Notes under the pieces: model-generated | Seen by the model: only the letters and a program-made list of their open reading frames with translations | Database searches by the model: none | Told to the model about the DNA's origin: nothing | Program-made: the position numbers and the translations under genes | Shown here: positions 1-64,000 of the stretch, one piece after another | Layout of the letters: every line of letters begins with the position of its first letter | How positions within the stretch are numbered: position 1 is the stretch's first letter | From: a virus | Length of the DNA: 64,000 nucleotides | Virus record (IMG/VR): IMGVR_UViG_3300014204_007611 | Strand: one strand, 5' to 3'

Positions 1-420
1 TGGTGTAGAAATTTGATCTTCAACACCCCAAGCTTTTATTCTGACAACCTCACCATCATAATCTCTGACTTGTAAATTTTTAATATTTCTAAATCGGCCT
101 CTATGTGTATAAGTTGCCGTATTATTAGTAATGTTTTCAATACTACACACCGCGTCCTTTGTCAAGATCTTTTGACCGGGCAAAAAACATCCTGCGATAT
201 ATTTTAAGTTTCGCTTCTTGAAAGCGAAGTACATATCAGGGAACGACGCCATATGGCCATGCTCTGTAGCGGCCATCGCCGGAAATCCAGACTTCAAACA
301 TGCGTCGGCGTATTGCTCTGCTGACGGAACACCGTCCAGAGAGCTAAATAAGGAGTGCAGATGTAGATGCACAAATTCCTTCGGACCGGTATATTGAGAT
401 GGTTCGACTTCTTCCGACAT
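1..420 (-). CDS. PHP-domain protein, DNA polymerase III alpha (DnaE)-like N-terminus; partial, ORF continues past window start
   Basis: Own translation of the minus strand from ATG at 418-420: MSEEVEPSQYTGPKEFVHLHLHSLFSSLDGVPS...FPAMAATEHGHMASF...KYIAGCF matches the PHP motifs of Pol III alpha (HxH, D, TxHG, GxE). The frame is open to position 1. Confidence 0.55.
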   Translation of the reverse strand, partial: MSEEVEPSQYTGPKEFVHLHLHSLFSSLDGVPSAEQYADACLKSGFPAMAATEHGHMASFPDMYFAFKKRNLKYIAGCFLPGQKILTKDAVCSIENITNNTATYTHRGRFRNIKNLQVRDYDGEVVRIKAWGVEDQISTP

Positions 421-429
421 AGCTCTTGC

Positions 430-1500
430 TCAAGAAGTTTCTGCGGCAATCAAGCAGCCCTCTGCCACAGCGAATAATGGATCTTTACAACGCTTTACCT
501 TGTTGATGGCGAATGGTGGTTTTTCTTCTTCAAACAACTGTGCCACCATCTCTTCAAATCCAGTTGGGCACGACGTTCCACCGGCCATAAATACGTCAAT
601 CGGTTTGTCGATACGTGCACTTGTTTCGTGATCAACAAAACCCTGCGTGATGCCACGAATGACGTTCTGAATCAAGATGCGATAATGCAAAATGATATCG
701 AGTTCAAGGCGGGACGTGTAATTCTGAGTAAGGTCAATCTTTTCCTTCATCCGGCAGATTGTCGTCGGTGTCTCAGATGATTTCTTACGCGGCGAATCTG
801 GGTCGTAACCGTGACGCTTGGCAACTTCAGAGTCAATCCAGTCGCCAGCACCGACCCAACTAAACGAATAAATCTCATTGCCCCAAAGGACGTAACTGAC
901 CGTCACAGTACCAGCACCCCATGATATGCCAATACCAGTCGCATCTGGCGTCTCTTTGAGTACAAGAGCATGCGATTCCTTGATGGACGTCGTTTTGATC
1001 GTCGATTTGGTCTCATATCCAGAGATAATCAAATTCACGACTTGTTGATGGTAGTCGATATTCATCGGGCGGTTCAACGCGGCGGCTGTCGTGCAATAGC
1101 ACAAATTGATCTCTGGATCAAACTCACCGGCGTCGTGTTCGCACATCGACAACAAACCTTGAACGATACTGGAAAGAACCATCAGTGCAGCCTCATCAGC
1201 AGCAACACCACCTTCAGCCATCGGGCGTAACAAGGTGTCGTTATGGGCATAGGCTAATTCTTCAGCATCCTTTCCCAAGACATAGATGCCGTCTTTCCCA
1301 TCGAGACGAACCCACTTCGCTGGCCGCTTGGTCCCATCGGATCGTAATTTGTTTGGGTCATCAAGCATATTCTCAACGAACTTGCTTGGACGCGGAATCA
1401 AATAATAGCCGTTGATCTCTCGCAGAAATACCAATTTTTTGTTGTTGCGGAACGAAACAACAATATTCTTCGTCCCAATATCAATACCTATCGCGTTCAT
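430..1500 (-). CDS. Actin-like ATPase (ASKHA superfamily, ParM/StbA/Hsp70-like fold)
   Basis: GIDIGTKN phosphate-1 motif directly after an internal ATG at 1500, which is preceded by AGGAGAG at a 6-nt spacing. A C-terminal AGGTS motif is present. The ORF track extends the frame to 1797 through a Pro-rich stretch without a better ribosome-binding site, so the start is ambiguous. Confidence 0.5.
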   Translation of the reverse strand: MNAIGIDIGTKNIVVSFRNNKKLVFLREINGYYLIPRPSKFVENMLDDPNKLRSDGTKRPAKWVRLDGKDGIYVLGKDAEELAYAHNDTLLRPMAEGGVAADEAALMVLSSIVQGLLSMCEHDAGEFDPEINLCYCTTAAALNRPMNIDYHQQVVNLIISGYETKSTIKTTSIKESHALVLKETPDATGIGISWGAGTVTVSYVLWGNEIYSFSWVGAGDWIDSEVAKRHGYDPDSPRKKSSETPTTICRMKEKIDLTQNYTSRLELDIILHYRILIQNVIRGITQGFVDHETSARIDKPIDVFMAGGTSCPTGFEEMVAQLFEEEKPPFAINKVKRCKDPLFAVAEGCLIAAETS

Positions 1501-1573
1501 TTCAGCTCTCCTGATTTCGCAATCATCACCCAATCCAAATACTAAAATCGATTCTTCTAATTCCTCATCGCTA

Positions 1574-1894
1574 TTATTTATCACGTTTTGTGACTTTTGT
1601 TCCAAATCCTCCCTTGGGGATTGGGGGACGTCCAATGGACGGCGCGAGGGCCTGGGGGGCAAGATTTGGCGCGTGGAGAATTGGAGCGGAAACGGACTGC
1701 TCGGAGGCATTAACAACTCTCGTCGTTGAGCCATGCTCTCCGGAATTCGTTCCGGTGGCATCTTTCTGAAGCGGTCTTTCCAGCTTGCTATTAACAAATG
1801 AATCCCTGTCTCGGAAAACTATTATTGCTAATGTCAGCGCGACTGATGCCACAACCAAAGCCAAAACCGCAATCAGTAGTGCCACAACATCCAT
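1574..1894 (-). CDS. Small membrane protein (N-terminal TM helix), hypothetical
   Basis: 106-aa ORF with a hydrophobic N-terminus (VVALLIAVLALVVASVALTLAIIVF). It fits between the upstream GT gene and the actin-like gene if the latter starts at 1500. It is in a different frame from the extended 430..1797 reading, so the two calls are mutually exclusive. Confidence 0.3.
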   Translation of the reverse strand: MDVVALLIAVLALVVASVALTLAIIVFRDRDSFVNSKLERPLQKDATGTNSGEHGSTTRVVNASEQSVSAPILHAPNLAPQALAPSIGRPPIPKGGFGTKVTKRDK

Positions 1895-1899
1895 ATTAA

Positions 1900-3402
1900 C
1901 TACTTCTTGGGTTCGGCTTGCTGGCTGCTCATCATATATTCATATCTTAATAAAGAAATATTCCATTTCTTCAATGCTGGAAGCAGCATGTCATATCCCC
2001 TATTGATGCGAGCTATGTAGTTCTCAGTATCTTTGTTGTCGGGCCAGTATTTCCCCTTATTATATTGCGGAACAAGAGTAGTATGGCTGCGACCATCTGG
2101 CGCAAGTCTCGCATCACACCCGAATAAAGTAATAGACTTCGCACCAAGGAACGCAGCGATGTGGATAGCAGTATGAACGGTTGAAGCGTGATGAAAGAAT
2201 GGCTGATCCTTATTATTCAAACAAGAATCGCTGTCTTGCGGACCCAAATCATAAGTAATGCAATCTGAAAACTTCTCTGGCGGTTCAATCGACGTTCTAC
2301 CAGCACCAGTTTTCAATTTCTTTGGGATAAGTAATTGATTTGGCAAATAACGCTTAGCGTCTATGACGGATTCTGCCGGTTTTAAGTCGTGGAATACAAC
2401 ATAATCGCAATCAAACACCAAAGCATTCCAATTAACACCTATCACCACATCAAAATCGTCGAGAATTCCCTTTGTAACGAGATCGAGAGATGGACCAGCA
2501 CCGAGGACAGCAATACGAGAATTAGCGTGACGATTCTTAAGCATCTCAATCCGCGAAAGATCTGGCAAAAAATTATCAAGAAACCATTGAAATGGTCTTT
2601 TTTGAATGCGATCTCGTATAGCTATGCGCTCAGACAAATCACCGAATTTGATATCTCCTGGTTTTTTACGTATAGCTTGGTAGAAGAATTTTTTGTAATC
2701 TCCGAACCACACTTCTGCTATTCGCGCTTTGTTCTGCTCTAATGTCGTAGTATCAAGATCATAATTGAACTTATTCTTGAACCAATGTGCAACTACAGAG
2801 TCACGAATGATTTCGACAGAGCCGCCAGCCATCCAAGTTCGCAATGAAAACTCGATATTTTCACAGCCCCACTTATACATCCCGGTGTCGAAGCCGCCGA
2901 TCTCTTCCCACCATTGTTTTGTAAAAGCGAAGCAATGACCAGCCAAACAGGGCGTCATATCACTACCATCATCGTTAATCCAGTTGAAGTCGAGATTCCA
3001 TCGCCAGCCGGTCTTGGCATAGGCCGCAGTCGTCTCCATCCAAGTCGGAGCATCAAGACCTCTAGTTAGCGGTACACCGACACAATTATATCTCTCTGTC
3101 AATCTGGTGACAATTGGTAATAGCCAATTGGGTGCAACTTTTACGTGTGCGTCTATCGACACAATAACTGGCGATTTGGCGGCAGCAGCAGCGAGGTTGC
3201 GTGATCTCTGTAGACCCTCACGCATTTGGTTCCGAATGATTCTCACATTCGGCCTGTCTATTGCAATTGGAATTTTACTGCAATCATCAACGACAATGAA
3301 TTCGTCGATCAAGCCAGGCATAGTGTTGGCTATGATTGTGTCGATTGTTTTTTCGGTGTATTCTTCATTTAACACCGACATTATAATTGTTGCAGTTGGC
3401 AT
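1900..3402 (-). CDS. Bifunctional glycosyltransferase: N-terminal GT2 (GT-A, DxD) domain plus C-terminal DUF115/Maf-like domain
   Basis: N-terminus SVLNEEY...EFIVVDDCS is GT2-like. The C-terminus IAVLGAGPSLD...VIGVNWN is a DUF115/MptE-like GxGPS motif. Confidence 0.6.
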   Translation of the reverse strand: MPTATIIMSVLNEEYTEKTIDTIIANTMPGLIDEFIVVDDCSKIPIAIDRPNVRIIRNQMREGLQRSRNLAAAAAKSPVIVSIDAHVKVAPNWLLPIVTRLTERYNCVGVPLTRGLDAPTWMETTAAYAKTGWRWNLDFNWINDDGSDMTPCLAGHCFAFTKQWWEEIGGFDTGMYKWGCENIEFSLRTWMAGGSVEIIRDSVVAHWFKNKFNYDLDTTTLEQNKARIAEVWFGDYKKFFYQAIRKKPGDIKFGDLSERIAIRDRIQKRPFQWFLDNFLPDLSRIEMLKNRHANSRIAVLGAGPSLDLVTKGILDDFDVVIGVNWNALVFDCDYVVFHDLKPAESVIDAKRYLPNQLLIPKKLKTGAGRTSIEPPEKFSDCITYDLGPQDSDSCLNNKDQPFFHHASTVHTAIHIAAFLGAKSITLFGCDARLAPDGRSHTTLVPQYNKGKYWPDNKDTENYIARINRGYDMLLPALKKWNISLLRYEYMMSSQQAEPKK

Positions 3403-3410
3403 ATTAGTCC

Positions 3411-4046
3411 TTATATATCAAGAGTGGTCTCACCGACGATTTGAAACTGAACTCCGCGTTTTCTGATTTCGCTAATTACGGCATTCATTACTGCTCGTTG
3501 GCTGGCAGAAATGCTACCGGGCCTAGGAGTATGATAAAAATAGTGCCTACCGACACTATTAAATCCGCAGCCGTACAATACTATCTTGGTTGCACCCATA
3601 AGATAAGCAAGCTGAACCGCACAACAACTGATAGTACCGCCAAACATCAAATAATTCATATCTGACTTTAGTCTATCGGATTTATACCATCGATACATAA
3701 ACGTCAGATGCGGCTCTACGGGTGGTGGTAGTTTTACACTGCTTTGCTTTGCAGTAATAACAGCCGTGCGTTTGATGTCTTGGAATAGGTCGATTGGATA
3801 TAAGATCTTATCAGGAGCGGCAGTCAATTTAGCAATAACTCTAACTCTAGAGCAGTCAATGTTGAACCAATCGAACGCCGACGACCTAGCATCACCACAC
3901 ATGAAATAATCAAATCTCTTACCAAGCTTGGCAGCACCATTCACACCTATAGAAAGGTGTTGATTTTTAAATTCGATCGCTGTTGGTCCTGAACCAACAA
4001 CAGCTATTGTCTCACCTTTATGGATACCATGTAGCGCTTTAATCAT
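3411..4046 (-). CDS. DUF115/Maf-like putative glycosyltransferase
   Basis: IAVVGSGPTAIEF...SIGVNGAA...FMCGDARS; paralogous to the C-terminal domain of the upstream gene. Confidence 0.45.
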   Translation of the reverse strand: MIKALHGIHKGETIAVVGSGPTAIEFKNQHLSIGVNGAAKLGKRFDYFMCGDARSSAFDWFNIDCSRVRVIAKLTAAPDKILYPIDLFQDIKRTAVITAKQSSVKLPPPVEPHLTFMYRWYKSDRLKSDMNYLMFGGTISCCAVQLAYLMGATKIVLYGCGFNSVGRHYFYHTPRPGSISASQRAVMNAVISEIRKRGVQFQIVGETTLDI

Positions 4047-5905
4047 TATTTTCGTTTTAAAGAAGAAAAAACTTCACTTGTCTCTGTATCCCATTCTCCA
4101 ATATTGCAGAACGATTCCGGCCATAGTACTTTGCCGTCTCTTTCGTCAGGACCTTCATCTAAAAAGCAACCACACACAGCACATCGATTAGCGGTACGTT
4201 GTGTGCATAAAGCACATTTATCTAATCTGGCTTCAATTGTCTCAATTCTGGCTGTTTTGGCTCCAGACAATTTGTGTTTCGCTAATGCCTTTGCATAATT
4301 CCAAATCATCCTAGGCATCGCCGGTAGCTTCTTTTTATCGGCTGGATCACGACTTAATAAAGTATAACCATAATCATCATTTTGATGTTCAACGACTGAC
4401 CATTCAGGATTCTCACGCATCCATTTGCGCATCGCAATAAATAAGCCAGGACCGGAAGGTTCGCCCACTTCGCCATATGCACCAGTTGAACGCAACAGAA
4501 TCCAACGACGTGCTCTCTTGCCGAATTTAGACAATTCAGCGTATAGCCTATCAGCCTGATGTATAGAATGGATGACCAATAAATCAGTTTCATCTATGTC
4601 GGCTAGCATCATCCAATCGACCGCATAATTCGAATAACTCGTACTGCCAGCAATTTCTAATAACTGCTGATGGACTGGCGACGGCTCTGATGTATAGACA
4701 CGCAGCACTTTGGGATGCCCGGCCAACAAAGTGACATCAAACTCTTTCTGTTTGACTAATGCCGTTACATGACTACACTTCGAAGCTAAATCGCGGAAAC
4801 GCGGCATATACTTGCCCATGTTATGTGGGTGCGATTCAGTCCAAGCGAACGCCTCCTCGATTGTATTGCCTATGCGTTGACATCCAGAGCATGGTGCAAA
4901 GATGTGTCCAATGGGGTCTTCAAGAAGATAGTTCCACGCTTTTACGTCGATAGGCTTATCGGTGCCGACAAAATGGTCTTTTATTCCATCTAACGGTAGC
5001 TGCAGCTCTTGATGCCCAATTACATAGTTTCTTATTCTATCCCAATAACTTAATGGATAAGATGCTCCTCTAGGCCGCAGAAATCTGTGTGTCCATCTAA
5101 GAAATGGCAAGTTCAAGCATTTCTTACCTGCTTGTCGATACTTAATGTGAATATAGCCTTCTTCACCACCAAATCCGCGAAACGTTGGATTGAATTTAAG
5201 CCACGCATCTTTTCGGCACGTGAAAAGCCCCATCCCATTTGCTGGTATTTCGAACGGTTGGTCGTAATCGCTAGAGCCAATCGTTTTACATCCAGCGTTA
5301 TAAAATTCTGTTTCGTGGCCGTAGTATGGAATCTTCGGATATTGCAACCCACAGTCCGGGCATCGCTGGTAGGTTTTGTCAAAATCCATTAAATCGTGTG
5401 CTGTGGTATCTTCAGCCGATATCGGTATCGAGAAGTGCCACCCACATTTACAGGACCACGCGCGGCTCCAAATACCCCACATAGCACCTCGCCATGTCAA
5501 ATCGAAATGAGTCGAAATATCATGCAGGTCGTTATAAACAAGCGGGCCAGTGAGCAAATCATTATTATCTGGATTATGCTCATACCAATTTATCAGGCGT
5601 TTGATGGCACCTGGGGCGAGCATGATATGACAATCCATGCAAAGAACGAGTTCAGTTTGTGCTTCGTCGAAAACACGGCCTTTCGCATTTGCAGCGCCAA
5701 CAACATCTTCGTAAGCGATATAGCGAGCTGGCGTTTCTGCAATAAAGGAAGCGACAGCTTTACCATCTGGAGTATTTGGTGAATTATCGACGACTAGAAG
5801 CTCGACATCGCTTAAATCGTGATACATCCTCAACGCTTGGATGGAGAAATAAACCCCATCAAAGTCATTGTAATGGGCCATCCCAATCGTTAGTCTCTTG
5901 ACCAT
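4046..5905 (-). CDS. Glycosyltransferase family 2-like protein with a C-terminal Cys-rich extension
   Basis: LTIGMAHYNDFDGVYFSIQALRMY...VELLVVDNSP is a GT-A fold with a DxD-like VVDNS motif. It overlaps 3411..4046 by an ATGA junction. Confidence 0.55.
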   Translation of the reverse strand: MVKRLTIGMAHYNDFDGVYFSIQALRMYHDLSDVELLVVDNSPNTPDGKAVASFIAETPARYIAYEDVVGAANAKGRVFDEAQTELVLCMDCHIMLAPGAIKRLINWYEHNPDNNDLLTGPLVYNDLHDISTHFDLTWRGAMWGIWSRAWSCKCGWHFSIPISAEDTTAHDLMDFDKTYQRCPDCGLQYPKIPYYGHETEFYNAGCKTIGSSDYDQPFEIPANGMGLFTCRKDAWLKFNPTFRGFGGEEGYIHIKYRQAGKKCLNLPFLRWTHRFLRPRGASYPLSYWDRIRNYVIGHQELQLPLDGIKDHFVGTDKPIDVKAWNYLLEDPIGHIFAPCSGCQRIGNTIEEAFAWTESHPHNMGKYMPRFRDLASKCSHVTALVKQKEFDVTLLAGHPKVLRVYTSEPSPVHQQLLEIAGSTSYSNYAVDWMMLADIDETDLLVIHSIHQADRLYAELSKFGKRARRWILLRSTGAYGEVGEPSGPGLFIAMRKWMRENPEWSVVEHQNDDYGYTLLSRDPADKKKLPAMPRMIWNYAKALAKHKLSGAKTARIETIEARLDKCALCTQRTANRCAVCGCFLDEGPDERDGKVLWPESFCNIGEWDTETSEVFSSLKRK

Positions 5906-5929
5906 GGCGTACCTGTAGTAAATGTATTA

Positions 5930-6667
5930 CTATGTACGCTTAGATACGATCGTAGTTGGGATGAACTCGACCTTCTCAGCAACTCTTAAACGGCGATCCT
6001 CAAAAAATGCCCCAATACGTTCTGTGTAAATAATCGTGTCGCCAAGAATTGTACACTTATAGGCCGGTAAATCATCACATATTACCAATAGCTGCTCGCC
6101 TGTGTCGATGTCGTATAAGAGTGCAAACAACTCTTCGTTATCGTATCGTTGCCCAGATACAATTAGCTTATTTGGCTGCTCAGCACAGTAAGATAAGCTA
6201 TAAACCATTACGTTTGGCATTTCTATAATATCGTCTTTAATAGCTGTTCTTATATGAATTACAGCAGGATTCTCCTTGCTAGGCTCAACAAACACAGTTC
6301 TATCTCTTTGAATAAATCCAGCCGGGGTATCTAATATCGCAACCGGAGCAGATAGGCTCGTAATGTCGGGGCCATCCATTCGGTATAATCTGTAACGAGT
6401 GAAATCGGCACCACCAGCGATGAATGATATATGTAAACCAAACTCGTCTTGCCAAGCACTCGGAGAGCATTCGAGCTTCTGAGTGAATCCAGTTTCCAGG
6501 CGAGTTGATTCTATCCCCTTAACATAATAGATATGCCACGGATCACATCTACAGAATAATAAGATCCTGTCGTCTACTACAGGTACCAAAAATGGCATAT
6601 GCGATCTACCATCAGGCACTCCATTAGGAACTATGACGGCCATACTATCGAACCTCCCTGGTCGCAA
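5930..6667 (-). CDS. Hypothetical protein
   Basis: 245-aa ORF, same strand, immediately downstream of the fibre paralogs. Confidence 0.4.
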   Translation of the reverse strand: MRPGRFDSMAVIVPNGVPDGRSHMPFLVPVVDDRILLFCRCDPWHIYYVKGIESTRLETGFTQKLECSPSAWQDEFGLHISFIAGGADFTRYRLYRMDGPDITSLSAPVAILDTPAGFIQRDRTVFVEPSKENPAVIHIRTAIKDDIIEMPNVMVYSLSYCAEQPNKLIVSGQRYDNEELFALLYDIDTGEQLLVICDDLPAYKCTILGDTIIYTERIGAFFEDRRLRVAEKVEFIPTTIVSKRT

Positions 6668-9222
6668 CCAATCTGCAATGACATAAACCCGTCATAGTTA
6701 TATATTGATGACTGGGTAAATGAATCTGGCAAACCAACCAAATAACCATTGGTAACAGCGCCGTTGCTATATTGTATGTGGTAAGCTGTCTCGATTATAC
6801 GCCAGTAGCCGGTTGCTGGTCCTATTTGTCCTTGATATGGCGTCAGATCCCATGTTCTGTGTGTGGGATTAACAACATAAGTTGCTACTACACGCGGTGT
6901 ACAAGTCGGAGAAGGCGTTGTAGTCGGTTGAGTTGTTGTTGGCGCGTGTGTTGTTGGTGGTGTTTGTGTCGTTGGTGGTGTTTGTGTTGTTGGAGCCGGT
7001 GTTGTACCCGGCTTGCATCTCGTGTAGGCGTAGGCCCCACCACCAGGTATTGGTTCCCTAGGAGTACTACTAGTAGGTTCGGAGCACGAACATCCTGGAG
7101 TGCAAGGATTGGTAACTCTAGACCAAGTGCCACCGCCTGGAGACATATACCATTTGCATTGCCCCGGACAAATAACAGGTGTCGGACCTTGAGTTGTAGG
7201 CCCTTGTGTCGTCGGCGGATGATGAGTTGTCGGTCGTGGTGTCGTCGGCGGATACCACGTTGTTGGTGGCCAGAACGTAGTTGTTGGCGCGGGCGTTGTT
7301 GTTGGAAATGGTGGAAGCGTTGTTGTCGTCGTCGGCTGTGGTCCGATGGTTGGTGCTACTGTTGTAGTCGGGGCAACTGTAGTTGTTGGTCGTGTAGAAG
7401 AGCCAATAGCGCAAGCTAATATTGAATACCCAAGACAACACACAACACCTTCGAGGTTAATATCAATCCCAAATTCAAGTGCTACGTTGCTTGGACCGGT
7501 ATATGTAAATGTTATCGGAGAGCCAATTGTCGAATATTGTTTTCCGCCAGTTATCGCAGAATTATTAGTGCATGCCGCTGACCAAGAAACTGGACATGTG
7601 GTGTCGTCTGGATAATTTGGGCAAGATTCGCTACTAATATATCTCGCTTCATCGCATATTGTGTTAAACTTACTACTAAACGTCATGTTAGCAGTAATAG
7701 AACCGCTATCTGTCCATGGTACATGGACAGTTACATCATAATGCTGTAGTGTGCCATCTATGACACAATCGAAGCCTTGACATGTCGGGTCGTCGGATGA
7801 GTTGGTGTTATAATTTACAGGTAGATTGATGTCTAAATATGTATCTAAATAACTCGGACAATCGCATGGGCAACATATTTCAACTGGTTCCGGCTTAATT
7901 GGTTCAACAACCAAAACAGGACAGCCGCCAGCAACATCATTAACATTAGAACAGAAAAAGAAGTCTTCTTGACAGCATCGCTGTCCAGGGAATTGCGGTT
8001 CAACAATTGCCCATGGATATCGTGAATCACGATTAGTTCCAGAATTTGCCTGTCGCCAAGCAACAATCGACGCCGGTGTAAAATCTTTCCACTTAAATTG
8101 ATTCGACTGGTGTTGTGTCCAGCAAGCCTCAATTGGCGTCCATTCAACAAATTGCAATGTTGGTATATCTATCTGTTTCTCTGCGAACTTGAATCGCGTT
8201 ATAGTCTTACAATCATCGATTGTTGATTTTACCGCTGCCAGTGATAAATCTGCGACAGTGTTCAACGGTGTTGTACTGGTAGTAGTGCAACTATGTAATA
8301 CTGCAAGCTTCGACACACAGTTGTTTGGGAATAGCTTGTCGGAAAAGAAATAGATGTCCGACATCAAGCTATTTGATCTCAACGAAATAACTGCAGTTGT
8401 TGCTTCTACAGTCTCATCTATAAAGCTATTTTCTACGACATCAATAAATCCGCCGCCATCCTTACCGTTTTGTCCCTTGTGGCCTATTTCATTCGCTTTG
8501 TAGTGCCAGGTGTTTCCAGCCCACGAATTTGATATTAATCTTCCAGATATATTAGAAGAAACGATATCGTAATTAAGAAACGAGCCGTCTTCAAGTTCTA
8601 CTTCTGAATAGATAATAGCATAAGGGTCGCCGTTTATCGGTTGCCAAATCGTCAATGAACTCTTATTAGAGCTGTTTTTGAATAGCCTTAAAGAAATAGG
8701 AGTGTCGATAGTCGACGCAGCGGTTGCATTGATTACAAGCGCCGTCCCGTCCAATGTCGCGGCGTGTTTTGTTTCTGATTTGCCGGGAGTACCATCAGGC
8801 CCAGTATTGCCACGTTCGCCAACAAGCCCATCTTTACCAGGGCATTTCAATTGTGATAGCAGTGCCAACAATCTAGAACGGTTGACCTCAATTCGCAAAT
8901 CGTTATTAGATTCCGGCGAAAACGAAACCGTGTGGTTTGACGATTGAAATAAATAATAATAACCAGTTAAATGTGGATAGATTTTCAGAAAGTTAAAACT
9001 CAAGCCATCTTTAGTGGCTTGAGATATCGCGTTAATGCGAGTAAAAATTGTAGGCGACACCAGGCCATCACTGGTTTCCGTTACGACAGAAGCGGCTGCA
9101 AACGTCCCAATACAAGACCAAGTGTTCAGCTTGCTGCTATATTGCCACCGGTCGCCGCTACTGTCAAGGACAATAGTGCCATCCGCTACGTTCGTTCCAT
9201 TACTCAACGCGTGGCAATTCAA
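6631..9222 (-). CDS. Fibre-like structural glycoprotein candidate, with a collagen-like G-X-Y segment and a Pro/Thr-rich mucin-like linker (paralog B)
   Basis: 863 aa. The N-terminal ~140 aa is about 70% identical to the adjacent paralog, with a short collagen-like run GLVGERGNTGPDGTPG and a conserved CCQEDFFFCSNVNDV block. The long TTPAPTT/PTTQGPTT repeat lies near the C-terminus. Confidence 0.6.
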   Translation of the reverse strand: MNCHALSNGTNVADGTIVLDSSGDRWQYSSKLNTWSCIGTFAAASVVTETSDGLVSPTIFTRINAISQATKDGLSFNFLKIYPHLTGYYYLFQSSNHTVSFSPESNNDLRIEVNRSRLLALLSQLKCPGKDGLVGERGNTGPDGTPGKSETKHAATLDGTALVINATAASTIDTPISLRLFKNSSNKSSLTIWQPINGDPYAIIYSEVELEDGSFLNYDIVSSNISGRLISNSWAGNTWHYKANEIGHKGQNGKDGGGFIDVVENSFIDETVEATTAVISLRSNSLMSDIYFFSDKLFPNNCVSKLAVLHSCTTTSTTPLNTVADLSLAAVKSTIDDCKTITRFKFAEKQIDIPTLQFVEWTPIEACWTQHQSNQFKWKDFTPASIVAWRQANSGTNRDSRYPWAIVEPQFPGQRCCQEDFFFCSNVNDVAGGCPVLVVEPIKPEPVEICCPCDCPSYLDTYLDINLPVNYNTNSSDDPTCQGFDCVIDGTLQHYDVTVHVPWTDSGSITANMTFSSKFNTICDEARYISSESCPNYPDDTTCPVSWSAACTNNSAITGGKQYSTIGSPITFTYTGPSNVALEFGIDINLEGVVCCLGYSILACAIGSSTRPTTTVAPTTTVAPTIGPQPTTTTTLPPFPTTTPAPTTTFWPPTTWYPPTTPRPTTHHPPTTQGPTTQGPTPVICPGQCKWYMSPGGGTWSRVTNPCTPGCSCSEPTSSTPREPIPGGGAYAYTRCKPGTTPAPTTQTPPTTQTPPTTHAPTTTQPTTTPSPTCTPRVVATYVVNPTHRTWDLTPYQGQIGPATGYWRIIETAYHIQYSNGAVTNGYLVGLPDSFTQSSIYNYDGFMSLQIGCDQGGSIVWPS
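6890..7400. repeat. Degenerate tandem repeats encoding the Pro/Thr linker of the second fibre paralog
   Basis: Repeated GTTGTTGG(T/C)G(G/C) units; they generate shadow ORFs on both strands. Confidence 0.55.
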
Positions 9223-9233
9223 CGCTCATCTCC

Positions 9234-11813
9234 TTAAAGATATTCATGAACCACCGGGTATCCGGCACCCGATTCTGGATAATATGTGCCTGGATTTGTT
9301 ATGCTGTATCCAGCAGTCGGTTGCTTCCATGCGCTAGATCCCAATGACGCACCAATGCTATAATATCCACTAGTGCTACACCAAATGGTATAAGAGCCAT
9401 CAGTTCTAACAGCATACACTCTGCCATTATAATCGCCAGCTGCTAGATAATCGCCAGTACAATCCGGCTGCACAGAGCTGCCTCCTGTAACATAATAATC
9501 CGGTGCAGTTGGCGATGGCGACAGTGAATGTGATGGCGACAGTGAATGTGATGGCGACAGTGAATGTGATGGCGAATGCGATGGTGACAGCAGCGATGGT
9601 GATGGCGATGGCGAATCTGACGGTGAAGCCGAAAGTGGCGACAAAGAAATCGATAACAATGACGGAGATATCGACAATGGCGATTGCGATGGCGTAGGAG
9701 ATATTGATGGTGATGGCGACGGCGAATTACTCAAACTCAACGATGCCGATGGCGACAATGATTCAGATGGAGACGGTGAAGGCGACAATGATTCAGATGG
9801 AGATGGTGATACCGATACCGATGGTGATGGTGACAATGAAACCGATGGCGACAAACTGATCGATGGCGACAATGAAGTCGAAGTTGATAATGATGGTGAT
9901 GGCGAAGGCGATACACTTAGCATGATTTCAGCGGCACTAGTCTCACCAGCAGCAGATACTGGGTCAAGTGCGCTAACTGATACTGTTATCCTGTATCCTA
10001 AACAGCAGTTCAATCTTAATGTATTGATCTCTGCATTAGTGACTATCGTCCCAGACGTACCACTAAAATAAAAAGTGATAATTCCAATATTTGTCAAAGG
10101 CTGACGGCTATCGCCAGATTGGCGTGATATCGTGGTCGTCGCAACCGTTTTATCAGTAACCGCCCATCCTATAGGACAACTTGACTGGCTTACCGCAACA
10201 CGCGGGTCGAATGTAAATCCAGGTATCGTACTTTCTTGAGATTGGTATATCTCTCGCGCATCGTCACATATCGAATCGTATTCCAATCTCCAAGTGACTT
10301 CCACCACTATTGGTGATGTTGTTGATATATTGACAGTTGCATTATATTCATGCAGTCCGCCATTTATACTACAAACAGCAACCTGTGAAGATGTATTGCC
10401 GATAGCCGTTAAATTGACATCCTCAAACTCATATCCACCCTCTAATAAAAATGATATCGGGCAGTCGCAGTTGCAACCATAAGTCGAGCCAGCTGGAGTC
10501 TGGATACTATCAACAATTCCAATCGGGCAAGCTCCGGTTACATCATTAACATTAGAACAGAAAAAGAAATCTTCTTGGCAGCATAGTTGGCCTGGGTCCG
10601 CCTCTTCAACTATCGACCATGGATAGCCTGGGTTAGATGCCATGCTCTCGTTGGCTTTTTGCCAAGGCATCATCCCAGAATCAACCTTTGTGTAATCTGG
10701 CCACATCAACCTAGAAGCAGCAAGATGTCTTTGTCGCAAACACGTGCCAGTAGGAGTCCAATCGCTAAACACCAATTTCGGAATTTCAGCTACAACAGGG
10801 TTTATATTGTACCTAGTTATGCTTTTACAACTATCGGTTGAAACCTGTAATGCGGCATATGTGTCGGTTATCGATGTCGTTGTAGTAGCACAAATATGGC
10901 TAACAGCCAGTTTTGATACACAATTTGTTTTGAATAGCTCTGACGATAAATAATTTATCGAATTCAAGCCGTCACCTTGACGCATCAAGATTATAGCTGC
11001 GTTCGACATTAAATTACTATCATTTACAGCATCTGACACGACACTTATGAAGCCGTGCCCGTCTTCACCAACAGGGCCTCTCTTACCCATTTGTAAAGCT
11101 TTATAGTGCCATGTCAGCGTACTCCATTGTTGGCTGGCTATCTGCCCAGATAAACGTCCATCAGCATATTCCAAAAATGTCGAGGCAGTATCAATTATTA
11201 TCGAAGACGACACTACCTCGAATTCAGATCCGACAATTTTTATTACGACTGAAGGAGTAGAAGAATAACTAGAAAACAATCTTAAAGATATTGGCGTGCC
11301 GAGTGAATCATCAACAGCTACATCAATCGACATTCTTGAATCGGATATAGAAGCTGGATACTTCTTTTCCGATTCACCAGGAGAGCCATGTGTCCCTGTA
11401 TCTCCTTGCTCACCGATAAGCCCCTGCTCGCCTGGACATCTAAGTTGTGATAGTAGTGCAAGTAATCGCGGCCTATTGACCTCAATCCTTAAATCATTGA
11501 TCGATTCTGGCTCAAATGTCAGAGTGTGATTTGAGGACTGGAATAAATAATAATAGCCAGATAAGTGAGGGTATATCTTTAGGAAATCGAATGTCAGACC
11601 GTTTTTAATCGCTGACGATATCGCATTTATACGAGTGAAGATGGACGGAGAAACCAATCCGTCTTTAGTGTCGGTAACGACTGGCGAGTCATCGATGGTT
11701 CCGATATTCATCCAGGAATTCAACTGGATGTTATATCTCCAAATTGATCCATAGACATCACAGACCTCCATACCATCTGTCGGCGTTTTCGGTAGGCGTG
11801 TGATGTTTGACAT
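9234..11813 (-). CDS. Fibre-like structural glycoprotein candidate, with a collagen-like segment and a Ser/Pro-rich linker (paralog A)
   Basis: 859 aa. The N-terminus and central Cys-rich blocks are shared with 6631..9222 (GEQGLIGEQGDTGTHGSPG; CCQEDFFFCSNVNDV). The linker is SPSPSxSLSPS repeats, encoded by the tandem DNA repeats around 9490-9960. Confidence 0.6.
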   Translation of the reverse strand: MSNITRLPKTPTDGMEVCDVYGSIWRYNIQLNSWMNIGTIDDSPVVTDTKDGLVSPSIFTRINAISSAIKNGLTFDFLKIYPHLSGYYYLFQSSNHTLTFEPESINDLRIEVNRPRLLALLSQLRCPGEQGLIGEQGDTGTHGSPGESEKKYPASISDSRMSIDVAVDDSLGTPISLRLFSSYSSTPSVVIKIVGSEFEVVSSSIIIDTASTFLEYADGRLSGQIASQQWSTLTWHYKALQMGKRGPVGEDGHGFISVVSDAVNDSNLMSNAAIILMRQGDGLNSINYLSSELFKTNCVSKLAVSHICATTTTSITDTYAALQVSTDSCKSITRYNINPVVAEIPKLVFSDWTPTGTCLRQRHLAASRLMWPDYTKVDSGMMPWQKANESMASNPGYPWSIVEEADPGQLCCQEDFFFCSNVNDVTGACPIGIVDSIQTPAGSTYGCNCDCPISFLLEGGYEFEDVNLTAIGNTSSQVAVCSINGGLHEYNATVNISTTSPIVVEVTWRLEYDSICDDAREIYQSQESTIPGFTFDPRVAVSQSSCPIGWAVTDKTVATTTISRQSGDSRQPLTNIGIITFYFSGTSGTIVTNAEINTLRLNCCLGYRITVSVSALDPVSAAGETSAAEIMLSVSPSPSPSLSTSTSLSPSISLSPSVSLSPSPSVSVSPSPSESLSPSPSPSESLSPSASLSLSNSPSPSPSISPTPSQSPLSISPSLLSISLSPLSASPSDSPSPSPSLLSPSHSPSHSLSPSHSLSPSHSLSPSPTAPDYYVTGGSSVQPDCTGDYLAAGDYNGRVYAVRTDGSYTIWCSTSGYYSIGASLGSSAWKQPTAGYSITNPGTYYPESGAGYPVVHEYL
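9490..9960. repeat. Tandem nucleotide repeats encoding the Ser/Pro linker of the fibre paralog
   Basis: GTGAATGTGATGGCGACA repeats three times, followed by multiple GATGGCGA(C/T)(A/G) variants. Confidence 0.6.
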
Positions 11814-11818
11814 ATTGA

Positions 11819-12064
11819 TTAATCATCCGACGATATCGCGTCCAATAACTCGCTAGGATCATAGTCGACCAGAGGGACTACTTTGTCGGTGCCTTCTTCA
11901 TGTTCGACCTCTGCGGCGCAATGAACACACAAGACCGTATCGGGAACGGCCTTCAATCGCTCCTTTGGTATTTTTCGCCCGCACTGTTCGCAGACCACAG
12001 CATCTTCAATCTTAGCCTTTCCAAGTTTGTTATTTTTCATACTACCTCCATGGTGTGAATACAT
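11819..12064 (-). CDS. DksA/TraR-family C4 zinc-finger protein
   Basis: CEQCGRKIPKERLKAVPDTVLCVHC is the classic DksA/TraR CxxC-x17-CxxC finger. Confidence 0.55.
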   Translation of the reverse strand: MYSHHGGSMKNNKLGKAKIEDAVVCEQCGRKIPKERLKAVPDTVLCVHCAAEVEHEEGTDKVVPLVDYDPSELLDAISSDD

Positions 12065-12093
12065 TACTTACGAAGTCATTCAAAACTAAATAC

Positions 12094-12717
12094 ATGGGTA
12101 CCTGCAATATCAAGTTTGAACAGAAATTATCATCCGCTCTATTACTATGTGAATCTATATCAGGTAGGGATATAATTTCTGCTATAAATAAACAACGCCA
12201 ATCCAAACGTCTGAATCCTGTCAACCACAATAGCAAGATAGATATCGCTGCCAAGATACAAGCCAAACAAATGGCTATGACAGGGCAATTCAAACACACC
12301 TTACATGGCGTTAAATATCCAAACCTTGATGATAGAATGCGGGCTTCTGGTTACGCCTATTACAAAGCAGGAGAGGTGCTATTCACAGGAAACGAAGGTC
12401 CAGATGCAATAGTTAATCTGTGGATGGGATCAAAGCCGCACAAAGAAGCGATATTGCATCCAGATGTCAAAGAAATAGGTATATCTATAGAATATTCTCC
12501 TAGCCGCGAGCCATATGTCTGCGCAGTATTATGTGCTCCGTTTGGAGAAAGCCAAGAGATGGCGGCAGAAATTGCTAATAAAATCGTCAGTATAGCTAAA
12601 GAGCAGGGTACTATCGCAGCAAAAAGAATACTCAACGATATAGCACAATCTAAGGCAATGCAATGGGTGATTAGATCACCACAAGTACAAAGAGTTATTG
12701 CTGCTCTGAGGCGATAA
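12094..12717 (+). CDS. CAP/SCP (YkwD-like) domain protein, likely secreted or lipoprotein
   Basis: NLWMGSKPHKEAILHPDVKEIGIS matches the CAP signature WMNSxGHRxNIL...IG, and GYAYYKAGE matches the YkwD GYSY..GEN block. ATG at 12094; the track's 12055 GTG start overlaps the upstream divergent gene. Confidence 0.5.
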   Translation: MGTCNIKFEQKLSSALLLCESISGRDIISAINKQRQSKRLNPVNHNSKIDIAAKIQAKQMAMTGQFKHTLHGVKYPNLDDRMRASGYAYYKAGEVLFTGNEGPDAIVNLWMGSKPHKEAILHPDVKEIGISIEYSPSREPYVCAVLCAPFGESQEMAAEIANKIVSIAKEQGTIAAKRILNDIAQSKAMQWVIRSPQVQRVIAALRR

Positions 12718-13555
12718 ATGGCAACTCTTTGCAAACGAAACCAGCAGCACCTTTATGTCCGCCGCCGCCAAACGATTTAGCAATCGTCGAAACATCTACT
12801 GTCTCTGAATACAAACTGACGGTAAATTGACGCCCGTCGTATATGAATGCTATGCAGACGGGGTATTCCTTAGCCTTCTCGCCGAAGCCCTGTGAACCGA
12901 AGCGATAAGCGTTGAGGGCATAGGCTTTTTGCCCACCTATCACGGTTTCGAACCCGAAAGACTTGCATATTTCGCCGCAATAATTATCACGGTAGAATAT
13001 GCACACTATTCCCTCATTTCTGATTTTGTCCCAGAGATTTTGTTCTTTGAGTAGTGTGTGCCATATTCCGCATTCTGGATCTTGGACACATAACTTCAGA
13101 CCCTCGTAGAACGCTAAGCATTCTTCCTTGCGTGTCATTCTCCAAGCATCATAATCGCCAAGAAGCGTCAACCAGTATGGCATAGGTTCCTTCGGGAAGA
13201 AGAATTTCCATGTCAGTTCTGCACCGCAAAGCCCCTTATCGGTGAAATCGCGAGCGCCAGCAATATCACAACCATAGTCGTATTCCTTTGCTGTTTTATG
13301 GTGATCGCACCAGATTACGCCCATTTTCGTCGCAGCCATAATCTTCTTCATCTCTTCCGGCTTAAACGAAAAATCAACAATGACCACAGTATCATTTGGG
13401 TCGATAAGTCCAAGCGGCGTTTCTGCCTTATAATCCATCTCAACTGCTTTGAAGCATGAGTGCTCCATTGGCGGCTGAGATACAGAATCATACCAACGCT
13501 TGACGATAGCAGCGGCACAACGCCCATCGGCGTCGTTGTGGTGGAAGACTATCAT
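12695..13555 (-). CDS. DHH/DHHA1 family phosphoesterase (NrnA/RecJ-like)
   Basis: VFHHNDADG (DHH motif I), WCDHHKT (DHH motif III) and a C-terminal GGGHKGAAGF (DHHA1). Confidence 0.7.
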   Translation of the reverse strand: MIVFHHNDADGRCAAAIVKRWYDSVSQPPMEHSCFKAVEMDYKAETPLGLIDPNDTVVIVDFSFKPEEMKKIMAATKMGVIWCDHHKTAKEYDYGCDIAGARDFTDKGLCGAELTWKFFFPKEPMPYWLTLLGDYDAWRMTRKEECLAFYEGLKLCVQDPECGIWHTLLKEQNLWDKIRNEGIVCIFYRDNYCGEICKSFGFETVIGGQKAYALNAYRFGSQGFGEKAKEYPVCIAFIYDGRQFTVSLYSETVDVSTIAKSFGGGGHKGAAGFVCKELPFIASEQQ

Positions 13556-13563
13556 ATTCTACC

Positions 13564-13938
13564 TTAATAAGATGAAATGGAGTCGCCAGCTTCAATAAAC
13601 TTGGCCATCTCCTCGGGCGTTGCGTGTTTAGTACAGAACCGGCGATGATTGAATATGCCAGGCTCATTTTTAGTGCACCCAGTCATCGTCGCCGGTTCAT
13701 TGCAACCTTCAGATTCGCATTTTTCCTTTGGCCACTCCTGCGTAATCGGAGTAAATTCGATGCCTTGGATTAGATACAACCGCCAATGCTCGCGAGCCTC
13801 TTGTTCCGTCGTATGGCCTGGGCAATCAGACGCGCATAGTCCAACAGGCCATATTCGATCATCATTTCGACACGTATAATGGAATAAGCCAGTAGGTTTG
13901 CCATCTTTGGTAAGCTCCCGTGGTTGGTAGTAATTCAT
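13564..13938 (-). CDS. Cys-rich hypothetical protein
   Basis: 124-aa ORF with multiple Cys/His residues, lying between the DHH and helicase genes. Confidence 0.4.
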   Translation of the reverse strand: MNYYQPRELTKDGKPTGLFHYTCRNDDRIWPVGLCASDCPGHTTEQEAREHWRLYLIQGIEFTPITQEWPKEKCESEGCNEPATMTGCTKNEPGIFNHRRFCTKHATPEEMAKFIEAGDSISSY

Positions 13939-13946
13939 ATCAGCAC

Positions 13947-15716
13947 CTAGAATGGAATATCATCATCCTCTGTAGGTTTGGATCGGATCGCTTGGATTTC
14001 CGATTTGAACTTCTCACCATAATCGACAGCATCTTTGAACCACGACGGAATCATACTGGCGGCTTCGATCATAAATCTGTGAAAAACTTCGTCGAGGACG
14101 TAAGTGTGTGCCCAATCAGTTTCGCTTCTGATGCTTCTGCCGCTCGACTGGATAAGCTTCAATGCCGTGAGCCATGTGTAATAACGTTGATCAATCTCCA
14201 TTCTGCGTTCAAGTTGTTTGTTATCCTTGAAATTAGGCCATGGCACTTTGCAAATCAACTGAATCCTACTCAAATCGCCACGTAAATCTAAACCCTCATG
14301 TAAAGCTGGTGCAATAATGATAGTATTTGCACTACTGTCGTGCTTTCGCAACATATCTTCTTTTGTTGCGAAACGTTTCTGATATAAAAACCTATGGCGA
14401 TGACGCGACTTTTCCATCAAGTAGTCGGCGATTGCGAAGTTGTGAGTATGGACGATACCACGGTCGTCCTCGTACCTATCAAGAATTTGGTCTACTTTCG
14501 CAACAAGCTTTGGTGCCCATTCTTTCATTTTGGCTGGGCCACCAACAATCTTAGCAGCACTATCAACGACTATTGGGCGATTCTCGACCGGGAATCTATT
14601 CTTCATCCGATAGGCAGCAACCTGGTTTCTGGGTATGCCTAAAGAGTAGCAGAAGATATCAACATCAAGTATCGTAGCACTCATCATTAACACATGAGAG
14701 CCGTTATTGAACATCAATTGATGCGATTTTGAGTGAACAAAGATAGGCTTCAATGTGACCGATCGATAAGCGTAGTGCTTCTGCCCTTGTCCTTGCTCTA
14801 CGACCTTGAATTCTGCAACCCAATCTTCATCTTCTTCGATACTGGCATAGAAGGCACTTAACTTGCGGACCAACCCTTCGTATTCATCGGCTGTTTCTGT
14901 GTCTTCTGCTTCTTCCGCCATCTCGGCAATAGCCTGCACCTTCGCAAGGATGTCGTTTTCCTTAAACGACATATAATATTCCTGCGGAAGCTCGTATTCT
15001 TCAAGTTTATAACCAAGCTTTTGAAGTCGCTTATCGTCGATGGTTATAGATATGAAATCAAGCAGCTGTGGCTCTGCTTGATGTGCTTCGTCGATGATCA
15101 AAAGATCGCGTGTTGAAAATCTTTGTGCAATCGCTCTTTGGTATAGGAAACTGCTGTAGTTCATGATCGCCACTTTAGCAGCCATCGTATTAGCGATCTG
15201 CTTGTAGTACGGACACGAACTATGATACATCGTGTTAAATGCCTTCTCGGCAGCCGATTCACCATCCGCTGGCACATACGGGAAGCACATTTTACAACGG
15301 CGGGCTTTGTCTTTCTTGCGACAATAACCTTTATCACAAGTTGGCGGTGCTGTCAGAAGTCTGTCCAAGTCCTTTTGGAACATGGCCTTCCTCTGTACAG
15401 CATTCCTACCAAAATTCTCATAAAAAGTGCAGTTATAGGCTGATCGCCCCTTGAGATCGACAACTTCACCGCTGCCGAAGTCATTCATAATCTGCGTCTG
15501 CAAAACCTTCTGTACAGTCAAGTAATAACTAGACTCGAAGAATTTCGCGATAGCCATTCCGATGGCTGATTTACCTGCACCTGTCGGTGCTTCAAGAACG
15601 ACGTACTTCTTGCCAGATGCAAATGCATTGAGTATGAACTCAATGCATTCACGCTGACCTTCTCTGAAGACATCGAATGGGAAATATTCCGGTATTTTGC
15701 TTAGATCGAATTCCAT
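13947..15716 (-). CDS. Rad3/XPD/DinG-like superfamily-2 DNA helicase with an Fe-S cluster domain
   Basis: Walker A LEAPTGAGKS, DEAH box IIDEAH, and a four-Cys insertion (NCTF...CRKK...CKMC...SCPYY) typical of XPD/DinG Fe-S helicases. Confidence 0.7.
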   Translation of the reverse strand: MEFDLSKIPEYFPFDVFREGQRECIEFILNAFASGKKYVVLEAPTGAGKSAIGMAIAKFFESSYYLTVQKVLQTQIMNDFGSGEVVDLKGRSAYNCTFYENFGRNAVQRKAMFQKDLDRLLTAPPTCDKGYCRKKDKARRCKMCFPYVPADGESAAEKAFNTMYHSSCPYYKQIANTMAAKVAIMNYSSFLYQRAIAQRFSTRDLLIIDEAHQAEPQLLDFISITIDDKRLQKLGYKLEEYELPQEYYMSFKENDILAKVQAIAEMAEEAEDTETADEYEGLVRKLSAFYASIEEDEDWVAEFKVVEQGQGQKHYAYRSVTLKPIFVHSKSHQLMFNNGSHVLMMSATILDVDIFCYSLGIPRNQVAAYRMKNRFPVENRPIVVDSAAKIVGGPAKMKEWAPKLVAKVDQILDRYEDDRGIVHTHNFAIADYLMEKSRHRHRFLYQKRFATKEDMLRKHDSSANTIIIAPALHEGLDLRGDLSRIQLICKVPWPNFKDNKQLERRMEIDQRYYTWLTALKLIQSSGRSIRSETDWAHTYVLDEVFHRFMIEAASMIPSWFKDAVDYGEKFKSEIQAIRSKPTEDDDIPF

Positions 15717-15719
15717 GTA

Positions 15720-15989
15720 TTATGAAATACTATCAGAATTACGCATATGATTGTCAGATTCTACAGCTTTAGTCCATTTCACCCACAAGTCCTTTATCGA
15801 TTCCAAGTATTTCAATGGCAGCTTAATTTCGCCATTTCTTTCTAACATCGAAAAAGTACCAAATTTAACTAATTCTGTGGTATCTATGTCATGAAAAGAA
15901 TGAGCCCAGTCACAGAATTGCAGCCAAGCCGACTTATCTGTGTTTGGGTCAACGGAATCAAGAGCACGCTGTAGATTCTCATTAAGCAT
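15720..15989 (-). CDS. Hypothetical protein
   Basis: 89-aa ORF directly downstream of the helicase on the same strand. Confidence 0.35.
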   Translation of the reverse strand: MLNENLQRALDSVDPNTDKSAWLQFCDWAHSFHDIDTTELVKFGTFSMLERNGEIKLPLKYLESIKDLWVKWTKAVESDNHMRNSDSIS

Positions 15990-16013
15990 AAATCACCTCT
16001 TAAGAAATTTGAC

Positions 16014-17117
16014 ATGACGAAGATAGCAATAGTCGCGGACGTTCATTTGGGATATTCTGGACGCAGCAATGATATCCTCTGGGCTTTGCGGACTGTCAGG
16101 AATTATTGCCAGAATAATGATATCGATACTGTGGTTGTTCTCGGCGACCTGTTTCATGACAGGCAGCACCTCTCTATAGAAATACTGTGTGGTGCTTATG
16201 ATTTTTTCAGAGAAACAAAATTCGGCTACAACCAACAGTGGATTGCATTCCCTGGTAATCACGATATGTTCTTGAAGCATAGCTGGAATATCAATAGTAT
16301 CAGGCCGCTTGGCGAGTTGCTGACAATCGTTGATACCGTTAAGGTACTTGAAATAGATGATAGAAGGTATTGGGTCTTACCGTTCGTCTATTCAGAGTCA
16401 GCATATATGCGGATATTGCAACGAATTGAAAAGCAGTCGAGCAAAGAAGATGTCTTACTCACGCATGTTGGCGTCAATAATGCAATCCAAAATATCTGTT
16501 TCTTACTGCAACGCTGGTCAATGGTGACGTTCATTCAAAGCAAGTTTGACCGTGTATATGCTGGGCATTTTCACCTATGCCAACAAGTTGGTGATAACTT
16601 GTGGTATCCAGGTAGCCTATTACCATACAAATTCGATGAGGGCGATCATGACCACGGTTTTTTCGTTTTCGACCAAGACAAAAACGAGCACGAGTTCATC
16701 AATATCCTAGAACAAGGACGATTATTACAACCAAACATCGAGCCACCTCCGCAATATTGCACCTTCACTGTCGATTTATTAGATCAGAAGACAGAAGCCC
16801 AAGTTCGCGGTAATGTGATTAGGATTGCAACCGACAGAGATTATACGCCGAATGAATATCAAGAGATACGTGATCGCTTTACTGAGATGGGTGCAAAGAA
16901 GATTACTTTCATCAACCTTTCAGAAGACGACACACCGCACGACCAGTTAGCCGAACTTGAACCAATTAAGATAGAAGATCTGTTCGCAAAATGGTTTGAC
17001 CAAGACCTGCGTGGCGCTAAAGACCTACGACGCAATCTTGCGATCAGATTAAATCGAGAAATCGTTGACGAAGGCAATGAAATATACGCCAAGAGAGCAG
17101 ATCCGGATGCTATATGA
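16014..17117 (+). CDS. Mre11/SbcD-like DNA repair exonuclease (calcineurin-like metallophosphoesterase; T4 gp47 analog)
   Basis: IAIVADVHLG, VVVLGDLFHD, GNHD, HVGV and GHFH are all five metallophosphoesterase motifs. Confidence 0.75.
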   Translation: MTKIAIVADVHLGYSGRSNDILWALRTVRNYCQNNDIDTVVVLGDLFHDRQHLSIEILCGAYDFFRETKFGYNQQWIAFPGNHDMFLKHSWNINSIRPLGELLTIVDTVKVLEIDDRRYWVLPFVYSESAYMRILQRIEKQSSKEDVLLTHVGVNNAIQNICFLLQRWSMVTFIQSKFDRVYAGHFHLCQQVGDNLWYPGSLLPYKFDEGDHDHGFFVFDQDKNEHEFINILEQGRLLQPNIEPPPQYCTFTVDLLDQKTEAQVRGNVIRIATDRDYTPNEYQEIRDRFTEMGAKKITFINLSEDDTPHDQLAELEPIKIEDLFAKWFDQDLRGAKDLRRNLAIRLNREIVDEGNEIYAKRADPDAI

Positions 17118-17350
17118 AATCATCAGGAAGCTTAAGATTTCAAACATCATATCTTGGAACAATTGAAATTCCACTATTAGTGGTGCGAGAGTATAAAATC
17201 AGCTATTGCGATTTTAATAGTCTGAGCCATGCCGAAAGAGACGAGCAGCGTGGTCGTGTGGAATTAAACGACGGGACTGTTTTATATTCTACTACTAATG
17301 AGATAGAAGTCAAACCAAAATGCCGCAAGAAGAATTGGCGACACTGTTAG
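17114..17350 (+). CDS. Hypothetical small protein
   Basis: 78-aa ORF joined to sbcD by an ATGA overlap. Confidence 0.3.
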   Translation: MKSSGSLRFQTSYLGTIEIPLLVVREYKISYCDFNSLSHAERDEQRGRVELNDGTVLYSTTNEIEVKPKCRKKNWRHC

Positions 17351-19077
17351 CTCTTCTTTTTGCTTGGTTTCTTAATAACAACACTCTCTTCCGCCACAAT
17401 TGGTGCATATTTGCGGAAGCATAGTAGATTGTTAATAAACCAGCCCATGTGCGGGCCTTGCAAACAATATTCTATGCACTTGGAATGCAAAGCATCATCA
17501 TAGACCATACCAAGTGCTTCGAACTTCTCACGCCAGTATTGCTTCGGTCGGCAGTTAATATGCCCGACACCACCCTGACCAGGACGTGCCGCTGTCCATA
17601 GCAAAATGCCCCCTGGTAAGATGCAATCATAGACTTGTTTTGTGACTTGATCAGAATACTGCGGATCGATGTGTTCTGCTACTTCTAAACAAATCGCGAG
17701 CTGCTTCTGGAGTTTACCGTCTAATTTCAAAAGGTCTTCAACAAATAAACCCTCTTCATCGGCGATACGTGGATCGATGTCGATACCTATGCACTTAATG
17801 CCTATATCTGTCATCGCATAGGTGTATGTCCCAGGTCCGCATCCGATGTCGATCACATCTTTCGGATCGATAGCTTCCTTGATCCAAGTAGCTAATCGTT
17901 TTGCAAATGGCTCTTCTTCTTTTGCTACTTGTGCATAATCGATCTTCTCTTCAACAGTTGGGTAGAACTTCTTGTTGAATCCTAATTCAGTGCGACCGGG
18001 CTTAGGCTCGTACCATCCCTTCTTGCCATAAATGTCGAGGATAGAGTCAAAAAACTCCTCGTACATCGCAGCAACCCGCTCCATCGAGAAGTTGTTGAGT
18101 GCCCAAGCACGACAAACATGTGGATCGATTTTGTCGAGGTTCTTCACAGCCCACACAAACTGCTCAAATGTGTGACAACGATATCCAGTAATCCCGTGCA
18201 GGTTGTTCTCAGTGAAAGCACCCCAATCGGAAGTAATAGTAGGTGTCCCAGAAAACAAGCATTCAACTTGAACGCCACCGAAAGGCTCGTTGTATTGGCT
18301 TGCAAGAATAAGACCTTTAGCGCGAGACATCAGCTTCTTACGTGTCTCAATATCAGCGTAACCAACAAATTCAACTGACGGGTCTTTTGATAGTTCATAA
18401 TCACCCATCTGACCGGCGACCTTGAGCTTTATGCCCGCAGCCTTTGCGACTTGCTCGGCGATGTGAATGCCCTTCCCAACATAAACTCGACCGCAAAAAA
18501 GCAGATAGTCGTCTTTCTCTGCCGAGAATTCGAATTCATCCGGATTGAAATAATTCGGTATGACGACATCATAATTATTTTGGATACATGAGCCAACAGA
18601 TTGAAGACCATAATAGGCATGATAAATCGCATATGATTCGAAAATCTTATACTTCGCCCAATGCCCTCCAGCATAACCAATGCCAGGTTCGACACAGATC
18701 AAGTCTGGGTGTGCATCACATATGACTCTATGCCCAGCACCCCAGAAAGGCAGGATGAAATCGTTCTTTTGTTTGCGTTTACTGATCTCCGCGATCGCAT
18801 TCGCATTGAATGTCGTATAGGCATGATCTCCGGTGTCGAACTTGAAGAAGTGTTTCCTCCAATCATGATCGCCATAAGCTTTCTTCCAGTCAGCGTCGGT
18901 GAGCACTGGCACATGCTCTGAACATTGCAAGTCTGAAGCTTCATGCCCGTAGTGAATGACAGTATGGCCACGATCTGTCATCATCTTAGCGAATTTGACG
19001 ACTTTCTGTGTATAAGCGCAGGCCACAAATTCTTTTGATGAAACTGTATGTTGAAGCCCCAATACATGAAATCGCAT
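17347..19077 (-). CDS. Bifunctional glycosyltransferase (GT4/GT-B) plus class I SAM-dependent methyltransferase
   Basis: The N-terminal half has EPFGGVQVECLFSGTPTITSDWGAF, a GT-B EX7E-type motif. The C-terminal half has VIDIGCGPGTYT (MTase motif I) and GIDID. Confidence 0.6.
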   Translation of the reverse strand: MRFHVLGLQHTVSSKEFVACAYTQKVVKFAKMMTDRGHTVIHYGHEASDLQCSEHVPVLTDADWKKAYGDHDWRKHFFKFDTGDHAYTTFNANAIAEISKRKQKNDFILPFWGAGHRVICDAHPDLICVEPGIGYAGGHWAKYKIFESYAIYHAYYGLQSVGSCIQNNYDVVIPNYFNPDEFEFSAEKDDYLLFCGRVYVGKGIHIAEQVAKAAGIKLKVAGQMGDYELSKDPSVEFVGYADIETRKKLMSRAKGLILASQYNEPFGGVQVECLFSGTPTITSDWGAFTENNLHGITGYRCHTFEQFVWAVKNLDKIDPHVCRAWALNNFSMERVAAMYEEFFDSILDIYGKKGWYEPKPGRTELGFNKKFYPTVEEKIDYAQVAKEEEPFAKRLATWIKEAIDPKDVIDIGCGPGTYTYAMTDIGIKCIGIDIDPRIADEEGLFVEDLLKLDGKLQKQLAICLEVAEHIDPQYSDQVTKQVYDCILPGGILLWTAARPGQGGVGHINCRPKQYWREKFEALGMVYDDALHSKCIEYCLQGPHMGWFINNLLCFRKYAPIVAEESVVIKKPSKKKS

Positions 19078-19113
19078 GGTTGTCTCCGGGTTTATTCCTT
19101 AAATACGTCTAAT

Positions 19114-20712
19114 TTAGCACTGTTTCAACGTATTCAGGTAATTCTTAATATCACCATTTGGCATTTCTACTCTATTGAACAGGTCTGGTTGGGTAACGCT
19201 CAATATCGTGTAAAATGCTTCTTCTGTTCCCATGTAGCCGTTTTCAACAGCCCAATTGACTTCGGTATAGAACAATGATGTCATCTGCTGGATTTGTTCT
19301 TTGGTTCCACCAAAGAGCGTGGCTCGGCACACATAATTAGGGTTTCTGGTACAACGACCAATCATGCCATTTATGTTGTAGCCGTGTATTTCTGCGTTTG
19401 TGTAATAAGCATAGGATGTAAGGAAGAATCGGTTCTTTGGTATTCTCGTAAAATAAAATTGATTCAAGTCACCATCGATATGATAACTACTGCAGATACC
19501 AGAGTCAACCCAATAGAAGTAACTGCTATTATTAGATCGCGAAGCTTCATCAAGCATGTGTTGCTTCGCCAGTGTGAGCGGAATATAATGACGCGAACCT
19601 ATTACGCTATCCTTCATCCAGGCTGACTGGTTGATCCACGAGTATGTAGATGTGACCTTCTGTACACCGTCAAAATAACCGGCACGTTCAATATCTGACA
19701 CATCAAACTTACGCAGATCCAATTCACCTCCTCCGCGAAGCTGCCGCATTTGGTCGAAATACTTCTCGTCGCAGAACAGCACCAATCGGTGTCTAGTGCT
19801 TAGGAGTTTCTTAACACCTTCGAGATAATGCGTTTCGAAGCTCCTATCGCTACGGTTGAGATCGACCATAGCAGACACTACCGTAATATCGTACGGGTGC
19901 CGATAGTCCTTATCTAAGAAACGATAGTTGAGTTGCGGGAATATTCTGTCATGTTTTAATTCATTCGGATAATAATCGTCTGGTGTCTTCGAATCGTCTG
20001 GTCTCTTACCAGCCATAGCACTACAATGATCGCCAAGATGGGCACAATACTGACCATCAAGGAAAACAGCCTTGAAACCTATCGCCAGAAATTTCCTATC
20101 AATATTCCATTCAGCGTGCCACTTTTCGACACGACCGAGTAAAATAAGATCATCACGGCGCTTGAGATTCGGGCTACCAACCCAACCATACCAAGCTAAA
20201 TGATAATCGGTTATACGCCATGGCTTCTTCCAGTAGAATGACACCTGCGAGCCGTCGTCTGTCTTGAATCTCACAATCTCTTTATCATAGCTGTCGATAC
20301 CTTGCCACTCGAATGTTCGCCACGAGATATCGACAACACCGACATTGCGATATTTCTGCAGAATTTTCTTTGAATCATTCAGATAACCAGTTCGAGAGAA
20401 TTCCCAGTCATCCTCAAGGTAGAAAATATATTCAGTGTCACAATATGACACCATGAAATCCATAGCCCACCATTGGCTGCGATTGTGCGGGAAACAGATG
20501 ACGTCACAATAGCTGCCGTATTCTTCCACCAATTTCTCAAAAACGCCATCTACGGCACTGTCGTCGACTATGACAGTCTTGGTCGTATAGTCCTTTGTAT
20601 CTGCAAAGGACTTCATAGTCTTCCTTAAAATATCTAATCTGTTGCAGCTTAATACGAATGTTGTGATATCTGATTCTGGCTGATCGACTGAATGGATTTT
20701 AACTTTACTCAT
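19114..20712 (-). CDS. Putative glycosyltransferase (GT-A-like N-terminus) with a large C-terminal domain
   Basis: TTFVLSCNRLDILRKTMKSF...TVIVDDSA at the N-terminus resembles a GT2 DxD region; the remainder is unknown. Confidence 0.45.
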   Translation of the reverse strand: MSKVKIHSVDQPESDITTFVLSCNRLDILRKTMKSFADTKDYTTKTVIVDDSAVDGVFEKLVEEYGSYCDVICFPHNRSQWWAMDFMVSYCDTEYIFYLEDDWEFSRTGYLNDSKKILQKYRNVGVVDISWRTFEWQGIDSYDKEIVRFKTDDGSQVSFYWKKPWRITDYHLAWYGWVGSPNLKRRDDLILLGRVEKWHAEWNIDRKFLAIGFKAVFLDGQYCAHLGDHCSAMAGKRPDDSKTPDDYYPNELKHDRIFPQLNYRFLDKDYRHPYDITVVSAMVDLNRSDRSFETHYLEGVKKLLSTRHRLVLFCDEKYFDQMRQLRGGGELDLRKFDVSDIERAGYFDGVQKVTSTYSWINQSAWMKDSVIGSRHYIPLTLAKQHMLDEASRSNNSSYFYWVDSGICSSYHIDGDLNQFYFTRIPKNRFFLTSYAYYTNAEIHGYNINGMIGRCTRNPNYVCRATLFGGTKEQIQQMTSLFYTEVNWAVENGYMGTEEAFYTILSVTQPDLFNRVEMPNGDIKNYLNTLKQC

Positions 20713-21046
20713 GCTTTTCCTTTGTAGTTTCTTCGTTCGGGATAATACTGAAACCCTTCAAACAAGCGTATTGTCCCTTGGGAGCTTGATCGAATACTGC
20801 TGCGATAGCTCCCCATCCTTTTTTGGGACCATCGTCATAATTTCCACACAAGCCATTGAGCAGCCCTAATAGACCTACATGGCAACCACCATGTTGTGCT
20901 GAAACCTGACATGTAGGATGGTCGGCAAGAGCTTCATTACATGGGATTCTATTCGCAATCAGAGCCCCAATACATGGTCTATCGAGTTCGGCTAATTCGT
21001 TTAGATAAGCAACAATACGGTTAGCCAATTCAAGATCGACAGCCAT
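20705..21046 (-). CDS. Hypothetical protein
   Basis: ATG at 21046 preceded by AGGAGA at a 6-nt spacing; the track start at 21079 lies inside an upstream palindrome. Confidence 0.4.
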   Translation of the reverse strand: MAVDLELANRIVAYLNELAELDRPCIGALIANRIPCNEALADHPTCQVSAQHGGCHVGLLGLLNGLCGNYDDGPKKGWGAIAAVFDQAPKGQYACLKGFSIIPNEETTKEKHE

Positions 21047-21111
21047 AATCATTCTCCTAGACCAGTATGTTATATACATACTGGCTATACCGAGAGAATA
21101 ATCAAAAGAAC

Positions 21112-21366
21112 CTAAGGCGTGGCCGACTCACCAAGAAAAGCTTGATAATGGTCTTTAGCCATATCAAAATAATGTAGCGGGATTGCCGTACCCTGTTCTA
21201 ACTGCTCGGCCATCTGTCTTAGGTAAGTGATGGTCGAGTTTAGGGCCTGCTGCTTCGTCATCTGCCCAAACCCTGGGACAGTGACAGGTGGTGATTCATT
21301 GACGTCCTCAGAAATCATCCTAGAAAGTTCGTCAATGTCGTCACTTGATAAACTCATCATTCCCAT
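21112..21366 (-). CDS. Hypothetical protein
   Basis: 84-aa ORF in the same-strand gene array. Confidence 0.35.
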   Translation of the reverse strand: MGMMSLSSDDIDELSRMISEDVNESPPVTVPGFGQMTKQQALNSTITYLRQMAEQLEQGTAIPLHYFDMAKDHYQAFLGESATP

Positions 21367-21477
21367 AATGCACCTATAACGTTGTTAATATATCTTTTAC
21401 AGCAATGCGATTGAGAGGAGTACGACGTGCTTATTATTCGATATCAGACGACCAATATGGTGTGATTGTCTTCACAT

Positions 21478-22029
21478 CTACGTTGACGGTTTTTGAACCG
21501 CCCAAGAAGGCCAATCCTTGGGATATTCTTGCGTTAAAAACAGCGTAAGATTTCTTTCCACAACAAACTTGTCAACATCTGGCTTGACGTTTGACCATTG
21601 GGTATAAGCATAGTCATGCCCACACAACCAACCACCATTCCTTATCTTCGGCCACCAAGCCGCTATATCTTCAGCAGCTTTTGTGTGGTCGGCGTCAATG
21701 TAGACTTTATCTAATGTCTCATCAGCAAATCGCTGGGCCGCGATAGTAGAAAACTCTTTAATGATATGTACGCGATCATCGCCAGCGAATCTATCAACTG
21801 CCAGCTTGTAATTTCTGTCATGGTCCGCCTTTGCAGACGAATCTTTTTGTTGCCAGACTGTCCCAGGTTGGTCTTGCCACGAATCAATAAGATAGAGTTT
21901 GTTGGGTCGATTACCAGCTAAAATAGTAAGCGAGAAATCGCCACGTAGAACACCAACCTCAACGAATACACCGCCACGGGGCAATGAGTAAACCAAACTG
22001 ACACGATTTCTTAGGTTGAGATTCATCAC
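21478..22029 (-). CDS. SAM-dependent O-methyltransferase, TylF/MycF (Methyltransf_24)-like
   Basis: VGVLRGDFS...LYLIDSW...VYIDADHT...NGGWLCGHDY is the macrocin-O-methyltransferase family pattern. Confidence 0.55.
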   Translation of the reverse strand: MMNLNLRNRVSLVYSLPRGGVFVEVGVLRGDFSLTILAGNRPNKLYLIDSWQDQPGTVWQQKDSSAKADHDRNYKLAVDRFAGDDRVHIIKEFSTIAAQRFADETLDKVYIDADHTKAAEDIAAWWPKIRNGGWLCGHDYAYTQWSNVKPDVDKFVVERNLTLFLTQEYPKDWPSWAVQKPST

Positions 22030-22074
22030 GATTACATCAAAGGGATGATAAAGTCGTCCGCGATTTTATGTACT

Positions 22075-22623
22075 TCATTGAGCATGAGAAGTAATAAACT
22101 CTTCGGATAGCATCCGACGCTTATGCTCGACAGACAAAACATTTGGGAAAGCACGAATTAGAAAAGGGTTGTGAACGGCCGCGATAACCTGATGTTGTGT
22201 CGCCTTCAATTTAGCGGCGATCTTACCGATTGACCTAATGCTCAAAGCCATGTCGGGCTCGTCTAAGATGAAGCACTTCCGTGTGTCATCCTGCTCGTCT
22301 AAAACATCAAATAAAGCAAGAACACAGTTACCATGTGATTGGTAACGCATATACACATCAGCCGCGAACTTGACGTATCCTCGTGTCCTTGGATTATCAC
22401 GTTCGAAGTCGAATAGCCGCAGTTCGACCGTGCCATCACACTTGATGTCAACTAACTTCTTGAAATCCGGCTCGTTGTATATTGATGTCCGGAACAACGA
22501 TAGAAGAGAGCTTTTCCCTGTCCCTTGGTCTCCGACCAACAGATTCACACCGGGTTCGAATTCGAATAAATCGCCTTCTTTGAAACACCGCCAATCTGTT
22601 TTGAATTGTATCGATTCAATCAT
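22075..22623 (-). CDS. Compact ABC/RecF-like P-loop ATPase
   Basis: Walker A GDQGTGKSS, Walker B/D-loop FILDEPDMALS, H-loop AAVHNP. ATG at 22623; the track's GTG start at 22665 lies inside a terminator hairpin. Confidence 0.5.
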   Translation of the reverse strand: MIESIQFKTDWRCFKEGDLFEFEPGVNLLVGDQGTGKSSLLSLFRTSIYNEPDFKKLVDIKCDGTVELRLFDFERDNPRTRGYVKFAADVYMRYQSHGNCVLALFDVLDEQDDTRKCFILDEPDMALSIRSIGKIAAKLKATQHQVIAAVHNPFLIRAFPNVLSVEHKRRMLSEEFITSHAQ

Positions 22624-22640
22624 AATATACCTAAAAAAGT

Positions 22641-22671
22641 GCCCCAGTGGACATATCCGGTCCACCGGGGC
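22641..22671 (-). terminator. Rho-independent terminator
   Basis: GCCCCAGTGGAC-atatccg-GTCCACCGGGGC hairpin (11 bp with one A.C mismatch), followed on the minus strand by a TTTTTT tract at 22634-22639 immediately before the ATG of the ATPase gene. Confidence 0.55.
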
Positions 22672-22906
22672 TGGGTAATTGTATTACTACAATTTGCACC
22701 GAATTACAGAGGCCAACTTTTCCGTTTAACCACGACCCTTGAGTTTTATACCCATGCGTAATGCGATTATACGACGACCGCAGTTAGTATTCTGCCCGCA
22801 AGAGCGGTCGGCCTGAGTTGCACAGGCATACATGGTTGGTTTTGGTCGAGGACTCGATTTGGTCTCCGGTGCGATGCTGAACTTGTAGCGGTAATCTGAA
22901 CCTGGG

Positions 22907-22997
22907 TGAGCTAAAACTTGCCTCTGCCACTGGGCTATCCCCGCGTGTTCTCTTCGCAAGTGCGGGGACCAGGACTCGAACCTGGGCTTTTGGGTTT
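22907..22997 (-). tRNA. tRNA-derived locus in non-canonical order: an intact T-arm plus acceptor 3' strand module lies upstream of an acceptor 5' strand, D-arm and anticodon-arm module. It is a possible permuted or split tRNA, a tRNA remnant, or an attachment-site relic.
   Basis: Minus strand reads AAACC-CAAAAGC-CCAGG-TTCGAGT-CCTGG-TCCCCGC-A, then CTTGCGAAGAGAACAC, then GCGGGGA-TA-GCC-CAGTGGCAGA-GGC-A-AGTTT-TAGCTCA, followed by a degenerate copy of the T-arm, CCCAGGTTCAGATTACCGC. The acceptor halves are perfectly complementary. I could not fold a canonical contiguous cloverleaf. Confidence 0.3.
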
Positions 22998-23060
22998 CGG
23001 CTCATGAACTTGAATCTGAGATTGAGACTACGCTACTTTAACAACCCGTGGCCAATCAGG

Positions 23061-23798
23061 TCAGGGTGTATCGAAAACGTAGCCAAGGAAATTCTTGGCC
23101 ACTGAAACGTCTTTCACTTCAACGCTGTTCGCTTCGCCCCTCGCAGTTCGAACTGCCTCTTGGAGCTTGACGATGCGAGCAAGCATTGCACGACGGTCGG
23201 CGTCGGGAATACCGCCAGAGTACTTGATCGTCGACCAATAACCAACCGGGACGTCTTCCATCCAGGTCTCGACTTGGGCGGGGTGCTTGTCGGTGGCGTC
23301 GTACTTCACGTTGTTGCGCGGCACCTTCTTGGTCCGAATCGATTCGGACGCTTCTGTCGCATAGTCGCCGCTGTCGCCGTTCTTCGACCACTTCTCAGCC
23401 GGATCGAGAACCGGGAACTTCGCGACGAAGGTGTGCAAGTCGGTGAGTTGCTTTTCGAGGAACAACAAGTGGGTCGCCGGGACTTGGTTGATGATAGTCT
23501 TGCCATCAACAATCACGTCGGCGAAGGCCGTTGTGTTCGCGACGTCCTGGGTGGCGACGATATCGATAACGTCGGTCAGAATGGTTCTGGCCCGTTCGAT
23601 CGATTCCGAAACGCGGATCTGAACCAGCTTCGCCTCCGAAGGTAGCTTCTCACCTTCGTCGTTGATTGGCCGGTAATTCCGTGCGATGCCGTTGAGCAGG
23701 TCGGTCTTCTGATGCAATTTGTGCAGTTCGGTTAAACCCGATACTGCTCGCGCCTTCTTGCCGTCAGCAAGCGCGATAATCTGGTGTAACTTGGGCAT
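23061..23798 (-). CDS. Hypothetical protein
   Basis: 245-aa ORF directly upstream of the tRNA-like locus in transcription order. Confidence 0.45.
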   Translation of the reverse strand: MPKLHQIIALADGKKARAVSGLTELHKLHQKTDLLNGIARNYRPINDEGEKLPSEAKLVQIRVSESIERARTILTDVIDIVATQDVANTTAFADVIVDGKTIINQVPATHLLFLEKQLTDLHTFVAKFPVLDPAEKWSKNGDSGDYATEASESIRTKKVPRNNVKYDATDKHPAQVETWMEDVPVGYWSTIKYSGGIPDADRRAMLARIVKLQEAVRTARGEANSVEVKDVSVAKNFLGYVFDTP

Positions 23799-23860
23799 TG
23801 ATTATCTCCAACAGTGAAACTGAAATTGATGGCACGTTATAGCACGAGGACCGCGATTGA

Positions 23861-24238
23861 TTAACTTCGGCGATAAGATGCTGAAGGAGCATCCGAGCGA
23901 GGACCGCCTGGACCTTCACTTTTAGATACGGCCACATCCTCCTGGTCGACCCATGGCTCTGCGATACCGATACCAACGACTTCAAGTTGGACAGTATCAA
24001 TCCAACATCCATCAACAAGCTTGCCGTCCTTGTCGACCGGTGGCTTGACTAGCCATTGGACGCACCCGTTGATATATTTCGTGTAGCCGGTAATAATTCC
24101 ACGCAGACCAGTAACCTTGTCCTTGACTTCTACGCCCAGTCTGATTTGTTCTTCGGCCATGATTTCCCTTCGTAGTTGCTCTGATATTGCTAGTGAACGG
24201 TTGTAATAGAAAGATGTTGGTGGTAGTCGTAGTTTCAT
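23861..24238 (-). CDS. Hypothetical protein
   Basis: ATG at 24238 with GAGGGA upstream; the track's longer version starts at a TTG inside the terminator stem. Confidence 0.4.
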   Translation of the reverse strand: MKLRLPPTSFYYNRSLAISEQLRREIMAEEQIRLGVEVKDKVTGLRGIITGYTKYINGCVQWLVKPPVDKDGKLVDGCWIDTVQLEVVGIGIAEPWVDQEDVAVSKSEGPGGPRSDAPSASYRRS

Positions 24239-24245
24239 AATAAAT

Positions 24246-24274
24246 CCCTCACCACCCAAATTGGGTGGTGAGGG
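24246..24274 (-). terminator. Rho-independent terminator for the CAP-domain gene
   Basis: Perfect 14-nt inverted repeat CCCTCACCACCCAA / TTGGGTGGTGAGGG, followed on the minus strand by ATTTATTAT. A second 7-bp palindrome, CGAGTAA-ttat-TTACTCG at 24279-24296, overlaps the stop codon. Confidence 0.55.
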
Positions 24275-24289
24275 CGAACGAGTAATTAT

Positions 24290-24766
24290 TTACTCGAATT
24301 GTTGGCACCAGAATGGTGCCCCACTCGGAGAGGCATATCCAGTAAACCCAGCCTTAGTATAGCCAGGATTGAGAATATTCGCTCGATGTCCAGAGCTGCT
24401 CATCCAAGCTGCTACAACGTCATCGACGTCGGCTTGGCCCATTGCAATATTCTCACAGCGATTTGCGCAATGAATCATCGAGTGTTGGTTTGCCATCCAA
24501 CCACAATGTTGTCTCGCTTTATGGAGGACCACGATGTCGAGAACCAAAGCTCGCAGGCCATACTTCTCACGGATAGCGTTGATGGCGTTGAGCAATTTGT
24601 GCTCATGCTCATATACTGGCGACTTATCAACAGGTGCGTTCAGTGAAGCAGTAGTACTACCGCTGCCTGAACCACCGCGATGGAAAAGACGACCACCACG
24701 AGCGAACGCTGTATTGGCAGACAATGCCACGATTACACAGATACACAGGACCCATTTCATAGTCAA
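24290..24766 (-). CDS. Secreted CAP/SCP/PR-1 (YkwD-like) domain protein with a signal peptide
   Basis: N-terminal MKWVLCICVIVALSANTAFA signal peptide. AWMSSSGHRANILNPGYTKAGFTGY and HCGWMANQH are CAP motifs, and GENIAMGQ matches the YkwD consensus. Confidence 0.6.
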   Translation of the reverse strand: MTMKWVLCICVIVALSANTAFARGGRLFHRGGSGSGSTTASLNAPVDKSPVYEHEHKLLNAINAIREKYGLRALVLDIVVLHKARQHCGWMANQHSMIHCANRCENIAMGQADVDDVVAAWMSSSGHRANILNPGYTKAGFTGYASPSGAPFWCQQFE

Positions 24767-24798
24767 CTCCTTTTTGATGGTAACAGAAAACGACTGGC

Positions 24799-25266
24799 TT
24801 AAATGCCGGTGACTCGTTGATATTGTGGCTCTACCGGACTATCAGTAGAACCGAATCCCTTACTACCACGCTCGGTCTCATCGAGGGTGCTTACTTCAAT
24901 GATGGATACTTCCGGAACTGGCAATACCAAACCTTGGATTATCTTGTCGCCCGGTTTAATAAATTGAGTGTCTTCGCTCAGATTGACAAGACAAACTAAC
25001 CATTCACCACGGTAGGTGCAGTCTATCACACCAGCGAGCCGGTGAATATTCTTCTTCGCACCCATTCCAGATCTGTCGAACAAAACAACACAGTACCCTT
25101 CTTCAATTGCTGCGGCCAATCCAGTATGAAAAATATGGCATTCACCCGGCGTAAGCTGAACGTAGTCGACTGTCGTGATATCGATACCAGCCTCTAGTGC
25201 TCCAGCCTTAGCAGGAATCTCGGCGTCAGATCGCAATTTCTGGAATTTTATCTGCATACTGGTCAA
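24799..25266 (-). CDS. dut: dUTP diphosphatase (dUTPase)
   Basis: GIDITT..., RSGMGAKK, GVIDCTYRGE and C-terminal KGFGSTD correspond to dUTPase motifs 1-5. Confidence 0.75.
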   Translation of the reverse strand: MTSMQIKFQKLRSDAEIPAKAGALEAGIDITTVDYVQLTPGECHIFHTGLAAAIEEGYCVVLFDRSGMGAKKNIHRLAGVIDCTYRGEWLVCLVNLSEDTQFIKPGDKIIQGLVLPVPEVSIIEVSTLDETERGSKGFGSTDSPVEPQYQRVTGI

Positions 25267-25332
25267 ATACGTCTGTGGTGATAGCCGAAATTGGAGCAGA
25301 ACGTAAAATTACAGTCAAGGTATTATAGAATT

Positions 25333-25515
25333 ATGACTACAAAATCCTGTGAAGATTGCGGCGAAATAATTCCGGTTGAACGTCTTGAAGTCCTACCGAA
25401 CACTAAATACTGCGTTAAGTGTGCAGCTAATCATCCTCTACCGACACCAGATCCCAACATCTTATGTGCTAAAGCAAGTCTTAGTTCTCAGAATGGGTTT
25501 AGCCCCAAAGACTAA
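25333..25515 (+). CDS. DksA/TraR-family C4 zinc-finger protein
   Basis: MTTKSCEDCGEIIPVERLEVLPNTKYCVKCAA. ATG at 25333; the track's 25291 start is a TTG. Confidence 0.5.
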   Translation: MTTKSCEDCGEIIPVERLEVLPNTKYCVKCAANHPLPTPDPNILCAKASLSSQNGFSPKD

Positions 25516-25819
25516 TCGCAGCAAATTTCGATGAGTAGATAGCCGTATTTGAGATATCGAGACACCGACACTTATGATCGCAGCCCTTTTTAGGGTTAGA
25601 TCGCCCAGTCACAATTCTCACATTCTCAACACATCACATAAAAGAACCACAAAAGACTAAAAGAACCACAAAAGACACTCACCTGACATAAAGAATAAAA
25701 GAACCAAAAAAGAAATTCTCATTGTCCTCTTGGGTCGCAGCCGCGTTAGACGTCTTCCTCTACGATCAGCCGGTTAGACCACTCTGACCTCATTCTTCAA
25801 TTGACACATCTGTCGCAGT

Positions 25820-25850
25820 CACTCCCCGGTGCGTTTAGTGCCGGGGAGTG
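25820..25850 (+). other. Perfect 10-bp stem-loop in an intergenic region
   Basis: CACTCCCCGG-tgcgtttagtg-CCGGGGAGTG, followed by ATAGACTTTCTC. Confidence 0.4.
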
Positions 25851-26111
25851 ATAGACTTTCTCAAGTGTATTCAGTGTCTACATAAGTGCGGCTCCCTGGA
25901 TGGAGCAACTAAAGAAGAATGATGTGCCCACTTTAGACGAGACGGCCTGAAAGCCGTAAAAAGGGCAATCTGCACCTGCTGGATTCGTCAACACCAGAGA
26001 CGGTTGTAGTGCCAGGATGGCAGCCAAACAGCCACAGCAGGCCAAGCGTGATGCAAGGATGGCCAGAGGTCCTCCAGGATTTTTCGTTCGGCCTGGAGGG
26101 AGAGGAGGCGA

Positions 26112-26134
26112 GGGAAGGGGGTTTGGGGGTTGGG
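26112..26134 (+). other. G-quadruplex-forming motif downstream of a 9-bp hairpin
   Basis: GGGaaGGGGGtttGGGGGttGGG gives four G3+ runs with loops of 2-3 nt. It is preceded by the TCCTCCAGG-13 nt-CCTGGAGGG hairpin at 26070-26100. Confidence 0.4.
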
Positions 26135-26465
26135 TGTGGAAGAGAAGGAAGCTTACCTTTCAGGCTAACATTCACTAACTTCTTTTATCATGATTATCTT
26201 CCAGATTTCTGATCATTGGAAGTCTCTTGATAAGCGAGCGGTTGTAGCGGCGCAGCCGCAAAAACCGCTCAGCAAATAAACGAGTAAGGGAATGCGCAGC
26301 ATTCCCGAACAAGTAAAATCTGCTGACAATAATCATACATCCAAATAAAAAAGAAAACTGTACAAAGCTAAAGTTGTACTTATACTTCTTTTCAAATATC
26401 TGCTATCAGTATATAACTAACAGAACTACCGTCAGGTACCTCTTGTTTACTACTGCTGGACTGTA

Positions 26466-27455
26466 ATGAAAATCGCAAAAGTTATCGACCAATATGGCTG
26501 GGCGTACTATTTTCTAGACAAAGAGCAGCAACGGTATTCAAAACACAACATTTCAATATTTAGACATAATGAAGTAGTTTTAGACGGTCTTGATGCAGTT
26601 TATATTCACGGACCTGATATCTCTCCAGAAGCTCTTGAACTCTGTCATAGAGCTAAAAGCAAGGGTGTGAAAGTTATCGGCGGTCATGCCGGTCCTGTTG
26701 TTAACTTACAACCATATCCATACCTTGATCTTGCAGTAGGGATTTCACCACAGACATTTAAGTTCTGCAAAGAACACTATAAGTGTCCTACTATATTCCT
26801 GCCTGAAGGAATAGATACTGAATTCTTTATACCGATGAAACGAGACCAGCCTATATCAACTTGGTCTAGGGGCAGATGGCGACCATCAAACGAGAAATTA
26901 CCAATTCCGTCACTAGTAAAACGCAGTGGCAGATATGTTAACAACTTAATAGTTGGTTGGGCTGGAAGACGTGATAACGTCAAGAGAATGCATTTATTAG
27001 AACGCCTTGATTTCAAAATAGAAATACAATCACAGCACGGAAGACAATTTTTTGTTGAGAGATCTCTTGACCACATGCTGCGGTTTTACAATGCTATCGA
27101 TGTACTAGTTATGACTAGCTTAAGTGAATGTATGCCGCGAGTTGTATTAGAGGCTTGTTCATGTGGTATCCCTGTCGTTTGCACTGATGTCGGGTCTATT
27201 CGTATGATTCTCGACCCTGATTGGATCGTACCTGTTAACCCAGAGAAGACAGTAGTAGAAGAGATGAATAAGCGCCTGCATTCACTAGAGAACAAAGACT
27301 TGAGAAGTAAAGTCGGTTTCGATAATAGACAGAGAATTGAAAAGACGTTGAGTTGGAAAGTTTTATGTCCTTATTGGGATGCCGCTATGATAGCGGCGGT
27401 CGAGGGGAACGTAAGTAGTATCAACACCATCAACCGTCATTTTGGAATGATATGA
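26466..27455 (+). CDS. Glycosyltransferase family 4/1 (GT-B)
   Basis: MTSLSECMPRVVLEACSCGIPVVCTDVGSIRMIL matches the EX7E-type GT4 C-terminal motif. Confidence 0.6.
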   Translation: MKIAKVIDQYGWAYYFLDKEQQRYSKHNISIFRHNEVVLDGLDAVYIHGPDISPEALELCHRAKSKGVKVIGGHAGPVVNLQPYPYLDLAVGISPQTFKFCKEHYKCPTIFLPEGIDTEFFIPMKRDQPISTWSRGRWRPSNEKLPIPSLVKRSGRYVNNLIVGWAGRRDNVKRMHLLERLDFKIEIQSQHGRQFFVERSLDHMLRFYNAIDVLVMTSLSECMPRVVLEACSCGIPVVCTDVGSIRMILDPDWIVPVNPEKTVVEEMNKRLHSLENKDLRSKVGFDNRQRIEKTLSWKVLCPYWDAAMIAAVEGNVSSINTINRHFGMI

Positions 27456-29095
27456 AAGACTTAACAAAACAGGTCACTGCATTCGTTATTAGTTCCGGGA
27501 CGAACCCTAACTTTCAGCTATGCTTGGATGCATTAAAGACACAGACTGTTAAGGTGACTGTCGATATTGTTAAAGATTATAGTCCAATGTCTGTCGCTTT
27601 TCAACAGATGCTAGTACGGTGCAAGACACCATACTATGTCGAAGTTGATGAAGACATGATACTAAACCCAGATTCCATCGAGAAGATGTACGATGCAATT
27701 AAATCAGAGCAAGATCCTAAGTGCTCGATGATTGCTTATAGATTGCTTGATGTTCATATCGACTTCGTGATTTACGGTATCAAGATATACAAGTTCGATA
27801 TATTCAAAAAATATCCGTACGATCTCAGCCATATGTCGTGTGAGGTAGAACAGCTTGAAAGAATGAAAGCTGATGGTTATACTTACAAACTCAACGAGGA
27901 TGTTGTAGGGAAACATTCACCGTTATGGAATAATGAACTCATATTTGAGAGATATTTGAACTTGATGGAGAAGTTCAAGGAGTTTGGTTATGTTTGGCTT
28001 GAGAGTCTACCAAAGAAATTATTCGAGATTTTCAAGAAGGAACCGACAGAAGTCAACTTGTTCGCATTACTCGGCGCTTACACTAGTGTTGTTAGCGACA
28101 CTAGACTGCAGCTTGGAGAAAAGAATTTCACCGCAAAACGCCCGGAATACCACAGAATGCAGAGTTTTTTGGAACAGCCGACATCGGCGACTCTCTACGT
28201 TACGAACAAATGCAATCTTAAATGTAACTTCTGTTGGCGGCAGCATAAAGAGTTAGAAGATTTCCCAGATATGACGGCTGGCGTTATTGATGACCTGTTA
28301 TTTAGGTTCCCATCTATCCAGTCATTATGTGTTTGCGGGTTTGGAGAGCCGTTTTTATGTGAAAATTTCATATCGATAATGCAGTATATCAAGGCACCAA
28401 CATCAACTTTCCATTCATATGGTAAGAATTTATTTGTTGGGTTAATTACAAATGGGACGCTTGCAGCTGAACGGCTACCCTGGCTACGAGATGCTGGATG
28501 TTTACCTGATTATTTATCTGTGAGTCTTAATGCGTCAAACGCCGCCGAATACAAACGGACCACTGGCTATGATCTTTTTGAGCAGGCGCTGGCTGGTGTT
28601 CGTACTAGTGTCAGTTTAGGTGTTCAGACTTATCTGTCGCGTGTATGCGATAAAAACAATTTGTCAGATATAGCAGAATTTCTCGCATTAGCTAAGTCAT
28701 TGGGTGTTCAAGGCGTTCATCTACATAATATACTTCCACACTTCGATGATAATGAGAACAAACAGTTCTGGGATCTCGTCTTAACAAAAAATGATCAAGT
28801 CTTAATCGATGCAATTAAGACTTTACCAGACGCCGATATTGTCCTGCGATATCCAGTACTTATAGCCAAAGATGAAGTTAGAAGAAATTGTTTGTTCCCG
28901 TGGAAGACGATCGGTATTAACGGGAACAGATCAATTACGATTTGCAACAGTGTGTCACCACCAAGGAAAGAAAACGGCACAATTACCGATAGCATCATCT
29001 GGCAAAGCGAATATTGTCAGAAGTTTCGTGAAATGAAAGCAGGCGAACAGTGCGAAGCCTGTAAAAAATGCTTCCGCAATTGGCAGTACGACTAA
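27452..29095 (+). CDS. Fusion protein: N-terminal glycosyltransferase-like domain plus C-terminal radical SAM domain with a SPASM-like Cys cluster
   Basis: YVTNKCNLKCNFCW is the CX3CX2C radical-SAM motif. The C-terminal CNSVSPP...CEACKKCF cluster is SPASM-like. Confidence 0.55.
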   Translation: MKDLTKQVTAFVISSGTNPNFQLCLDALKTQTVKVTVDIVKDYSPMSVAFQQMLVRCKTPYYVEVDEDMILNPDSIEKMYDAIKSEQDPKCSMIAYRLLDVHIDFVIYGIKIYKFDIFKKYPYDLSHMSCEVEQLERMKADGYTYKLNEDVVGKHSPLWNNELIFERYLNLMEKFKEFGYVWLESLPKKLFEIFKKEPTEVNLFALLGAYTSVVSDTRLQLGEKNFTAKRPEYHRMQSFLEQPTSATLYVTNKCNLKCNFCWRQHKELEDFPDMTAGVIDDLLFRFPSIQSLCVCGFGEPFLCENFISIMQYIKAPTSTFHSYGKNLFVGLITNGTLAAERLPWLRDAGCLPDYLSVSLNASNAAEYKRTTGYDLFEQALAGVRTSVSLGVQTYLSRVCDKNNLSDIAEFLALAKSLGVQGVHLHNILPHFDDNENKQFWDLVLTKNDQVLIDAIKTLPDADIVLRYPVLIAKDEVRRNCLFPWKTIGINGNRSITICNSVSPPRKENGTITDSIIWQSEYCQKFREMKAGEQCEACKKCFRNWQYD

Positions 29096-29098
29096 ATT

Positions 29099-29764
29099 AT
29101 GACAGAGAAGTTCCAACCATTGGTTATAGTTGACGGCAAACAAAAATGGGCTCACGTCTCAATTCCGAAATGTGCATGTAGCTCTATTAGACGTGCTCTG
29201 GAGAAGCATTTTAAGTTAAAACCAGTTGAAAAATATGAGATGGTCCATAGCCGGAAATGGCCGCATGTAGAATCGATGAATTGGATTTCTGAGCTTGATG
29301 ACGACTGGTATACATGGGCTATTGTCCGCAATCCTTTTGATCGGCTTGTATCAGTTTGGCAAGAAAAATGCTGTACATCGGCGGCGAGACCAAATCTTGG
29401 ACCACAGCTGCAACGTTTAGTTGGCCAGCCTTTTGATGTATTTTGCAGGACGGTGTGTGCTATTATACAAGAACCACCAGAAGCAGATATACATCTTGGT
29501 TGGTATGTCCGAGGGATTGATACACATATAGCACCGATGTCGCATTTTCTACTTCATGATGGAAAATGCGTAGCCAAAGTCATACGAGAGATGCATGAGG
29601 TAGACTCTTTTTGGTCAGGTCTACAAAAACGGTTTGGTTTTCCGGACTTAGGACATCTCAATATTAGCGTCCATAAACCGCCAGATTGTTATTATACACC
29701 AGAGCTACGACGCCTCGTTGAAGATGCTTACAGTGATGATTTACGCCTCTGGTGGAGTAAATGA
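29099..29764 (+). CDS. Sulfotransferase (Sulfotransfer_2/carbohydrate sulfotransferase-like)
   Basis: IPKCACSSIRRAL resembles the 5'-PSB loop PKxGxT, and IVRNPFDRLVS resembles the 3'-PB motif RDPxxR..S. Confidence 0.5.
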   Translation: MTEKFQPLVIVDGKQKWAHVSIPKCACSSIRRALEKHFKLKPVEKYEMVHSRKWPHVESMNWISELDDDWYTWAIVRNPFDRLVSVWQEKCCTSAARPNLGPQLQRLVGQPFDVFCRTVCAIIQEPPEADIHLGWYVRGIDTHIAPMSHFLLHDGKCVAKVIREMHEVDSFWSGLQKRFGFPDLGHLNISVHKPPDCYYTPELRRLVEDAYSDDLRLWWSK

Positions 29765-30792
29765 TGCAGTATAAAGTTGTCAATCTTGGAGACGATCCGT
29801 GGAGCAGAGACCTTAAATATGAGTTAGTTAATTTACCACATTACAAAACAGCCAAACAGTGGATGCGAAATATCGACATCCCAATGGTTGAAACAGAATA
29901 TTTTCAATGGCTAGAATCACAATTAGTGGAAAACGGCAGCGTATGGAATGGACTATTAAGTAATAGAAAAGACATCATCAGACAATATCACAATTTTAAA
30001 CATCTATTCGAAATAGCTCCAAATTTCGTAGAAGAACAGCCAACAACACAAAAAATCGATGGTGTGTCTTACTATTATGGTCCAATTTGCGTGAAGATCA
30101 GAGGCAGTGGAGAAATCAGGATTTGGGATGGTATGCACAGGACATCGATCTTGCTTGCCACCAACCATCCAATTCGATTTACTATTTGTGAGCGTGAAGA
30201 TGGATGGCTTAACTTATTGAATAGCTTGAAAACATTATATCCAACGATGATGTATCAAGCTATCCCACATCCAGACTTCGCAGATTGGGCGTGCTGCGAT
30301 TATAGTATAAAAGAGCAGCAAATATCTAATGTCGTAATGGATAACGGCATCAAATCAATACTTGACCTTGGAAGCTGCCACGGTCATGTGCTTTATAGTT
30401 TAAGGGGTATCCTGCAGTCAGCCACAGGTGTCGAATACGATCCAGTTAGATATCGCGTCTTGAAGTTGTTATTCGACAAGCTAGGGTTTGAATCATATAA
30501 CGCTAACATTTTTGATGTCGTAAACAAAACAACTAAGCACTTCGACTGTGTTTTCGCGTTGGCGGTGTTCCATCATTTTACTAGAGAAAACACTATCGAA
30601 AAATTCAATACCCTATTAGATCGAATCAGCAGCATATCAGATATGCTGCTCTACGAATTACCGGAACCGGGCGAAGAGCAGCATGCGTGGATGTACCACG
30701 ACATAGATATGCATGCGATCATTCAGTCAAGATATAGAAACAGCACAGTCATACCGATACAAAATAGGAAGATGTTGTTGCTGCAGAATTAA
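29761..30792 (+). CDS. Class I SAM-dependent methyltransferase
   Basis: ILDLGSCHGHVLYSL is MTase motif I; VFALAVFHH is a motif II-like block. Confidence 0.5.
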   Translation: MMQYKVVNLGDDPWSRDLKYELVNLPHYKTAKQWMRNIDIPMVETEYFQWLESQLVENGSVWNGLLSNRKDIIRQYHNFKHLFEIAPNFVEEQPTTQKIDGVSYYYGPICVKIRGSGEIRIWDGMHRTSILLATNHPIRFTICEREDGWLNLLNSLKTLYPTMMYQAIPHPDFADWACCDYSIKEQQISNVVMDNGIKSILDLGSCHGHVLYSLRGILQSATGVEYDPVRYRVLKLLFDKLGFESYNANIFDVVNKTTKHFDCVFALAVFHHFTRENTIEKFNTLLDRISSISDMLLYELPEPGEEQHAWMYHDIDMHAIIQSRYRNSTVIPIQNRKMLLLQN

Positions 30793-30794
30793 CC

Positions 30795-31700
30795 ATGCCT
30801 AAACCATATAGTCTTTGCATTTTGAGTTTGAAGAACCCTAATAGTCTCAATGAGTCTAGAAGCTCAGTGCATATGGTGACATGGGCATTATGGAACGAAT
30901 TCTCCAAGATGCAGCATGTCACGCTAGAATTCCAAAGTATTTATGAGCCTTTGGTTGAAATATCGCCCGATTTTGTTTTATTCCATGCCTGCTTTGGCGA
31001 ACTTGAATTTGGTAGATTGGCGGAACTACGAAAACGCGCGAAATATAAAACAATGTCATTTATGGAGCTGCCACTATCAAAAGAGTACGTCGATTATTGC
31101 TTCATATATCTGCCGCAAACGACTTTTCAACATTGCGAGGAAATATCACTACCATGCCTGTCATCAGCACTAAATGAACATATCTCAACTAAAGTGCCCG
31201 GTAGTATCCTATTAGACCACATGTGGCCTCCATATCATAGGACACAAAAAGAGTGGAGTCAATATTTATATGAGTGGCTGTCTTCTTATCGAAAACATGC
31301 AAAATGCTCGATATCACAGTTACGTAGAGGTGGGTGCGAATCGATAGAGAAATTTCCGCCTTGGGTCACCCCGATACCAGAAAAACCATATACTGAATAT
31401 TTAGATGCCACTGCGCATTTTGAGACTTACATCTTAACACATCCAGGCAGTTACGAACACAGCGTTATTGATATGGCATATCGAGGCACACGTGTGCTTG
31501 TGCCTGTAATGCACGGACAGCCATTTATTCCGAAGTCAACAATAGAGCGATTAAATCTACAAACTTTTACTAGTAGATTAGATCTGTTGGCTTTATTAAG
31601 AGCACCAACTCAAGTTAAGCATAATCGTCAGTCATTTACTGATGCTGCTGAGATTGCATTGCGAATCGACAATTACTGTCAGAAAACCTTGGAGGCTTAA
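30795..31700 (+). CDS. Hypothetical protein within the glycan-tailoring operon
   Basis: 301-aa ORF, same strand, tightly packed between two methyltransferase genes. Confidence 0.4.
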   Translation: MPKPYSLCILSLKNPNSLNESRSSVHMVTWALWNEFSKMQHVTLEFQSIYEPLVEISPDFVLFHACFGELEFGRLAELRKRAKYKTMSFMELPLSKEYVDYCFIYLPQTTFQHCEEISLPCLSSALNEHISTKVPGSILLDHMWPPYHRTQKEWSQYLYEWLSSYRKHAKCSISQLRRGGCESIEKFPPWVTPIPEKPYTEYLDATAHFETYILTHPGSYEHSVIDMAYRGTRVLVPVMHGQPFIPKSTIERLNLQTFTSRLDLLALLRAPTQVKHNRQSFTDAAEIALRIDNYCQKTLEA

Positions 31701-31701
31701 C

Positions 31702-32328
31702 ATGGATATTGCTGCCGACATCACAAAATTTAGTGATATGACCGATATTGAAAATTTCGGATCTGAATATCTAGGATATCCAGCACAACAAACCCATTTA
31801 GCTTATCAGGTATTTGCCGATTTTCTCGAAGCAATCAAACCAAGTAGGATACTTGAAATCGGTACAGGTGGTGGCGGCTTCACCAACTTCCTATTCACCG
31901 TGACAACTGAACTTGGTTTAGGCTGTCAGCTTATATCATATGACATCTGCGAACGACCGTCATATTCCGATCTCAGGGTCAAAGGAGTCGACATACAAAT
32001 ACAAAATGTTTTTGATGTCGACGATTGCAAACAACATATCAAAGACTTCATCAAACAAGACGGCACTACTCTTGTTCTGTGCGATGGTGGAAACAAAAAG
32101 AATGAATTCGTAATATTGTCCGCTGTAATCAAGCCAGGGGATTATATTATGGCACACGATTACTGCGAAAATTCAGATAAGTTCTATTGTGATATGTTCA
32201 AAAAGAGATGGAATTGGTATGAAATCTGCGACAAGGATATAGAGCAAGCATGCAACGATAATCATCTAATCCCTCACAATAAAGACGCTTTTGATAACGT
32301 AGCATGGGTCTGTAGGACCCGTGTTTGA
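31702..32328 (+). CDS. CmcI/rhamnosyl-O-methyltransferase-like SAM methyltransferase
   Basis: ILEIGTGGGGFTNFL...LCDGGNKKNEF. ATG at 31702 directly after the previous stop. Confidence 0.5.
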   Translation: MDIAADITKFSDMTDIENFGSEYLGYPAQQTHLAYQVFADFLEAIKPSRILEIGTGGGGFTNFLFTVTTELGLGCQLISYDICERPSYSDLRVKGVDIQIQNVFDVDDCKQHIKDFIKQDGTTLVLCDGGNKKNEFVILSAVIKPGDYIMAHDYCENSDKFYCDMFKKRWNWYEICDKDIEQACNDNHLIPHNKDAFDNVAWVCRTRV

Positions 32329-32353
32329 TAGATGGGTTTCCTCAGTTTTTTCG

Positions 32354-32369
32354 TACGGTCGCGACCGTA
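32354..32369 (+). promoter_or_regulatory. Perfect 16-nt palindrome, a candidate operator or weak terminator
   Basis: TACGGTCGCGACCGTA, preceded by a T6 tract, lying between the methyltransferase gene and the sbcC-like gene. Confidence 0.3.
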
Positions 32370-32406
32370 TTAATAAAATGAGACATCGAAACCCAGGTAT
32401 AAGAAA

Positions 32407-34590
32407 ATGATCGACCTAGAATCAGTCAATATCGAGAACTTCATCAGTTGGGGTCCGTATAATTCGACGCTCAAATTGGCTGGTATGGAGCAGTGCTTCA
32501 TAGTTGGCAATGTTCTAGATAGGGACGACGCATACGGTAAATCGAACGGCTCCGGTAAAAGTTCCATGATGCAGGCTATATTATGGTGCCTGTCTGGAAA
32601 AACGGTCTATAATCAAAATCCGGGCGATAAGATTCTTAATTGGTTTTCTTCCGGTAATGCCAAGGTCGGCCTAAGATTCAAAAATGGCGATGAATTAACT
32701 CGTATTAGAACTCGCCAAGGTGATACTGAGCTCCTATTTAGACGCGGCACACAAGAAATAATCAACTGCACCCTCTCAACCACTGGGAACCAACAAAGAT
32801 TACTAGATAAAGAATTAAAATTCGATTACAGCCTATTCTGTGGATCTGTTTTCTTTTCTCAATATCGACAGCCGTGGCTTGCTATGCAAGACCAGGCAAG
32901 ACGACAAGCTTTTGAACGCATCATGGGCATAGACCGTTTATCAATCTATGCCGAAGTTGCGAAAGACAAATACGACAGAGCATTAGCCGAGCAAGAGAAG
33001 AGAAAAACAAAAATAGCCGGTTTCCAATCAACCATAACCACACTTATGCAGCAGTTTGAGACTGCCCAAAGCTCGTCATCAACATTCGAATCAAGTCGCA
33101 ATGAACGGCGTGCCGCCAAAATAAAGCTGGCAAAAGAATATGAAGAAAAAGCAGCTAAATGTGTCTTGATTGATACTATTGCATTAGCAAAAAAATGGAC
33201 CATAGTCGATAAGATTAACGCTAAGATATCGGAAATTCAGTCACAGATCACAGCCGCAGATACTGGCATAACTAGTGCAGAGACTACGAGGCTAAATACT
33301 ATCATGCGTCTGCGTCAAGAAGCGCAGACAGCAAAAGATGTGGCGTCACAATCGTCGGACACTGAGGAAGAATCAATCCAAGATACGTGTGACGCCGCCA
33401 CCAAGGTCAAACAGAGTGAAATCGATGCTCTGAATAAACAGATATTGGCTATTCAGAGTAAAAAAGCCATACAAGATGGAGTGATAAGCTCGCAAAATGC
33501 AATCATCAAGAGGTGGGAAGATAAAGCGGGCAAGATATGCGTTGAATGCGAACGAGAGCTTCCGCAAGATTATGCAAACAGCAAAATCGATGGTCCTAAG
33601 TCTGTAAAAGCTACCGCAGAACATGAGATTCTAAAACTGCAAAAAGACATAGGTGCCCTCGAAGCCAAAATAGCTAAAATCAACAAACAAATCGAAAAAC
33701 TCGAATCACAGGCAGAAGCCGATATAGCGGCGGCTTCTGCAAAATCGGTGGCCGCAATAGCTGCCATCGACAAACAACTAGAAACATCAATAAGTGATGC
33801 TAATACACTCGCAGCTTCTGCGAAAGCTGATCTACAAGTCAAAAAGAAACAACTTGAACATCTGACCGTAGCAACTAAGAAGAAACTTGAAATAACAAAA
33901 CCAGAGATAACTGTCAATGAAGCGAATGCTACAAATTCGCAACGAGATACACTATTAGGGTCGATGCGTCAAGCTCTGAAGGATGCCGAGGATATCACCG
34001 CCGAAAAGAACACCCATACCAAATCGATTATTGAACTTGGGCAAGAAATCAAGAAGAATGAGGATCAAGTCAAGGCTGAGCAGAAAGACCTGGCCACATA
34101 TGATATCATTCTTACACATCTGTTGTATATACAAAAGGCTTATAGCGATCGTCGAAAGATTAAGAGCTATTTGATCAGCCGTCATCAACCATACTTCAAT
34201 TCAAGATTACATCATTACCTTGATCTATTTAGCCTAGATATCAAAGTGTCGTTGACTGATTCGTTGGGAATCGAGAGCAACCTTTGGGGCTATGACTTTC
34301 AGAGTGGCGGGGAACGTGGCAGAACCGATCTAGCTTTTATGTTCGCCGTATTCGACCTGCATCAAGGTATCCATGGTCCGCAGTGTAATATTTTGGTGCT
34401 AGACGAACCGGAAAAAGCTCTTGATGAATCTGGCCGCCAGATGCTCATAAGCGTAATCAAAGATGATTTGGCAACTAGATTCGAATCCATTTTTATCATC
34501 TCGCATAGCGATTGCTTCCACGACGTCTTTCCACACCAGATTACTGTTGAAAGAACCGATAGGTTCTCGCACATCACCGACATCAGATAA
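32407..34590 (+). CDS. SbcC/Rad50-like SMC-family ATPase (T4 gp46 analog)
   Basis: Walker A GKSNGSGKSS at the N-terminus, a long coiled-coil middle, a QSGGERG signature and a LVLDEPEKALD Walker B/D-loop at the C-terminus. Confidence 0.7.
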   Translation: MIDLESVNIENFISWGPYNSTLKLAGMEQCFIVGNVLDRDDAYGKSNGSGKSSMMQAILWCLSGKTVYNQNPGDKILNWFSSGNAKVGLRFKNGDELTRIRTRQGDTELLFRRGTQEIINCTLSTTGNQQRLLDKELKFDYSLFCGSVFFSQYRQPWLAMQDQARRQAFERIMGIDRLSIYAEVAKDKYDRALAEQEKRKTKIAGFQSTITTLMQQFETAQSSSSTFESSRNERRAAKIKLAKEYEEKAAKCVLIDTIALAKKWTIVDKINAKISEIQSQITAADTGITSAETTRLNTIMRLRQEAQTAKDVASQSSDTEEESIQDTCDAATKVKQSEIDALNKQILAIQSKKAIQDGVISSQNAIIKRWEDKAGKICVECERELPQDYANSKIDGPKSVKATAEHEILKLQKDIGALEAKIAKINKQIEKLESQAEADIAAASAKSVAAIAAIDKQLETSISDANTLAASAKADLQVKKKQLEHLTVATKKKLEITKPEITVNEANATNSQRDTLLGSMRQALKDAEDITAEKNTHTKSIIELGQEIKKNEDQVKAEQKDLATYDIILTHLLYIQKAYSDRRKIKSYLISRHQPYFNSRLHHYLDLFSLDIKVSLTDSLGIESNLWGYDFQSGGERGRTDLAFMFAVFDLHQGIHGPQCNILVLDEPEKALDESGRQMLISVIKDDLATRFESIFIISHSDCFHDVFPHQITVERTDRFSHITDIR

Positions 34591-34606
34591 TAGGAGCGTT
34601 TGAATA

Positions 34607-35791
34607 ATGGATAGCTCAGATGGCCAATCGGCGTTGGTCGCCGAGCCGCCGAGTTCTAAAACACAAAATTTTCGCGAGCGTTATTTTCCAGATATAACCG
34701 ACGAGGATTGGGACGACTGGCGATGGCAGTTAAATAACAGGTATACGACTAAAGAACAGCTAGAATCCGTCATCGACCTCAGCAGCAAAGAGAGCATGGC
34801 AATGGTGAAACTCCATTGCCTCGGAAGATTAGCAATCAACATAACGCCATATTACCTCAGTCTAATCTCACCGACCGATCCGAACCATCCACTTCGACGA
34901 ACTGTTATCCCGACTTTAGACGAATTCTATACGTCAGTCGAAGAGGCAACCGACCCTCTAGCTGAAGACAAAGACACCCCAGTTCCGAAGCTTGTGCACC
35001 GATATAAGGATAGAGCACTCCTTTTAGTAGCTGGACAATGTGCTAGCTACTGCCGATATTGTACGAGATCAAGACTAGTTTGCGTCCAAAACGCAAAACC
35101 GGCTACGCAGCCGCAACTAAATGCCGCAATTGCGTATATCAGACAAAATACCAATATCAGAGATGTCATTGTATCTGGCGGCGACCCGCTATTGTTTGCA
35201 GATGGAGACTCAATTAGAGGCGGCAAACTCGATTCGATTTTATATGAATTGCGGCATATCAAACATGTAGAAATCATCAGAATCGGCACCAAAGTACCGG
35301 TAGTGTTGCCACAACGAATCACACTGAAGTTATGTAAGACACTGAAGAAATATCACCCATTATTTATGAGCGTCCATTTTACACACCCAGATGAACTGAC
35401 ACCGGAATGTGTAAAAGCTTGTACGATGTTGGCTGATGCAGGAATTCCGTTGGGATCACAGACGGTATTACTATCTGGCATTAATGATAATATCGAAACG
35501 ATGAAATCATTAATGCATAAACTGTTGATGGCGCGTGTCAGACCATATTACCTCTACCAGTGCGACCCGGTTGTAGGAACCGCCCACTTCAGAACTCCTA
35601 TCTCAAAAGGTATAGAAATTATCGAAGGTCTGCGAGGACATACCTCGGGATACGCAATTCCAACATTTGTAGTCGACGGACCGGGCGGTCGCGGAAAGAT
35701 ACCATTGCAACCAAATTATGTGATAGGCCAAGATGAGAATGGCACTACTCTCCGCAACTTCTGCGGAGAGATCTGTCATTATCCTGGATAA
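34607..35791 (+). CDS. KamA-family radical SAM aminomutase (lysine 2,3-aminomutase/EpmB-like)
   Basis: CASYCRYCTRS is the KamA CxxxCxxC motif, in the KamA-family context ITPYYLSLISP. The gene has a TAGGAG ribosome-binding site. Confidence 0.7.
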   Translation: MDSSDGQSALVAEPPSSKTQNFRERYFPDITDEDWDDWRWQLNNRYTTKEQLESVIDLSSKESMAMVKLHCLGRLAINITPYYLSLISPTDPNHPLRRTVIPTLDEFYTSVEEATDPLAEDKDTPVPKLVHRYKDRALLLVAGQCASYCRYCTRSRLVCVQNAKPATQPQLNAAIAYIRQNTNIRDVIVSGGDPLLFADGDSIRGGKLDSILYELRHIKHVEIIRIGTKVPVVLPQRITLKLCKTLKKYHPLFMSVHFTHPDELTPECVKACTMLADAGIPLGSQTVLLSGINDNIETMKSLMHKLLMARVRPYYLYQCDPVVGTAHFRTPISKGIEIIEGLRGHTSGYAIPTFVVDGPGGRGKIPLQPNYVIGQDENGTTLRNFCGEICHYPG

Positions 35792-35801
35792 AATATAAAT
35801 T

Positions 35802-36332
35802 ATGGATCGCTTTGCAGACAAACTACGCACTGCCCTGAATAACGATGTTGCCGAAAGGCTTCTAGTTCGTTATTTCGCTAGCAAGGGATTTGATAAGACA
35901 AAGCTCGATCAACAACTCTACCCACCACTCATCCAAGATATGCAGTTTGCAATATCTGAGATGTCTGATAAAATAGAAGTTGTCCCGCATGTCAGGAATA
36001 TCGATCCTCTCGGCGACACAGCAAGATTAGGGTGGAATTTGTTCGTCCTCGGCAATCAGCGATGCTATCTTGGCGAGACATTTCATATGGGGTTGAAGCG
36101 ACTTACTCTTCAACTTCAGCACGGACAGATCTTAGCTGAAGATCAGTCTGCTACACGGCAGACAACGCCGCGACGAATAATCAAGTTTATAGCACGAGTT
36201 TTCGAGCAGCATGAGGAGGGTTATATCAACCTTACTCCTCGAATCATCCCGTTGCCCTATCAGCATCCGAGAGCTTCTGGTCTTGGAATGGCTCAACAGT
36301 TCTGGAGTAAGCCTGGCGGGCCGAAGTGGTAA
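35802..36332 (+). CDS. Hypothetical protein, co-directional with the KamA-like gene
   Basis: 176-aa ORF starting 11 nt after the KamA stop. Confidence 0.4.
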   Translation: MDRFADKLRTALNNDVAERLLVRYFASKGFDKTKLDQQLYPPLIQDMQFAISEMSDKIEVVPHVRNIDPLGDTARLGWNLFVLGNQRCYLGETFHMGLKRLTLQLQHGQILAEDQSATRQTTPRRIIKFIARVFEQHEEGYINLTPRIIPLPYQHPRASGLGMAQQFWSKPGGPKW

Positions 36333-37679
36333 TCAATCGGTCCCGACAGCCACACCATGTGCGATCAGCTGTAACCCTATAGTCTGCTGATATTGTTTGA
36401 TGTCCTTGGATGTGCATCCAAGGAATTTCGCCATCCGATTGTTGTGCGGAATTCCTTGATTCACTTTTGGCGTATCTGGGTACTGCTTGACGAAATCTTG
36501 GTAGATTGGTCCAGTACCAGATAGCAATTGAAAGACTGCTTGGCAATGTCCATCTGGTAAGCAGTCTTGCACGTGAGCAATGATCTCACGTACTTCAACG
36601 GCGGCTGTGCTGTCTTCGAGCATGTGTTGATCCTCTAGTTGTGATATAACATCTATCGAATCACCATCATCATCTCGGTGCCCGACAACATTATTCACAA
36701 TTTGAACTTCTGAATTGACAGATGCGGAAAATTCGGTATACGGTGCCTGTCCCTGCATGTCACGAATGACGATATAATTGGGACTGATGACAACCTCTCC
36801 ACCGAGAGATACAAGGCGTTCCCTGATTTCCCAGAACCGTGGGTAGAAGTCAGTTGGTGATAATAGCATCGGATCGCATGCGATAGCATAGCAAGCGTCG
36901 TCAATTGGAAAGGATGGATTACGTTCTGGGACTCCATGATAGACGTGAAAGGCTTTGAGATCAGCCAGTAATAGATTAATAGCGTCAGCAGCAGTTTTGT
37001 CGGTCGGGCCAAATAGACCTACCGTTCGCTTCTGATGTTTGGTTATCGGATTTTCAAGCAGAATCTGCCTGAAATAATTCCAAATGAAAGACCCGAAGAA
37101 CTTTTTCAGTTGCTCCGGGTCATTGAGGATTCGCTCTGGATCTTCGACCTTTGGTGCTCCGTGGGTCGCGACAATTGGGCTCTTTATTATCGGCGGGCGT
37201 TTATTCTCACGTTCCATCCGATCCACTAAGAACAGATATTCGTCTTGCGACAGCGAGGCACCTTCTTGGAAAACGCTGTCGCCTGGGTCAGATATCAGGC
37301 AAGAGCCGCAGGAAGGACAGAAATCAAAGCGGCGGTTGAATGGAGTAATTCGATTGCTCTGGCTAACAAATGAAGTATTATGACACAAAGAGCATTCGAA
37401 ACTATAATCGGTATGATAGAGGAGGTGGACAAGGCCGCGCCAGACTGCTATTCTGAATTCTTCCTGTGCCGCATTGATGTTGTCGTGGTAATCGGCAGCT
37501 ATTGTTGATCCAAGCTGATAAATAAATTCTTGCCGGTGTCCAGCGAGCACTTCATGCTCTCCGACAGTAACCATTAACTCCTCAATTCTGGCTTGCTGCT
37601 CCTCGGTCAGGCCCCGCATCGTCACGTTGGCGAGCGAGCCGCGTAAGAAGACTTCCGATAATTGTCTTACTTTGGACAT
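36333..37679 (-). CDS. Hypothetical protein with Cys clusters
   Basis: 448-aa ORF, divergent from the gp55-like gene; FECSLCHN...CPSCGSC cysteine motifs. Confidence 0.45.
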   Translation of the reverse strand: MSKVRQLSEVFLRGSLANVTMRGLTEEQQARIEELMVTVGEHEVLAGHRQEFIYQLGSTIAADYHDNINAAQEEFRIAVWRGLVHLLYHTDYSFECSLCHNTSFVSQSNRITPFNRRFDFCPSCGSCLISDPGDSVFQEGASLSQDEYLFLVDRMERENKRPPIIKSPIVATHGAPKVEDPERILNDPEQLKKFFGSFIWNYFRQILLENPITKHQKRTVGLFGPTDKTAADAINLLLADLKAFHVYHGVPERNPSFPIDDACYAIACDPMLLSPTDFYPRFWEIRERLVSLGGEVVISPNYIVIRDMQGQAPYTEFSASVNSEVQIVNNVVGHRDDDGDSIDVISQLEDQHMLEDSTAAVEVREIIAHVQDCLPDGHCQAVFQLLSGTGPIYQDFVKQYPDTPKVNQGIPHNNRMAKFLGCTSKDIKQYQQTIGLQLIAHGVAVGTD

Positions 37680-37726
37680 ACAAACATTCCTTCGCGTGTA
37701 TTAGAAAAATAGAAAGGGACTTCTTG

Positions 37727-38371
37727 ATGGCGAAATACTGCGACACACAAATACTAGAACGAAATTGGTTCGAATGGCTCGTTTCTAGTAATACCCCAAG
37801 CATTGAACAACTGCGCGTCAAAGGTGTGCTTTGGACTCTCATAATAGGTATGCTACCGGATAGTGAAATACAGGACCCTTGTTGTGAAACGCGACTGCAT
37901 TATATCATTCCTGGGAACATCCATTTTTGTACTATGGGCGATAAGATTACTTGGATGTTGCCAAGTAATCTTACCATAGAGCAAGCAAAAGAACAAGGAT
38001 ATTATTGCGAACAGTCGACGACCGCAAGTTGGCAAGCCATGCTGCAGGACATCGCGAAGATGTGCCAAGGCGTAGCTAGCAAATTCAACCAGCAATCTGC
38101 AGAAGAGACAAACAACCTTGCCAGCGATGCACTCGTTCAAGTCATTAGCAAAATTGCTCGTGGCAAGCTCAAGTACACTCCGGGAAGGGCTCCCGTTTTC
38201 AATCTGTTGACTACAACAATCCATCGTTGTATCTATAGTATTCTCAGTAAGGACACTAGGCAGAGAAAGAATTTCACTGCCTTTGCCGATAACCTCGTGA
38301 TTGAAGATACCGGCGCGGTGCGAGCCTATAGTAGAACACGCCTTGGCTCTCGTGTCAAGATCGATCGCTAA
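37727..38371 (+). CDS. Late-transcription sigma factor, T4 gp55-like
   Basis: The central block ALVQVISKIARGKLKYTPGRAPVFNLLTTTIHRCIYSILSKDTRQRKN aligns by pattern with the T4 gp55 core ([37 protein letters not shown]); this similarity is from memory and was not searched. Confidence 0.45.
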   Translation: MAKYCDTQILERNWFEWLVSSNTPSIEQLRVKGVLWTLIIGMLPDSEIQDPCCETRLHYIIPGNIHFCTMGDKITWMLPSNLTIEQAKEQGYYCEQSTTASWQAMLQDIAKMCQGVASKFNQQSAEETNNLASDALVQVISKIARGKLKYTPGRAPVFNLLTTTIHRCIYSILSKDTRQRKNFTAFADNLVIEDTGAVRAYSRTRLGSRVKIDR

Positions 38372-38406
38372 AATTCTTTTCGGTCGTTGTCGGAAAATAT
38401 TATCTT

Positions 38407-39354
38407 ATGATTTTAAATTTAAGAGTCCGACCGATTAGCAATAACGTCAAGCGTGAAATTGTGCTTCCCAAGGCCGCTAGGCCAGTCATGCGACCGCAGC
38501 AATCTGTGACGAAGGCATTGCGGGCTGTTATGAGGCCGCAGCCAATTGCAGTAGCACAGCCAATTCAACAGCCAAATCGACGGCCGCCTGTAATGCCTAA
38601 GAGGGGTGTGGCAGCAAAACAAGCGCCAGGGAAAGTCAATAAGCCGACAACTAAGGTCATCACACGTGACCCGCCTGAGGCGAGCACCAGAAAATTACGC
38701 GAGCTACACAATTCATGCATAGGACGAGTGCTGGCGATTATCGCCAATGGTCCTAGTGTGCTAGAAGTCGACACAACAAGATTGCTCCTAAATCCACGTG
38801 TTGATATTATGTCGATAAACAAGCCAGACACACGCATCTGGCCAACCAAGTATTGGCTATTCTGTGATATTTCGCAATTAAAGCGACATAATGATTTATG
38901 GTCGAGATATAATGGACTCATATTCAACTCGACGATGATTCAAGAGGTACGACCAGGCACAATATTTATCAAGAATATTCCTGGCTTTGGATTTAGCACC
39001 GATTTGGCGAGCGGTTTTCACATTGGGAGATCGAGTGTTTATGCAGCTATGCAGGTAGCGTTATGGCTTGGATATGATAAGATATATATTTTCGGTATTG
39101 ATATGGGGGCGGTGACAGTCGATGGTAAGGAGATGTTGCATTTCTATGGAGTCAACCAAGATTGCACACCTGACAGCCGAAAAAAGAGATTCACTGAAGA
39201 AGCGAAATATTATGATGATGCGAGTAGATCACTACCGCCAGAAACAAGAAAGAAATTCTACTTCTGTAGCTCATATAACAAATTCGATTTCGTAAACAGA
39301 TTCAACAAATTAGACCATCACGAAGCCATAGATATAGTTTGCAATGATGTGTAG
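38407..39354 (+). CDS. DUF115/Maf-like putative glycosyltransferase with a Pro-rich repeated N-terminus
   Basis: LAIIANGPSVLEV...IMSINKPD...IFGIDMG. The N-terminus has RPVMRPQ / RAVMRPQ repeats. Confidence 0.5.
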   Translation: MILNLRVRPISNNVKREIVLPKAARPVMRPQQSVTKALRAVMRPQPIAVAQPIQQPNRRPPVMPKRGVAAKQAPGKVNKPTTKVITRDPPEASTRKLRELHNSCIGRVLAIIANGPSVLEVDTTRLLLNPRVDIMSINKPDTRIWPTKYWLFCDISQLKRHNDLWSRYNGLIFNSTMIQEVRPGTIFIKNIPGFGFSTDLASGFHIGRSSVYAAMQVALWLGYDKIYIFGIDMGAVTVDGKEMLHFYGVNQDCTPDSRKKRFTEEAKYYDDASRSLPPETRKKFYFCSSYNKFDFVNRFNKLDHHEAIDIVCNDV

Positions 39355-39361
39355 ATAACTT

Positions 39362-39991
39362 ATGCTAACCCAAGCAATCACATGCCCGTACTGCAGTTCA
39401 GAGTTTTCAGCAGCTGTATGGGTTGACGGCAAATGCGAGAAATGCGGTGGGAATTATTATTGGTCGATGGAATCCAATACCAGTCTCACCGATAGCTGGC
39501 ATGTTATCTCTTGGGATAGAGATAGATCGATCTATGTTGCCACAACGTTGGCAAATTGGAAACGGGCCAGAGCATTTATTGACTTCTTCAAGAGTCTAAA
39601 AATCCCGATAGCGTTCGATTGGACGATATGGGGAGAAGAAATCGCTGCTGGTAAAACGCCGAGAGATATCGACCCCGATTCATTGCAACAGAAGGCGTTG
39701 CGTGAATATGATGGTGTATCGACAGCATCATATGTCCTCGTAATAGTACCTACTGGTCGCGGCACGAATTTCGAATACGGCGTTGCCTTCCAACGACTTA
39801 ATGACGTCAATCCACCAGCTATTACGATTTTGGACGAAACAGAACCAATAGAACCTGTAAGTTTTCATTATTTGCCTGGTGTCAATAGAGTGAAACACGT
39901 TAGGAATGCTATAAAAGATATTCTGAAACACTTTGATATCGACATCAAAGATACAAATGTCGATTTAATCGCCTGCGGTTTAGGGAGATAA
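39362..39991 (+). CDS. Zinc-ribbon plus nucleoside 2-deoxyribosyltransferase-like (PF05014-type Rossmann) protein
   Basis: N-terminal CPYC...CEKC. VLVIVPTGRGTNFEYGVAF resembles the GT.fE.GyA motif of the deoxyribosyltransferase/DNPH1 family. Confidence 0.35.
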   Translation: MLTQAITCPYCSSEFSAAVWVDGKCEKCGGNYYWSMESNTSLTDSWHVISWDRDRSIYVATTLANWKRARAFIDFFKSLKIPIAFDWTIWGEEIAAGKTPRDIDPDSLQQKALREYDGVSTASYVLVIVPTGRGTNFEYGVAFQRLNDVNPPAITILDETEPIEPVSFHYLPGVNRVKHVRNAIKDILKHFDIDIKDTNVDLIACGLGR

Positions 39992-39993
39992 CA

Positions 39994-40185
39994 ATGCTTG
40001 ACCAGAACAAAATGCCATCGAAGCCGGTAGTGCCGGAAGGTACGAAGCAGCAGAAGACATTTGCTGGTCCTCATGGTGGCGGTACCGCTTACAACCAATT
40101 GGCGGTTGGCACTAACTTCGCTGTCCATAATCCAATTCCGGGACATACCCAGAAGCAGAACGTTGAAATCAAGAAGCCGAAGTGA
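39994..40185 (+). CDS. Hypothetical small protein
   Basis: 63-aa ORF in a tightly coupled array. Confidence 0.3.
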   Translation: MLDQNKMPSKPVVPEGTKQQKTFAGPHGGGTAYNQLAVGTNFAVHNPIPGHTQKQNVEIKKPK

Positions 40186-40367
40186 TGCCAGATGAGCTCT
40201 ATTTTGTGACGTGGTGCGATCCGGCCAAGTATAATATCGGACCGGAGCAGGAATATAAATGGTTCTCTGAATTAACTAATGCGGAAGCTTTCGCATACCG
40301 CAAAGAGAAAACAGACCATTGTGAACATGTTTTGGTAATCCACTACCAAAGAGTGCAGAGCAAATGA
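40182..40367 (+). CDS. Hypothetical small protein
   Basis: ATGA overlap with the upstream ORF. Confidence 0.3.
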   Translation: MMPDELYFVTWCDPAKYNIGPEQEYKWFSELTNAEAFAYRKEKTDHCEHVLVIHYQRVQSK

Positions 40368-40368
40368 T

Positions 40369-40722
40369 ATGGCGCTTGTCGATGAACTATTCGCTGTTCG
40401 CGATCAAATAGCAGCATCGGCGCAGGCAGTCTATGACGAATGGACCCAAGATGAAGAAGGGTTAGACGAGCAATATGGTGGTGGCGGTATTTGCGATGAA
40501 GTGCAGAGAGCCATGGCAGACGTGATATCAAATATTGAGTGCGAGCTAGAAGATGGTGGTTGGGAAGGCGACGATCACGCCAATCTAATCGTATCAAGAG
40601 ATAACGAACGATATCTTGTCGACATACCTGCACAGACTTACGAGTCTGGTGGCGGGATGAATTGGAGAAAGATACCCGATGTCGTTATTACTCCGAATGA
40701 CGTAATTATTGTTGCTATTTAA
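40369..40722 (+). CDS. Acidic hypothetical protein
   Basis: 117 aa, Asp/Glu-rich. Confidence 0.35.
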   Translation: MALVDELFAVRDQIAASAQAVYDEWTQDEEGLDEQYGGGGICDEVQRAMADVISNIECELEDGGWEGDDHANLIVSRDNERYLVDIPAQTYESGGGMNWRKIPDVVITPNDVIIVAI

Positions 40723-40736
40723 TATTTCTTATATCT

Positions 40737-41501
40737 GTGTTAGTACTGTTTTCTAGTAGTTGTTATGTATTTGAAAATAACAACATTCTAAAAACCGGAC
40801 ACAGAAAAATGCTATATTACATAAGCCAAAAACTCGAACTGGATATAATGCAGGCAAGTGAGCTGGGCGAGGCTATGGAACTTGCTCACGTTTACAAAAT
40901 GGGTGCGATAGTCGTTCACCCAGATCTTGTTGCCGACGCATCAATGCAGCGTGTCAAAAGGCAGGCATCATATAAAATCCTGACCACAGTCGACTGGCCA
41001 AAAGGCGACAAAACTGGGGTCAGCAAATTCCACACGATGTCAATTCATTCTTTGTCATGTGACGGTTTCGAGATTGCACTTGGAACTAAATCGCCTGGCG
41101 AGACAAAAGCAGAGACGCTGGCGATTACTGCGTTTATCAGACAGCATCTCCCGCGAGTACAGGAGATCAGATTTGTTCTTGGTTGCCTATCTAGAGAACA
41201 ATCCGATATCAACAATCTATGTATGGCGATCAAAGAGATACCGGCTCCGAATTTATTGCGCACTGATATCAATCTGCGATGTGCTCAAGCAAAGGCCAAT
41301 ATATCTGCACATAATGTATCTTTAGCAGCAATACAAGCGTGTATCAACAGGCCAATTAAGCTGTGCGGTAACATCAACTCCGCAAAAATTATAGCCTCAT
41401 GTAAGGCACATAGATATGGTGTCAGTCTCAAGCAAGCCCAAACAATCATTAAGGAGCTTCGAGACAACCCTTTAAAGATCGAAAAGATCTTTAAGAGTTA
41501 G
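40737..41501 (+). CDS. Hypothetical protein (possible TIM-barrel enzyme)
   Basis: 254-aa ORF; an alternative ATG lies at 40809. The weak resemblance to a DeoC-type aldolase is not convincing. Confidence 0.35.
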   Translation: MLVLFSSSCYVFENNNILKTGHRKMLYYISQKLELDIMQASELGEAMELAHVYKMGAIVVHPDLVADASMQRVKRQASYKILTTVDWPKGDKTGVSKFHTMSIHSLSCDGFEIALGTKSPGETKAETLAITAFIRQHLPRVQEIRFVLGCLSREQSDINNLCMAIKEIPAPNLLRTDINLRCAQAKANISAHNVSLAAIQACINRPIKLCGNINSAKIIASCKAHRYGVSLKQAQTIIKELRDNPLKIEKIFKS

Positions 41502-41513
41502 AAAGGTCATCAA

Positions 41514-41717
41514 ATGACCGCTAGCGCCATCAAAATTGGGATGTTGGTGCGCATTTATAACCAAGAGCATATCTGGCACAATGAAATAGGAATTGTTCGC
41601 GTGGTTGGGCCTATATTTAGCAGGATCGAGCTACTAGGAAAACTAACACATATACCCAATCATTGGTTAGTGGAGGTTGATGAAGGGCAACCAAACGTCA
41701 AGGGGAACATAAAATGA
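41514..41717 (+). CDS. Hypothetical small protein
   Basis: 67-aa ORF with an ATGA junction to the next gene. Confidence 0.3.
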   Translation: MTASAIKIGMLVRIYNQEHIWHNEIGIVRVVGPIFSRIELLGKLTHIPNHWLVEVDEGQPNVKGNIK

Positions 41718-42055
41718 TAGAATTCGACATCATTGATGAGCTTGGAGACAACGCCGAATTGCTGACAAAATCTGATCGATGGCTTGCGGTGCTGGAGGCT
41801 AAGCTTGGTCAGAGTCTGACAATTCTTTTACATGATCTCGAACAAGTCCAAACAGCGATCAGAATTAAGCAACGTCTGCAGCAGAATAATCGGGTAGCAG
41901 TTAAGCGATCTATAAATCGCGGTGGAATCTCAGATGAGGTAATCGAAATTTTGCCACTTCCTAGAGCAGTCAAGGTTGCTAATAAAACCAATCATAGCGA
42001 TCAGATAAATGTTTGGGCTGCTGATGGATATGACGTCCAAGCAGTACTGGTCTGA
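41714..42055 (+). CDS. Hypothetical protein
   Basis: 113-aa ORF. Confidence 0.3.
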   Translation: MIEFDIIDELGDNAELLTKSDRWLAVLEAKLGQSLTILLHDLEQVQTAIRIKQRLQQNNRVAVKRSINRGGISDEVIEILPLPRAVKVANKTNHSDQINVWAADGYDVQAVLV

Positions 42056-42096
42056 TCTATCGCATTCGCGCTGCTGCGTATGTATGTAAAGGTTGG

Positions 42097-43380
42097 ATGC
42101 CTTTCGACAAAATCAACGCAGAGGAATATATGTCAGCCAATTATCCAAATCGCAGAACTACCAAAACATATCCATTCACACCAGGCAAAAGTGGCGAGAT
42201 GGTGGTCGTGACGACCGACGGTGGCGCTGGATCATCAGGCAAGGGATCTCTTAATTCTTGGTTAGCTGACAAATACGATTTCCATCTAGCGACCAACAAT
42301 TGGATGACGAACGCTGGCCATTATACGGAACTTGACGACGGCACACGGATACTGGTCCAGCACATTCCGTCAGCATTCATCAACAAGAACACGCGACTCT
42401 ACATCAACGCCGGTGCTGCGATCGATCTGAAAACGTTGTTCAGCGAAGTAGCAAACCTCGAATCGCTCGGCTTCCAGATTCGCGAAAGATTGATCATCCA
42501 TCCGCTAGCCAACGTAATAACTGAAGAGAACAAGCAATATGAGCGTGAAACCATCAAGACTGGTAGCACGTTCAAGGGATGTGGTGCGGCTATCGCAGCA
42601 AAGGCTATGCGACTACCACAGCAAAAACTGGCGAGAGACTACGAGGAACTCCGCGAGTTCTGCACAATCGCCGATTTAACGATGGAGTTGAATCACGGCA
42701 TAGCCAAATATGGCATGCGAGTTCTTGTTGAAGGTTCGCAAGGCGTCGATCTTGACCTCAACTTCGCCGAATACCCATATTGCACCTCGCGGCAAACGCA
42801 CCCGACACAACTTGTAGCAGATGCTGGTCTTCCTGGTAGAGCAATCACAAATGTCGTCATCAATTTACGCACCAATCCGATACGCATTAGCAACGAGTCG
42901 GCTGCAACCGGTGAGCAATGCTACACCGGCAATTACTGGGAAGCAAGAGAAATCGGGTGGGAAGCTGTAGCGAAGCAGGCCGGATATGATAACTTCGATG
43001 AGTTCGTCGAAGAATACAGATATGCAATGATGACGTCCGTCACCAAGAAGGTCAGACGCATCTTCGAATTCCCGACCGAAAGGGCGAAATATGTGAACGC
43101 TCTGGCTGGCGGTCTGCTCAGAGACGGCCGCGTTCTCTATAGCCTCAACTTCATCAATTTCGTTGACAGAACCGTCAAAGGCAAGACGACATACGAAGAA
43201 GTCTTCACGCCAAAGGTTGTTAATTGGTTGCGGATGCATTTGCAGCCGGTGCTCGAAAATAATGGCACGTATGTTGCCAGTGTGAACGAAAGCTGCGATG
43301 ACTTGTCTGATATGTCGCAATTCTTCGGATTGCATTGGGTCAGAACTGGACCGAAGCACAGCCAAATAGTCGAGTTATGA
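42097..43380 (+). CDS. Adenylosuccinate synthetase (PurA) family enzyme; a divergent phage homolog that could be PurZ-like
   Basis: The protein is colinear with E. coli PurA: a GAGSSGKGS P-loop where PurA has GDEGKGK (the catalytic Asp is replaced by Ser), TNAGHY for GHNAGH, TIKTGSTFKGCGAAIA for IGTTGRGIGPAYE, VEGSQGVDLDLNFAEYPYCTS for [21 protein letters not shown], and KKVRRIFEF for GRRRRTGWLD. Confidence 0.65.
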   Translation: MPFDKINAEEYMSANYPNRRTTKTYPFTPGKSGEMVVVTTDGGAGSSGKGSLNSWLADKYDFHLATNNWMTNAGHYTELDDGTRILVQHIPSAFINKNTRLYINAGAAIDLKTLFSEVANLESLGFQIRERLIIHPLANVITEENKQYERETIKTGSTFKGCGAAIAAKAMRLPQQKLARDYEELREFCTIADLTMELNHGIAKYGMRVLVEGSQGVDLDLNFAEYPYCTSRQTHPTQLVADAGLPGRAITNVVINLRTNPIRISNESAATGEQCYTGNYWEAREIGWEAVAKQAGYDNFDEFVEEYRYAMMTSVTKKVRRIFEFPTERAKYVNALAGGLLRDGRVLYSLNFINFVDRTVKGKTTYEEVFTPKVVNWLRMHLQPVLENNGTYVASVNESCDDLSDMSQFFGLHWVRTGPKHSQIVEL

Positions 43381-44186
43381 ACGTAAAGCTGGCAGTTTAT
43401 ACTGATGAAGTATTCGACGACCCTGATAAGGCTTGTGAGCTATTAGCCACAAAGAAGATCACTGGTGTTTGCTTACGCCGTGGCTGGTGTCGAGAAATCT
43501 ACAATATGCCAGATAATGCCATCAGTATTCTAGGTGGCATACTGTCGAAGCACGGCTTATTGCCAGTTCTTTTGCATACTGAAATCGGTTGTGTCAATCC
43601 GAGTCAATTGGCTGCAGAAGAACCAAAACTTGTTAGAGCGATGCAGATATGCAAATACTTGAAATGTAAAGCCGTTCGAATTGGCATCGGAACGATGTCG
43701 GCGAAGGATGATAGCGAATCGATCCAGAAGTGGTTAACTACTATTTCTGGGCTCAGTATATCGTACGATGTTCAGTTGTTATTCGAGCCAGAGACAAATT
43801 CTTATTATAATCAAGCAGCGGCAATAGCTATATTACTGAACAAGTTTAGACGTTTAAATCTGCTATTCGACCCGGCGATGTTAGTGATGCGTACCAAAAA
43901 CAACCCTTTTGTAAAGTTTTGGTCGCTGTTGAAATCGCGAATCACGTTCGTCGACATCCACGATTTCAAAACCGGCGATGCAGCTAAACCAGCTGGGTTT
44001 GGCGATGCGCAGTTAGATGTTTTGGTAGCTGACGCTTTAGCATCAAACTTCTCTGGTTGGTTTTGTTTAGAGCCGGGCCTTGGAAGGCGATATGGTGATG
44101 CGACAACCAAAGATCAAACATTCTTACGTGCTTTCGACGCATTCGAGGCATTACTTCAAAGAATACAATTACCAAAAATACTTTGA
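43377..44186 (+). CDS. Xylose-isomerase-like TIM-barrel (sugar phosphate isomerase/epimerase family) protein
   Basis: 270 aa. ATGA overlap with the PurA-like stop. The fold assignment is by pattern only. Confidence 0.4.
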   Translation: MNVKLAVYTDEVFDDPDKACELLATKKITGVCLRRGWCREIYNMPDNAISILGGILSKHGLLPVLLHTEIGCVNPSQLAAEEPKLVRAMQICKYLKCKAVRIGIGTMSAKDDSESIQKWLTTISGLSISYDVQLLFEPETNSYYNQAAAIAILLNKFRRLNLLFDPAMLVMRTKNNPFVKFWSLLKSRITFVDIHDFKTGDAAKPAGFGDAQLDVLVADALASNFSGWFCLEPGLGRRYGDATTKDQTFLRAFDAFEALLQRIQLPKIL

Positions 44187-44205
44187 AGCTGGGAGAAATA
44201 AAACA

Positions 44206-44421
44206 ATGGCCATCAACATTTCAGAAGCTCTCGTTCAGATGCGTAAAGCCGGTCCAAAGGGTATCAGGACGATGCCTATGCCTGGGCAGGATATCAATTC
44301 AGGTGCATACAAAATCGAAATTTCACGCGGCGGGATGTGGGAATGCATACTTGAAGGATTGCCGAGAGCAACAGCCGAAAGCTTGATTAGTCAGGCAACG
44401 AGCAGGGTGATAATGGAGTAG
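44206..44421 (+). CDS. Hypothetical small protein
   Basis: ATG at 44206 preceded by GGAGA; the track's longer ORF starts inside the previous gene. Confidence 0.35.
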   Translation: MAINISEALVQMRKAGPKGIRTMPMPGQDINSGAYKIEISRGGMWECILEGLPRATAESLISQATSRVIME

Positions 44422-44436
44422 CGGCGTGTTTTTACT

Positions 44437-44811
44437 ATGACCAGCTTATTAGATACGAGATTGGTTTGGCTACGCGAAAAGCTGGCCAAGAATACGAATA
44501 TTCCAAACTGCGTAGCTGAACTAATTGGCGTCTACGACCCAATATCTAGAGTTATAACGATATCACTAGTTTTAACTATCGATGGTACCGAGTATAGAGT
44601 TATCAGGTGCCATAAGCCTGTCGTACTGCGGCAGACAAACGATGAGATAACAGAGCTGCGCAATCTACATCGTAATATGATTGCTCATATGGCAAAGACA
44701 TATGGCGATGTTGAATGGCCAGTCATAGTTAATAAATTCTTGAAGTGGTCTACGAACCCGACACATCGGGCTGTGATGCGACGGTGGGTTCCTGAGGCGT
44801 GTCGATCATAA
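44437..44811 (+). CDS. Hypothetical protein
   Basis: 124-aa ORF. Confidence 0.35.
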   Translation: MTSLLDTRLVWLREKLAKNTNIPNCVAELIGVYDPISRVITISLVLTIDGTEYRVIRCHKPVVLRQTNDEITELRNLHRNMIAHMAKTYGDVEWPVIVNKFLKWSTNPTHRAVMRRWVPEACRS

Positions 44812-45451
44812 TTCCGAAGAACTTGTGACCATCATCGCCTCTATTGTAGCTGCAATGATAGACCTCTCCAAATTTGGCACCAGTCTCCACAGCTTTATGT
44901 CTGGTGGGTGCTTTTATCCCTAACCACAACCTGCAGGTAACAAGCCCTAACGGGTCGAGTTTGCCATCTTCTAGGTTGATGCTCACATTCGATTTTAGTT
45001 CGACGCTTACCTCGAAGAAGCCATGCTCTTTGCATTTCCGATACCAGAATAGACTACCTGCGTCTTCGTAGCCATCTTTTTCGAACTCGCTCGCCCGCCC
45101 TTTTTTGGCGACATATTTCGAACCGCACTGACTGCACCATACGTTCTGGTGTGTCATATACGATTTACACCTATCGCAAATGTAGTAGGTGTATATTTCT
45201 TCGTTTCTCGAATTGGGACGATAGAACGCCACCGCCACTAACTGTTTTTTCCTTTCTTGCGACAATCCTCGCTCTTCGCCAGAGTCATATGCACTGGCGA
45301 CACGCCCGTATTTTGAACAAAGATCTGTCGCCTCTTCTTTGGACGTCGCTGTCACAGCCAGCTCGACCATAAAAGTGCCTCTCAAACCCAACGACTCTAT
45401 ATTAGCGTCCTTCAGACGAACGACGACAGTATATTCAGTATATTGAGACAT
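44750..45451 (-). CDS. Hypothetical protein with a zinc-ribbon
   Basis: 233-aa ORF; CDRCKSY...CSQCGSKY Cys pairs. Confidence 0.4.
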   Translation of the reverse strand: MSQYTEYTVVVRLKDANIESLGLRGTFMVELAVTATSKEEATDLCSKYGRVASAYDSGEERGLSQERKKQLVAVAFYRPNSRNEEIYTYYICDRCKSYMTHQNVWCSQCGSKYVAKKGRASEFEKDGYEDAGSLFWYRKCKEHGFFEVSVELKSNVSINLEDGKLDPLGLVTCRLWLGIKAPTRHKAVETGAKFGEVYHCSYNRGDDGHKFFGIMIDTPQEPTVASQPDVSGS

Positions 45452-45534
45452 AGTTGCTCCTGTATTCTCTGTAGTTATAGCACGACAGACAGCTACAGTT
45501 AACTAGAATACAGGGCTTGGCTCAGTAGAGCATG

Positions 45535-45798
45535 TTACCACTTCTGAGCGTTCTTAGCAAAGACCGCTTGCTTCTTTGTCGCCTTTGAGGCTTTGCCACC
45601 CGGCTTCAAGACCTGATTGGCGTAGCCAGCGACACTCTTCCCAGCCTTATCTGCTTTAGCCGTGAATTTGCCCCTATTGGCCTTCTTGATAGTGCCAGTC
45701 TTCTTTTCTGACACTACTGGCACTTGATTAATGGTTATCTTCGGCTGTGCAGCAGCTCCGATAAATCCAGAGCCAAGTAAAACTGTTGGATGATTCAT
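45535..45798 (-). CDS. Lys-rich basic small protein, possibly DNA-binding
   Basis: 87 aa, rich in K and A (KATKKQAVFAKNAQKW). Confidence 0.35.
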   Translation of the reverse strand: MNHPTVLLGSGFIGAAAQPKITINQVPVVSEKKTGTIKKANRGKFTAKADKAGKSVAGYANQVLKPGGKASKATKKQAVFAKNAQKW

Positions 45799-45800
45799 AA

Positions 45801-46739
45801 TTAGACCTTCTGACCGGGTTTCAAAACAGGTTTGCCATACTGCCGCTTAAATTCGTCGAAGTCTGTTGGGTACGGTCTCGATGGCATTTTGTTGAATTGG
45901 ATTTTGAGCCCCATCCGCTTAGCCTTATTGCGTATTTTCTGGACCCAATATCCTGGGGTTTTATCTTTGTTCGCCAGTTTACTAGCGTCACGCATGCACT
46001 TATTGATGAACATAGCTATTTCATATTTCTGCGTGAGCGGTGTAGATGGTATTGGTGGTTGTTTGTTAGAATCTCTTAGCTTACGATCAACACTAATCGT
46101 ATCAATTTGTTGCGACAAGATTGAAATGGCAATTGTAGCAATCCTAGCATTATTGTTAGCGCGAATCATCTGTGCGCCTCTCATAACACGTTTCTTCGGG
46201 TCGAGCATATCAAGCCCAACCGAGATCTTGTCGAATATATCCTCAGAATATGCGTGCGTACGTCGTCTTTTCTTTGGCTTTGGTGCTTCGCTACCGAAAA
46301 GAATATTAAATAGCCTTTCGACTTTTTGATTATCTTGGCCAGTCCGCTGTGCATAATAAGCGGCAAGCCTGTCCTCTAAATCCTCCGTATCCCTATTAAT
46401 CATCGGCGTAACCTTCGCTTTGATTTTAGCGACGATTGCGGCACGCTCTCTAGGAGTTGTCTTGTTGCCGTGCTTCTTATCAACGGCAGCCGCCGCAGAT
46501 TGCCACCACTCATCTGCTTCTGGGGAGTCGTCGAGTAGGGATACTTCCAAGTCTCTGGCTGCGTTGATATAATTTTTCAAACCTAGTTGTTGCACCACTT
46601 TATCACGTGCAGCGATGTAGGTCTGGATTTTGGAGACGCTGGTAGCTATTAGGTCAGATAACAACCCCTCTATGATGAGGTACTGACGATCAAGTTCCAA
46701 TGATTCGTCGAGGCGGTTAATATTTTCCAATTTCATCAA
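45801..46739 (-). CDS. Hypothetical protein
   Basis: 312-aa ORF, same strand as the basic protein. Confidence 0.4.
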   Translation of the reverse strand: MMKLENINRLDESLELDRQYLIIEGLLSDLIATSVSKIQTYIAARDKVVQQLGLKNYINAARDLEVSLLDDSPEADEWWQSAAAAVDKKHGNKTTPRERAAIVAKIKAKVTPMINRDTEDLEDRLAAYYAQRTGQDNQKVERLFNILFGSEAPKPKKRRRTHAYSEDIFDKISVGLDMLDPKKRVMRGAQMIRANNNARIATIAISILSQQIDTISVDRKLRDSNKQPPIPSTPLTQKYEIAMFINKCMRDASKLANKDKTPGYWVQKIRNKAKRMGLKIQFNKMPSRPYPTDFDEFKRQYGKPVLKPGQKV

Positions 46740-47156
46740 ACACCTACCACTATATTAGGGAATGCTGCCATATACAAAGGTAATGGGTTGTCGCACAACC
46801 GTTTCTGTGATAAAATTTGGCAACGACGTATTTCATAATTATGGCATCGAGATTGCTCAAAGTTCCGTTCTTCGTTATTGCATACAGCGCGAAAAAGCTG
46901 TTTGCTATTGATGATTCTAAAGGCAGTAGTACGCTTCCGATTTTCACAGAGGCCGAAGCTGCAGAATTATACAGGAGGTATTTTGCAAGGAAGTTCAAGC
47001 TGAAGTTGCAAGTATTCGTTGTTGATAAGACGGAAAATGCCCTAAATCTGATCGAATGTGCAAGCCTAGCTTGCCCTTCCTTACAGAACGCGACCATCAA
47101 TCCATTCTTACCATCACCAAATATTACGCAACCGCCGTTAAGACCGATACAAAAGA

Positions 47157-47309
47157 TTATTGCGTCTCTTCGAAGTCAGTGTCGAAAGGGGCGTAGTCAT
47201 CAGAGTCCTCATAAGAAATAGGAATCCTCGGCACAGGATGTGACTGGTCGAGAGGTCCGTCATCGAGCGGAACCTCTTCCTCCTCCACGTTGTTGGGATT
47301 AGAATCCAT
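47157..47309 (-). CDS. Small acidic protein (50 aa), not in the ORF track because it is shorter than 60 aa
   Basis: Own translation: MDSNPNNVEEEEVPLDDGPLDQSHPVPRIPISYEDSDDYAPFDTDFEETQ. The ATG at 47307-47309 is preceded by TAAGGAG at an 8-nt spacing. Confidence 0.4.
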   Translation of the reverse strand: MDSNPNNVEEEEVPLDDGPLDQSHPVPRIPISYEDSDDYAPFDTDFEETQ

Positions 47310-47592
47310 GTCAGGTACTCCTTATCCGCCGTATCCGCCGAATATTCCGGTGGTCAATAATGTCGGTGGGTTTAGGCGAACATGCCTGGTCATAGATTTA
47401 TGTACTGCCGAGCCACTGACACCAGTAGAAGTTGCACAAATTGAAGACCAGATTGGGCTTGTACTTGCGAAGATCAAAGTCATACACCGTTCTGATATAG
47501 CAAATTCCAGCAGGTTCACAAAGCCACTGAGGGTCGCCTTACAATTGGAATAATCCTATAGTATTTTAACACAGTTGCACGGAAAGGATAAC

Positions 47593-48273
47593 ATGCAAGT
47601 ACGATTAATGACGTCAGAGGGAGGAGTTTCGAGCGAGCTTTACGAGATTGTCGGACCCGCAGATAGGAAGAATTGCATTTATGTATCTGATAAAGATGGA
47701 AAGCAATTGCGAGTCCACAAAGAAAGGTTGCTCCCAGCAGATGCACTTGGCAAATTGGTTGCCGTCGACCATGGTGGCAAACTCAAAGTTTCCTGCCCGG
47801 TCTGCTCAAGGATAATAGTAGCCGAGAAGGGCTTCGCCGAATGTCCCGTACATGGTAAACTACAAATAACAAGTCATGAACACCTAAACAATCCGGGCGA
47901 TGACACGTCCGCAACACAACAGGAAAAACACATGTCCAAAACAGATGCAACCACAATGGTCGATTTCGCGGTTGTCGCGACATACGGTGTTGAACTCTGG
48001 ACCAAGCAACAGCTCAAGTTCAGCGATCCGCGCACGGACGTGCAATCGCACGTTCTACTCGCCGACAATCCCGCTCGCAAACTGTGCTTCAATACCTACA
48101 ATGGAGCGCTCGGCAAGAAGAAATCGAACACCGAGGAAACCTTCCTTTCCCAACTGCAAGCCTTCAAGGATGGTGTTGCAGTGGCACCATCCGGCACATC
48201 GGTCTACCCGTTGAAGGGTACTCTGGACGATGCTCGCAAGCGTCTAGAAAAGACCGGCTATACGAAGAAGTAA
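47593..48273 (+). CDS. Hypothetical protein
   Basis: ATG at 47593 preceded by GGAAAGGA; the track's TTG start is at 47575. Confidence 0.4.
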   Translation: MQVRLMTSEGGVSSELYEIVGPADRKNCIYVSDKDGKQLRVHKERLLPADALGKLVAVDHGGKLKVSCPVCSRIIVAEKGFAECPVHGKLQITSHEHLNNPGDDTSATQQEKHMSKTDATTMVDFAVVATYGVELWTKQQLKFSDPRTDVQSHVLLADNPARKLCFNTYNGALGKKKSNTEETFLSQLQAFKDGVAVAPSGTSVYPLKGTLDDARKRLEKTGYTKK

Positions 48274-48326
48274 GCAGTATTACGCTGCTTAGCTATAGTC
48301 AGTAACGTAACAAAGGATTGTTCGCT

Positions 48327-48503
48327 ATGTTAGTATTATCTCGCAAGAAGAACGAGAGCATCGTTATCAACGACGACATCACCATTGTTGTTGTTGAAAT
48401 CCGTGGAGACAAGGTGCGTCTTGGAGTCGAGGCTCCAAAGGAAGTGCCAGTGCATCGCAGAGAAGTTTTTGATGCGATTCATCGGAATAACTCAGCGACA
48501 TGA
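48327..48503 (+). CDS. csrA: CsrA/RsmA-family carbon storage regulator homolog
   Basis: MLVLSRKKNESIVINDDITIVVVEIRGDKVRLGVEAPKEVPVHRREVF is colinear with E. coli CsrA ([48 protein letters not shown]). ATG at 48327 with an AAAGGA ribosome-binding site. Confidence 0.75.
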   Translation: MLVLSRKKNESIVINDDITIVVVEIRGDKVRLGVEAPKEVPVHRREVFDAIHRNNSAT

Positions 48504-48877
48504 TAGACGAAAACGTCATAAAACGTCGTATCGCTGCGCGTGGAAAAGCACGCACCATCATCCCGCTCATTACCGAAGAAGCTGCTGCTATCGATTCGGA
48601 TGTGCTTGAAGCATTCTGGGACGAATTGAGGAAATCTATACCTCAACAGGCACCAATCATCTCAGATCAACCCATGACTGATGAACAGGCTCGGGTATTT
48701 GGGTTCACTGAGATGCCATACGGTGAATTCAAAGGACAGCCTGTGAATAGTGTGCCCTTTAACAGGCTTGAATGGTACGCCGATTCGAAATTTCAAAAGC
48801 TTCTTGTTCGATATCTCAATAGCCCAAACATTCAACGCGAAAGAGATACAGGCGAAGGTATCATGCCATGGGAATGA
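48500..48877 (+). CDS. Hypothetical protein
   Basis: ATGA overlap with csrA. Confidence 0.35.
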   Translation: MIDENVIKRRIAARGKARTIIPLITEEAAAIDSDVLEAFWDELRKSIPQQAPIISDQPMTDEQARVFGFTEMPYGEFKGQPVNSVPFNRLEWYADSKFQKLLVRYLNSPNIQRERDTGEGIMPWE

Positions 48878-49071
48878 TAATGCCCGATTCTCCAGCGCGG
48901 CCACCAGACGTAAATGATGAGCAATGGCAAAAATTTATGAGCGAGTACCATATCACAGTATTGGTGCCGCTTGAAGTACACCTTCGCGAACGCGCTAGAT
49001 TGGTGAAAATTATTCTTGTAATGTTAATTCCGTCAGCCGCCATCATTATAGCAGCGTGGTGCGGATTATAA
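48868..49071 (+). CDS. Hypothetical small membrane protein
   Basis: 67 aa with a hydrophobic C-terminus. Confidence 0.3.
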   Translation: MGMIMPDSPARPPDVNDEQWQKFMSEYHITVLVPLEVHLRERARLVKIILVMLIPSAAIIIAAWCGL

Positions 49072-49659
49072 CGCTCTTCGCCAATTCTCCCATACAAACT
49101 CATAATCATAAGTCAAATAGTGAGTTTGACTCAAGCGATCTCTAATCGCTTGCCGCCTTGCTTCTGCATGTGGCGTAAACTGATGAAATTGTACTTGTAA
49201 ATCTCTGACTATATTGATACTACCAGTATTGATCATATGATCTAATAAGTCATATTCAGCGCCTTCGATATTCATTTTCACTAGCCGTATCTGTGGCAGT
49301 GCTTGTTCACGAATTACATCATCAATCGAAATAATTCGTATCTTCTCCTGCTGCCCGCTTTGTGACAGAATACTCGAAGCATCACCATTCACCGTGATAT
49401 TGCAAACTGTCGTTACTGGGCCGATGCCAGCACGATAAACATATGCACCAGTACCAGCTAAAGCCTTAGTTGTCATGGCGTAATATTCTGCGACTGGTTC
49501 GAACGCTATGATTCTGCAATGGTAACGATCATATATCTGGCGGCTCCAAACACCATGATATGCGCCGCAGTCGAAAACAACATCACTAATATTGATGCGA
49601 TAATCTAATCTCAAAGTCTCATCGCCATGATCAGCAAACCAACGGTCAAAATCAGGCAT
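49066..49659 (-). CDS. FkbM-family SAM methyltransferase
   Basis: VFDCGAYHGVWS...IIAFEP is the Methyltransf_21 pattern. Confidence 0.55.
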   Translation of the reverse strand: MPDFDRWFADHGDETLRLDYRINISDVVFDCGAYHGVWSRQIYDRYHCRIIAFEPVAEYYAMTTKALAGTGAYVYRAGIGPVTTVCNITVNGDASSILSQSGQQEKIRIISIDDVIREQALPQIRLVKMNIEGAEYDLLDHMINTGSINIVRDLQVQFHQFTPHAEARRQAIRDRLSQTHYLTYDYEFVWENWRRAL

Positions 49660-49660
49660 T

Positions 49661-50395
49661 TTAGTCCCTCAGTCGTAAGTCTGTGATATTCATTCCACAG
49701 TTGCGTGCATCTACCATTCTTGGCCAGTTGCCTTCAATAAATTCGACATCATGCATGCCTGTGCGATCCTCGACGAGTGGGCTTAATATACGTCCATTGC
49801 TTAAAGTAGCAGCCCACCAGCTAAACGACGAATTCGCACGCAATATTACATTAGCGTTCATCAATGACACAAAATCGTCAATAAATGGCATGCCCATATC
49901 TATCAAATCCTGAGCTTGTTGGCGGCTTCCTTCTTGAATCCATGTAATATCAGTAGGATTCAAATCGAATTTCTTACAAGCTTCAACATATGAATTTTCG
50001 CTAATTAGACAATAAATATTGCTGAGCCCAACATAATCGCCTCTACGTATATGTGCGGCTATCAGATAACGAGTCGTAAATCTGCGTTGCCATTCGTCTT
50101 TAAGACGAAACCAAGCTTTTAATCTCGACCGCGACATGAGATTTATAGCGGCTTGCGATTGAAAATACCCGCTCAAAATAATGTTAGTTCTTCCAGTCGG
50201 GATCTCATCGAATCCCGTGTGCGGTAAGTCGTAGTCAAGTGGAGGGTCTGAGATTTCGAAAATCCGCTGGCCTATCCATCCAGGAGTCAATAGCATAGCA
50301 TTCTGTGATTCGGCATAAGCACGAGCAAATGCATATTGAAAAAGTTGATTGCCAAAGCCACCAACAAACGACACGCCGACGACTTTTCGAGTCAT
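49661..50395 (-). CDS. Glycosyltransferase family 11 (alpha-1,2-fucosyltransferase-like)
   Basis: GGFGNQLFQYAFARA (GT11 motif), AAHIRRGDY (HxRRxD motif I) and SSFSWWAA (motif IV). Confidence 0.7.
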   Translation of the reverse strand: MTRKVVGVSFVGGFGNQLFQYAFARAYAESQNAMLLTPGWIGQRIFEISDPPLDYDLPHTGFDEIPTGRTNIILSGYFQSQAAINLMSRSRLKAWFRLKDEWQRRFTTRYLIAAHIRRGDYVGLSNIYCLISENSYVEACKKFDLNPTDITWIQEGSRQQAQDLIDMGMPFIDDFVSLMNANVILRANSSFSWWAATLSNGRILSPLVEDRTGMHDVEFIEGNWPRMVDARNCGMNITDLRLRD

Positions 50396-51084
50396 TATCG
50401 CCTACCAGCAAGTACCTGGTCGATATTTTGTCTCAACGGAAAGTTGCTTGGACATCCAAGTATATCTGACATACCAGCTGCCTGGTTGAACAGCATAGGA
50501 TATATACCGTATGCTTTTATCTTATTAAAATATCTAGCATATACTACGTCGACCGGGATGCCAGCACCAACATGTGACTCAACGTGTGCAATCAAACCAT
50601 CCAGACATTTTCTATTCACTGCATAGGCATGTGTTGTTAATGCGTCGTTCAATAGTAACATGTTGGACGCCACAAATTGTGGTGGTTCAGTGACAGCAGC
50701 GGGGTCAAGATTGTATCCTAAATATAGCATATCCCAATCTGGACGAATTTGTCTTTTGCCGATTCGCCAGCTGAATTGCCAATCGGAATAAAGTTCAGCA
50801 TCATCTTCAAGAATGAGAATATTACTAACATCGGCATCGCGTGCGCTCCGAAGCATAGCTAAGTGCGATTCATAGCACCCTATCCATCCAGGTTGTTTAT
50901 AAATCGCTGGGAATCGCGTAGCCTTTGTTACGCCAGCTAGATGAAGCTGTTTTTGAATACTGGCCCATCTATCTGGGCGTTTATCCAAATTTAGGATGTA
51001 GATATGGTCGAAAAAGTTCTGCATACTTTCAACCGATTCCTGATGCCATGATCGACACACTTTCTGCCAAGCCAAAATTTCCAT
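50395..51084 (-). CDS. Glycosyltransferase family 25-like (LPS/LOS beta-1,4-galactosyltransferase family)
   Basis: FDHIYILNLDKRPDRW is the GT25 N-terminal signature. Confidence 0.6.
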   Translation of the reverse strand: MEILAWQKVCRSWHQESVESMQNFFDHIYILNLDKRPDRWASIQKQLHLAGVTKATRFPAIYKQPGWIGCYESHLAMLRSARDADVSNILILEDDAELYSDWQFSWRIGKRQIRPDWDMLYLGYNLDPAAVTEPPQFVASNMLLLNDALTTHAYAVNRKCLDGLIAHVESHVGAGIPVDVVYARYFNKIKAYGIYPMLFNQAAGMSDILGCPSNFPLRQNIDQVLAGRR

Positions 51085-51650
51085 TAATAGTTACCGCCTA
51101 CACCATATCAAGCCACCTGGGTGATTATTATAAACGGTGTGTGGCAAGATTGGTACGTAGCTGTATTAAATTCGATCTGCCACATCTAGTCGTACCATTA
51201 GAGCAGCAAGGTGGCTGGGATGCTGGGTGTGCCACGAAAATTGTGGTACTTCAGCAACTATTAAAACAACTAAACCGACCATTATTGTGGCTCGACGCAG
51301 ATGCTGAGATATTTGCCTATCCGAGCATATTTGAAACAATCAACTGCGAAATGGCGTTGGCGTCTGTTTGTGGCCATTGGCTAACCGGAACGCTATATTT
51401 TCGACCTAGTGCTCTGCCATTTATTGAAAACTGGAAGCAGCGAACTGGAGTAGATGTTGACGAGGTAGCATTAGTAAAATTATATACTTCGTCGCCGAGT
51501 AATTATCGCCCGAAGATGGTGATGCTACCAGATGCTTATAATGTCGCAATCCATACCGCGTCAGATCTTAGTAATGTTGTAATCGGACACCATATGCGAC
51601 CAGATGTAGCGCCGAGTCGTGGTGTTCAAGCTAATCCTATACCAGACTAA
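51048..51650 (+). CDS. Nucleotide-diphospho-sugar transferase-like protein
   Basis: LLWLDADAEIF is a DxD-containing GT-A pattern. The start is uncertain: ATG at 51048 overlaps the divergent GT25 start by 37 nt. Confidence 0.4.
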   Translation: MIDTLSAKPKFPLIVTAYTISSHLGDYYKRCVARLVRSCIKFDLPHLVVPLEQQGGWDAGCATKIVVLQQLLKQLNRPLLWLDADAEIFAYPSIFETINCEMALASVCGHWLTGTLYFRPSALPFIENWKQRTGVDVDEVALVKLYTSSPSNYRPKMVMLPDAYNVAIHTASDLSNVVIGHHMRPDVAPSRGVQANPIPD

Positions 51651-51973
51651 TTGCTTATCTGTTTCCAATACGCCACTGGAATAGGAGTGGTCTCAACGAC
51701 CACCTTTCGCATAAGCAGGTTAGAAGCGGTATTGTAATAGTACGAATTCCGATATGTAGCGGCATCTGGCTCAAAAGGAGTCATTTCTACTACGTGCCCG
51801 CCAGCCATCTCAATACCAAGACGATTTGGATTTCCAGCGACAGTTATACTACCGCGACGGGCCATAATGTCTTCTAAAAACGCGTTCACAGTATTAAGTG
51901 GTTCTAAGCTACCACTAGAAGCTAGCAATGTGGCGGTTGGAACGATTGACGGTGATGGTGAGGGCGATGCCAT
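51647..51973 (-). CDS. Hypothetical protein
   Basis: 108-aa ORF. Confidence 0.3.
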   Translation of the reverse strand: MASPSPSPSIVPTATLLASSGSLEPLNTVNAFLEDIMARRGSITVAGNPNRLGIEMAGGHVVEMTPFEPDAATYRNSYYYNTASNLLMRKVVVETTPIPVAYWKQISN

Positions 51974-52026
51974 ATTATCTCCAATTCATCATTTTATCTT
52001 TTGTTAAAATATATCATATAGGAGAC

Positions 52027-52755
52027 ATGACCTTGAATAATCCGAAATCGATTGCATCTCTGATTTCTAACTCAGCTGACGTGTCTCCAGAGCAGCTGCT
52101 TCGTGAGTTTATATCTCACAATGAAAATATCTACTACGAATCATTTCGTGCTTTTTGTAGCAGGAATGGTATAACTATCAACCACAATGAATTTATCGAC
52201 TTATTAGCTGCAGACCGGTCATATACTTTTCACGAATACTCCGATGAAACTGGTCGATATTGGACCCCCACCATATCTGAAGGATATGTATCTAATGTCC
52301 TACCTGGCGACTGGGACGATTTCGGTGATGATCAAATCGAGGGCATAACAAAGCCAGCCTTTGGCGATAGTGCACAACAGCAGCCAATGGATTTTGAGCC
52401 GTTGTGCAACGATCAAATCGATTTAGATGAACCAATACAAGACGCTGAAGATAGCGAAATAATTGAGCCAGAAGAGGAACCAGATCCTCCCGACTTCGAC
52501 GTCCGTCAACGTCACCGTCCTAGCAGAGATGTAAAAGAACTTGAAGGCGGTGTCGGGCTATATGAAGCTAACAACTGCGGCCCGTTAATGCCGAGACTAT
52601 ACGGCCTAGTTGATTCATGGCAGAATGGTGCGATAGATCATCCAACATTCGAACAAGAGTTGCGTAATATATCAGCAGAGCCGACACTTAAGAATAGCAA
52701 CATCGATCCGTGGGCGATGGTCCAAAAAATTTTAGCGATAAGAAGTGCTTCGTGA
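52027..52755 (+). CDS. Acidic hypothetical protein
   Basis: ATG at 52027 preceded by AGGAGA; an Asp/Glu-rich central region. Confidence 0.45.
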   Translation: MTLNNPKSIASLISNSADVSPEQLLREFISHNENIYYESFRAFCSRNGITINHNEFIDLLAADRSYTFHEYSDETGRYWTPTISEGYVSNVLPGDWDDFGDDQIEGITKPAFGDSAQQQPMDFEPLCNDQIDLDEPIQDAEDSEIIEPEEEPDPPDFDVRQRHRPSRDVKELEGGVGLYEANNCGPLMPRLYGLVDSWQNGAIDHPTFEQELRNISAEPTLKNSNIDPWAMVQKILAIRSAS

Positions 52756-53562
52756 TTATTTCTTATTGATATCTTTAATATCTTGTCGGTGTCGCTCTTC
52801 AGCACGCTCAAGCCGACCTTCTAAGGCATGTAGTTCTTCAGTTATCATTTCTTGCTTCGCTGTTAAACGAGCGTCAACCTCGGCACCCTTTGTTGCGTGT
52901 TCCAATCTCCAAGCGCGAAAATCCTTAAGGATCTCTTGAACTTTGCTGATGTAATCATCAGCATTTTTACTAGTTGCTGCTATTTTGGAGTCGGTCGTTT
53001 GTTGCATCAACGCCATTTCTCGCTGTAGCGTCGTATCAAGCTTAGTCAAATGGCCGCTGGTTTCCGTTGCAAATGCGTCCTGCTTTCCCTTTTCATATTG
53101 AGCGGAAAACATCCGCTCGGTAATAACGGCTGTGTCGTTCTGCAAGCGGTTCACGTTGGCTGCCTGACCACTAAACAGCATACCGACAACAGCACCGGCC
53201 ATACCTAAAACTGTGAGGCCCATAGCAACAAAGGCGAAAATGCTCTGCCATTGCGGCTTCGCAGATGTAGTCAGTCGATCAGTAACAGACTCAATTTGGG
53301 CGGAAAACCCCTCTCTCATTCTAGTGAGAGTTTCGCCAATCATCTCCCTGAAGCTTCCCATTTCCTTTCCCATCATATTGATGTTCTGGGAAACTTCTTG
53401 GATATCTCTAGTCAGAGATTCAACAACGCCCTCTAATCGTCCAACACGTGTGTCCATTCTATGATCAGGCTCTGGCGATGGTGCGTGTTTCTCCGGGAAA
53501 ACAATATCCTTGAATGGACAATCGTCGTGCTTGCTCGAAGGTGCCATGTATATACCCCACAT
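52756..53562 (-). CDS. Coiled-coil membrane protein
   Basis: Central TM helix IFAFVAMGLTVLGMAGAVVGMLF flanked by heptad-like coiled coils. Confidence 0.45.
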   Translation of the reverse strand: MWGIYMAPSSKHDDCPFKDIVFPEKHAPSPEPDHRMDTRVGRLEGVVESLTRDIQEVSQNINMMGKEMGSFREMIGETLTRMREGFSAQIESVTDRLTTSAKPQWQSIFAFVAMGLTVLGMAGAVVGMLFSGQAANVNRLQNDTAVITERMFSAQYEKGKQDAFATETSGHLTKLDTTLQREMALMQQTTDSKIAATSKNADDYISKVQEILKDFRAWRLEHATKGAEVDARLTAKQEMITEELHALEGRLERAEERHRQDIKDINKK

Positions 53563-53628
53563 CCTGAAGATTTAACGTTTTGTGCGTCTGTGGATTACCA
53601 CATATAAAGTTTAATTTTGAGGTATATG

Positions 53629-53652
53629 GAATGATTCAGAATAGAATCATTT
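53629..53652 (-). promoter_or_regulatory. 9-bp inverted repeat overlapping the stop codon of 53647..53910
   Basis: GAATGATTC-agaata-GAATCATTC. Confidence 0.3.
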
Positions 53653-53910
53653 CAGCATACTGCTAATTTCTTCGAACCGGAATGGTTCAGACGACCGGAA
53701 TCGGTCATTAGAGATGGAGGCAACTACTTTCGCATTGTGTAATAATGCATCCTTAGAAGATATTGGTCGCTCTATTTGAATTTCGCAGTACAAACTCCAA
53801 TGCCTGAACCCATCGGATGTATCGTATAGGTTATCAGGTACAATTATCCCAGCAGCCCTTGCGTAATCAACCAAACTCTCTCGGTGTTGAATCGATGGTT
53901 GCTCTCTCAT
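53647..53910 (-). CDS. Hypothetical protein
   Basis: 87-aa ORF. Confidence 0.35.
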   Translation of the reverse strand: MREQPSIQHRESLVDYARAAGIIVPDNLYDTSDGFRHWSLYCEIQIERPISSKDALLHNAKVVASISNDRFRSSEPFRFEEISSMLK

Positions 53911-53914
53911 TTTA

Positions 53915-54364
53915 CTACCCGCTCAGTAAGTCGATTGCCACCAATAACTGTTCTGGCCCCTGGATATACCATTCATTTTCAACAATCAAAATCGCCAAGT
54001 CTTCTATGTCACGCGAAGTGGCGATCACAAAGCCTGTCTTCGATTTCAGAGTCCAATCGATATTTTCTTTGAACGTTCCGAAGATACCAGATAACTCATT
54101 GCAAGTGCAAACTTCAACTTCGCTTCCTGGCGGAACACGGCCAAGATTTCGTTTGATCACCCAAAACTTCGTATTGGAGCGAACGAGGATTCTATCTGCT
54201 GGTTTGCGATGTAATTCGCATTTCCAACATAACATAGAACCATCTGGCAACTTGCGTAGCTTGCTACTGCAACGCGGGCAAAGTGTTACCTCTGGTTTGC
54301 CGCAATTGACTTCGAAACTTAATGAGGTCGTTTCCACAGCCGCACCTGCTATACATATTGACAT
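53915..54364 (-). CDS. Hypothetical zinc-ribbon protein
   Basis: CPRC-x13-CWKC. ATG at 54364 with AAAGGG upstream; the track extends it to 54430. It overlaps the next ORF in another frame. Confidence 0.35.
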   Translation of the reverse strand: MSICIAGAAVETTSLSFEVNCGKPEVTLCPRCSSKLRKLPDGSMLCWKCELHRKPADRILVRSNTKFWVIKRNLGRVPPGSEVEVCTCNELSGIFGTFKENIDWTLKSKTGFVIATSRDIEDLAILIVENEWYIQGPEQLLVAIDLLSG

Positions 54365-54533
54365 ATAAGTACCCTTTACATTGCGGGCACTGATCCATAT
54401 AACGACCTTTATAGTCGTAAATATGCACACCGTTAATCACTCGGAAAAACACATGCCCGCATTCAGAACATGTCGCCCTGCCGGTTGGCATCGAGTAATC
54501 GCAATTAGGACATATCTTGTATCCCGCTGGCAT
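54264..54533 (-). CDS. Double zinc-ribbon small protein
   Basis: CPNC-x10-CSEC and CPQC-x10-CGC; overlaps 53915..54364 by about 100 nt. Confidence 0.35.
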   Translation of the reverse strand: MPAGYKICPNCDYSMPTGRATCSECGHVFFRVINGVHIYDYKGRYMDQCPQCKGYLYVNMYSRCGCGNDLIKFRSQLRQTRGNTLPALQ

Positions 54534-54819
54534 TCTCTGATTCGCTTTCTTTGATTTCCAATTCGCTCTTCTTCGGTCCTCTCTCGACCATGTAGGCGAA
54601 TGGAGCCTCTCCCTTAACTGGTGGCGTATAGACCTTGACTTGTTCTGGCGGTCGGCGTTTTTTCGCCAGAATCTCGCCCCTCTTCTTGCACCGGTCCAAA
54701 TACGCCTGCTTCTCTGGCGTAACAGGCTGCTCGGTTTTCGATGCCTTCAAAACCTTATATGCCAAGGCTTCATCCTTCGTCTGTGCTTTTTTGTTTTGCC
54801 GTGATTTCTTGCTGCTCAT
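54505..54819 (-). CDS. Lys-rich basic protein
   Basis: 104 aa, highly basic N-terminus (MSSKKSRQNKKAQTK). Confidence 0.35.
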   Translation of the reverse strand: MSSKKSRQNKKAQTKDEALAYKVLKASKTEQPVTPEKQAYLDRCKKRGEILAKKRRPPEQVKVYTPPVKGEAPFAYMVERGPKKSELEIKESESENASGIQDMS

Positions 54820-55729
54820 CGTAATCCTGAATTGTTGAAACTTTTGATACTAACTCCCGATGAACGATACATCCTTTCCTGTGTCGAATGATCGGTATCG
54901 TTCTACCTTTACCAGTCCAATACAGAGCGAATGGGCTATCTCCACGAATGTGAGGAATTACTTCGATTTTTCTACCGATATTCCAACCACGTTTACCACG
55001 CCTGATTGCTCTATCGATTACCGCTTGCGTTGGATTTGCTTCGTATTTCGCCTTATCCTTGTCGAGTACGTCTGGCTCAATGATCGTCGGATCGTTCTCA
55101 AGAAGGCAGATAGTGCAAACTAGACGAATAATGCCAGTGTGAATGCTTTCTGGCATTATCACACCTAGCTTCGAAGATGGGTCATGCTGAAGCATGTCGC
55201 TTGCCGCTTCAACAGTCAGCCCATTCTTAACTGGCACATTGATGTAGGAGGCGATTGTGAGGTCTTTGATAGTCGGATCGGATGATGGATCGCTTATCCC
55301 GTACGTCTCACCAAAATCGACCCAGATAGATATCCCATCGTAGAATTCGCCCTTAGTAGTGAGAGTCACTGGGCCACACAAGACGGAACGAACGTTATAA
55401 TGCCTGTCGCCGTAGTCAAACGACAGCTTGTGGTCGACTTTCGGAAAATGAATAGCAAATACTCGCAATCCGGTTGGAATCCGAATCAAGCCGGTGTCAA
55501 CCTCTAGATTCAGCTTCAACAACATCGGGATTATCGACGGATAGACGCGATAATAAGGGCACTTGTCTGTTTCCCAAGCCCTCTCTATGATCTGTTGCCG
55601 GTATGTCGCCTTATCGGCGGACATAATGGACGAACGCATCGTCTCGGTATAGAATTCCTTCATATCCCTTTTGACGGGCGTTATCGAATTCACTAGTAGT
55701 CTGCTTGTTCGATATTGCCAGAAGTCCAT
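54770..55729 (-). CDS. Hypothetical protein
   Basis: 319-aa ORF; first gene of a minus-strand array leaving a divergent intergenic region. Confidence 0.45.
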   Translation of the reverse strand: MDFWQYRTSRLLVNSITPVKRDMKEFYTETMRSSIMSADKATYRQQIIERAWETDKCPYYRVYPSIIPMLLKLNLEVDTGLIRIPTGLRVFAIHFPKVDHKLSFDYGDRHYNVRSVLCGPVTLTTKGEFYDGISIWVDFGETYGISDPSSDPTIKDLTIASYINVPVKNGLTVEAASDMLQHDPSSKLGVIMPESIHTGIIRLVCTICLLENDPTIIEPDVLDKDKAKYEANPTQAVIDRAIRRGKRGWNIGRKIEVIPHIRGDSPFALYWTGKGRTIPIIRHRKGCIVHRELVSKVSTIQDYDEQQEITAKQKSTDEG

Positions 55730-55780
55730 AGTTTTCTCCTTCTAATTATAGCACAAATTAAAGAATCAATTAATTCGGAC

Positions 55781-55788
55781 TATAAATA
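55781..55788 (+). promoter_or_regulatory. Candidate T4-type late promoter element
   Basis: Exact TATAAATA in the divergent intergenic region 55730-55895, upstream of the plus-strand gene array that begins at 55896. Confidence 0.3.
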
Positions 55789-55895
55789 GCCAACAATGAT
55801 GTATTTAAGCCTTCGGAGACGCGCCGACCTATTTTCCTTGCTTTCCTTCGCACGATTTGCTACAGAGAGGCGTCGGAAGCCGGAGGCGCAAGGAA

Positions 55896-56183
55896 ATGCA
55901 GAAAAACGTGGAGAGAAGCATGCAATCATTCAGTAATTCGGAATTCATGAAATGGGCGAACGATAAGAAATTGATCTTCGTCTCACAGATCTGCTGGCCA
56001 GACGCCACAAAACTATTACCCCCTGACGAGGTGGCTGTTAAGATTCCGGCCAATACAACTTCGCACGTCAATCTTTACACGAATGCGAAGAAGGAAATAT
56101 TCTTGTCCGTCTGTATCGTTCCAGACGACAGAACGACCGATCCCCTCATCTTGGTGTTCAAGCAGCTACCTAGTCTTAAATAA
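55896..56183 (+). CDS. Hypothetical protein
   Basis: ATG at 55896 with an AAGGAA ribosome-binding site. Confidence 0.35.
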   Translation: MQKNVERSMQSFSNSEFMKWANDKKLIFVSQICWPDATKLLPPDEVAVKIPANTTSHVNLYTNAKKEIFLSVCIVPDDRTTDPLILVFKQLPSLK

Positions 56184-56202
56184 TCACACAAAGGAATGTG
56201 CT

Positions 56203-56385
56203 ATGGCCGATGCCGAAAAGTATCGCGAAACAGCCGACAAAATCATGGCCGAATTGGAGTATATCACCAAATGCCATGGCCTTCTCGATAGCATTAATCT
56301 GCCGCCTGGAGCCGGGGCGACAAGGGCAGAACAACTCTACCACAGAATATCCGACTACATTGATCTACGGCGAGATATAACCTGA
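56203..56385 (+). CDS. Hypothetical small protein
   Basis: ATG at 56203 with AAGGAA upstream. Confidence 0.35.
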   Translation: MADAEKYRETADKIMAELEYITKCHGLLDSINLPPGAGATRAEQLYHRISDYIDLRRDIT

Positions 56386-56573
56386 TGTGGTTGGTTGCCG
56401 AGAAAACATTATCGTATCGCAAAGAGGAGATTCGTCGAAAATGGGCGAGATCCAATAAAGTGAGTGATATGAGCATATTCGAGTTCGGTCAGTTTCTTAT
56501 CGCGCTTGACAAAGTGCAGACCAAAAAAGAACTCGAAGAATTAAAAGCCAGATGGAACACCACTGGAAAATAA
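56385..56573 (+). CDS. Hypothetical small protein
   Basis: 62-aa ORF. Confidence 0.3.
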   Translation: MWLVAEKTLSYRKEEIRRKWARSNKVSDMSIFEFGQFLIALDKVQTKKELEELKARWNTTGK

Positions 56574-56737
56574 GAGTATTTCAACAGAAATACTGGCCTC
56601 CATTTTTGCCCTTTTGTGCGATAGCAGAACGCACCGAGCCGGGTAAGAGATGGATTGTCAACGCCGAAGGCAAGACACCTGAAGAAGCCGAGAATAATCT
56701 ACGTGCTCGCTTGAGGGATATTGATTGCCGCAAGTAG
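56552..56737 (+). CDS. Hypothetical small protein
   Basis: 61-aa ORF. Confidence 0.3.
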   Translation: MEHHWKIRVFQQKYWPPFLPFCAIAERTEPGKRWIVNAEGKTPEEAENNLRARLRDIDCRK

Positions 56738-56789
56738 CTGTGTTTCAATGAAACTTTAGTCAGTAACCATTTATTTCGGAGGGTTTACC

Positions 56790-57029
56790 ATGTTAATGAA
56801 ATTGCTGCCAAAAGTGACTGACGAACTCGACGACGACATCGATATCGACGACGATGAGTGTGAAGACGAAGATGACGACTACGATGATGACGACGAGTGC
56901 GACGACGACGAGTGCGACGACGAAGACGAAGATGACGAAGATTGGGACGACGACGATGAAGACGACTGGGATGAAGATGACGATGACGACTGGATGGATG
57001 ACGACGACCTCGATGAGGAGGATGAGTAA
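56790..57029 (+). CDS. Extremely acidic Asp/Glu-rich protein, a candidate DNA mimic
   Basis: 79 aa, more than 70% D/E, with Cys and Trp interspersed (DDDECDDDECDDEDEDDEDWDDDDEDDWDEDDDDDW). Confidence 0.5.
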   Translation: MLMKLLPKVTDELDDDIDIDDDECEDEDDDYDDDDECDDDECDDEDEDDEDWDDDDEDDWDEDDDDDWMDDDDLDEEDE

Positions 57030-57038
57030 GTCAACACG

Positions 57039-57305
57039 ATGACTTATCATCAATGCGAATTAGAACATCGTAGCGACGGTCGCAGAGAGGTCGCGTGGAT
57101 TCCGTCTAAGTTCGCCGAAGTTGGTCTCGTCATTCGTCTTAAAAAGGCAGACGGCAGTTGGGATGATGGGTGGCTCGTTAGAGCCACCCATTCAGAGAAA
57201 ACAGTTTCTGAGGTTGGCGAAATGTATAACCTCGTAAAACGTCATCGCAGATTCTCCGATCTACCGCAAGGAACGTTCAAGATCGAACCAGGAGCCCAAA
57301 AATGA
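57039..57305 (+). CDS. Hypothetical protein
   Basis: 88-aa ORF. Confidence 0.35.
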   Translation: MTYHQCELEHRSDGRREVAWIPSKFAEVGLVIRLKKADGSWDDGWLVRATHSEKTVSEVGEMYNLVKRHRRFSDLPQGTFKIEPGAQK

Positions 57306-57550
57306 AGCGATGGCAAGAAGAACGCCACATAATGCAACGCCAAGCGAAAGTCTGGGTTGCATCTCTCCATAGAACTGACGAGTTCAGTGGAGAGTTTCTT
57401 AAACCGCTTGGTAAATTTCGAAAGAGGCGACCGTGTGCATGTGGGCACACGAAATGTCGTATGTGCCATCCTGATAAGGTCGATGGACGTAAACCTTATA
57501 AGGTGGTCGTCAATGATATTAGTGTGAAAGAGCAGATCGCCGAATTATGA
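57302..57550 (+). CDS. Hypothetical protein
   Basis: ATGA overlap with the upstream ORF. Confidence 0.35.
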   Translation: MKRWQEERHIMQRQAKVWVASLHRTDEFSGEFLKPLGKFRKRRPCACGHTKCRMCHPDKVDGRKPYKVVVNDISVKEQIAEL

Positions 57551-57669
57551 GAAAATTGTGGCGTATCTGGGCAAAAGCACTGGGCGAGAAGGCTGGTACG
57601 ACCGACTTTGAAGCTGACGTAATCGCGGCGGTTAGAACAACAATCGTGATGCTCTACATTATCACGAAT

Positions 57670-57918
57670 CTATGCATAGTGGCTGGCATTCTTCGGCACT
57701 GGAATGACTGTCCCTGACCCTTTAGACGGTGACGGTCTCAACCTATCCATTTCCGCTTTATCTGGCCATCCCGGTGGTTTTGAGAACCCATCACCACCAC
57801 AATCTGGACAGGTGATCGTCCGCCAGAAAGCCCACCATGGAGCATTTGGGTCTCTTACACGCCCGGCTCCAGGTTTATGAAATGTATAGCCGCAAGTTCT
57901 ACAGTAATTGTATCCCAT
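57670..57918 (-). CDS. Small zinc-finger protein
   Basis: CRTCGY...CPDCGGDG. Confidence 0.4.
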   Translation of the reverse strand: MGYNYCRTCGYTFHKPGAGRVRDPNAPWWAFWRTITCPDCGGDGFSKPPGWPDKAEMDRLRPSPSKGSGTVIPVPKNASHYA

Positions 57919-57938
57919 GGAGCTTCAAATACTGAAGC

Positions 57939-58682
57939 TTATCGTCTGCTGGCGAGATATTCTGAAATCTGCTTCGCCAATTGCTTTTGATAAGTCTCGG
58001 CTGTGAATGCACCCTTTGGAGTGCTCTGCCGAACTGAGCGATTCAGCGGTTTCAGCTTACCTTCACAAATGTGGAGAATTGCACCGGTAACAGACGGTTC
58101 AGCGACTGCATCCCAAGTAACAAAACGATAGCCCTCGGTGACATAGTATGTCTCTTGACCACCTTGATCGCGAACGTCCATGTCGCCAATGCCGCGTGAA
58201 GAAATCCCAATGCGACCACGCTTGAGAAGCGTCTTCAACTGCTGGCCGTATGGGAGTTCGTCGATAATCTCGGCTTCACCATAAACGTTCTTGCCTTCCA
58301 TCCATATCTTGGTCAGAAGGTGAGAAATTCGTTCAAGGTGTATCTTGGCATCGGCTGGATGATCAAATTCACCCCAAACAGATCGGTTGGCCAAGTCTTC
58401 TTGAATCGCTTCGACAGCTTCCCTTACTACTGGTCGCGGATAGATGCGGCCATTAGCATTCAAGTCGTCTGCGACCTGGAAAATGCCGGTAACACGGGTG
58501 ATCGGTGCGCCACCAAGGACGCCTTCACCAATTACTTGTTTGGTGTCGAGAACCTTCAGCGGCCAGACATCCTGGAGCAATTGGGTGCCCTCAGGAAGAA
58601 ATCCGGTTTGTGCTGTAAGACCACGGTTAAAACTGACTTTCGGATTATACCGACCGGATTGCTGCGTTCTTGTCATCAACAT
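57939..58682 (-). CDS. Prohead core protease (T4 gp21/peptidase U9-like)
   Basis: RIYPRPVVREAV, WGEFDHPADAKIHL, RGRIGISSRGIGD and EGYRFVTWDAV are colinear with recalled T4 gp21 blocks (RLYPKRVLEKAV, LGELNHPPRANVD, GVSSRGLGS, EGYRIVNEGFKLTVGVDAV). Confidence 0.55.
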   Translation of the reverse strand: MLMTRTQQSGRYNPKVSFNRGLTAQTGFLPEGTQLLQDVWPLKVLDTKQVIGEGVLGGAPITRVTGIFQVADDLNANGRIYPRPVVREAVEAIQEDLANRSVWGEFDHPADAKIHLERISHLLTKIWMEGKNVYGEAEIIDELPYGQQLKTLLKRGRIGISSRGIGDMDVRDQGGQETYYVTEGYRFVTWDAVAEPSVTGAILHICEGKLKPLNRSVRQSTPKGAFTAETYQKQLAKQISEYLASRR

Positions 58683-58823
58683 ATAGATACTCCCTGTTAC
58701 AACCTATCTTTGCTGGGAATATCTACGCAAACGGGCGGTCCTGACAACAAGACCGCCCGTTCGGAGGTTTCGGAAGAACCTGACAACTACTCTCGCAATT
58801 ATTCGCAGTCTCTTTGGTTTTTG

Positions 58824-60110
58824 CTACTGAGGAGCCGGGGTGGGTGCTGGCATCTTTGTAGCTTTAGGAGTCATATCGAGTGATAAATCTCTGGCAGCCT
58901 TAGCTGTGAGCAGGCTAATCAGGTCGATTGCGCCACCACCAGCTTGGCCATTATTACCACCCATTACGACTGATGGCACCCAAGCACCCTGATGCTGGGC
59001 AATGGCATCAGCAAAGTACTTGTTGACTGTGGTGTAAGCTTCGAGCTTCTTTTCCAATGCACCGTCAGCTTCCATCACAAGCTTGCGACGGGCGGCTTCA
59101 CCTTCACCACGGAGAGTTTCAGCAAGCTTGAATTGGGCGGCAGCTTTCGCGTCCAATTCGGCAACAGCGAGCTTTTGTGCCCCTAAAGTTTCGGCGACTT
59201 TCTTCTCTTGTTCCGCCTTTGTCACTTCCTTGGCCATAATGGTTTTCTGTTCCCATTCAGCCTTGGCGGCGTCAGCTTCACCTTGCTTAACCGTAGTTAA
59301 AGCTCTCTGCTCAGCTTCCTTAGAATTAGCCATGGCAATCTGGACTTGCATCGTGGCCTTCTGTTGTTGACTGATCTGCTCTTCAACTTGTGGGTCGTAC
59401 TTGACTTCGTTAATCGAGAGATTGAAAGCTTTCACACCGAATTCAGACAGAGGAGATGTTTCGGCACGTTTTGGCTTGCCGTCTTTATCAACCACGAGAG
59501 AAACCAGCGCGACTGTCTTTTCAGCACCGGTAATCGGGTCTTTGGTTTTCTCTTGGGTAGTCTTTGTCAGACAGATGCCATTCTGAATCTGATCTTCGAT
59601 CAAATAGAGAAGCTCGTTACGTCTTGAGGCGTAAGACTCTTGGCTACTCATGAGCGGACCGCTCATGTAAATCGACTTCTCGATAATAGTTCTGACTAGC
59701 TGCTGCTCAAGAGCGAGCTGGCTACCAAACTTCGTATGAATATCAGTCAACTTGTCGTCGGCGAGCGGGATTTCCCAAGAAATCCCGCCGGATATTGTTG
59801 CGTGCCCACCGTCATTAAATCGAATCTTAATTGATTCATCAGCGGTCTTGCCTTGATCGGTTTTTGCACTGAACCAAAGTTGGCTACGTTTTTGGTACTT
59901 CGTGACCTTACCAAATCCTTGCCATTTCACACCTGGCTGAGTATACCACGCCAGATTTCCGCTAACCGGGCTTTGGATCACCATAACCGACCCAGCATCG
60001 AGGTTCTCAAACAAACTACCAATCGATGTCAGCATCGCTACTAACACGATACCAGCTAACACTAACGCAACAATTTGTTTGTTAGTCATCACTCTCGTCC
60101 TCACTTTCAA
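58824..60110 (-). CDS. SPFH/band-7 (prohibitin/HflK-like) membrane protein with a C-terminal coiled coil
   Basis: N-terminal TM helix, SPFH core, and Ala/Glu/Lys-rich coiled coil (AEQRALTTVKQGEADAAKAEWEQK...). Confidence 0.55.
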   Translation of the reverse strand: MKVRTRVMTNKQIVALVLAGIVLVAMLTSIGSLFENLDAGSVMVIQSPVSGNLAWYTQPGVKWQGFGKVTKYQKRSQLWFSAKTDQGKTADESIKIRFNDGGHATISGGISWEIPLADDKLTDIHTKFGSQLALEQQLVRTIIEKSIYMSGPLMSSQESYASRRNELLYLIEDQIQNGICLTKTTQEKTKDPITGAEKTVALVSLVVDKDGKPKRAETSPLSEFGVKAFNLSINEVKYDPQVEEQISQQQKATMQVQIAMANSKEAEQRALTTVKQGEADAAKAEWEQKTIMAKEVTKAEQEKKVAETLGAQKLAVAELDAKAAAQFKLAETLRGEGEAARRKLVMEADGALEKKLEAYTTVNKYFADAIAQHQGAWVPSVVMGGNNGQAGGGAIDLISLLTAKAARDLSLDMTPKATKMPAPTPAPQ

Positions 60111-60330
60111 TTTTTTGAACGGTTTTCTTCAGCTTCTTGAGTTTACGCTTGGTCGTCGCCATGCCGACTTCTTCTTTGGCTTCGGCAACCTCTTCATTGA
60201 GCCTATTCAGCTTCTTTCGAAATATCGGGAATAGTTTCTCTCCTTTCCATAGAGGGATAAATATTTGAGTTGCGAACACCAACAATATCAGAGCAGATAT
60301 AAGCAGCTCTGCTATCTCAAGGAAGACCAT
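60082..60330 (-). CDS. Small membrane protein
   Basis: 82 aa with an N-terminal TM helix. Confidence 0.3.
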   Translation of the reverse strand: MVFLEIAELLISALILLVFATQIFIPLWKGEKLFPIFRKKLNRLNEEVAEAKEEVGMATTKRKLKKLKKTVQKIESEDESDD

Positions 60331-60608
60331 AGTAATTCTCCATCATCTTGTTTTTGTTTCTGTGGCAGACTAGTTATAAATACTACGTCTTCTTTAGCTT
60401 GCATTTCTGCTAAGGCTTTGGCCTTTTTAACATCAGAAGCGGCAGTATTATAACTCTCCGGCCATTCATTGACGATTTTGACAGTACATCGCTTAGTGTT
60501 ATCCGTTAAAGCAGCACATATCTTCCTGGCTTGCTCGTCGAGTTCATACCCGCTTAGATAGCAGGTCATTATTTCGTCTATGCCGGTGAGGAGCAGAATA
60601 TTTGACAT
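60312..60608 (-). CDS. Hypothetical protein
   Basis: 98-aa ORF. Confidence 0.3.
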   Translation of the reverse strand: MSNILLLTGIDEIMTCYLSGYELDEQARKICAALTDNTKRCTVKIVNEWPESYNTAASDVKKAKALAEMQAKEDVVFITSLPQKQKQDDGELLWSSLR

Positions 60609-60656
60609 AAATTATATGATTCAAATACATGCTATGCGGGTATTTGATAGGAAACC

Positions 60657-60854
60657 ATGAGCAACACTACCAATACTTGGACGCCAGAATTCGAGAAAAT
60701 GTGGCGATGTAGGCTAATCGAGATAGATAATGAGAAGCAGCCTTTTAGAGAATTTATCTGCCTAATTGTAGAAACAGAGATCCTAGAAGCATTTAAAATG
60801 GCTCTTGCCGAGATTGATAGGCTACGACAAGATATTCCACTTACCGGTAAATAA
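60657..60854 (+). CDS. Hypothetical small protein
   Basis: 65-aa ORF upstream of the radical SAM gene. Confidence 0.3.
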   Translation: MSNTTNTWTPEFEKMWRCRLIEIDNEKQPFREFICLIVETEILEAFKMALAEIDRLRQDIPLTGK

Positions 60855-60856
60855 TC

Positions 60857-61090
60857 TTATGTCTTCGTTGTGGTCGTTGTCGTTGATGTCGGAGTGAATC
60901 GAGCAATCAAATCCTTGATAAATGTTACAAGGATAGGTATAATCGACACAACCCAGGCGGCTGACAGACCAAAAGCCTTGAGTGCATTCCTAATTGGTTG
61001 ATTCGGATTCGACGCTTTCGATGTCGCATAAAAAGGGCACGCGGAAGAAATCCACCCGCCAACATACATCGCAATTAGAATCTTCAACAT
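60857..61090 (-). CDS. Small membrane protein
   Basis: 77 aa with two hydrophobic segments. Confidence 0.3.
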   Translation of the reverse strand: MLKILIAMYVGGWISSACPFYATSKASNPNQPIRNALKAFGLSAAWVVSIIPILVTFIKDLIARFTPTSTTTTTTKT

Positions 61091-61132
61091 GATGGTGTCT
61101 CCTTTTCCTTTTTATTTTTCATCGGCGAAAGT

Positions 61133-61957
61133 ATGTATGCTGGTAATATTATGGCTAAATTTCCACCAGTTGTACGAATCGAAACCACTAACGCGTGCAA
61201 TGCTCATTGCACCATGTGCCCGCATAATAGTATGCAACGCCCCATACATATTATGCCAAACGATCTATTCGAGAAGATAATCGACGAATGCTCTCGAAAT
61301 AAATTATCAGAGATACATCTGCATAACTTTGGCGAGCCTCTGCTTGATGCCAATTTAGAAGACAGGATCAGATTGGTAAAACAAAAGTGCCGAGTTTATA
61401 CGAAAATTTTCACCAACGGGTCCCTGCTCACTTCAGATAGAGCACAAAGGCTATTAGATAGCGGAATAGACGAAATCAAGATAAGCGTAGATGGTTCGAC
61501 ACCAGAACAGTTTGAAGCAACAAGACGGCCTCTTAAATGGTTAGAGGTTGAAGAGAATATCAAAGGTCTAATAAAAACACGCGATTCTTTAAAATCGAGA
61601 ACACGCATTTACGTAACATGCTGCACTAACCACAGCGCCACCTCACTTATACATTTCCCTGTTGAATTTGCACTTGGGCCAAAACACAACTGGGGTGGGC
61701 AGCATGGAAATAAAACTGACGGTAAATTCATAAAATGCAATCGCCTATGGCGAACATTTACGATATTAGTAGATGGTAGAGTCGCCCAGTGTCATGCGGA
61801 CGTCCACGGCGAGCATTGCCTTGGTAACGTTTATCAGCAGACAATCGAAGAGGTCTGGAATAGCATAGAATACAATGCCGTCAGAAACTGCCATATTAAA
61901 TCGCAGCAATCGAAGCTTGGGTTGTGTGCTAGCTGCTCGCAGTGTAGAAAGCATTAG
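61133..61957 (+). CDS. Radical SAM enzyme with a SPASM/twitch-like C-terminal Cys cluster
   Basis: ETTNACNAHCTMCP is the CX3CX2C motif; the C-terminal CNRLW...CHADVHGEHCLGN...CASCSQC cluster is SPASM-like. Confidence 0.55.
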   Translation: MYAGNIMAKFPPVVRIETTNACNAHCTMCPHNSMQRPIHIMPNDLFEKIIDECSRNKLSEIHLHNFGEPLLDANLEDRIRLVKQKCRVYTKIFTNGSLLTSDRAQRLLDSGIDEIKISVDGSTPEQFEATRRPLKWLEVEENIKGLIKTRDSLKSRTRIYVTCCTNHSATSLIHFPVEFALGPKHNWGGQHGNKTDGKFIKCNRLWRTFTILVDGRVAQCHADVHGEHCLGNVYQQTIEEVWNSIEYNAVRNCHIKSQQSKLGLCASCSQCRKH

Positions 61958-62856
61958 AGATATTTAGTCATAACAACCGATCGACCATCCCAATTCTGAT
62001 TAAGACCTTCGAATCCGAACTTACTATCTAATATACGTGCTAATCGCGAGTTAATAACAAACGCTGTGACAACCTGGCAATCTGACTCTGCAGCAAATCG
62101 TATTACACTCTCTATCAACCGCAAACCAACACGTTGATATCCTTGCCATTGCGGGTCGACAGCAACATCAAAATCTAGTGTCTGGTAAAATTCACCATCA
62201 TACTCATCCTCATAGGTCGCGGTAAAGACGCCACCAATAACCGTATCTCCGACACGCGCAATAAGATGCACGTCTTTGTTTCGATTCGGCCTTATGCCAG
62301 TCTTCTTTGCTATTTGAAAAACATCTTCTGCCGCTTCCCAGTCTTCTTCTGGGTCTATATAACCGATTTGTAATTCATCGTTGGCAGTAATCTTCCTGCC
62401 AGCAACCGCCTCTATTCGCAATCTATCTGCAGAGAGTCTGAAATTGTCCTGCTTAAATTCCGGATGCTTCTCTCTCATTCCGCTCTGTCGATCAGCAGCA
62501 AAATGTTTAATGCTATTATGCCGTTTGGCGATTTGAGCAAGTAATTGTCTCAAATTGGCATAACCTGGTATTCGTTCTTCATTGTTATGCCTGTTCGGGC
62601 CTTTTCCAATCCAATCAATCCAAGCGATGCCAGACCTATCGTTGATAATCAGTTCGACCTTGACCGTGAGCCCGATCTTAAAGCCGCGTTCATTGGTCGA
62701 TTCTAAAAAAGCGAGATAAGTAACGAATTCGATCCTGTCGCCCTTCTTGGCCCCAATTTCGCTATTTAGATATGTATTATTGGGCGATATCTCCTCATAC
62801 GAGTCGATAACGTCAAGGTCCCAGTTAGCAGATTCAGAGAGTAATTGGAGACGCAT
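61954..62856 (-). CDS. Hypothetical protein with a C-terminal GNAT-like acetyltransferase region
   Basis: QGYQRVGLRLIESVIRF resembles GNAT motif A; this is a weak assignment. Confidence 0.35.
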   Translation of the reverse strand: MRLQLLSESANWDLDVIDSYEEISPNNTYLNSEIGAKKGDRIEFVTYLAFLESTNERGFKIGLTVKVELIINDRSGIAWIDWIGKGPNRHNNEERIPGYANLRQLLAQIAKRHNSIKHFAADRQSGMREKHPEFKQDNFRLSADRLRIEAVAGRKITANDELQIGYIDPEEDWEAAEDVFQIAKKTGIRPNRNKDVHLIARVGDTVIGGVFTATYEDEYDGEFYQTLDFDVAVDPQWQGYQRVGLRLIESVIRFAAESDCQVVTAFVINSRLARILDSKFGFEGLNQNWDGRSVVMTKYL

Positions 62857-62859
62857 GCA

Positions 62860-63129
62860 CTATATTTGAGGAGTGTGCATTTCTTCCCAGAGTTTTATAA
62901 TAACGTCACCATGGCACGGCTTGGGATAGCACCAGCAACCGAGAACGGTGTCCTCTGGAAGGTCTCTGATGAGTTCTAGAAGGCTAGGGTTGTTCCTAGC
63001 GTACGCCTCATATTTCTCAATAACTTCTTCTCTGGTCCCGTCAGCGCCGATAGCGAAAGGATTACCAAAGGATGACGGCCTGCCGATGTACTCTGTATAG
63101 CTCGTCTTCTTACAATGGACTACTCGCAT
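62860..63129 (-). CDS. Hypothetical protein
   Basis: 89-aa ORF. Confidence 0.3.
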   Translation of the reverse strand: MRVVHCKKTSYTEYIGRPSSFGNPFAIGADGTREEVIEKYEAYARNNPSLLELIRDLPEDTVLGCWCYPKPCHGDVIIKLWEEMHTPQI

Positions 63130-63557
63130 AATGCCGGTTTCAGCAACTCTTCTAATTCTTTTCCTCGCACAAAAACCGACTCAGCCCAACTACACCCGCG
63201 TGTGCTTTGTCGTCTGGCTGATATTTTTGGTAGGTCTTTATCTTGTAGCCTTTTATATAACCAATATAGACCTTTCATACCATCAATAGTATAGATGTTT
63301 CGACCAACATATGTCACACTAGTGCGATAAGCGACCGGCAGAGTAGCCACTCGCTCTCTATCAGTCTTTCTTTTTTCGGCAGCTATACCTCTCAATTTTT
63401 CAATTTCCCTTGCTGCATCAAACATCAGCCCATACAATACGCACGATTCGCAAACATATCCAACAGATAGATCACACTTGCATTCGCATCCGGATTGAAA
63501 ATGCCGTGCGAACGACCGTAAATCTTCAGGAAGCTCCTCTGTTTTGCTACCGATCAT
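63120..63557 (-). CDS. Hypothetical protein
   Basis: 145-aa ORF. Confidence 0.3.
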   Translation of the reverse strand: MIGSKTEELPEDLRSFARHFQSGCECKCDLSVGYVCESCVLYGLMFDAAREIEKLRGIAAEKRKTDRERVATLPVAYRTSVTYVGRNIYTIDGMKGLYWLYKRLQDKDLPKISARRQSTRGCSWAESVFVRGKELEELLKPALCE

Positions 63558-63969
63558 GAGGCGGAACGAATGGTTTGAGCTGTCCTACTGCTATTCTTGA
63601 CATAGCAAATCCGTTTGCCAACGCTTTCAAAACTTCTTCGGCATCGCCGTCAGTCAATGTCCAATTCTTCAAAGACAATTCAGAACGAGACGGTTCAACT
63701 GATTCCGGATCAAGCGCTATTGGGTTTTTAGCTCTGCATCCAGGGCACACTATACGTGCCGGTTTCTTTGTAATACCATCAGCTTCAACGATACCACCTT
63801 CAAGCAGAAGCTGATCACATCCGTCACATTTAGGGCATGCTCTCTCGGCAAAACCAAGAAGCATTTCAAATGCGACAACTGTTTCATCGATGAATCGTGA
63901 TTCTTCGGTAGGTGCCCAATGCTGGCCCTCTTCGTGCCCCCATCGACAATCACAAGCTGGTTCAAGCAT
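63547..63969 (-). CDS. Hypothetical Cys-rich protein
   Basis: 140-aa ORF with CPKCDGCD and CPGC pairs. Confidence 0.3.
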   Translation of the reverse strand: MLEPACDCRWGHEEGQHWAPTEESRFIDETVVAFEMLLGFAERACPKCDGCDQLLLEGGIVEADGITKKPARIVCPGCRAKNPIALDPESVEPSRSELSLKNWTLTDGDAEEVLKALANGFAMSRIAVGQLKPFVPPHDR

Positions 63970-64000
63970 ACCGCATTGTGTGCACGTATGCTTTGCATCA

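What the first reader, a model, noticed from the sequence alone, without database searches (positions are those of the whole stretch)
25516..26465. About 950 bp structured non-coding region between two plus-strand genes
Coding density elsewhere in the window is high, so this gap stands out. It contains direct repeats (AAAGAACCACAAAAGAC twice and a variant), a GTTAGAC pair, a perfect 10-bp hairpin at 25820-25850, a 9-bp hairpin at 26070-26100 immediately followed by a canonical G-quadruplex motif (GGGaaGGGGGtttGGGGGttGGG), and a nested 8+5 bp stem-loop at 26236-26270. The track's ORFs here are low-complexity and were rejected. This is a candidate ncRNA locus, replication origin or packaging site.
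Basis: seen in the sequence. Interest (0 to 1): 0.55.

Follow-up and report, generated by a model that had tools for sequence, protein, structure and literature searches.

The report
Modular structured RNA locus, jumbo phage
The 950-bp gap carries no protein gene; it most likely encodes a previously undescribed, roughly 0.8-kb folded RNA, found only in one clade of uncultivated giant phages, made of three copies of a conserved hairpin plus an exchangeable complex domain, with unknown function.

Summary
The window is a jumbo-phage fragment. About a dozen syntenic metagenomic phage contigs carry the same gap between a TraR/DksA zinc-finger gene (or dUTPase) and a GT4 glycosyltransferase operon.

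The gap is modular:
- a conserved 24-nt box;
- three copies of one hairpin motif: a 3-4 bp lower stem, a 5'-GC(A)/3'-A internal loop, and a variable upper stem;
- a G-poor A/C-rich repeat spacer whose sequence and copy number vary between phages;
- a complex domain of about 450 nt, 'B', at 25885-26325.

Relatives carry unrelated but equally structured domains 'A' or 'C' at the same place.

Compensatory base changes far exceed shuffled and slid controls. G-U pairs greatly outnumber A-C pairs, which points to a plus-strand RNA. The ORFs in the gap are not conserved. There is no Rfam, tRNA or tmRNA match, and no relative in cultured phages, plasmids or the bacterial genome collection.

The ncRNA reading is supported. 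The origin and packaging-site readings have no support.

Function is inferred only. My first choice is a processed, protein-binding scaffold or decoy RNA. The main rival is a cis-acting leader (antitermination or Rho control) of the 18-kb glycosyltransferase operon.

The parts
25530..25553 (+). Conserved 24-nt box GATGAGTAGATAGCCGTATTTGAG at the 5' edge of the element. It is either a possible start of the RNA or a promoter-proximal signal.
   Evidence: Present in L001, L014, L012, L017, L004, L003 and L005, and degenerate in L002. It stays with the downstream module even where the zinc-finger gene is absent (L003, L004) or where a 1.2-kb insert separates the two (L005, L012). It is unique in the window at up to 3 mismatches. 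In the window and L017, but not in other relatives, TTGAGA-N18-TATGAT gives a 10/12 sigma-70-like match at 25549-25578.
25576..25602 (+). Hairpin unit 1: lower stem GAUC/GAUC, internal loop 5'-GC / 3'-A, upper hairpin AGCCC-loop-GGGUU.
   Evidence: Folds the same way in every locus, although the upper stem-loop sequence differs between them (CCCUUUUUAGGG, CCUGUAUAGG, CCCGAUGGG, CCGUCUUUACGG, CUCCACUGAGAG and others).
25604..25730 (+). G-poor, A/C-rich spacer with three 17-19-nt direct repeats. It is unstructured and has rut-like composition.
   Evidence: Repeat family D1. Composition of 25601-25700 is G=8, C=28, A=49, T=15. Relatives carry about 16 copies (L017) or different short A/C-rich repeats: CAGTCAAA x8 in L003, about 8 copies of an 8-nt ACTCAAAA unit in L020, CTGTCACA in L021 and CACACTCGA in L005.
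25733..25780 (+). Hairpin unit 2: lower stem GGUC/GACC, the same GC/A internal loop, and a longer branched upper stem.
   Evidence: The ortholog is duplicated in L002, and L003 and L021 have different upper stems. The 3' half overlaps an alternative hairpin at 25772-25789 followed by UCAUUCUUCA, which the scan flags as terminator-like. That alternative hairpin is conserved only in close relatives.
25811..25857 (+). Hairpin unit 3: lower stem GUC/GAC, loop GCA/A, and a very stable upper stem. The exact inverted-repeat arms are 11 bp; with further pairs, including G-U, the fold reaches about 15 bp.
   Evidence: I6. The fold energy is -32 kcal/mol. Upper stems of 7-15 bp with different sequences occur in L003, L004, L020, L021 and L005. 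A compensatory A-U to G-C change is seen in L001 and L012, and a G-U to A-U change in L015.
25885..26100 (+). Domain B, 5' core. Hairpins: 25891-25906, 25909-25936, 25942-25957. A junction is closed by 25975-25981/26035-26041 and contains 26002-26033 with the GGA-loop hairpin 26010-26022. A further hairpin lies at 26070-26100.
   Evidence: 79-80% identical to L003 and L021. 12 of 48 pairs have changes on both sides, against 4.3 +/- 1.6 in shuffles (0/500 reach 12) and 0-1 in slid controls. The 26070-26100 hairpin is kept in L021 through paired 1-nt deletions.
26100..26160 (+). Purine-rich tract with SD-like GGAGG repeats and the G4 motif at 26112-26134.
   Evidence: The only canonical G4 motif in the window. 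Identical in L021, degenerate in L019, absent in L003. RNAalifold pairs it with the pyrimidine-rich tract at about 26165-26205, largely through G-U pairs; this prediction is low confidence.
26236..26324 (+). Domain B, 3' end: nested hairpin 26236-26270, then stem 26271-26277/26318-26324 enclosing hairpin 26288-26306.
   Evidence: 13 of 28 pairs have changes on both sides, against 4.3 +/- 1.7 in shuffles (0/500 reach 13). The hairpin 26288-26306 has a completely different sequence in L021 and L019 but the same shape. No U-tail follows on the plus strand.
26330..26465 (+). AT-rich spacer with a candidate promoter and 5' UTR for the glycosyltransferase operon. It is probably not part of the RNA.
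   Evidence: AT is 72% in 26301-26400. A sigma-70-like site lies at 26359-26386. Window 26383-26465 is conserved with L001 4922-5000 even though the upstream domains differ, B versus A. In L004 and L015 an HNH-type ORF is inserted between the RNA domain and the operon.

Best explanation
SHOWN. The gap is a plus-strand, non-coding, modular structured-RNA locus specific to one clade of uncultivated jumbo phages. It has two parts.

1. A 5' chassis at about 25530-25880. It holds a conserved box and three copies of one hairpin motif: a 3-4 bp lower stem, a conserved asymmetric internal loop (5'-GC(A) / 3'-A) and a freely varying upper stem. A G-poor, A/C-rich, unstructured repeat tract lies between unit 1 and unit 2.

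2. An independently folding 3' domain at 25885-26325, 'domain B'. Sister phages have replaced it by recombination with unrelated but equally structured domains A or C.

INFERRED.
- The RNA is transcribed rightward from the divergent switch region, together with or just after the TraR-like gene.
- The three conserved internal-loop hairpins are recognition or processing sites for a single protein. That protein could be an endoribonuclease such as RNase III, or a dedicated RNA-binding protein.
- The exchangeable 3' domain is the effector. It would act in trans as a folded RNA or RNP that binds or titrates a host or phage factor.
- It works like a multi-hairpin protein-binding RNA, but it is not a member of any described family.
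For: Synteny and conservation. The same gap occurs in L001-L005, L012, L014, L015, L017 and L019-L021. Module boundaries come from all-against-all blastn.

Non-coding status. The ORFs are not conserved, and indels compensate each other within helices.

Structure.
- Domain B 5' part: 12/48 pairs compensatory (0/500 shuffles reach this; slid controls 0-1).
- Domain B 3' part: 13/28 (0/500).
- Alternative domain A: 14/74 in 7 sequences (0/500), including a long-range closing stem.

Strand. G-U versus A-C cells in the predicted helices are 40:3, 9:1, 35:2 and 46:2. The alifold energy is better on the plus strand in all four alignments.

Hairpin motif. Every locus has 2-3 units with the same fold. 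The lower stem covaries (GAUC/GAUC, GGUC/GACC, UGUC/GACA, GACC/GGUU) while the upper stems are unrelated in sequence.

Modular exchange. The window and L017 share 91-94% identical chassis segments but carry domains B and A respectively. L021 has a diverged chassis, yet its domain B is 80% identical to the window's.

Separateness from the operon. The promoter-like spacer is conserved independently of the domain type, and HNH ORFs are inserted between RNA and operon in L004 and L015.

No match to any of 4227 Rfam families, even at E<=10 for the gap and E<=1 for five relatives. No tRNA or tmRNA.
Against: - There is no expression data, so transcription, the ends of the RNA and any processing are all inferred.
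- No consistent promoter could be defined. The sigma-70-like site at 25549-25578 loses its spacing in L001, L014 and L012.
- No canonical intrinsic terminator follows domain B on the plus strand.
- The alignments are shallow, 3 sequences for domain B, and the structures were predicted on the same alignments that were then counted. This inflates agreement.
- The protein partner is hypothetical.
- Position directly upstream of a long operon fits a cis-acting leader equally well.
- No complementarity of 13 nt or more to the rest of the window beyond chance, so a base-pairing regulator is not indicated.
Confidence: 0.45

Rival explanations
1. The element is a cis-acting leader of the roughly 18-kb glycosyltransferase / radical-SAM / sulfotransferase / methyltransferase operon. 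The RNA would modify the transcribing polymerase, as the HK022 put and Bacillus EAR processive antitermination RNAs do. Alternatively it would gate Rho-dependent termination: the G-poor A/C-rich tract would be a rut site, and the hairpin units would be nut-like sites for an antiterminator.
For: The element lies immediately upstream of a long, same-strand, polysaccharide-type operon. The tract 25601-25700 has C=28, G=8 and is unstructured. Relatives keep the composition but not the sequence, often as 8-nt repeats that each carry a UC or CC dinucleotide, which is what Rho loading would require. Conserved hairpins next to such a tract resemble the lambda nutR/tR1 layout; that comparison rests on my own knowledge. 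Processive antitermination would tolerate gene insertions between RNA and operon.
Against: Three unrelated 260-450-nt domains (A, B, C) precede the same operon, which is hard to reconcile with one sensor or one polymerase-binding fold. There is no similarity to the put or EAR (epsC) models or to any riboswitch model in Rfam. A separately conserved promoter-like spacer lies between the RNA and the operon. Terminator-like sites in the operon are no more frequent than in shuffles.
Confidence: 0.25
2. The element works at the DNA level, as a replication origin or packaging site. It could be an origin primed by a transcript, where G-rich RNA forms a persistent R-loop as at ColE1 or T4 ori. The direct repeats would be iterons and the hairpins would be extruded DNA structures.
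For: The cumulative GC-skew minimum and the switch of gene orientation both fall at 25-26 kb. Direct repeats and an AT-rich stretch are present. A G-rich non-template tract containing the only G4 motif of the window would favour R-loops.
Against: The repeats differ in sequence, period (8-19 nt) and number (3 to about 16) between close relatives, unlike iterons bound by one initiator. There are no DnaA boxes. No initiator, primase or terminase gene is adjacent. The G-rich tract is missing from domain A and C phages and from L003. Helices are maintained through G-U pairs with almost no A-C pairs, which indicates selection on one RNA strand rather than on duplex or cruciform DNA. GC skew follows gene orientation throughout the window.
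Confidence: 0.07
3. The gap is a passive intergenic region that has accumulated terminators, slippage repeats and small mobile palindromes (REP- or MITE-like) or remnants of decayed genes. It would have no function as an RNA.
For: The locus is a hotspot for insertions: HNH ORFs in L004 and L015, and a 376-aa ORF in L005 and L012. Repeat copy number is unstable, and unit-internal duplications occur in L004 and L017. Domains are swapped between otherwise similar phages.
Against: Sequence conservation equals or exceeds that of the neighbouring genes. Long-range helices and multi-helix junctions are preserved by compensatory changes. The unit motif occurs only at this locus. There is no other copy in the 64-kb window or the fetched flanks. 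Pattern scans of IMG/VR and of 185,579 bacterial and archaeal genomes returned only chance single hits, unlike a mobile repeat. No reading frame is preserved.
Confidence: 0.08

Closest known systems
GOLLD and ROOL large ornate RNAs (Rfam; often phage- or prophage-borne, function unknown)
   Same: Several hundred nucleotides long, multi-domain and strongly supported by covariation. Phage-encoded, without an associated protein gene. Partly variable in architecture between members. A tRNA-like element lies nearby (22.6-23.1 kb).
   Different: No sequence or structure match to these or any other Rfam model. This locus has a repeated hairpin chassis plus fully exchangeable 3' domains, and it is confined to a small phage clade.
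CsrB / RsmZ / CrcZ-type protein-sponge RNAs
   Same: Several copies of one short structured motif separated by unstructured linkers. Domain B has three conserved GGA motifs, one of them in a hairpin loop: GCC-AGGAU-GGC at 26010-26022.
   Different: In the units the conserved element is an internal loop at the hairpin base, not a GGA or CA loop motif. Only 3 GGA sites are conserved, and two others are lost in relatives. No Rfam hit to CsrB, CsrC, RsmX, RsmY, RsmZ or CrcZ.
Processive antitermination RNAs and sites (HK022 put, B. subtilis EAR, lambda nut/tR1)
   Same: Structured RNA at the start of a long operon. Hairpins lie next to a C-rich, G-poor tract. The downstream genes are of the polysaccharide-modification type, as for EAR.
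   Different: Much larger. Three non-homologous domain types precede the same operon. No sequence or structure match. An own promoter-like spacer lies before the operon.
RNA anti-CRISPRs (Racr; solitary CRISPR-repeat units in phages)
   Same: Phage-encoded short hairpin units with conserved flanks, repeated a few times. The adjacent domains are exchangeable, which would be typical of counter-defence loci.
   Different: Units of one locus have different stems, whereas repeat mimics copy one host repeat. No CRISPR array or cas gene was seen. The host and its repeats are unknown, so mimicry could not be tested.
ColE1 RNA II and T4 origin transcripts (R-loop primers)
   Same: A structured transcript with a G-rich segment, located at a point where gene orientation and GC skew switch.
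   Different: The G-rich segment is not conserved across domain types. No origin-associated genes or boxes are present. There is no replication evidence.

Membership tests
Any Rfam 15 family (including GOLLD, ROOL, HEARO, OLE, 6S, tmRNA, CsrB/Rsm, C4, put/EAR-type motifs, riboswitches, group I/II introns, ribozymes) | Covariance-model score at or above the gathering threshold, or at least a significant E-value | tested here: not met
   No hit at gathering threshold in the window. At E<=10 in 25300-26600 the only hit is a chance one (Spy490380c, E=5). No hit at E<=1 in L001-L005.
tRNA / tmRNA | Cloverleaf or tmRNA detected by ARAGORN | tested here: not met
   0 genes in the window and in L001-L007.
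Conserved structured ncRNA (generic) | Helices maintained by compensatory substitutions above background | tested here: met
   12/48, 13/28 and 14/74 pairs have changes on both sides, and 0/500 shuffles reach these values. Slid controls give 0-3. Caveat: the alignments are shallow and the structures were predicted on the same alignments.
Conserved structured ncRNA (generic) | No conserved reading frame | tested here: met
   ORFs differ between the window, L001, L003 and L021. A start codon is lost and indels shift the frame.
Conserved structured ncRNA (generic) | Demonstrated transcript with defined ends | not testable with these tools
   No expression data are available. Promoter and terminator scans are at background level.
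CsrA/RsmA-titrating sRNA | Many (usually 5-20 or more) A(N)GGA motifs, mostly in hairpin loops, conserved among homologs | tested here: not met
   Only 3 GGA motifs are conserved among the window, L021 and L003, and one of them lies in a loop. Two others are lost in relatives.
Iteron-type replication origin | Iterons of fixed sequence and length, an AT-rich unwinding element, DnaA boxes or an adjacent initiator gene | tested here: not met
   The repeats change in sequence, period and number among relatives. No DnaA boxes. The neighbours are dUTPase, a CAP-domain protein, the TraR-like protein and a GT4 glycosyltransferase.
pac/cos packaging site | Location in or next to terminase genes; defined genome termini in reads | not testable with these tools
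   No terminase is adjacent. Read termini cannot be examined here.
CRISPR array / solitary repeat unit (Racr) | Near-identical repeats, or a unit matching a host CRISPR repeat | tested here: inconclusive
   The units share only their flanks and have different stems. The host is unknown. The genome-collection scan with the unit pattern gave only scattered chance hits.
Rho utilisation (rut) site | At least 70-80 nt of unstructured RNA with C much more frequent than G | tested here: met
   25601-25700 has C=28 and G=8 and is unpaired in the MFE and centroid folds. The composition is kept in relatives. Rho dependence itself cannot be tested.
G-quadruplex | Four G-runs of at least 3 with loops of at most 7 nt, conserved, and shown to fold | tested here: inconclusive
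   The motif is present and unique in the window. It is identical in L021, degenerate in L019 and absent in L003. Folding cannot be tested here.

The most novel reading that the evidence does not exclude
The locus could define a new class of modular phage RNA. A conserved 'chassis' of three internal-loop hairpins would load or process the transcript through one dedicated protein. It would carry interchangeable, independently folded effector domains (A, B, C) that phages swap by recombination. This would be an RNA counterpart of the exchangeable protein counter-defence or host-takeover cassettes, with each domain neutralising or hijacking a different host factor.
Probability: 0.2. Interest if true: 0.85.

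Novelty: new variant of a known kind. Interest (0 to 1): 0.6.

Why it matters
Large, complex-folded RNAs without a known function are rare, and each new one has tended to reveal new biology. This locus gives three such domains (A, B, C) at one fixed position, attached to a shared hairpin array. That arrangement is a natural experiment in domain exchange and makes the function testable: swap the domains, pull down the partners, map the processing sites. It also shows that a gene-free stretch of almost 1 kb in giant-phage genomes can be under selection as strong as that on the neighbouring genes, so protein-only annotation misses it. For annotation, the 53-aa ORF called here in public assemblies is almost certainly spurious.

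Tried and rejected
1. Rfam at gathering threshold and at permissive E-values, on the window and on five relatives: nothing.

2. ARAGORN: nothing.

3. blastn and tblastn against 50,697 cultured-phage records with the gap, with the L001 gap and with the glycosyltransferase. There was no DNA match and only one weak protein match, so no annotated relative exists.

4. Exact-pattern scans to enlarge the family.
- A 20-mer and a 17-mer of the domain B core returned only L003 plus chance hits inside coding regions of unrelated phages.
- The domain A pattern added one contig, L012.
- The unit pattern in IMG/VR returned 61 loci, all chance except known relatives.
- The unit pattern in the bacterial and archaeal genome collection returned 50 loci, all chance.
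- The box pattern returned 57 loci with no new relative.

5. Distant glycosyltransferase homologs (35-46% identity) have the domain fused into larger proteins and have no gap or motif.

6. Coding hypothesis for 26009-26212 and 26017-26178: rejected.

7. A long-range pairing between the box and the region after unit 3: not conserved, so rejected. A GAUGAG/CUCAUU closing helix predicted by alifold is kept only as weak.

8. Antisense-target search: no complementarity of 13 nt or more to the rest of the window above chance.

9. Cyanophage idea, prompted by GATCGC: rejected, because the HIP1 sequence GCGATCGC occurs once in 64 kb.

10. Resemblances by eye to the cobalamin riboswitch core (domain A), the tmRNA 5' end, K-turn, attC (GTTRRRY) and the Cas12a repeat. 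None is supported by the models or by the motif definitions.

11. Promoter and terminator scans: counts equal shuffled expectation.
Full report
CONTEXT. The window has 42-48% G+C and a phage-like gene content: dUTPase, a CAP-domain protein, DUF7873, a volactin-like protein, a DEAD/RAD3-type helicase and many glycosyltransferases. Its closest relatives are uncultivated viral contigs of 93-388 kb, so it is a jumbo-phage fragment. Four near-identical public contigs exist, for example ENA ERZ27247350 k141_1430509 at 105 kb. Genes left of 25266 are almost all on the minus strand. From 25333 onward they are almost all on the plus strand, up to about 44.8 kb. The gap 25516-26465 lies just inside the rightward block. 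It follows a 60-aa TraR/DksA-type zinc-finger ORF (25333-25515, Pfam E=3.9e-12). It precedes a GT4 glycosyltransferase (26466-27455), the first gene of an operon that also encodes radical-SAM/SPASM, sulfotransferase and methyltransferase genes.

OBSERVATION. The corrections are minor. The 'perfect 10-bp' hairpin has 11-bp arms (25819-25829/25841-25851). The 26070-26100 hairpin has 8 Watson-Crick pairs plus a U-G pair. The G4 motif (26112-26134) is the only canonical G4 motif on either strand of the whole window. Single-sequence folding gives z-scores of -2.5 to -3.0, which is suggestive only. The decisive evidence is comparative.

RELATIVES AND MODULES. Searching IMG/VR and JGI metagenomes with the glycosyltransferase found about a dozen distinct syntenic loci. 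tblastn placed dUTPase, the zinc-finger gene and the glycosyltransferase in each. All-against-all blastn of the gaps shows a mosaic.
- Window 25516-25879, the 'chassis', is shared with L001, L014, L012, L017 and L015 at 74-94% identity. Parts of it are shared with L002, L003, L004 and L021.
- Window 25891-26271, 'domain B', is 80% identical to L021 over 386 nt. Its 5' part is 79% identical to L003, and its 3' part matches L019.
- Most other relatives (L001, L014, L012, L017, L002, L004, L020, L016) carry an unrelated block of about 340 nt at the same place, 'domain A', which is 77-98% identical among themselves (77-95% over most of the domain; 98% is the 177-nt L016 fragment versus L001). L015 and L005 share a third block, 'domain C'.

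The combinations have been reshuffled. The window and L017 have 91-94% identical chassis segments but carry domains B and A. L021 has a diverged chassis but a domain B close to the window's. Conservation equals or exceeds that of the flanking coding DNA, which is about 70-80%.

NOT CODING. ORFs in the gap are short, differ from locus to locus and are not in register. The ATG of the 26017 ORF is AAG in L021. The two arms of the 26070-26100 hairpin each lose one nucleotide in L021, which keeps the helix but shifts any frame. The 53-aa ORF called by public pipelines at 26051-26212 is therefore very probably spurious.

STRUCTURE. RNAalifold plus explicit pair counting gave the following.
- Domain B, 5' part (window, L021, L003): 48 pairs, 97.9% of cells paired, 12 pairs with changes on both sides. 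Shuffles give 4.3 +/- 1.6 (0/500 reach 12) and slid controls give 0-1.
- Domain B, 3' hairpins (window, L021, L019): 28 pairs, 13 compensatory (0/500 shuffles reach 13). The hairpin 26288-26306 keeps its shape with three entirely different sequences.
- Domain A (7 sequences): 74 pairs, 14 compensatory (0/500). These include the long-range stem CGUGAAAGU/ACUUUCACG, which closes a multi-helix junction of about 260 nt.

There are two caveats. The alignments are shallow, and the structures were predicted on the alignments that were then counted. The slid controls, the helix-level pattern and the compensating indels nevertheless make chance unlikely.

STRAND. In the predicted helices G-U cells outnumber A-C cells 40:3, 9:1, 35:2 and 46:2. 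The consensus energy is better for the plus strand in all four alignments. G-U to A-U and G-U to G-C exchanges occur at fixed positions, for example in unit 3 of L015 and in helices 6, 8 and 9 of domain B. This indicates selection on a plus-strand RNA, not on duplex DNA or a minus-strand transcript. The two 3'-terminal hairpins contain only Watson-Crick pairs and carry no strand information.

THE CHASSIS. Alignment and folding of every locus reveal one recurrent motif, present 2-3 times per locus.
- The lower stem is 3-4 bp and covaries: GAUC/GAUC, GGUC/GACC, UGUC/GACA, and GACC/GGUU in L005.
- The asymmetric internal loop has conserved bases, 5'-GC or GCA opposite a single 3'-A.
- The upper helix usually starts AG..UU or GUCAC..GUGAU. 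Its length (3-15 bp) and sequence are free.

In the window the units are 25576-25602, 25733-25780 and 25811-25857.

Upstream lies a 24-nt box (25530-25553) that travels with the chassis even where the zinc-finger gene is missing or displaced. It is unique in the window.

It is G-poor and A/C-rich (G=8, C=28, A=49 per 100 nt) and unpaired in the predicted folds. Relatives keep the composition but not the sequence. L017 has about 16 copies of the same repeat, and other loci have different 8-9-nt A/C-rich repeats. So selection acts on 'unstructured, C greater than G', not on a binding sequence.

The unit motif occurs nowhere else in the window or the fetched flanks. Pattern scans of IMG/VR and of 185,579 bacterial and archaeal genomes gave only chance single hits outside this phage clade, so it is not a dispersed mobile repeat.

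WHAT IT IS NOT. No Rfam family matches, there is no tRNA or tmRNA, and no cultured phage carries it.

The origin reading lacks support. There are no DnaA boxes, the 'iterons' are inconsistent, no initiator gene is adjacent, and the GC skew simply follows gene orientation.

The packaging-site reading cannot be tested without reads, and no terminase gene is nearby.

A CsrA-sponge reading fails on motif number and conservation, with only three conserved GGA sites.

A base-pairing regulator is not indicated.

HOW IT PROBABLY WORKS (inference). The architecture has several copies of one hairpin with a conserved internal loop, an unstructured spacer, and then a large exchangeable folded domain. This is what one expects of an RNA that is recognised or cut at the repeated hairpins by a single protein and whose 3' domain is the functional payload. 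Three observations argue that the domain acts in trans and is host- or partner-specific.
- Non-homologous domains are exchanged between otherwise similar phages.
- A promoter-like spacer before the operon is separately conserved (window 26383-26465 with L001).
- Whole HNH genes are inserted between the RNA and the operon in L004 and L015.

I put about 0.85 on 'a plus-strand structured RNA under selection' and about 0.45 on the trans-acting, processed scaffold or decoy mechanism.

The main rival (0.25) is a cis-acting leader. The A/C-rich tract has the composition of a Rho loading site. The hairpins beside it recall nut sites. Long polysaccharide-type operons are classic clients of processive antitermination, such as EAR or RfaH/ops (from established knowledge, not tested here). 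Against this, three unrelated domains serve the same operon.

The origin/pac reading (0.07), the passive-spacer reading (0.08) and the unrecognised-protein-gene reading (about 0.02 or less) are minor.

THE G4 MOTIF. It is real, unique in the window and identical in L021. It is degenerate in L019 and absent from L003 and from all domain A and C phages. It sits in a purine-rich tract with SD-like GGAGG repeats, which RNAalifold pairs with the following pyrimidine-rich tract through many G-U pairs (low confidence). Whether it forms a quadruplex, a G-U-rich helix or a ribosome/anti-SD mimic remains open.

NOVELTY AND SCORE. This is a new RNA family, or rather a family of chassis-plus-domain combinations, with no detectable relation to described RNAs. 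It belongs to the known general kind of large phage-borne structured RNAs, but its modular, cassette-like organisation appears to be new. It is restricted to a small uncultivated clade and has no functional data, so interest is about 0.6.

SIDE FINDING. A second non-coding gap at 22624-23060 is 95% identical to L001, while the flanking genes are about 72-78% identical. On the minus strand it encodes an RNA of about 430 nt that ends in a strong intrinsic terminator. Its 5' third is a circularly permuted tRNA-like module, in this order: T arm (CCAGG-UUCGAGU-CCUGG), 3' acceptor strand (UCCCCGC-A), a variable linker, 5' acceptor strand (GCGGGGA) and a D arm. A long helix takes the place of the anticodon stem. 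This is the gene order of two-piece tmRNAs, but it lacks the G3-U70 alanine identity pair and has no clear tag frame. Eight sequences support it, with 15 of 84 pairs compensatory. ARAGORN and Rfam both miss it.

Noticed in passing
window 22624-23060, minus strand: A second conserved non-coding gap, 95% identical to L001 while the flanking genes are about 72-78%. On the minus strand it encodes an RNA of about 430 nt that ends in a strong terminator (about 22672-22632). Its 5' part is a circularly permuted tRNA-like module, in this order: T arm, 3' acceptor strand, linker, 5' acceptor strand, D arm. A long helix replaces the anticodon stem. This is the architecture of a two-piece tmRNA, but without G3-U70 and without an evident tag frame. 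Alifold on 8 sequences gives 15 of 84 pairs compensatory. ARAGORN and Rfam miss it.
   Followed up: partly
L004 about 4600-4990; L015 674-1063: Small HNH-type (CxxC...HH...CxxCH) endonuclease ORFs are inserted between the structured RNA domain and the glycosyltransferase gene in two relatives. L005 and L012 carry a 376-aa ORF between the zinc-finger gene and the chassis. The locus is therefore an insertion hotspot.
   Followed up: partly
L017 3051-3545; L004 about 4020-4150: The A/C-rich repeat is expanded to about 16 copies in L017, which also has a 10-nt internal duplication in unit 3. In L004 the 3' arm of unit 3 is repeated three times as a 41-nt tandem. Repeat instability lies inside an otherwise conserved element.
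   Followed up: partly
window 26051-26212 (+): Public gene calls (L043-L045) annotate a 53-aa ORF here. It lies across the 26070-26100 hairpin and the G-rich tract and is not conserved in L021 or L003, so it is probably a false gene call.
   Followed up: yes
window 56790-57029 (+): A 79-aa ORF made almost entirely of Asp/Glu with a few Cys/Trp (…DELDDDIDIDDDECEDEDDDYDDDDECDDDE…). It sits in a run of overlapping small genes and is a possible DNA-mimic-type, anti-restriction-like protein.
   Followed up: no
window 430-1797 (-): A volactin-family (actin-like) protein, Pfam PF25216, E=5e-42. Two adjacent ORFs of about 860 aa (6631-9222 and 9234-11813) have no Pfam match at all.
   Followed up: no
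L001 4551-4920 and homologs (domain A): The alternative domain A folds into a multi-helix junction of about 260 nt, with a covarying long-range closing stem and nearly invariant joining regions (for example GGCGACGGGAAAAGCGG and GAGCGUAAGAAGC). It is a candidate complex-folded RNA in its own right and has no Rfam match.
   Followed up: partly

Follow-up and report, generated by a model that had tools for sequence, protein, structure and literature searches.

In giant viruses multiple glycosyltransferase (GT) domains are fused to or clustered with sugar O-methyltransferases and are independent of host lipid-carrier pathways; chlorovirus PBCV-1 A064R is a GT-GT-methyltransferase, and Mimivirus has glycosylation clusters. 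These viruses infect eukaryotes, and we know of no radical SAM fusion or sulfotransferase described in their glycan clusters. The mycobacteriophages Che8, Corndog and Myrna glycosylate their virions (Freeman et al. 2023, cited in PMC12619734), and soluble phage-encoded GTs are presumed to modify phage proteins in the cytoplasm; these systems comprise one to a few GTs near structural genes and are not known to include a radical SAM enzyme or sulfotransferase. Phage gene clusters for DNA sugar hypermodification encode GT-A and GT-B enzymes along with secondary GTs, epimerases and other sugar-modifying enzymes, APH kinases and ParB-like proteins amid DNA-metabolism genes (Pyle et al., bioRxiv 10.1101/2023.12.21.572611); radical SAM and sulfotransferase have zero occurrences in the text of that paper.

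The locus described here lies in a window of 64,000 nucleotides (the whole stretch of DNA analysed, to which all positions refer) of a viral metagenomic sequence, IMG/VR record IMGVR_UViG_3300014204_007611. Its GTs are predicted to be soluble like those of the mycobacteriophages, but it combines three GT folds with a radical SAM domain, a sulfotransferase and methyltransferases, and it lies a long way from any recognisable structural gene. The window shares with the giant viruses the presence of a GT4-methyltransferase fusion (17347–19077), but the island has no sequence relationship to their proteins beyond fold. As in the clusters of Pyle et al., GT-A, GT-B and sugar-modifying enzymes sit amid DNA-metabolism genes, but the hydroxymethyl-pyrimidine-forming enzyme (ThyS-like or 5mYOX) that defines those clusters was not found in the window. 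We favour, with moderate confidence, the reading that a jumbo tailed phage here carries an island for glycan assembly and tailoring, with soluble, cytoplasmic enzymes and most likely a protein as acceptor.

Gene structure and phage origin of the island

The island is a block of six co-directional genes (g1 to g6) on the + strand at 26,466–32,328, whose successive junctions are -4 (ATGA), +3, -4 (ATGA), +2 and +1 nt; an independent gene caller returned the identical gene set on the source contig. The sequence-only reading had described co-directional genes joined by ATGA or 1–3 nt junctions, and the measured junctions agree with this, but it had counted seven genes, for which there is no room since no gap between genes is larger than 3 nt, and three methyltransferases, where the block encodes two (g4 and g6). 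Comparison with two relatives gave dN values of 0.06–0.23 with synonymous sites saturated; dN is thus much lower than dS in each of the six, which are therefore real, functional genes under purifying selection. None of the six proteins has a predicted transmembrane segment, and all are predicted to be soluble. From gene spacing only, we infer translational coupling and operon status, and the six genes are probably run as a unit from one upstream promoter region.

The ~950 nt non-coding region upstream of g1 (25516–26465), presumed to be the promoter/regulatory region of the island, was scanned for conserved ORFs, Rfam families, promoters and repeats. It contains three direct repeats (25633–25718) and a purine/G-rich tract near 26090–26150; it has no conserved ORF of 60 aa or more and no Rfam match, and promoter-like sites are at background level, as are terminator calls. 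Its first ~350 nt are shared with the related locus L004, while the remainder is not conserved. Downstream, the 78-nt gap 3' of g6 includes a perfect 16-nt palindrome, TACGGTCGCGACCGTA (32354–32369), which occurs once in the window (0 matches are expected by chance) and possibly marks where the unit ends; the consensus terminator scan made no call on it.

The island is inside a 105-kb contig with phage genes on both sides. The contig carries a T4-type prohead protease (S77), SbcCD-like genes (the SbcC-like gene matches PHROG 77 at 6e-76) and a PurZ-like gene, and the island is flanked by dUTPase, CAP and DUF7873 genes on one side (the DUF7873 family is present in 75 GenBank phages) and by SbcC- and KamA-like genes on the other. 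It thus lies between nucleotide-metabolism and recombination genes, with the only recognisable morphogenesis gene ~25 kb off. The comparison drew on 45 IMG/VR loci, including contigs of up to 388 kb; relatives on independent viral contigs of 65–388 kb have the same island and the same flanking genes, and a dCMP deaminase gene is nearby in relatives. The whole island is kept in two loci (L004 and L131), and the enzyme set varies among closely related phages. The best explanation of these data is that the island is carried by an uncultured member of a jumbo tailed phage genome class of about 270–390 kb.

Could the island instead derive from the host, at the edge of a prophage, or from a bacterial fragment joined in error during assembly? 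Its GC content (0.41) is slightly below the window mean (~0.45) and some homologues of its proteins are labelled as proteins of bacterial MAGs (e.g., Paceibacterota, Cloacimonetes and Bacteroidales). However, phage genes border it on either side within a single contig, the island recurs with the same flanks in the independent viral contigs, no tRNA, integrase or cellular housekeeping gene was found in the window, and among GTDB species genomes full-length g2 is restricted to four short MAG contigs. We therefore regard this explanation as extremely improbable and in effect already refuted, and the island DNA as phage DNA.

Enzymes encoded by the island

Pfam calls were judged against the gathering score, and the earlier GT4, radical SAM, sulfotransferase and methyltransferase assignments were upheld, at scores above it for g1 to g4. 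Gene g1 (26466–27455, + strand) encodes a 329-aa GT4-family glycosyltransferase of GT-B fold (Glyco_trans_1_4, 1e-12, and Glycos_transf_1, 3.4e-12, both over cut-off; PHROG 2170 glycosyltransferase, 1e-12) with an EX7E motif at E221–E229 of the translation. Its relatives adjoin, or are fused to, g2 relatives in many viral loci.

The protein of g2 is a fusion. Pfam found no match for its N-terminal domain (aa 1–240; 27452–28171, + strand), so the assignment of this domain as a GT-A fold glycosyltransferase rests on alignment and fold: the D66xD68 (DxD) motif is invariant among homologues, some of which match PF00535 or PF13712, and in the AF2 model of g2 (pLDDT 92) the domain resembles the GT-A enzymes WrtF (Foldseek, 4e-8) and PcManGT (1e-7) and the Che8 phage GT Q855A2 (1e-6). 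The C-terminal part (aa 244–547; 28181–29095, + strand) has a radical SAM core (Radical_SAM, 2.7e-16, over the gathering score) with C254/C258/C261 (CX3CX2C) and a GFGEP motif, followed by an auxiliary-cluster domain with four invariant cysteines, C480, C498, C537 and C540; these seven are the only cysteines conserved in 39/39 aligned sequences. The sequence-only reading was thus right that a GT-like/radical SAM fusion is present, and such a fusion is unusual. Its SPASM call needs correcting: the C-terminal Fe-S domain lacks the 7-Cys SPASM pattern (the Pfam SPASM match, 0.0075, is below cut-off at 17 bits against 21.5), and its cysteines suggest a Twitch-like domain, not a complete SPASM domain. 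We take its Cx17C...Cx2C spacing to resemble the Twitch cluster pattern of BtrN.

Inteins interrupt g2 homologues exactly at the DxD (as in P0081), CX3CX2C (C261) and GFGEP (GGE) motifs, and both domains therefore appear to be catalytic. Relatives contain GT-A+radical SAM+GT4 (P0072) and GT4+GT-A (P0111) fusions, Rosetta-stone proteins that link g1 with the two parts of g2. In one relative the GT-A domain occurs with no radical SAM part attached, so some lineages can do without the radical step, and in Nitrospira the GT-A domain alone is found inside a 2185-aa multi-GT/MT/TPR protein that adjoins a GT9 heptosyltransferase. Rarity had also been claimed for the fusion; it is indeed missing from GenBank phage isolates, but metagenomic sequences place it in a large uncharacterised family that appears almost exclusively on viral contigs.

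The best Foldseek match of the radical SAM part is BlsE (5e-13), followed by DesII (8e-11), SuiB, SkfB and viperin. BlsE and DesII act on nucleoside- or nucleotide-linked hexoses, and BlsE, DesII and BtrN have a partial TIM-barrel radical SAM core similar to that of g2, but none carries a fused GT, they share only 14–17% sequence identity with it, and peptide-modifying relatives score close. SPASM/Twitch enzymes are commonly peptide-directed, the top structural matches include SuiB, SkfB and anSME, which fit nearly as well as sugar-modifying enzymes, and NCBIfam gave weak matches to sactipeptide and ranthipeptide maturases, all of which would suit a RiPP- or glycocin-like system in which the radical SAM/Twitch part cross-links or oxidises a peptide or protein residue that the fused GT glycosylates. 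We think such a system very unlikely: no conserved small precursor-type ORF adjoins the island, and the sequence upstream shows little conservation even in its nearest relative. A RiPP recognition element, a protease and an exporter are all absent, the enzyme matched best by structure acts on a sugar nucleoside, and homologues are located in sugar-biosynthesis clusters (the neighbours of a distant one are an epimerase, two DegT aminotransferases, GT2, GT17 and GT4 genes and an APH kinase).

Gene g3 (29099–29764, + strand) encodes a 221-aa PAPS-type sulfotransferase (Sulfotransfer_2 family; PF03567, 6.7e-14, over the gathering score). K24/A26/C27/S29 (PKxACSS, 5'-PSB), R77/P79/R82/S85 (RNPxxRxxS, 3'-PB) and H143 are invariant over 25 homologues, and both predicted PAPS-binding motifs are intact. 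Compared with the carbohydrate sulfotransferases of CHST/HNK-1ST type in the same Pfam family, g3 is a short, soluble, phage-encoded form. It stays beside g2 throughout the window clade (L002/L005, L004, L006 and L131 in DNA, P0005 in a gene table), and 50,697 GenBank phage records gave a single weak relative.

The two-domain protein of g4 (29761–30792, + strand) has a C-terminal class I SAM methyltransferase domain (Methyltransf_11, 1.8e-5, over the gathering score). A profile of 11 homologues matched the methyltransferase domain of WbdD, the E. coli O9a O-antigen chain terminator (PDB 4azs/4azw), at 4e-12; this domain is a specific relative that shares the YQxIxHP(D/E) lead-in, but the kinase domain and long coiled coil that set chain length in WbdD have no counterpart in g4, which has instead an unassigned N-terminal domain of ~165 aa. 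The kinship points to capping of a glycan end by methylation. The N-terminal domain has an invariant G117...D123-G124-x-H126-R127 motif and had no match in Pfam or PDB profile searches, and g4 accompanies g2 in distant viral loci.

The 301-aa protein of g5 (30795–31700, + strand) had been called unknown, and Pfam and NCBIfam searches are indeed silent, but its AF2 model (pLDDT 91, pTM 0.89) predicts a third glycosyltransferase-like protein, of compact GT-B fold, with Foldseek matches in the PDB to PimA (1.5e-6), MGAT5, MshA, SPY and OGT. Its family comprises 193 clusters at 50% identity, and it is found with g2 or its GT-A domain in seven loci (L007, L009, L015, L018, L022, L023 and L040). Gene g6 (31702–32328, + strand, with its start as given by the gene caller) encodes a 208-aa class I SAM methyltransferase. 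The CmcI-like call made for it survives as a weak resemblance, with RMNT_CmcI just under the gathering score (1.7e-4; 21.8 vs 23.2 bits), NCBIfam rhamnosyl O-methyltransferase at 4.5e-4 and PDB CmcI at 0.009.

Candidate acceptors and a proposed pathway

The window contains other GT islands, as had been stated (1900–5905, 17347–20712 and 49066–51084), and its GTs elsewhere include members of LPS-associated families (GT25, HtrL_YibB and GT11). The pathway had been called self-contained, which it is not, because a scan of some 60 window ORFs turned up no gene for sugar-nucleotide or PAPS synthesis, and none for priming, flipping or polymerisation.

The LPS-associated GTs would also fit a host-envelope target, in which the soluble enzymes would, during infection, modify lipid-linked intermediates of host LPS, capsule or S-layer glycan from the cytoplasmic side, and the altered surface could exclude superinfecting phages or stop progeny re-adsorbing. 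The relationship of g4 to WbdD and the cellular GT-A counterpart beside a heptosyltransferase point the same way, and peripheral LPS-core GTs likewise have no transmembrane segments. Against this, the window has no priming phosphoglycosyltransferase, flippase, polymerase, ligase or ABC exporter, the enzyme set differs among close relatives although shared hosts would be expected, and seroconversion is of less benefit to a lytic-type jumbo phage (no integrase was seen) than to a temperate phage; envelope remodelling is in our judgement unlikely.

The island is not beside structural genes, and its nucleotide-metabolism setting (dUTPase, SbcC/SbcD-like and PurZ-like genes, with dCMP deaminase in relatives) also suits hypermodification of DNA, in which the GTs would attach and extend a glycan on a modified base of the phage genome (e.g., 5-hydroxymethyl-pyrimidine) and the sulfo- and methyltransferases would decorate it, blocking host nucleases. 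Published DNA-glycosylation clusters hold similar gene types (bioRxiv 10.1101/2023.12.21.572611), an APH kinase gene is near one g2 homologue and a thymidylate-synthase-like gene 8 kb from another, and the DGxHR-like motif of the g4 N-terminal domain recalls ParB/Srx. That likeness received no confirmation from Pfam or PDB profile searches, however; the scan of window ORFs revealed neither a thymidylate-synthase-like hydroxymethylase nor a TET/JBP dioxygenase, T4 beta-glucosyltransferase is outside the top 50 fold matches of g5 (which are lipid, small-molecule and protein GTs), and a DNA adduct made by seven enzymatic activities, sulfation among them, would have no precedent. We thus consider DNA an unlikely acceptor.

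The glycosylation of a protein is favoured because of the analogy with mycobacteriophage and giant-virus glycosylation and the absence of lipid-carrier machinery, and we infer the following substrate order, radical chemistry and acceptor. The three GT-fold proteins (g1, the GT-A domain of g2, and g5) would build a short oligosaccharide from nucleotide sugars supplied by the host. At the transfer step the radical SAM/Twitch domain of g2 would abstract hydrogen from the sugar or its nucleotide donor, which would be oxidised, deoxygenated or otherwise rearranged. The g3 protein would O-sulfate the glycan with host PAPS, and the WbdD-like g4 and CmcI-like g6 proteins would O-methylate it, probably capping its non-reducing end. 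By analogy with the described viral systems, a protein encoded by the phage, probably one of the virion, is the most likely acceptor of this glycan.

Gene content and phage setting of the island

Six genes, all on the + strand, make up the island at 26466–32328: g1 (26466–27455, 329 aa), g2 (27452–29095, 547 aa), g3 (29099–29764, 221 aa), g4 (29761–30792, 343 aa), g5 (30795–31700, 301 aa) and g6 (31702–32328, 208 aa), the last of which begins at the ATG at 31702 and not at 31642 in the gene calls of the source contig. The sequence-only reading had counted seven genes here and three methyltransferases among them, but the successive junctions are −4 (ATGA), +3, −4 (ATGA), +2 and +1 nt, so there is no room for a seventh gene, and two SAM methyltransferases (g4 and g6) were found. 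Scans for promoter and terminator consensus sequences returned sites at background level that speak neither for nor against an operon, and the predicted operon and translational coupling of g1–g6 are therefore taken from gene spacing only. About 950 nt of non-coding DNA lie 5' of g1, conservation of this region in the closest relative is limited to its first ~350 nt, and a unique 16-nt palindrome is present within the 78-nt gap 3' of g6. The non-coding region also contains three direct repeats of a AAAAGAACCACAAAAGAC-like unit (25633–25718) and a purine/G-rich tract (~26090–26150). Scans of the window and of the upstream region for tRNAs and Rfam families gave no match, and none of the six island proteins contains a hydrophobic segment that could form a transmembrane helix. 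In all six genes dN is far below dS, which indicates purifying selection.

The evidence points to phage rather than host origin for this DNA. The sequence-only reading had allowed that the island might be host DNA at a prophage boundary; this now seems extremely improbable, since the protease, SbcC/SbcD, DUF7873 and PurZ-like genes of the window indicate a phage, and no tRNA and, among the window ORFs scanned, no integrase or cellular housekeeping gene was found. The prohead protease is of the T4 gp21 type (Peptidase_S77, 5e-20; 57939–58682, − strand) and adjoins a 428-aa SPFH/Band_7-like protein (58824–60110, −), and this pair marks the start of a morphogenesis module near the window's end. 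The SbcC-like gp46 homologue matches PHROG 77 (6e-76) and is accompanied by an SbcD-like phosphoesterase, and the highly conserved DUF7873 gene (23061–23798, −; Pfam 1.4e-95) occurs in 75 GenBank phages with very different hosts. The PurZ-like (adenylosuccinate-synthetase-like) gene at 42097–43380 (+) scores 5e-52 against NCBIfam PurZ, which is below the cut-off, and tblastn matches it to PurZ/PurA-like genes from phages in which 2-aminoadenine (a Z genome) is known or suspected. Z may replace A in the DNA of this phage. The GC content of the island (0.40–0.43) is slightly lower than the window mean of ~0.45. The DUF7873 gene is itself a strong outlier in composition, with GC 0.557 and GC3 0.70 versus ~0.44 and 0.35–0.47 in its neighbours.

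At least 10 GT-type genes are present in the 64 kb. Three further glycan islands, all on the − strand, encode GT2 proteins with weak MptE/Maf-like domains (1900–5905), a GT4-methyltransferase fusion with a GT2-HtrL fusion (17347–20712), and an FkbM methyltransferase with GT11 and GT25 enzymes (49066–51084); a separate Methyltransf_24 gene lies at 21478–22029 (−). Radical SAM proteins other than g2 are encoded by a KamA-family (lysine/glutamate 2,3-aminomutase-like) gene just 3' of the SbcC-like gene (34607–35791, +; TIGR03820 5e-140; 80–84% identity in relatives) and, elsewhere, by a stand-alone gene with a strong SPASM match (61133–61957, +; 2.9e-12) that is convergent with a GNAT acetyltransferase-like gene (61954–62856, −). 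An actin-fold protein (430–1797, −) matches Volactin (Pfam 5e-42), which takes its name from a cytoskeletal protein of haloarchaea, and a second copy of this family lies near a g2 homologue in the 398-kb contig of related locus L003 (18191–19321); this is possibly a phage cytoskeleton protein. A CAP/SCP-domain protein (24290–24766, −; 8.9e-14) has a hydrophobic, signal-peptide-like N-terminus, and every close relative keeps it upstream of its island.

The g2 fusion protein

The AF2 model of g2 is confident (pLDDT 92.3, pTM 0.85), and its two parts match different folds. Residues 1–240 (g2N) have no Pfam match, and PF00535 or PF13712 is present in only a few homologues; Foldseek pairs this third of the protein with two GT-A enzymes, WrtF (4e-8) and PcManGT (1e-7), and, in the viral set, with the glycosyltransferase of Che8. 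By its model, then, g2N is predicted to be a GT-A fold, a single Rossmann-like alpha/beta domain, and its DxD motif (D66/D68) is invariant in an alignment of 39 full-length homologues that are 36–87% identical to g2. The radical SAM core is placed at residues 244–430, of which 249–413 match Pfam Radical_SAM (PF04055; 60.6 bits versus 29.5), with the CX3CX2C motif (C254/C258/C261) kept in 39/39 homologues and a conserved GFGEP SAM motif. The top fold match of the C-terminal two-thirds is BlsE (5e-13), followed by DesII, SuiB, SkfB and viperin.

The gene had been read as a fusion of a glycosyltransferase to a radical SAM-SPASM protein. Its GT-A and radical SAM parts hold, but a seven-cysteine SPASM domain does not: PF13186 scores 17.0 bits against a cut-off of 21.5, and of the C-terminal cysteines only C480, C498, C537 and C540 are invariant in the 39 homologues, while C522 and C534, both present in the window's protein, are kept in 14/39 and 4/39. 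Because these four are invariant and the other two variable, the auxiliary domain fits a one-cluster Twitch-like domain and not a canonical seven-cysteine SPASM domain with two 4Fe-4S clusters. We take the spacing of the four cysteines to be similar to the BtrN pattern.

Inteins typically home to essential active-site motifs. In the g2 family they are found at three sites, D64–D66 (the DxD motif, as in P0081), C261 (the last cysteine of CX3CX2C) and 295–299 (GFGEP), in homologues P0021, P0031, P0052, P0074, P0076 and P0081, and some carry LAGLIDADG or HNH domains. Since they occupy these motifs of both domains, their placement argues that the GT-A and radical SAM domains are both catalytic. 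That the radical SAM domain instead belongs to a peptide-directed (RiPP or glycocin) system appears quite improbable, as 25267–26465 holds no conserved small precursor ORF and is poorly conserved in relatives.

The other island enzymes

The GT4 assignment of g1 stands on Pfam matches above the gathering score (Glycos_transf_1 and Glyco_trans_1_4 at 48.9 and 46.7 bits, cut-offs 27 and 26.4) and on the EX7E motif of retaining GT-B enzymes, which reads E221-CMPRVVL-E229 in the translation. The sulfotransferase call for g3 was likewise borne out by PF03567 (Sulfotransfer_2; 53.1 bits, cut-off 22) and by intact PAPS motifs, although a sequence search of g3 against the PDB returned only noise. In an alignment of 25 homologues the invariant residues are K24/A26/C27/S29 (PKxACSS), R77/P79/R82/S85 (RNPxxRxxS) and H143; the first two sets are the 5'-phosphosulfate and 3'-phosphate PAPS-binding motifs, and H143 is a candidate catalytic base. 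The view that a phage sulfotransferase is unusual agrees with our finding of one weak relative of g3 in 50,697 GenBank phage records, even though a PHROG sulfotransferase family does exist.

Residues 201–282 of g4 match Methyltransf_11 above the gathering score, and a profile of 11 homologues finds in the PDB the methyltransferase domain of WbdD, a terminator of O-antigen chains (4azw/4azs, E 4e-12, positions 166–314). WbdD also has a kinase domain and a C-terminal coiled coil, whereas g4 lacks both and stops after the methyltransferase domain. The ~165 N-terminal residues of g4 contain conserved G117 and D123-G124-x-H126-R127, and the same PDB profile search and Pfam scan (11 homologues) gave this region no kinase or other match; a ParB/Srx-like identity considered for its DGxHR-like motif went unmatched in both. 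The best matches of g6 are CmcI and rhamnosyl O-methyltransferase models, all of them sub-threshold (PF04989 21.8 bits, cut-off 23.2; PDB CmcI E 0.009; NF045824 19.7 bits, cut-off 400).

The remaining gene, g5, had been listed as unknown, and it indeed has no sequence-family match, but its AF2 model (pLDDT 91, pTM 0.89) predicts a compact GT-B fold of two Rossmann-like domains that matches PimA (1.5e-6) as well as MshA, MGAT5, SPY and OGT (E ~1e-6, TMq ~0.6). The g5 family comprises 193 clusters at 50% identity. If the island were instead a defence or conflict system, more specific PADLOC matches might be expected than the generic ones obtained, which link the radical SAM core to pVip (6.5e-9) and a methyltransferase to mad2 (1.7e-7).

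Distribution, proposed pathway and significance

The window lies within the 104,990-bp ENA contig ERZ27247350:k141_1430509. At least 196 g2-family proteins are present in the metagenome protein collection, and IMG/VR holds 45 loci, on contigs that include ones of 388, 381, 364, 269, 254 and 234 kb. In GenBank phages no full-length relative of g2 turned up in protein searches and no match to the island DNA in blastn, and the two-domain arrangement is absent from BFVD. Of the 185,579 GTDB species genomes, the only ones to carry the full-length fusion do so on four short MAG contigs. The g2N domain alone is encoded on real chromosomes, especially in Nitrospira, where it is part of a protein of 2185 aa that also contains GT4, methyltransferase, GT2 and TPR domains and adjoins B12-radical SAM enzymes and a GT9. 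Among g2 homologues, P0072 is a Rosetta-stone fusion of GT-A, radical SAM and GT4, and P0111, at the same locus in a 234-kb relative, is a GT4-GT-A fusion that lacks the radical SAM domain; one distant homologue has sugar-biosynthesis neighbours, namely two DegT aminotransferases and an epimerase, together with GT4s, a GT2-MT-GT17 fusion and an APH kinase.

Two related loci (L004, 388 kb, and L131, 65 kb) carry all of g1–g6 in the same order and with the same flanks as the window. In L002/L005 and L006, g1-g2-g3 are followed by another cassette (GT10, MT11, TylF and MT24 genes in L002) and then g4, and the P0005 contig has g1–g5, then GT10, several methyltransferase genes and a TnpB-like fragment. 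This 130-aa fragment, on the opposite strand, has a Cas12f1-like/TnpB zinc-finger domain and is possibly the trace of a cassette-shuffling mobile element. In comparisons with L131 and L004, synonymous differences in the island genes are saturated (pS 0.68–0.81 versus L131), whereas those of four flanking genes are not (dUTPase, SbcC, orf176 and orf448, 0.31–0.60), which hints that island alleles have been exchanged between lineages; the KamA-like gene (0.67) overlaps with the island genes. The comparison suggests that the island has a different history, older or recombinant, from that of the flanking backbone genes.

The island is shown to hold three GT folds, a radical SAM/Twitch domain, a PAPS-type sulfotransferase and two SAM methyltransferases, which are predicted to be soluble and are co-oriented, conserved together and under purifying selection; the function of each gene is a prediction from sequence and structural models. 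In the pathway we propose, g1, g2N and g5 would build a short glycan from host nucleotide sugars, the radical SAM domain fused to g2N would act during transfer, altering either the sugar or its donor, g3 would sulfate the glycan (PAPS-to-carbohydrate transfer being predicted from sequence), and g4 and g6 would methylate it, probably as terminal caps in the manner of WbdD. The acceptor is the weakest step of this model. A phage protein is favoured, because lipid-carrier machinery is absent (the window has no Pfam families for a priming phosphoglycosyltransferase, flippase, ABC exporter or polymerase of a Wzx/Wzy or ABC pathway) and because giant viruses and mycobacteriophages provide precedents. 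The mycobacteriophage precedent is that of Freeman et al. 2023, as cited in PMC12619734. Che8-type virion glycosylation is defined by glycans demonstrated on capsid or tail proteins and by GT genes near structural genes; for this island the nearest morphogenesis gene, the prohead protease, is ~25 kb away.

Remodelling of the host envelope, which we consider unlikely, would also fit the WbdD-like domain of g4 and the GT families of LPS type encoded by other parts of the window. Glycan hypermodification of DNA is plausible, if rather improbable: the island is set in a DNA-metabolism neighbourhood and resembles the make-up of published clusters (Pyle et al., bioRxiv 10.1101/2023.12.21.572611), but Pfam scans of window ORFs revealed no enzyme that forms hydroxymethyl-pyrimidines (ThyS-like or 5mYOX), and the ParB likeness considered for g4 was not borne out.

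Phage glycosyltransferase islands as such are already known. To our knowledge, the only phages whose particles have been shown to be glycosylated are a few actinophages, which use simple GT sets. What is new here is an uncharacterised, almost exclusively viral family of GT-A-radical SAM/Twitch fusions and its association with a sulfotransferase (rare in phages), a WbdD-like methyltransferase and a new compact GT-B family; our literature search found no paper that describes a phage sulfotransferase or a GT/radical SAM combination of this kind. GT-rich jumbo phages have been reported (PMC12619734, 'moraphage'), but no link from them to the present clade was found. The g2 fusions offer a concrete target, accessible to expression, in the search for new radical SAM sugar chemistry. 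We raise tentatively, as a rather doubtful proposal, that g2 represents a new virus-restricted class coupling radical sugar modification to transfer and that, acting with g3 and the capping methyltransferases, it would provide the 270–390 kb phages of one clade with a sulfated, O-methylated particle glycan coat, the phage equivalent of a giant-virus glycocalyx, diversified by O-antigen-like cassette exchange. If it is attached to the virion, the glycan could influence how the phage recognises its host, how it escapes immunity or defence systems and how stable its particles are; if it is attached to DNA, no DNA adduct known would be more elaborate. Taken with the three other GT islands of the 64 kb, the island suggests that some jumbo phages match giant viruses in the complexity of their glycan machinery, which here includes sulfation and radical chemistry.

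Follow-up and report, generated by a model that had tools for sequence, protein, structure and literature searches.

Among the described enzymes of the KamA family, lysine 2,3-aminomutase (LAM; EC 5.4.3.2) of Clostridium subterminale, with the structure PDB 2A5H, and KamA/YodO of Bacillus subtilis are expected to convert L-lysine to L-beta-lysine (PMC6522883). The aminomutase AblA and the acetyltransferase AblB form the N-epsilon-acetyl-beta-lysine osmolyte pathway that is established in methanogens (PMC1224877). EpmB (YjeK), which is linked to EpmA and EF-P, belongs to the same KamA superfamily and carries out the same formal reaction. Besides, large myoviruses carry auxiliary metabolic genes in 'hyperplastic' slots, where a single host-derived enzyme of a committed step lies between core genes and the cargo differs among relatives. 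Here we describe a KamA-family gene in a window of 64,000 nucleotides of viral DNA. It encodes a predicted radical SAM and PLP enzyme of 394 amino acids (34607..35791, forward strand), which shares the CxxxCxxC motif, the PLP-binding Lys337 and the residues R134, D293 and D330 with the enzymes of C. subterminale and B. subtilis. Unlike those genes it is phage-encoded and does not lie beside lysine-fermentation genes; moreover, its product lacks the C-terminal domain of about 50 residues and all four zinc ligands of 2A5H. In its position the gene resembles the auxiliary metabolic genes of large myoviruses.

Membership of the KamA family lies far beyond chance. The 394-amino-acid ORF scored 339.8 bits against the NCBIfam model TIGR00238 (KamA family; cut-off 199.2), and the Pfam models LAM_C and Radical_SAM matched with 82.8 bits (2.9e-23; cut-off 26.7) and 36.4 bits (7.7e-09; cut-off 29.5), respectively. 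In a phmmer comparison LAM of C. subterminale (2A5H) matched residues 22-392 with 440 bits (6e-131), at about 54% identity. The radical-SAM signature CASYCRYCTRS, on which the original prediction was built, is indeed present (residues 145-155; 35039..35071, forward strand) and comprises the CxxxCxxC motif for [4Fe-4S]/SAM followed by the equivalent of LAM R134. At the level of equivalogs every NCBIfam cut-off was missed. The top score was reached by the AblA model TIGR03820 (466.8 bits, 5.3e-140; cut-off 525.4), ahead of glutamate 2,3-aminomutase TIGR04368 (413.7; cut-off 650), arginine 2,3-aminomutase TIGR04468 (363; cut-off 600) and EpmB TIGR03821 (247.6; cut-off 369.3), which scored lowest of the KamA-family equivalog models. 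The lysine model thereby leads the glutamate model by 53 bits and the arginine model by 104 bits, and Salmonella EpmB is 33% identical to the phage protein. Judged from these comparisons, phage KamA is LAM-like and not EpmB-, Glu- or Arg-mutase-like.

The active site agrees with this assignment. C145, C149 and C152 correspond to LAM C125, C129 and C132 and form an intact triad, and the PLP-lysine (LAM K337 equivalent) is kept. The window protein and the 13 other phage copies that were aligned all have the equivalents of R134, D293 and D330, and in each of these copies the Cys triad, the PLP-lysine and the lysine-binding residues are intact. In 2A5H these three residues reportedly contact the carboxylate and the epsilon-ammonium of lysine, and both aspartates are said to be exchanged for Lys/Asn in glutamate 2,3-aminomutase. 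D330, Y290 and R112 are of the LAM type in the phage enzyme, whereas Salmonella EpmB has E, H and K at these positions. With the lysine models scoring best and the Cys triad intact, the proposal of a lysine-type KamA held. The inter-subunit zinc site of LAM is absent: C268 is replaced by N and the region of C375/377/380 is missing, as the protein ends 2 residues past LAM position 365 and LAM_C aligned only over positions 1-55 of 127. Because of this absence, the enzyme could deviate from 2A5H in its quaternary structure and in the stereochemistry of its product. As one part of the explanation that we favour below, and at the same level of confidence, the protein would be an active lysine 2,3-aminomutase that works by itself, with substrate and product predicted.

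The zinc ligand and the C-terminal domain are likewise missing in the nearest cellular homologues, which are 53-62% identical and belong to Syntrophaceae, KSB1, Bacteroidales, Planctomycetota and Desulfobacterota. Each of these near relatives is an anaerobe. Their KamA genes share an operon with a pair of Ddl-like ATP-grasp genes, a GNAT gene and, in some cases, an HDAC-like deacetylase gene; Ddl-like ATP-grasp genes follow KamA in 63 of 74 loci (111 copies), and a GNAT gene is located downstream in 44 of the 74. This operon is apparently widespread and uncharacterised, and a search of the literature yielded no description of its product. The anaerobe operon lineage is the likely donor of phage KamA because it comprises the closest sequence relatives, with the same short C-terminus and the same missing zinc ligand. 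The phage copy differs in that it lacks any operon partner, both in the window and in the other phage loci. HMMs of the ATP-grasp and GNAT partners, run with positive controls and --max, retrieved 114 and 46 cellular proteins but matched none of 1,632 ORFs from the window and the phage loci (best E 0.058). Similarly, a tblastn search with the ATP-grasp partner against the phage database returned no KamA-positive record among its matches. A ligase or transferase acting as partner was a biologically sound proposal, since ATP-grasp and GNAT partners accompany the nearest cellular homologues, but they were not taken up by the phage.

In the window KamA occupies a variable slot. Its upstream anchor is the gene of an SbcC/Rad50-like ATPase of 727 amino acids (32407..34590, forward strand; phrog_77, 6e-76; SMC_N), and its downstream anchor is a gene for a protein of 176 amino acids (35802..36332, forward strand). 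Its syntenic relatives, at about 80% amino acid identity, come from viral contigs in IMG/VR that reach 388 kb, and a T4 gp21-like prohead protease (phrog_207, 1.2e-43) is encoded in the window besides the phage SbcC, which supports the view that the gene resides in a phage. KamA-positive members of the clade include the 388-kb contig IMGVR_UViG_3300029288_000054 and a contig of 269 kb. The SbcC anchor is kept in L003, L004, L016-L019, L026 and L027. Between the anchors, KamA is found in the window, L003 and L004, while the slot holds one 69-amino-acid ORF in L026, a sigma70 gene in L017 and L027, a Dam methylase gene with a 274-amino-acid gene in L016, and a sulfotransferase gene with a 265-amino-acid gene in L018/L019. 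The slot length varies from 221 to 1686 nt, and the relatives without KamA contain no remnant of it. KamA is thus accessory cargo, located in a variable slot in one subclade of a clade of uncultivated huge phages. No DNA-level match of the 32-40 kb region to deposited phages was obtained. A ribosome-binding site, AGGAG (34592..34596, forward strand), is located 10 nt upstream of the KamA ATG and just past the SbcC stop codon (34588-34590), and KamA is probably co-transcribed with SbcC. Its GC content is 0.456 (GC3 0.435; window GC 0.446). In comparison with L003/L004 we obtained a pN of 0.09-0.11 and a saturated pS, values that indicate purifying selection on KamA.

All three predicted ORFs of the locus (394, 176 and 448 amino acids) were found with their coordinates and strands. 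As anticipated, both neighbours of KamA are unknown proteins with no match in Pfam, NCBIfam or PHROG. The 448-amino-acid gene (36333..37679, reverse strand) had been called divergent; it is convergent with KamA and the 176-amino-acid gene, the stop codons abutting at 36332/36333, and only with the following gene, at 37724, does it form a divergent pair. The two neighbours of KamA are core genes of the clade and stay paired in relatives without KamA; the 176-amino-acid gene is present without KamA in L016-L019, L026 and L027, and 93 homologue clusters were found for its product. The predicted model of the 176-amino-acid protein is confident (pLDDT 84.8) and matched no known fold, nor did a PDB sequence search give a match. 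Alignment with the ATP-grasp and GNAT partners by hhalign reached a probability of at most 1.3%, and no homology was detected to the small genes that follow KamA in Vibrio and Pseudomonas phages. The sequence RASGLG near its C-terminus was considered as GNAT motif A and rejected, as it belongs to a disordered tail (pLDDT < 50) with no match to a GNAT fold or profile and is absent from the conserved columns of the family. The 448-amino-acid protein looks like a sigma factor by its fold, with an inserted zinc ribbon of four cysteines (C96, C99, C121 and C124), and a tblastn search against 50,697 phage records gave no match. For neither neighbour did sequence, profile or fold reveal a likeness to EpmA/aaRS, ATP-grasp or GNAT proteins. 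Given a pair that is kept without KamA and bears no likeness to such enzymes, the claim that the two genes encode the partner ligase or transferase can be set aside. Because the two adjoining genes are unrelated core phage genes, KamA has the look of an ordinary captured metabolic gene.

KamA recurs in several unrelated lineages of jumbo or huge phages, always alone except for a GNAT gene in one Vibrio phage, and is the only gene common to 15 other phage loci. In that Vibrio phage, GR7B, the GNAT gene directly follows KamA (PF00583, 6e-11); in none of the other 13 phage loci was a GNAT gene found adjoining KamA. Cultured carriers are the Pseudomonas putida phage vB_PpuM-Amme-1 with its relatives and the Vibrio phages vB_VcorM_GR7B/GR11A, and P. 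putida is the host of nine KamA-positive phages. The KamA genes of Amme-1 and GR7B are Amme1_00200 and GR7B_00113, respectively, and the GNAT gene of GR7B is GR7B_00112. A recurrent adjacency of SbcC and KamA was considered and rejected: the genes of about 700 amino acids that precede KamA in Vibrio and Pseudomonas phages gave no Pfam match to SMC/AAA_23, and other loci have unrelated neighbours. GIY-YIG homing endonucleases adjoining KamA in L015, L006 and L007 were dismissed as partners, being mobile elements. In the literature that we searched, neither an aminomutase or beta-lysine in phages nor beta-lysine metabolism as a theme of phage auxiliary metabolic genes was found.

We consider it rather probable that KamA is a metabolic gene captured as an orphan, whose product forms beta-lysine out of the lysine of the host, and hence a classical auxiliary metabolic gene. 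It would have been captured from an anaerobic bacterium, out of an operon in which a GNAT acetyltransferase and two Ddl-like ATP-grasp ligases accompany it, leaving these partners behind; it would then have landed in the cargo slot between the SbcC and the 176-amino-acid core genes and been retained under purifying selection. The [4Fe-4S] cluster on CxxxCxxC is expected to cleave SAM reductively to the 5'-deoxyadenosyl radical, which would take a hydrogen from PLP-bound L-lysine, and the amino group would move from C2 to C3 to give beta-lysine. From the three radical-SAM genes of the window and the near cellular relatives, which are all anaerobes, we infer an anaerobic host. During infection of such a host KamA should turn host lysine into beta-lysine, which host enzymes may use in a host ATP-grasp/GNAT pathway, in lysine fermentation or in the synthesis of N-acetyl-beta-lysine as a solute, so that the phage enzyme would boost the first committed step of beta-lysine use. 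A partner could also be encoded elsewhere in the genome of about 390 kb, of which the window covers 64 kb. If this explanation is right, KamA has been captured repeatedly, as huge or jumbo phages of Pseudomonas, Vibrio and anaerobes carry at least three KamA lineages. Phage KamA may not serve one common purpose, since it also occurs in phages of the aerobic or facultative P. putida and Vibrio, where lysine fermentation is unexpected.

The window is full of glycan-tailoring genes. It encodes at least eight glycosyltransferase domains, at least seven methyltransferases and three MptE-like proteins; a PurZ-like gene is present, many ORFs are without annotation, and tRNA genes were not found. A block only a few kb from KamA (26466-32328) contains genes for a GT1, a radical-SAM enzyme, a sulfotransferase and two methyltransferases as well as a 301-amino-acid gene. 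Beta-lysine might in such surroundings be a building block for a phage-specific modification of a DNA base, a virion protein or a glycan, attached by enzymes that are unrecognisable by homology and encoded in the window toolkit or elsewhere. The tailoring genes of the window and the nearby block would suit such a role, as would the tailoring enzymes in and around the slot of a relative (sulfotransferase, PAP2 and GT1 in L018), the many unannotated ORFs and the PurZ-like gene, which hints at unusual DNA chemistry. Nevertheless, we regard a modification as unlikely: no gene co-occurs with KamA across the phage lineages, neither an ATP-grasp, aaRS-like or AblB-like acyl-transfer enzyme nor genes of a hydroxymethyl-pyrimidine pathway were detected in the 64-kb window, L004 retains KamA though part of the upstream tailoring block is replaced, and the residues for binding free L-lysine are preserved in the active site. 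The hypermodified DNA base of the original prediction gained no support. A little harder still to credit is the related view that a lone LAM has been captured repeatedly by large phages of several unrelated lineages because beta-lysine is the precursor of a phage-specific product, for example a beta-lysyl group on virion glycans, proteins or DNA, made by enzymes whose homology goes unrecognised and which may belong to the tailoring genes of the window. The purpose could also be the removal of lysine, with beta-lysine as a by-product, in order to lower the host pool and thereby redirect metabolism, derepress lysine-responsive regulation or weaken the host. All phage copies are orphans without downstream enzymes, and for hosts as diverse as Pseudomonas, Vibrio and anaerobes a host-independent effect fits better than a host-specific pathway. 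However, LAM catalyses a reversible reaction whose equilibrium lies near unity and which is therefore a poor lysine sink without a downstream step, and phage protein synthesis itself needs lysine, which makes removal distinctly unlikely.

The remaining alternatives follow the known KamA-type systems more closely. An AblA/AblB-like route, in which a phage acetyltransferase would yield N-epsilon-acetyl-beta-lysine as protection against osmotic or ammonia stress, is suggested by AblA as best-scoring equivalog in a pathway known from methanogens and by phage GR7B, whose gene order mimics the pair of aminomutase and acetyltransferase. The window also has a weak GNAT-like C-terminal region in an ORF of 300 amino acids (61954-62856). 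This ORF lies 26 kb from KamA, scored below the Pfam cut-offs (22.5 against 27 and 20.6 against 20.7) and had no NCBIfam match, AblB included. As phage KamA falls under the AblA cut-off, no GNAT or AblB-like gene adjoins it in the window, no GNAT was found beside it in the other 13 phage loci, and the GNAT of GR7B is generic, not AblB-like and without a match to the profile of the cellular operon GNAT, we judge this route very improbable. Action on glutamate, arginine or a peptide-bound residue instead of free L-lysine could be suspected from the missed equivalog cut-offs and from the lack of the 2A5H zinc site and C-terminal domain. The latter features are common to the nearest cellular homologues, though, and the lysine models lead, while the residues said to contact lysine are kept; another substrate is thus highly improbable. 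EpmB gives (R)-beta-lysine and LAM-type enzymes the (S) isomer. Translation-related genes are common in huge phages, into which beta-lysine for the beta-lysylation of EF-P, aiding the translation of polyproline phage proteins, would fit. EpmB of the KamA family does so in E. coli and Salmonella (bioRxiv 10.1101/2023.09.18.558224; PMC6522883). Yet the EpmB model scored lowest, the active-site residues and the low identity set the phage enzyme apart from EpmB, and efp and epmA were absent from the window, from the stretches around the phage KamA genes and from all KamA-positive genomes of the deposited-phage database. Moreover, P. putida, the host of so many carriers, rhamnosylates its EF-P via EarP (bioRxiv 10.1101/2023.09.18.558224). 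The link to EF-P modification drawn in the original prediction is therefore hardly tenable.

The recurrence of a lone KamA across phage lineages is the interesting part of these results. Keeping a lone radical-SAM enzyme that is sensitive to oxygen has its cost, and yet the gene recurs, so that under the favoured explanation beta-lysine must be useful during infection. The role of KamA is directly testable, as two carrier phages are cultured, namely Amme-1 with its relatives and GR7B/GR11A. The best clue to this role is the product of the bacterial operon of KamA, two ATP-grasp ligases and GNAT. If the capture of an orphan metabolic gene is the true explanation, beta-lysine metabolism would be one more pathway that large phages exploit through genes captured from their hosts.

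The best-supported reading of the KamA gene (34607-35791, plus strand) is that of an orphan auxiliary metabolic gene. Its 394-aa product is, judged by sequence, unambiguously a KamA-family radical-SAM enzyme: Pfam matched LAM_C (2.9e-23) and Radical_SAM (7.7e-09), the NCBIfam model of the KamA subfamily (TIGR00238) scored 339.8 bits at a cut-off of 199.2, and phmmer aligned residues 22-392 with the crystallized lysine 2,3-aminomutase (LAM) of C. subterminale (2A5H, 6e-131). The CASYCRYCTRS signature named by the original prediction is present at residues 145-155 (nt 35039-35071). GenBank and JGI already annotate these phage genes as 'lysine 2,3-aminomutase'. In a multiple alignment with 2A5H numbering, the window protein keeps the cluster cysteines C125, C129 and C132, the PLP lysine K337 as well as R134, D293 and D330, which are reported to hold the lysine carboxylate and epsilon-ammonium in 2A5H. 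Compared with 2A5H, it has no zinc site (C268 is replaced by N), ends near LAM residue 367 and lacks most of the LAM_C domain. Since the nearest cellular homologues share the zinc-site loss and the LAM_C shortening in this alignment, neither is a sign of decay in the phage. From its family, the enzyme can with fair confidence be assigned a radical-SAM and PLP-dependent 2,3-amino migration, which would convert free L-lysine into beta-lysine.

Several features point to a functional gene that is well established in its surroundings. Against its syntenic relatives in L003 (388 kb) and L004 (93 kb), two IMG/VR viral contigs, pN is 0.09-0.11 at a saturated pS of about 0.75. An AGGAG ribosome-binding site lies 10 nt ahead of the ATG, only 16 nt separate the SbcC stop from the start of the gene, with 10 nt between its end and the 176-aa gene, and its GC content (0.456; GC3 0.435) matches that of the window (0.446). 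The source is an uncultivated huge phage, with a T4 gp21-like prohead protease (phrog_207, 1.2e-43) and a phage-type SbcC (phrog_77, 6e-76) in the window. L003 and L004 match 26-44 kb of the window in full synteny, each gene product being 66-97% identical in amino-acid sequence, and among 50,697 deposited phage genomes we found neither DNA-level relatives of the KamA region nor the 448-aa gene. An Mre11/SbcD-like phosphoesterase (16014-17117, plus strand) is encoded 15 kb from SbcC (32407-34590, plus strand), its expected partner; a separate 196-aa ORF (22075-22665, minus strand) carries just an SMC/AAA_23 N-terminal P-loop region.

The neighbouring 176-aa (35802-36332, plus strand) and 448-aa (36333-37679, minus strand) genes, which lie, like KamA, exactly where they had been called, were proposed as the partner ligase or transferase. 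Both comparative genomics and structure refute this. The 448-aa gene is moreover not divergent, as had been stated: it converges on the 176-aa gene and KamA, the stop codons meeting at 36332/36333, and the sole gene from which it diverges is the next one, at 37724. The two families comprise 93 (176 aa) and 46 (448 aa) clusters, exclusively on large metagenomic contigs. Distant members of the 448-aa family, fetched with their surroundings, keep the order SbcC, variable slot, 176-family gene, convergent 448-family gene, a gene of about 215-265 aa and an MptE-like gene, followed further along by a PurZ-like and an AP-endonuclease-like gene. The slot, 221-1686 nt between the SbcC and 176-family anchors, is the sole part of this backbone that differs between the genomes compared. 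It holds KamA in the window, L003 and L004, a bona fide sigma70 gene in two relatives (L017, L027), a Dam methylase and a 274-aa gene in L016, a sulfotransferase-like and a 265-aa gene in L018/L019, and only a 69-aa ORF in L026, whose 448- and 176-family proteins are 65% and 76% identical to those of the window. No KamA remnant was found in the KamA-less genomes. KamA is the only gene that the window has in common with 13 KamA-bearing phage loci of more distant phages, namely nine IMG/VR contigs, huge-phage genomes of 462 kb and 735 kb, and a single representative of both the P. putida jumbo phages and the Vibrio phages. Neither protein resembles EpmA/class II aaRS, ATP-grasp or GNAT proteins, and hhalign of both families against the cellular ATP-grasp and GNAT partners gave probabilities of at most 2.1%. 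The 448-aa protein is predicted to carry an L33-like zinc ribbon with four invariant cysteines (C96, C99, C121, C124); its assignment as sigma-factor-like is only moderate because it has no Pfam sigma match. The 176-aa protein is the most conserved of the region (97% identical to L003, versus 80% for KamA), and neither PDB nor BFVD contains a match to its confidently predicted fold. Y24, F25, W78, N79, R87 and H95 are among its invariant residues, and it is clearly clade-specific and important.

Looking for a partner ligase or transferase nevertheless suits this KamA subfamily, because cellular KamA loci carry ATP-grasp and GNAT genes; it is in the phage that these partners are missing. The nearest cellular homologues (53-62% identity) belong to strict anaerobes, namely Syntrophaceae, KSB1, Bacteroidales, Planctomycetota including Kuenenia, and Desulfobacterota. 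Ddl-like ATP-grasp ligases lie downstream of KamA on the same strand in 63 of 74 cellular loci (111 copies, usually two per locus), a GNAT acetyltransferase is also downstream in 44 of the 74, and an HDAC-type deacetylase fused to GNAT adjoins KamA in 11. PspC/LiaF-like envelope-stress genes frequently lie upstream in the cellular loci L020-L022 and L028-L107. This operon of KamA, two ATP-grasp genes and GNAT is widespread in anaerobic bacteria and probably makes an acylated beta-lysine peptide; we found no literature on it. Profile HMMs built from the cellular partners recovered 114 and 46 cellular proteins as positive controls and, with HMMER filters off, nothing among 1,632 ORFs taken from the entire window and from 19 phage loci (best E 0.058). 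A tblastn search with the ATP-grasp partner matched no KamA-positive phage.

True phage matches to KamA came from large genomes throughout: metagenomic huge phages of 462-735 kb (LR756500, LR756501/LR756503), nine P. putida phages of about 200 kb (vB_PpuM-Amme-1 and relatives), two Vibrio coralliilyticus phages of about 200 kb and IMG/VR contigs of up to 388 kb. In a rough neighbour-joining tree without support values, the window clade adjoins LAM and cellular enzymes of the Planctomycetota type, the majority of the remaining metagenomic phage copies cluster separately, and those of the Vibrio and Pseudomonas phages make up a third group; these three groupings suggest that phages acquired KamA several times. 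GIY-YIG/NUMOD homing-endonuclease genes lie beside KamA in L015 (11054-11767), L006 (15300-15929) and L007 (6351-9018), including the 735-kb LR756501, and may help to spread the gene among phages. In the locus of the cultured Vibrio phage vB_VcorM_GR7B (1918-3508 and 7821-9454), GNAT directly follows KamA as an AblA/AblB-like pair, and 4-6 kb upstream there are two genes resembling QueC (7-cyano-7-deazaguanine synthase). The literature searched does not discuss the phage KamA genes.

The window also contains an exceptionally dense toolkit for tailoring glycans and small molecules (1900-5905, 17347-22029, 26466-32328, 38407-39354, 49066-51084), for which virion, host envelope or DNA are candidate targets. 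Its glycosyltransferases include GT2 (three), GT11, GT25, HtrL_YibB and GT1 (two, of which one is a fusion with a methyltransferase), its methyltransferases are TylF-, CmcI- and FkbM-like, and the MptE-like proteins are Maf/WaaZ-like. Radical-SAM proteins besides KamA are encoded at 27452-29095 (plus strand, 547 aa, N-terminal half unassigned) and 61133-61957 (plus strand, 274 aa, SPASM/twitch type); three such genes in 64 kb are consistent with an anaerobic host. PurZ is the succino-amino-deoxyadenylate synthase of phages with 2-aminoadenine ('Z') DNA. It is the best model for an adenylosuccinate-synthetase-like gene (42097-43380, plus strand; 176.9 bits, which is under the 300-bit cut-off) followed by an AP_endonuc_2 TIM-barrel gene (43335-44186, plus strand). 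This pair, kept across the clade (L016-L018, L025, L027), may point to DNA that carries the Z base or another modified purine. The sole acetyltransferase-like sequence of the window, 26 kb from KamA, is a 300-aa ORF (61954-62856, minus strand) whose C-terminal region (residues 192-283) resembles GNAT weakly, at sub-threshold scores; NCBIfam gave no match to it. A Volactin-family (actin-like) protein (430-1797, minus strand, 5.3e-42) could be a phage cytoskeletal element, and the product of 23061-23798 (minus strand) matches DUF7873 very strongly over its full length (1.4e-95). CAP/SCP-domain (cysteine-rich secretory protein family) proteins are unusual in phages; two are encoded here (12055-12717, plus strand; 24290-24766, minus strand).

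As for the purpose of KamA, the EpmAB-type link to EF-P that had been suggested is unlikely. Authentic Salmonella EF-P and EpmA used as queries found neither protein in KamA-positive phages of the collection, nor in the window and fetched phage loci; their matches were either ordinary LysRS genes of other phages or contigs of bacterial origin entered as phage. Several records of the phage collection are plain bacterial chromosome fragments (among others AGRM01000005.1, AFYI01000007.1, OR845382.1 and CAKLQF02/CAKLQH02, the latter named 'Acinetobacter phage MD-2021a') with efp-yjeK-groL, frdABCD, ddlB and lysU, and give false 'phage' matches for EF-P, EpmA/B and Ddl. The window enzyme is 33% identical to Salmonella EpmB and has D330, Y290 and R112 where EpmB has E, H and K. 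Moreover, nine KamA-positive jumbo phages infect P. putida, whose EF-P is activated by EarP rhamnosylation and not by beta-lysylation (bioRxiv 10.1101/2023.09.18.558224).

KamA might also act on a different substrate, and the window enzyme falls under the curated cut-off of all four equivalog models. AblA scores best (466.8 bits), ahead of glutamate 2,3-aminomutase (413.7), arginine 2,3-aminomutase (363) and EpmB (247.6). Given this ranking and the conserved residues, the enzyme is not closer to a non-lysine member and its cysteine triad is intact, the two points on which the original prediction had staked itself. An AblAB-like solute route is another rival; pairing of KamA with GNAT was seen in Vibrio phages only (PF00583, 6e-11), and this GNAT is generic and not AblB-like. 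KamA could further serve lysine depletion, or beta-lysine could be the precursor of a phage-specific modification. The latter is kept alive by a window unusually rich in tailoring enzymes (at least eight glycosyltransferase domains, at least seven methyltransferases, a sulfotransferase, three MptE-like and two further radical-SAM proteins) and covering 64 kb of a roughly 390-kb genome.

As an orphan auxiliary metabolic gene, KamA would channel host lysine into beta-lysine, which host enzymes would then use. A plausible user would be the host ATP-grasp/GNAT pathway from which KamA may have been captured; alternatively, beta-lysine might enter lysine fermentation (PMC6522883) or N-acetyl-beta-lysine solute synthesis (PMC1224877). 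One tidy story is weakened by the spread of hosts, which include anaerobes as well as Pseudomonas and Vibrio. The apparently repeated, independent capture of KamA and the existence of cultured carrier phages, which makes direct tests feasible, somewhat raise the modest interest of the gene.
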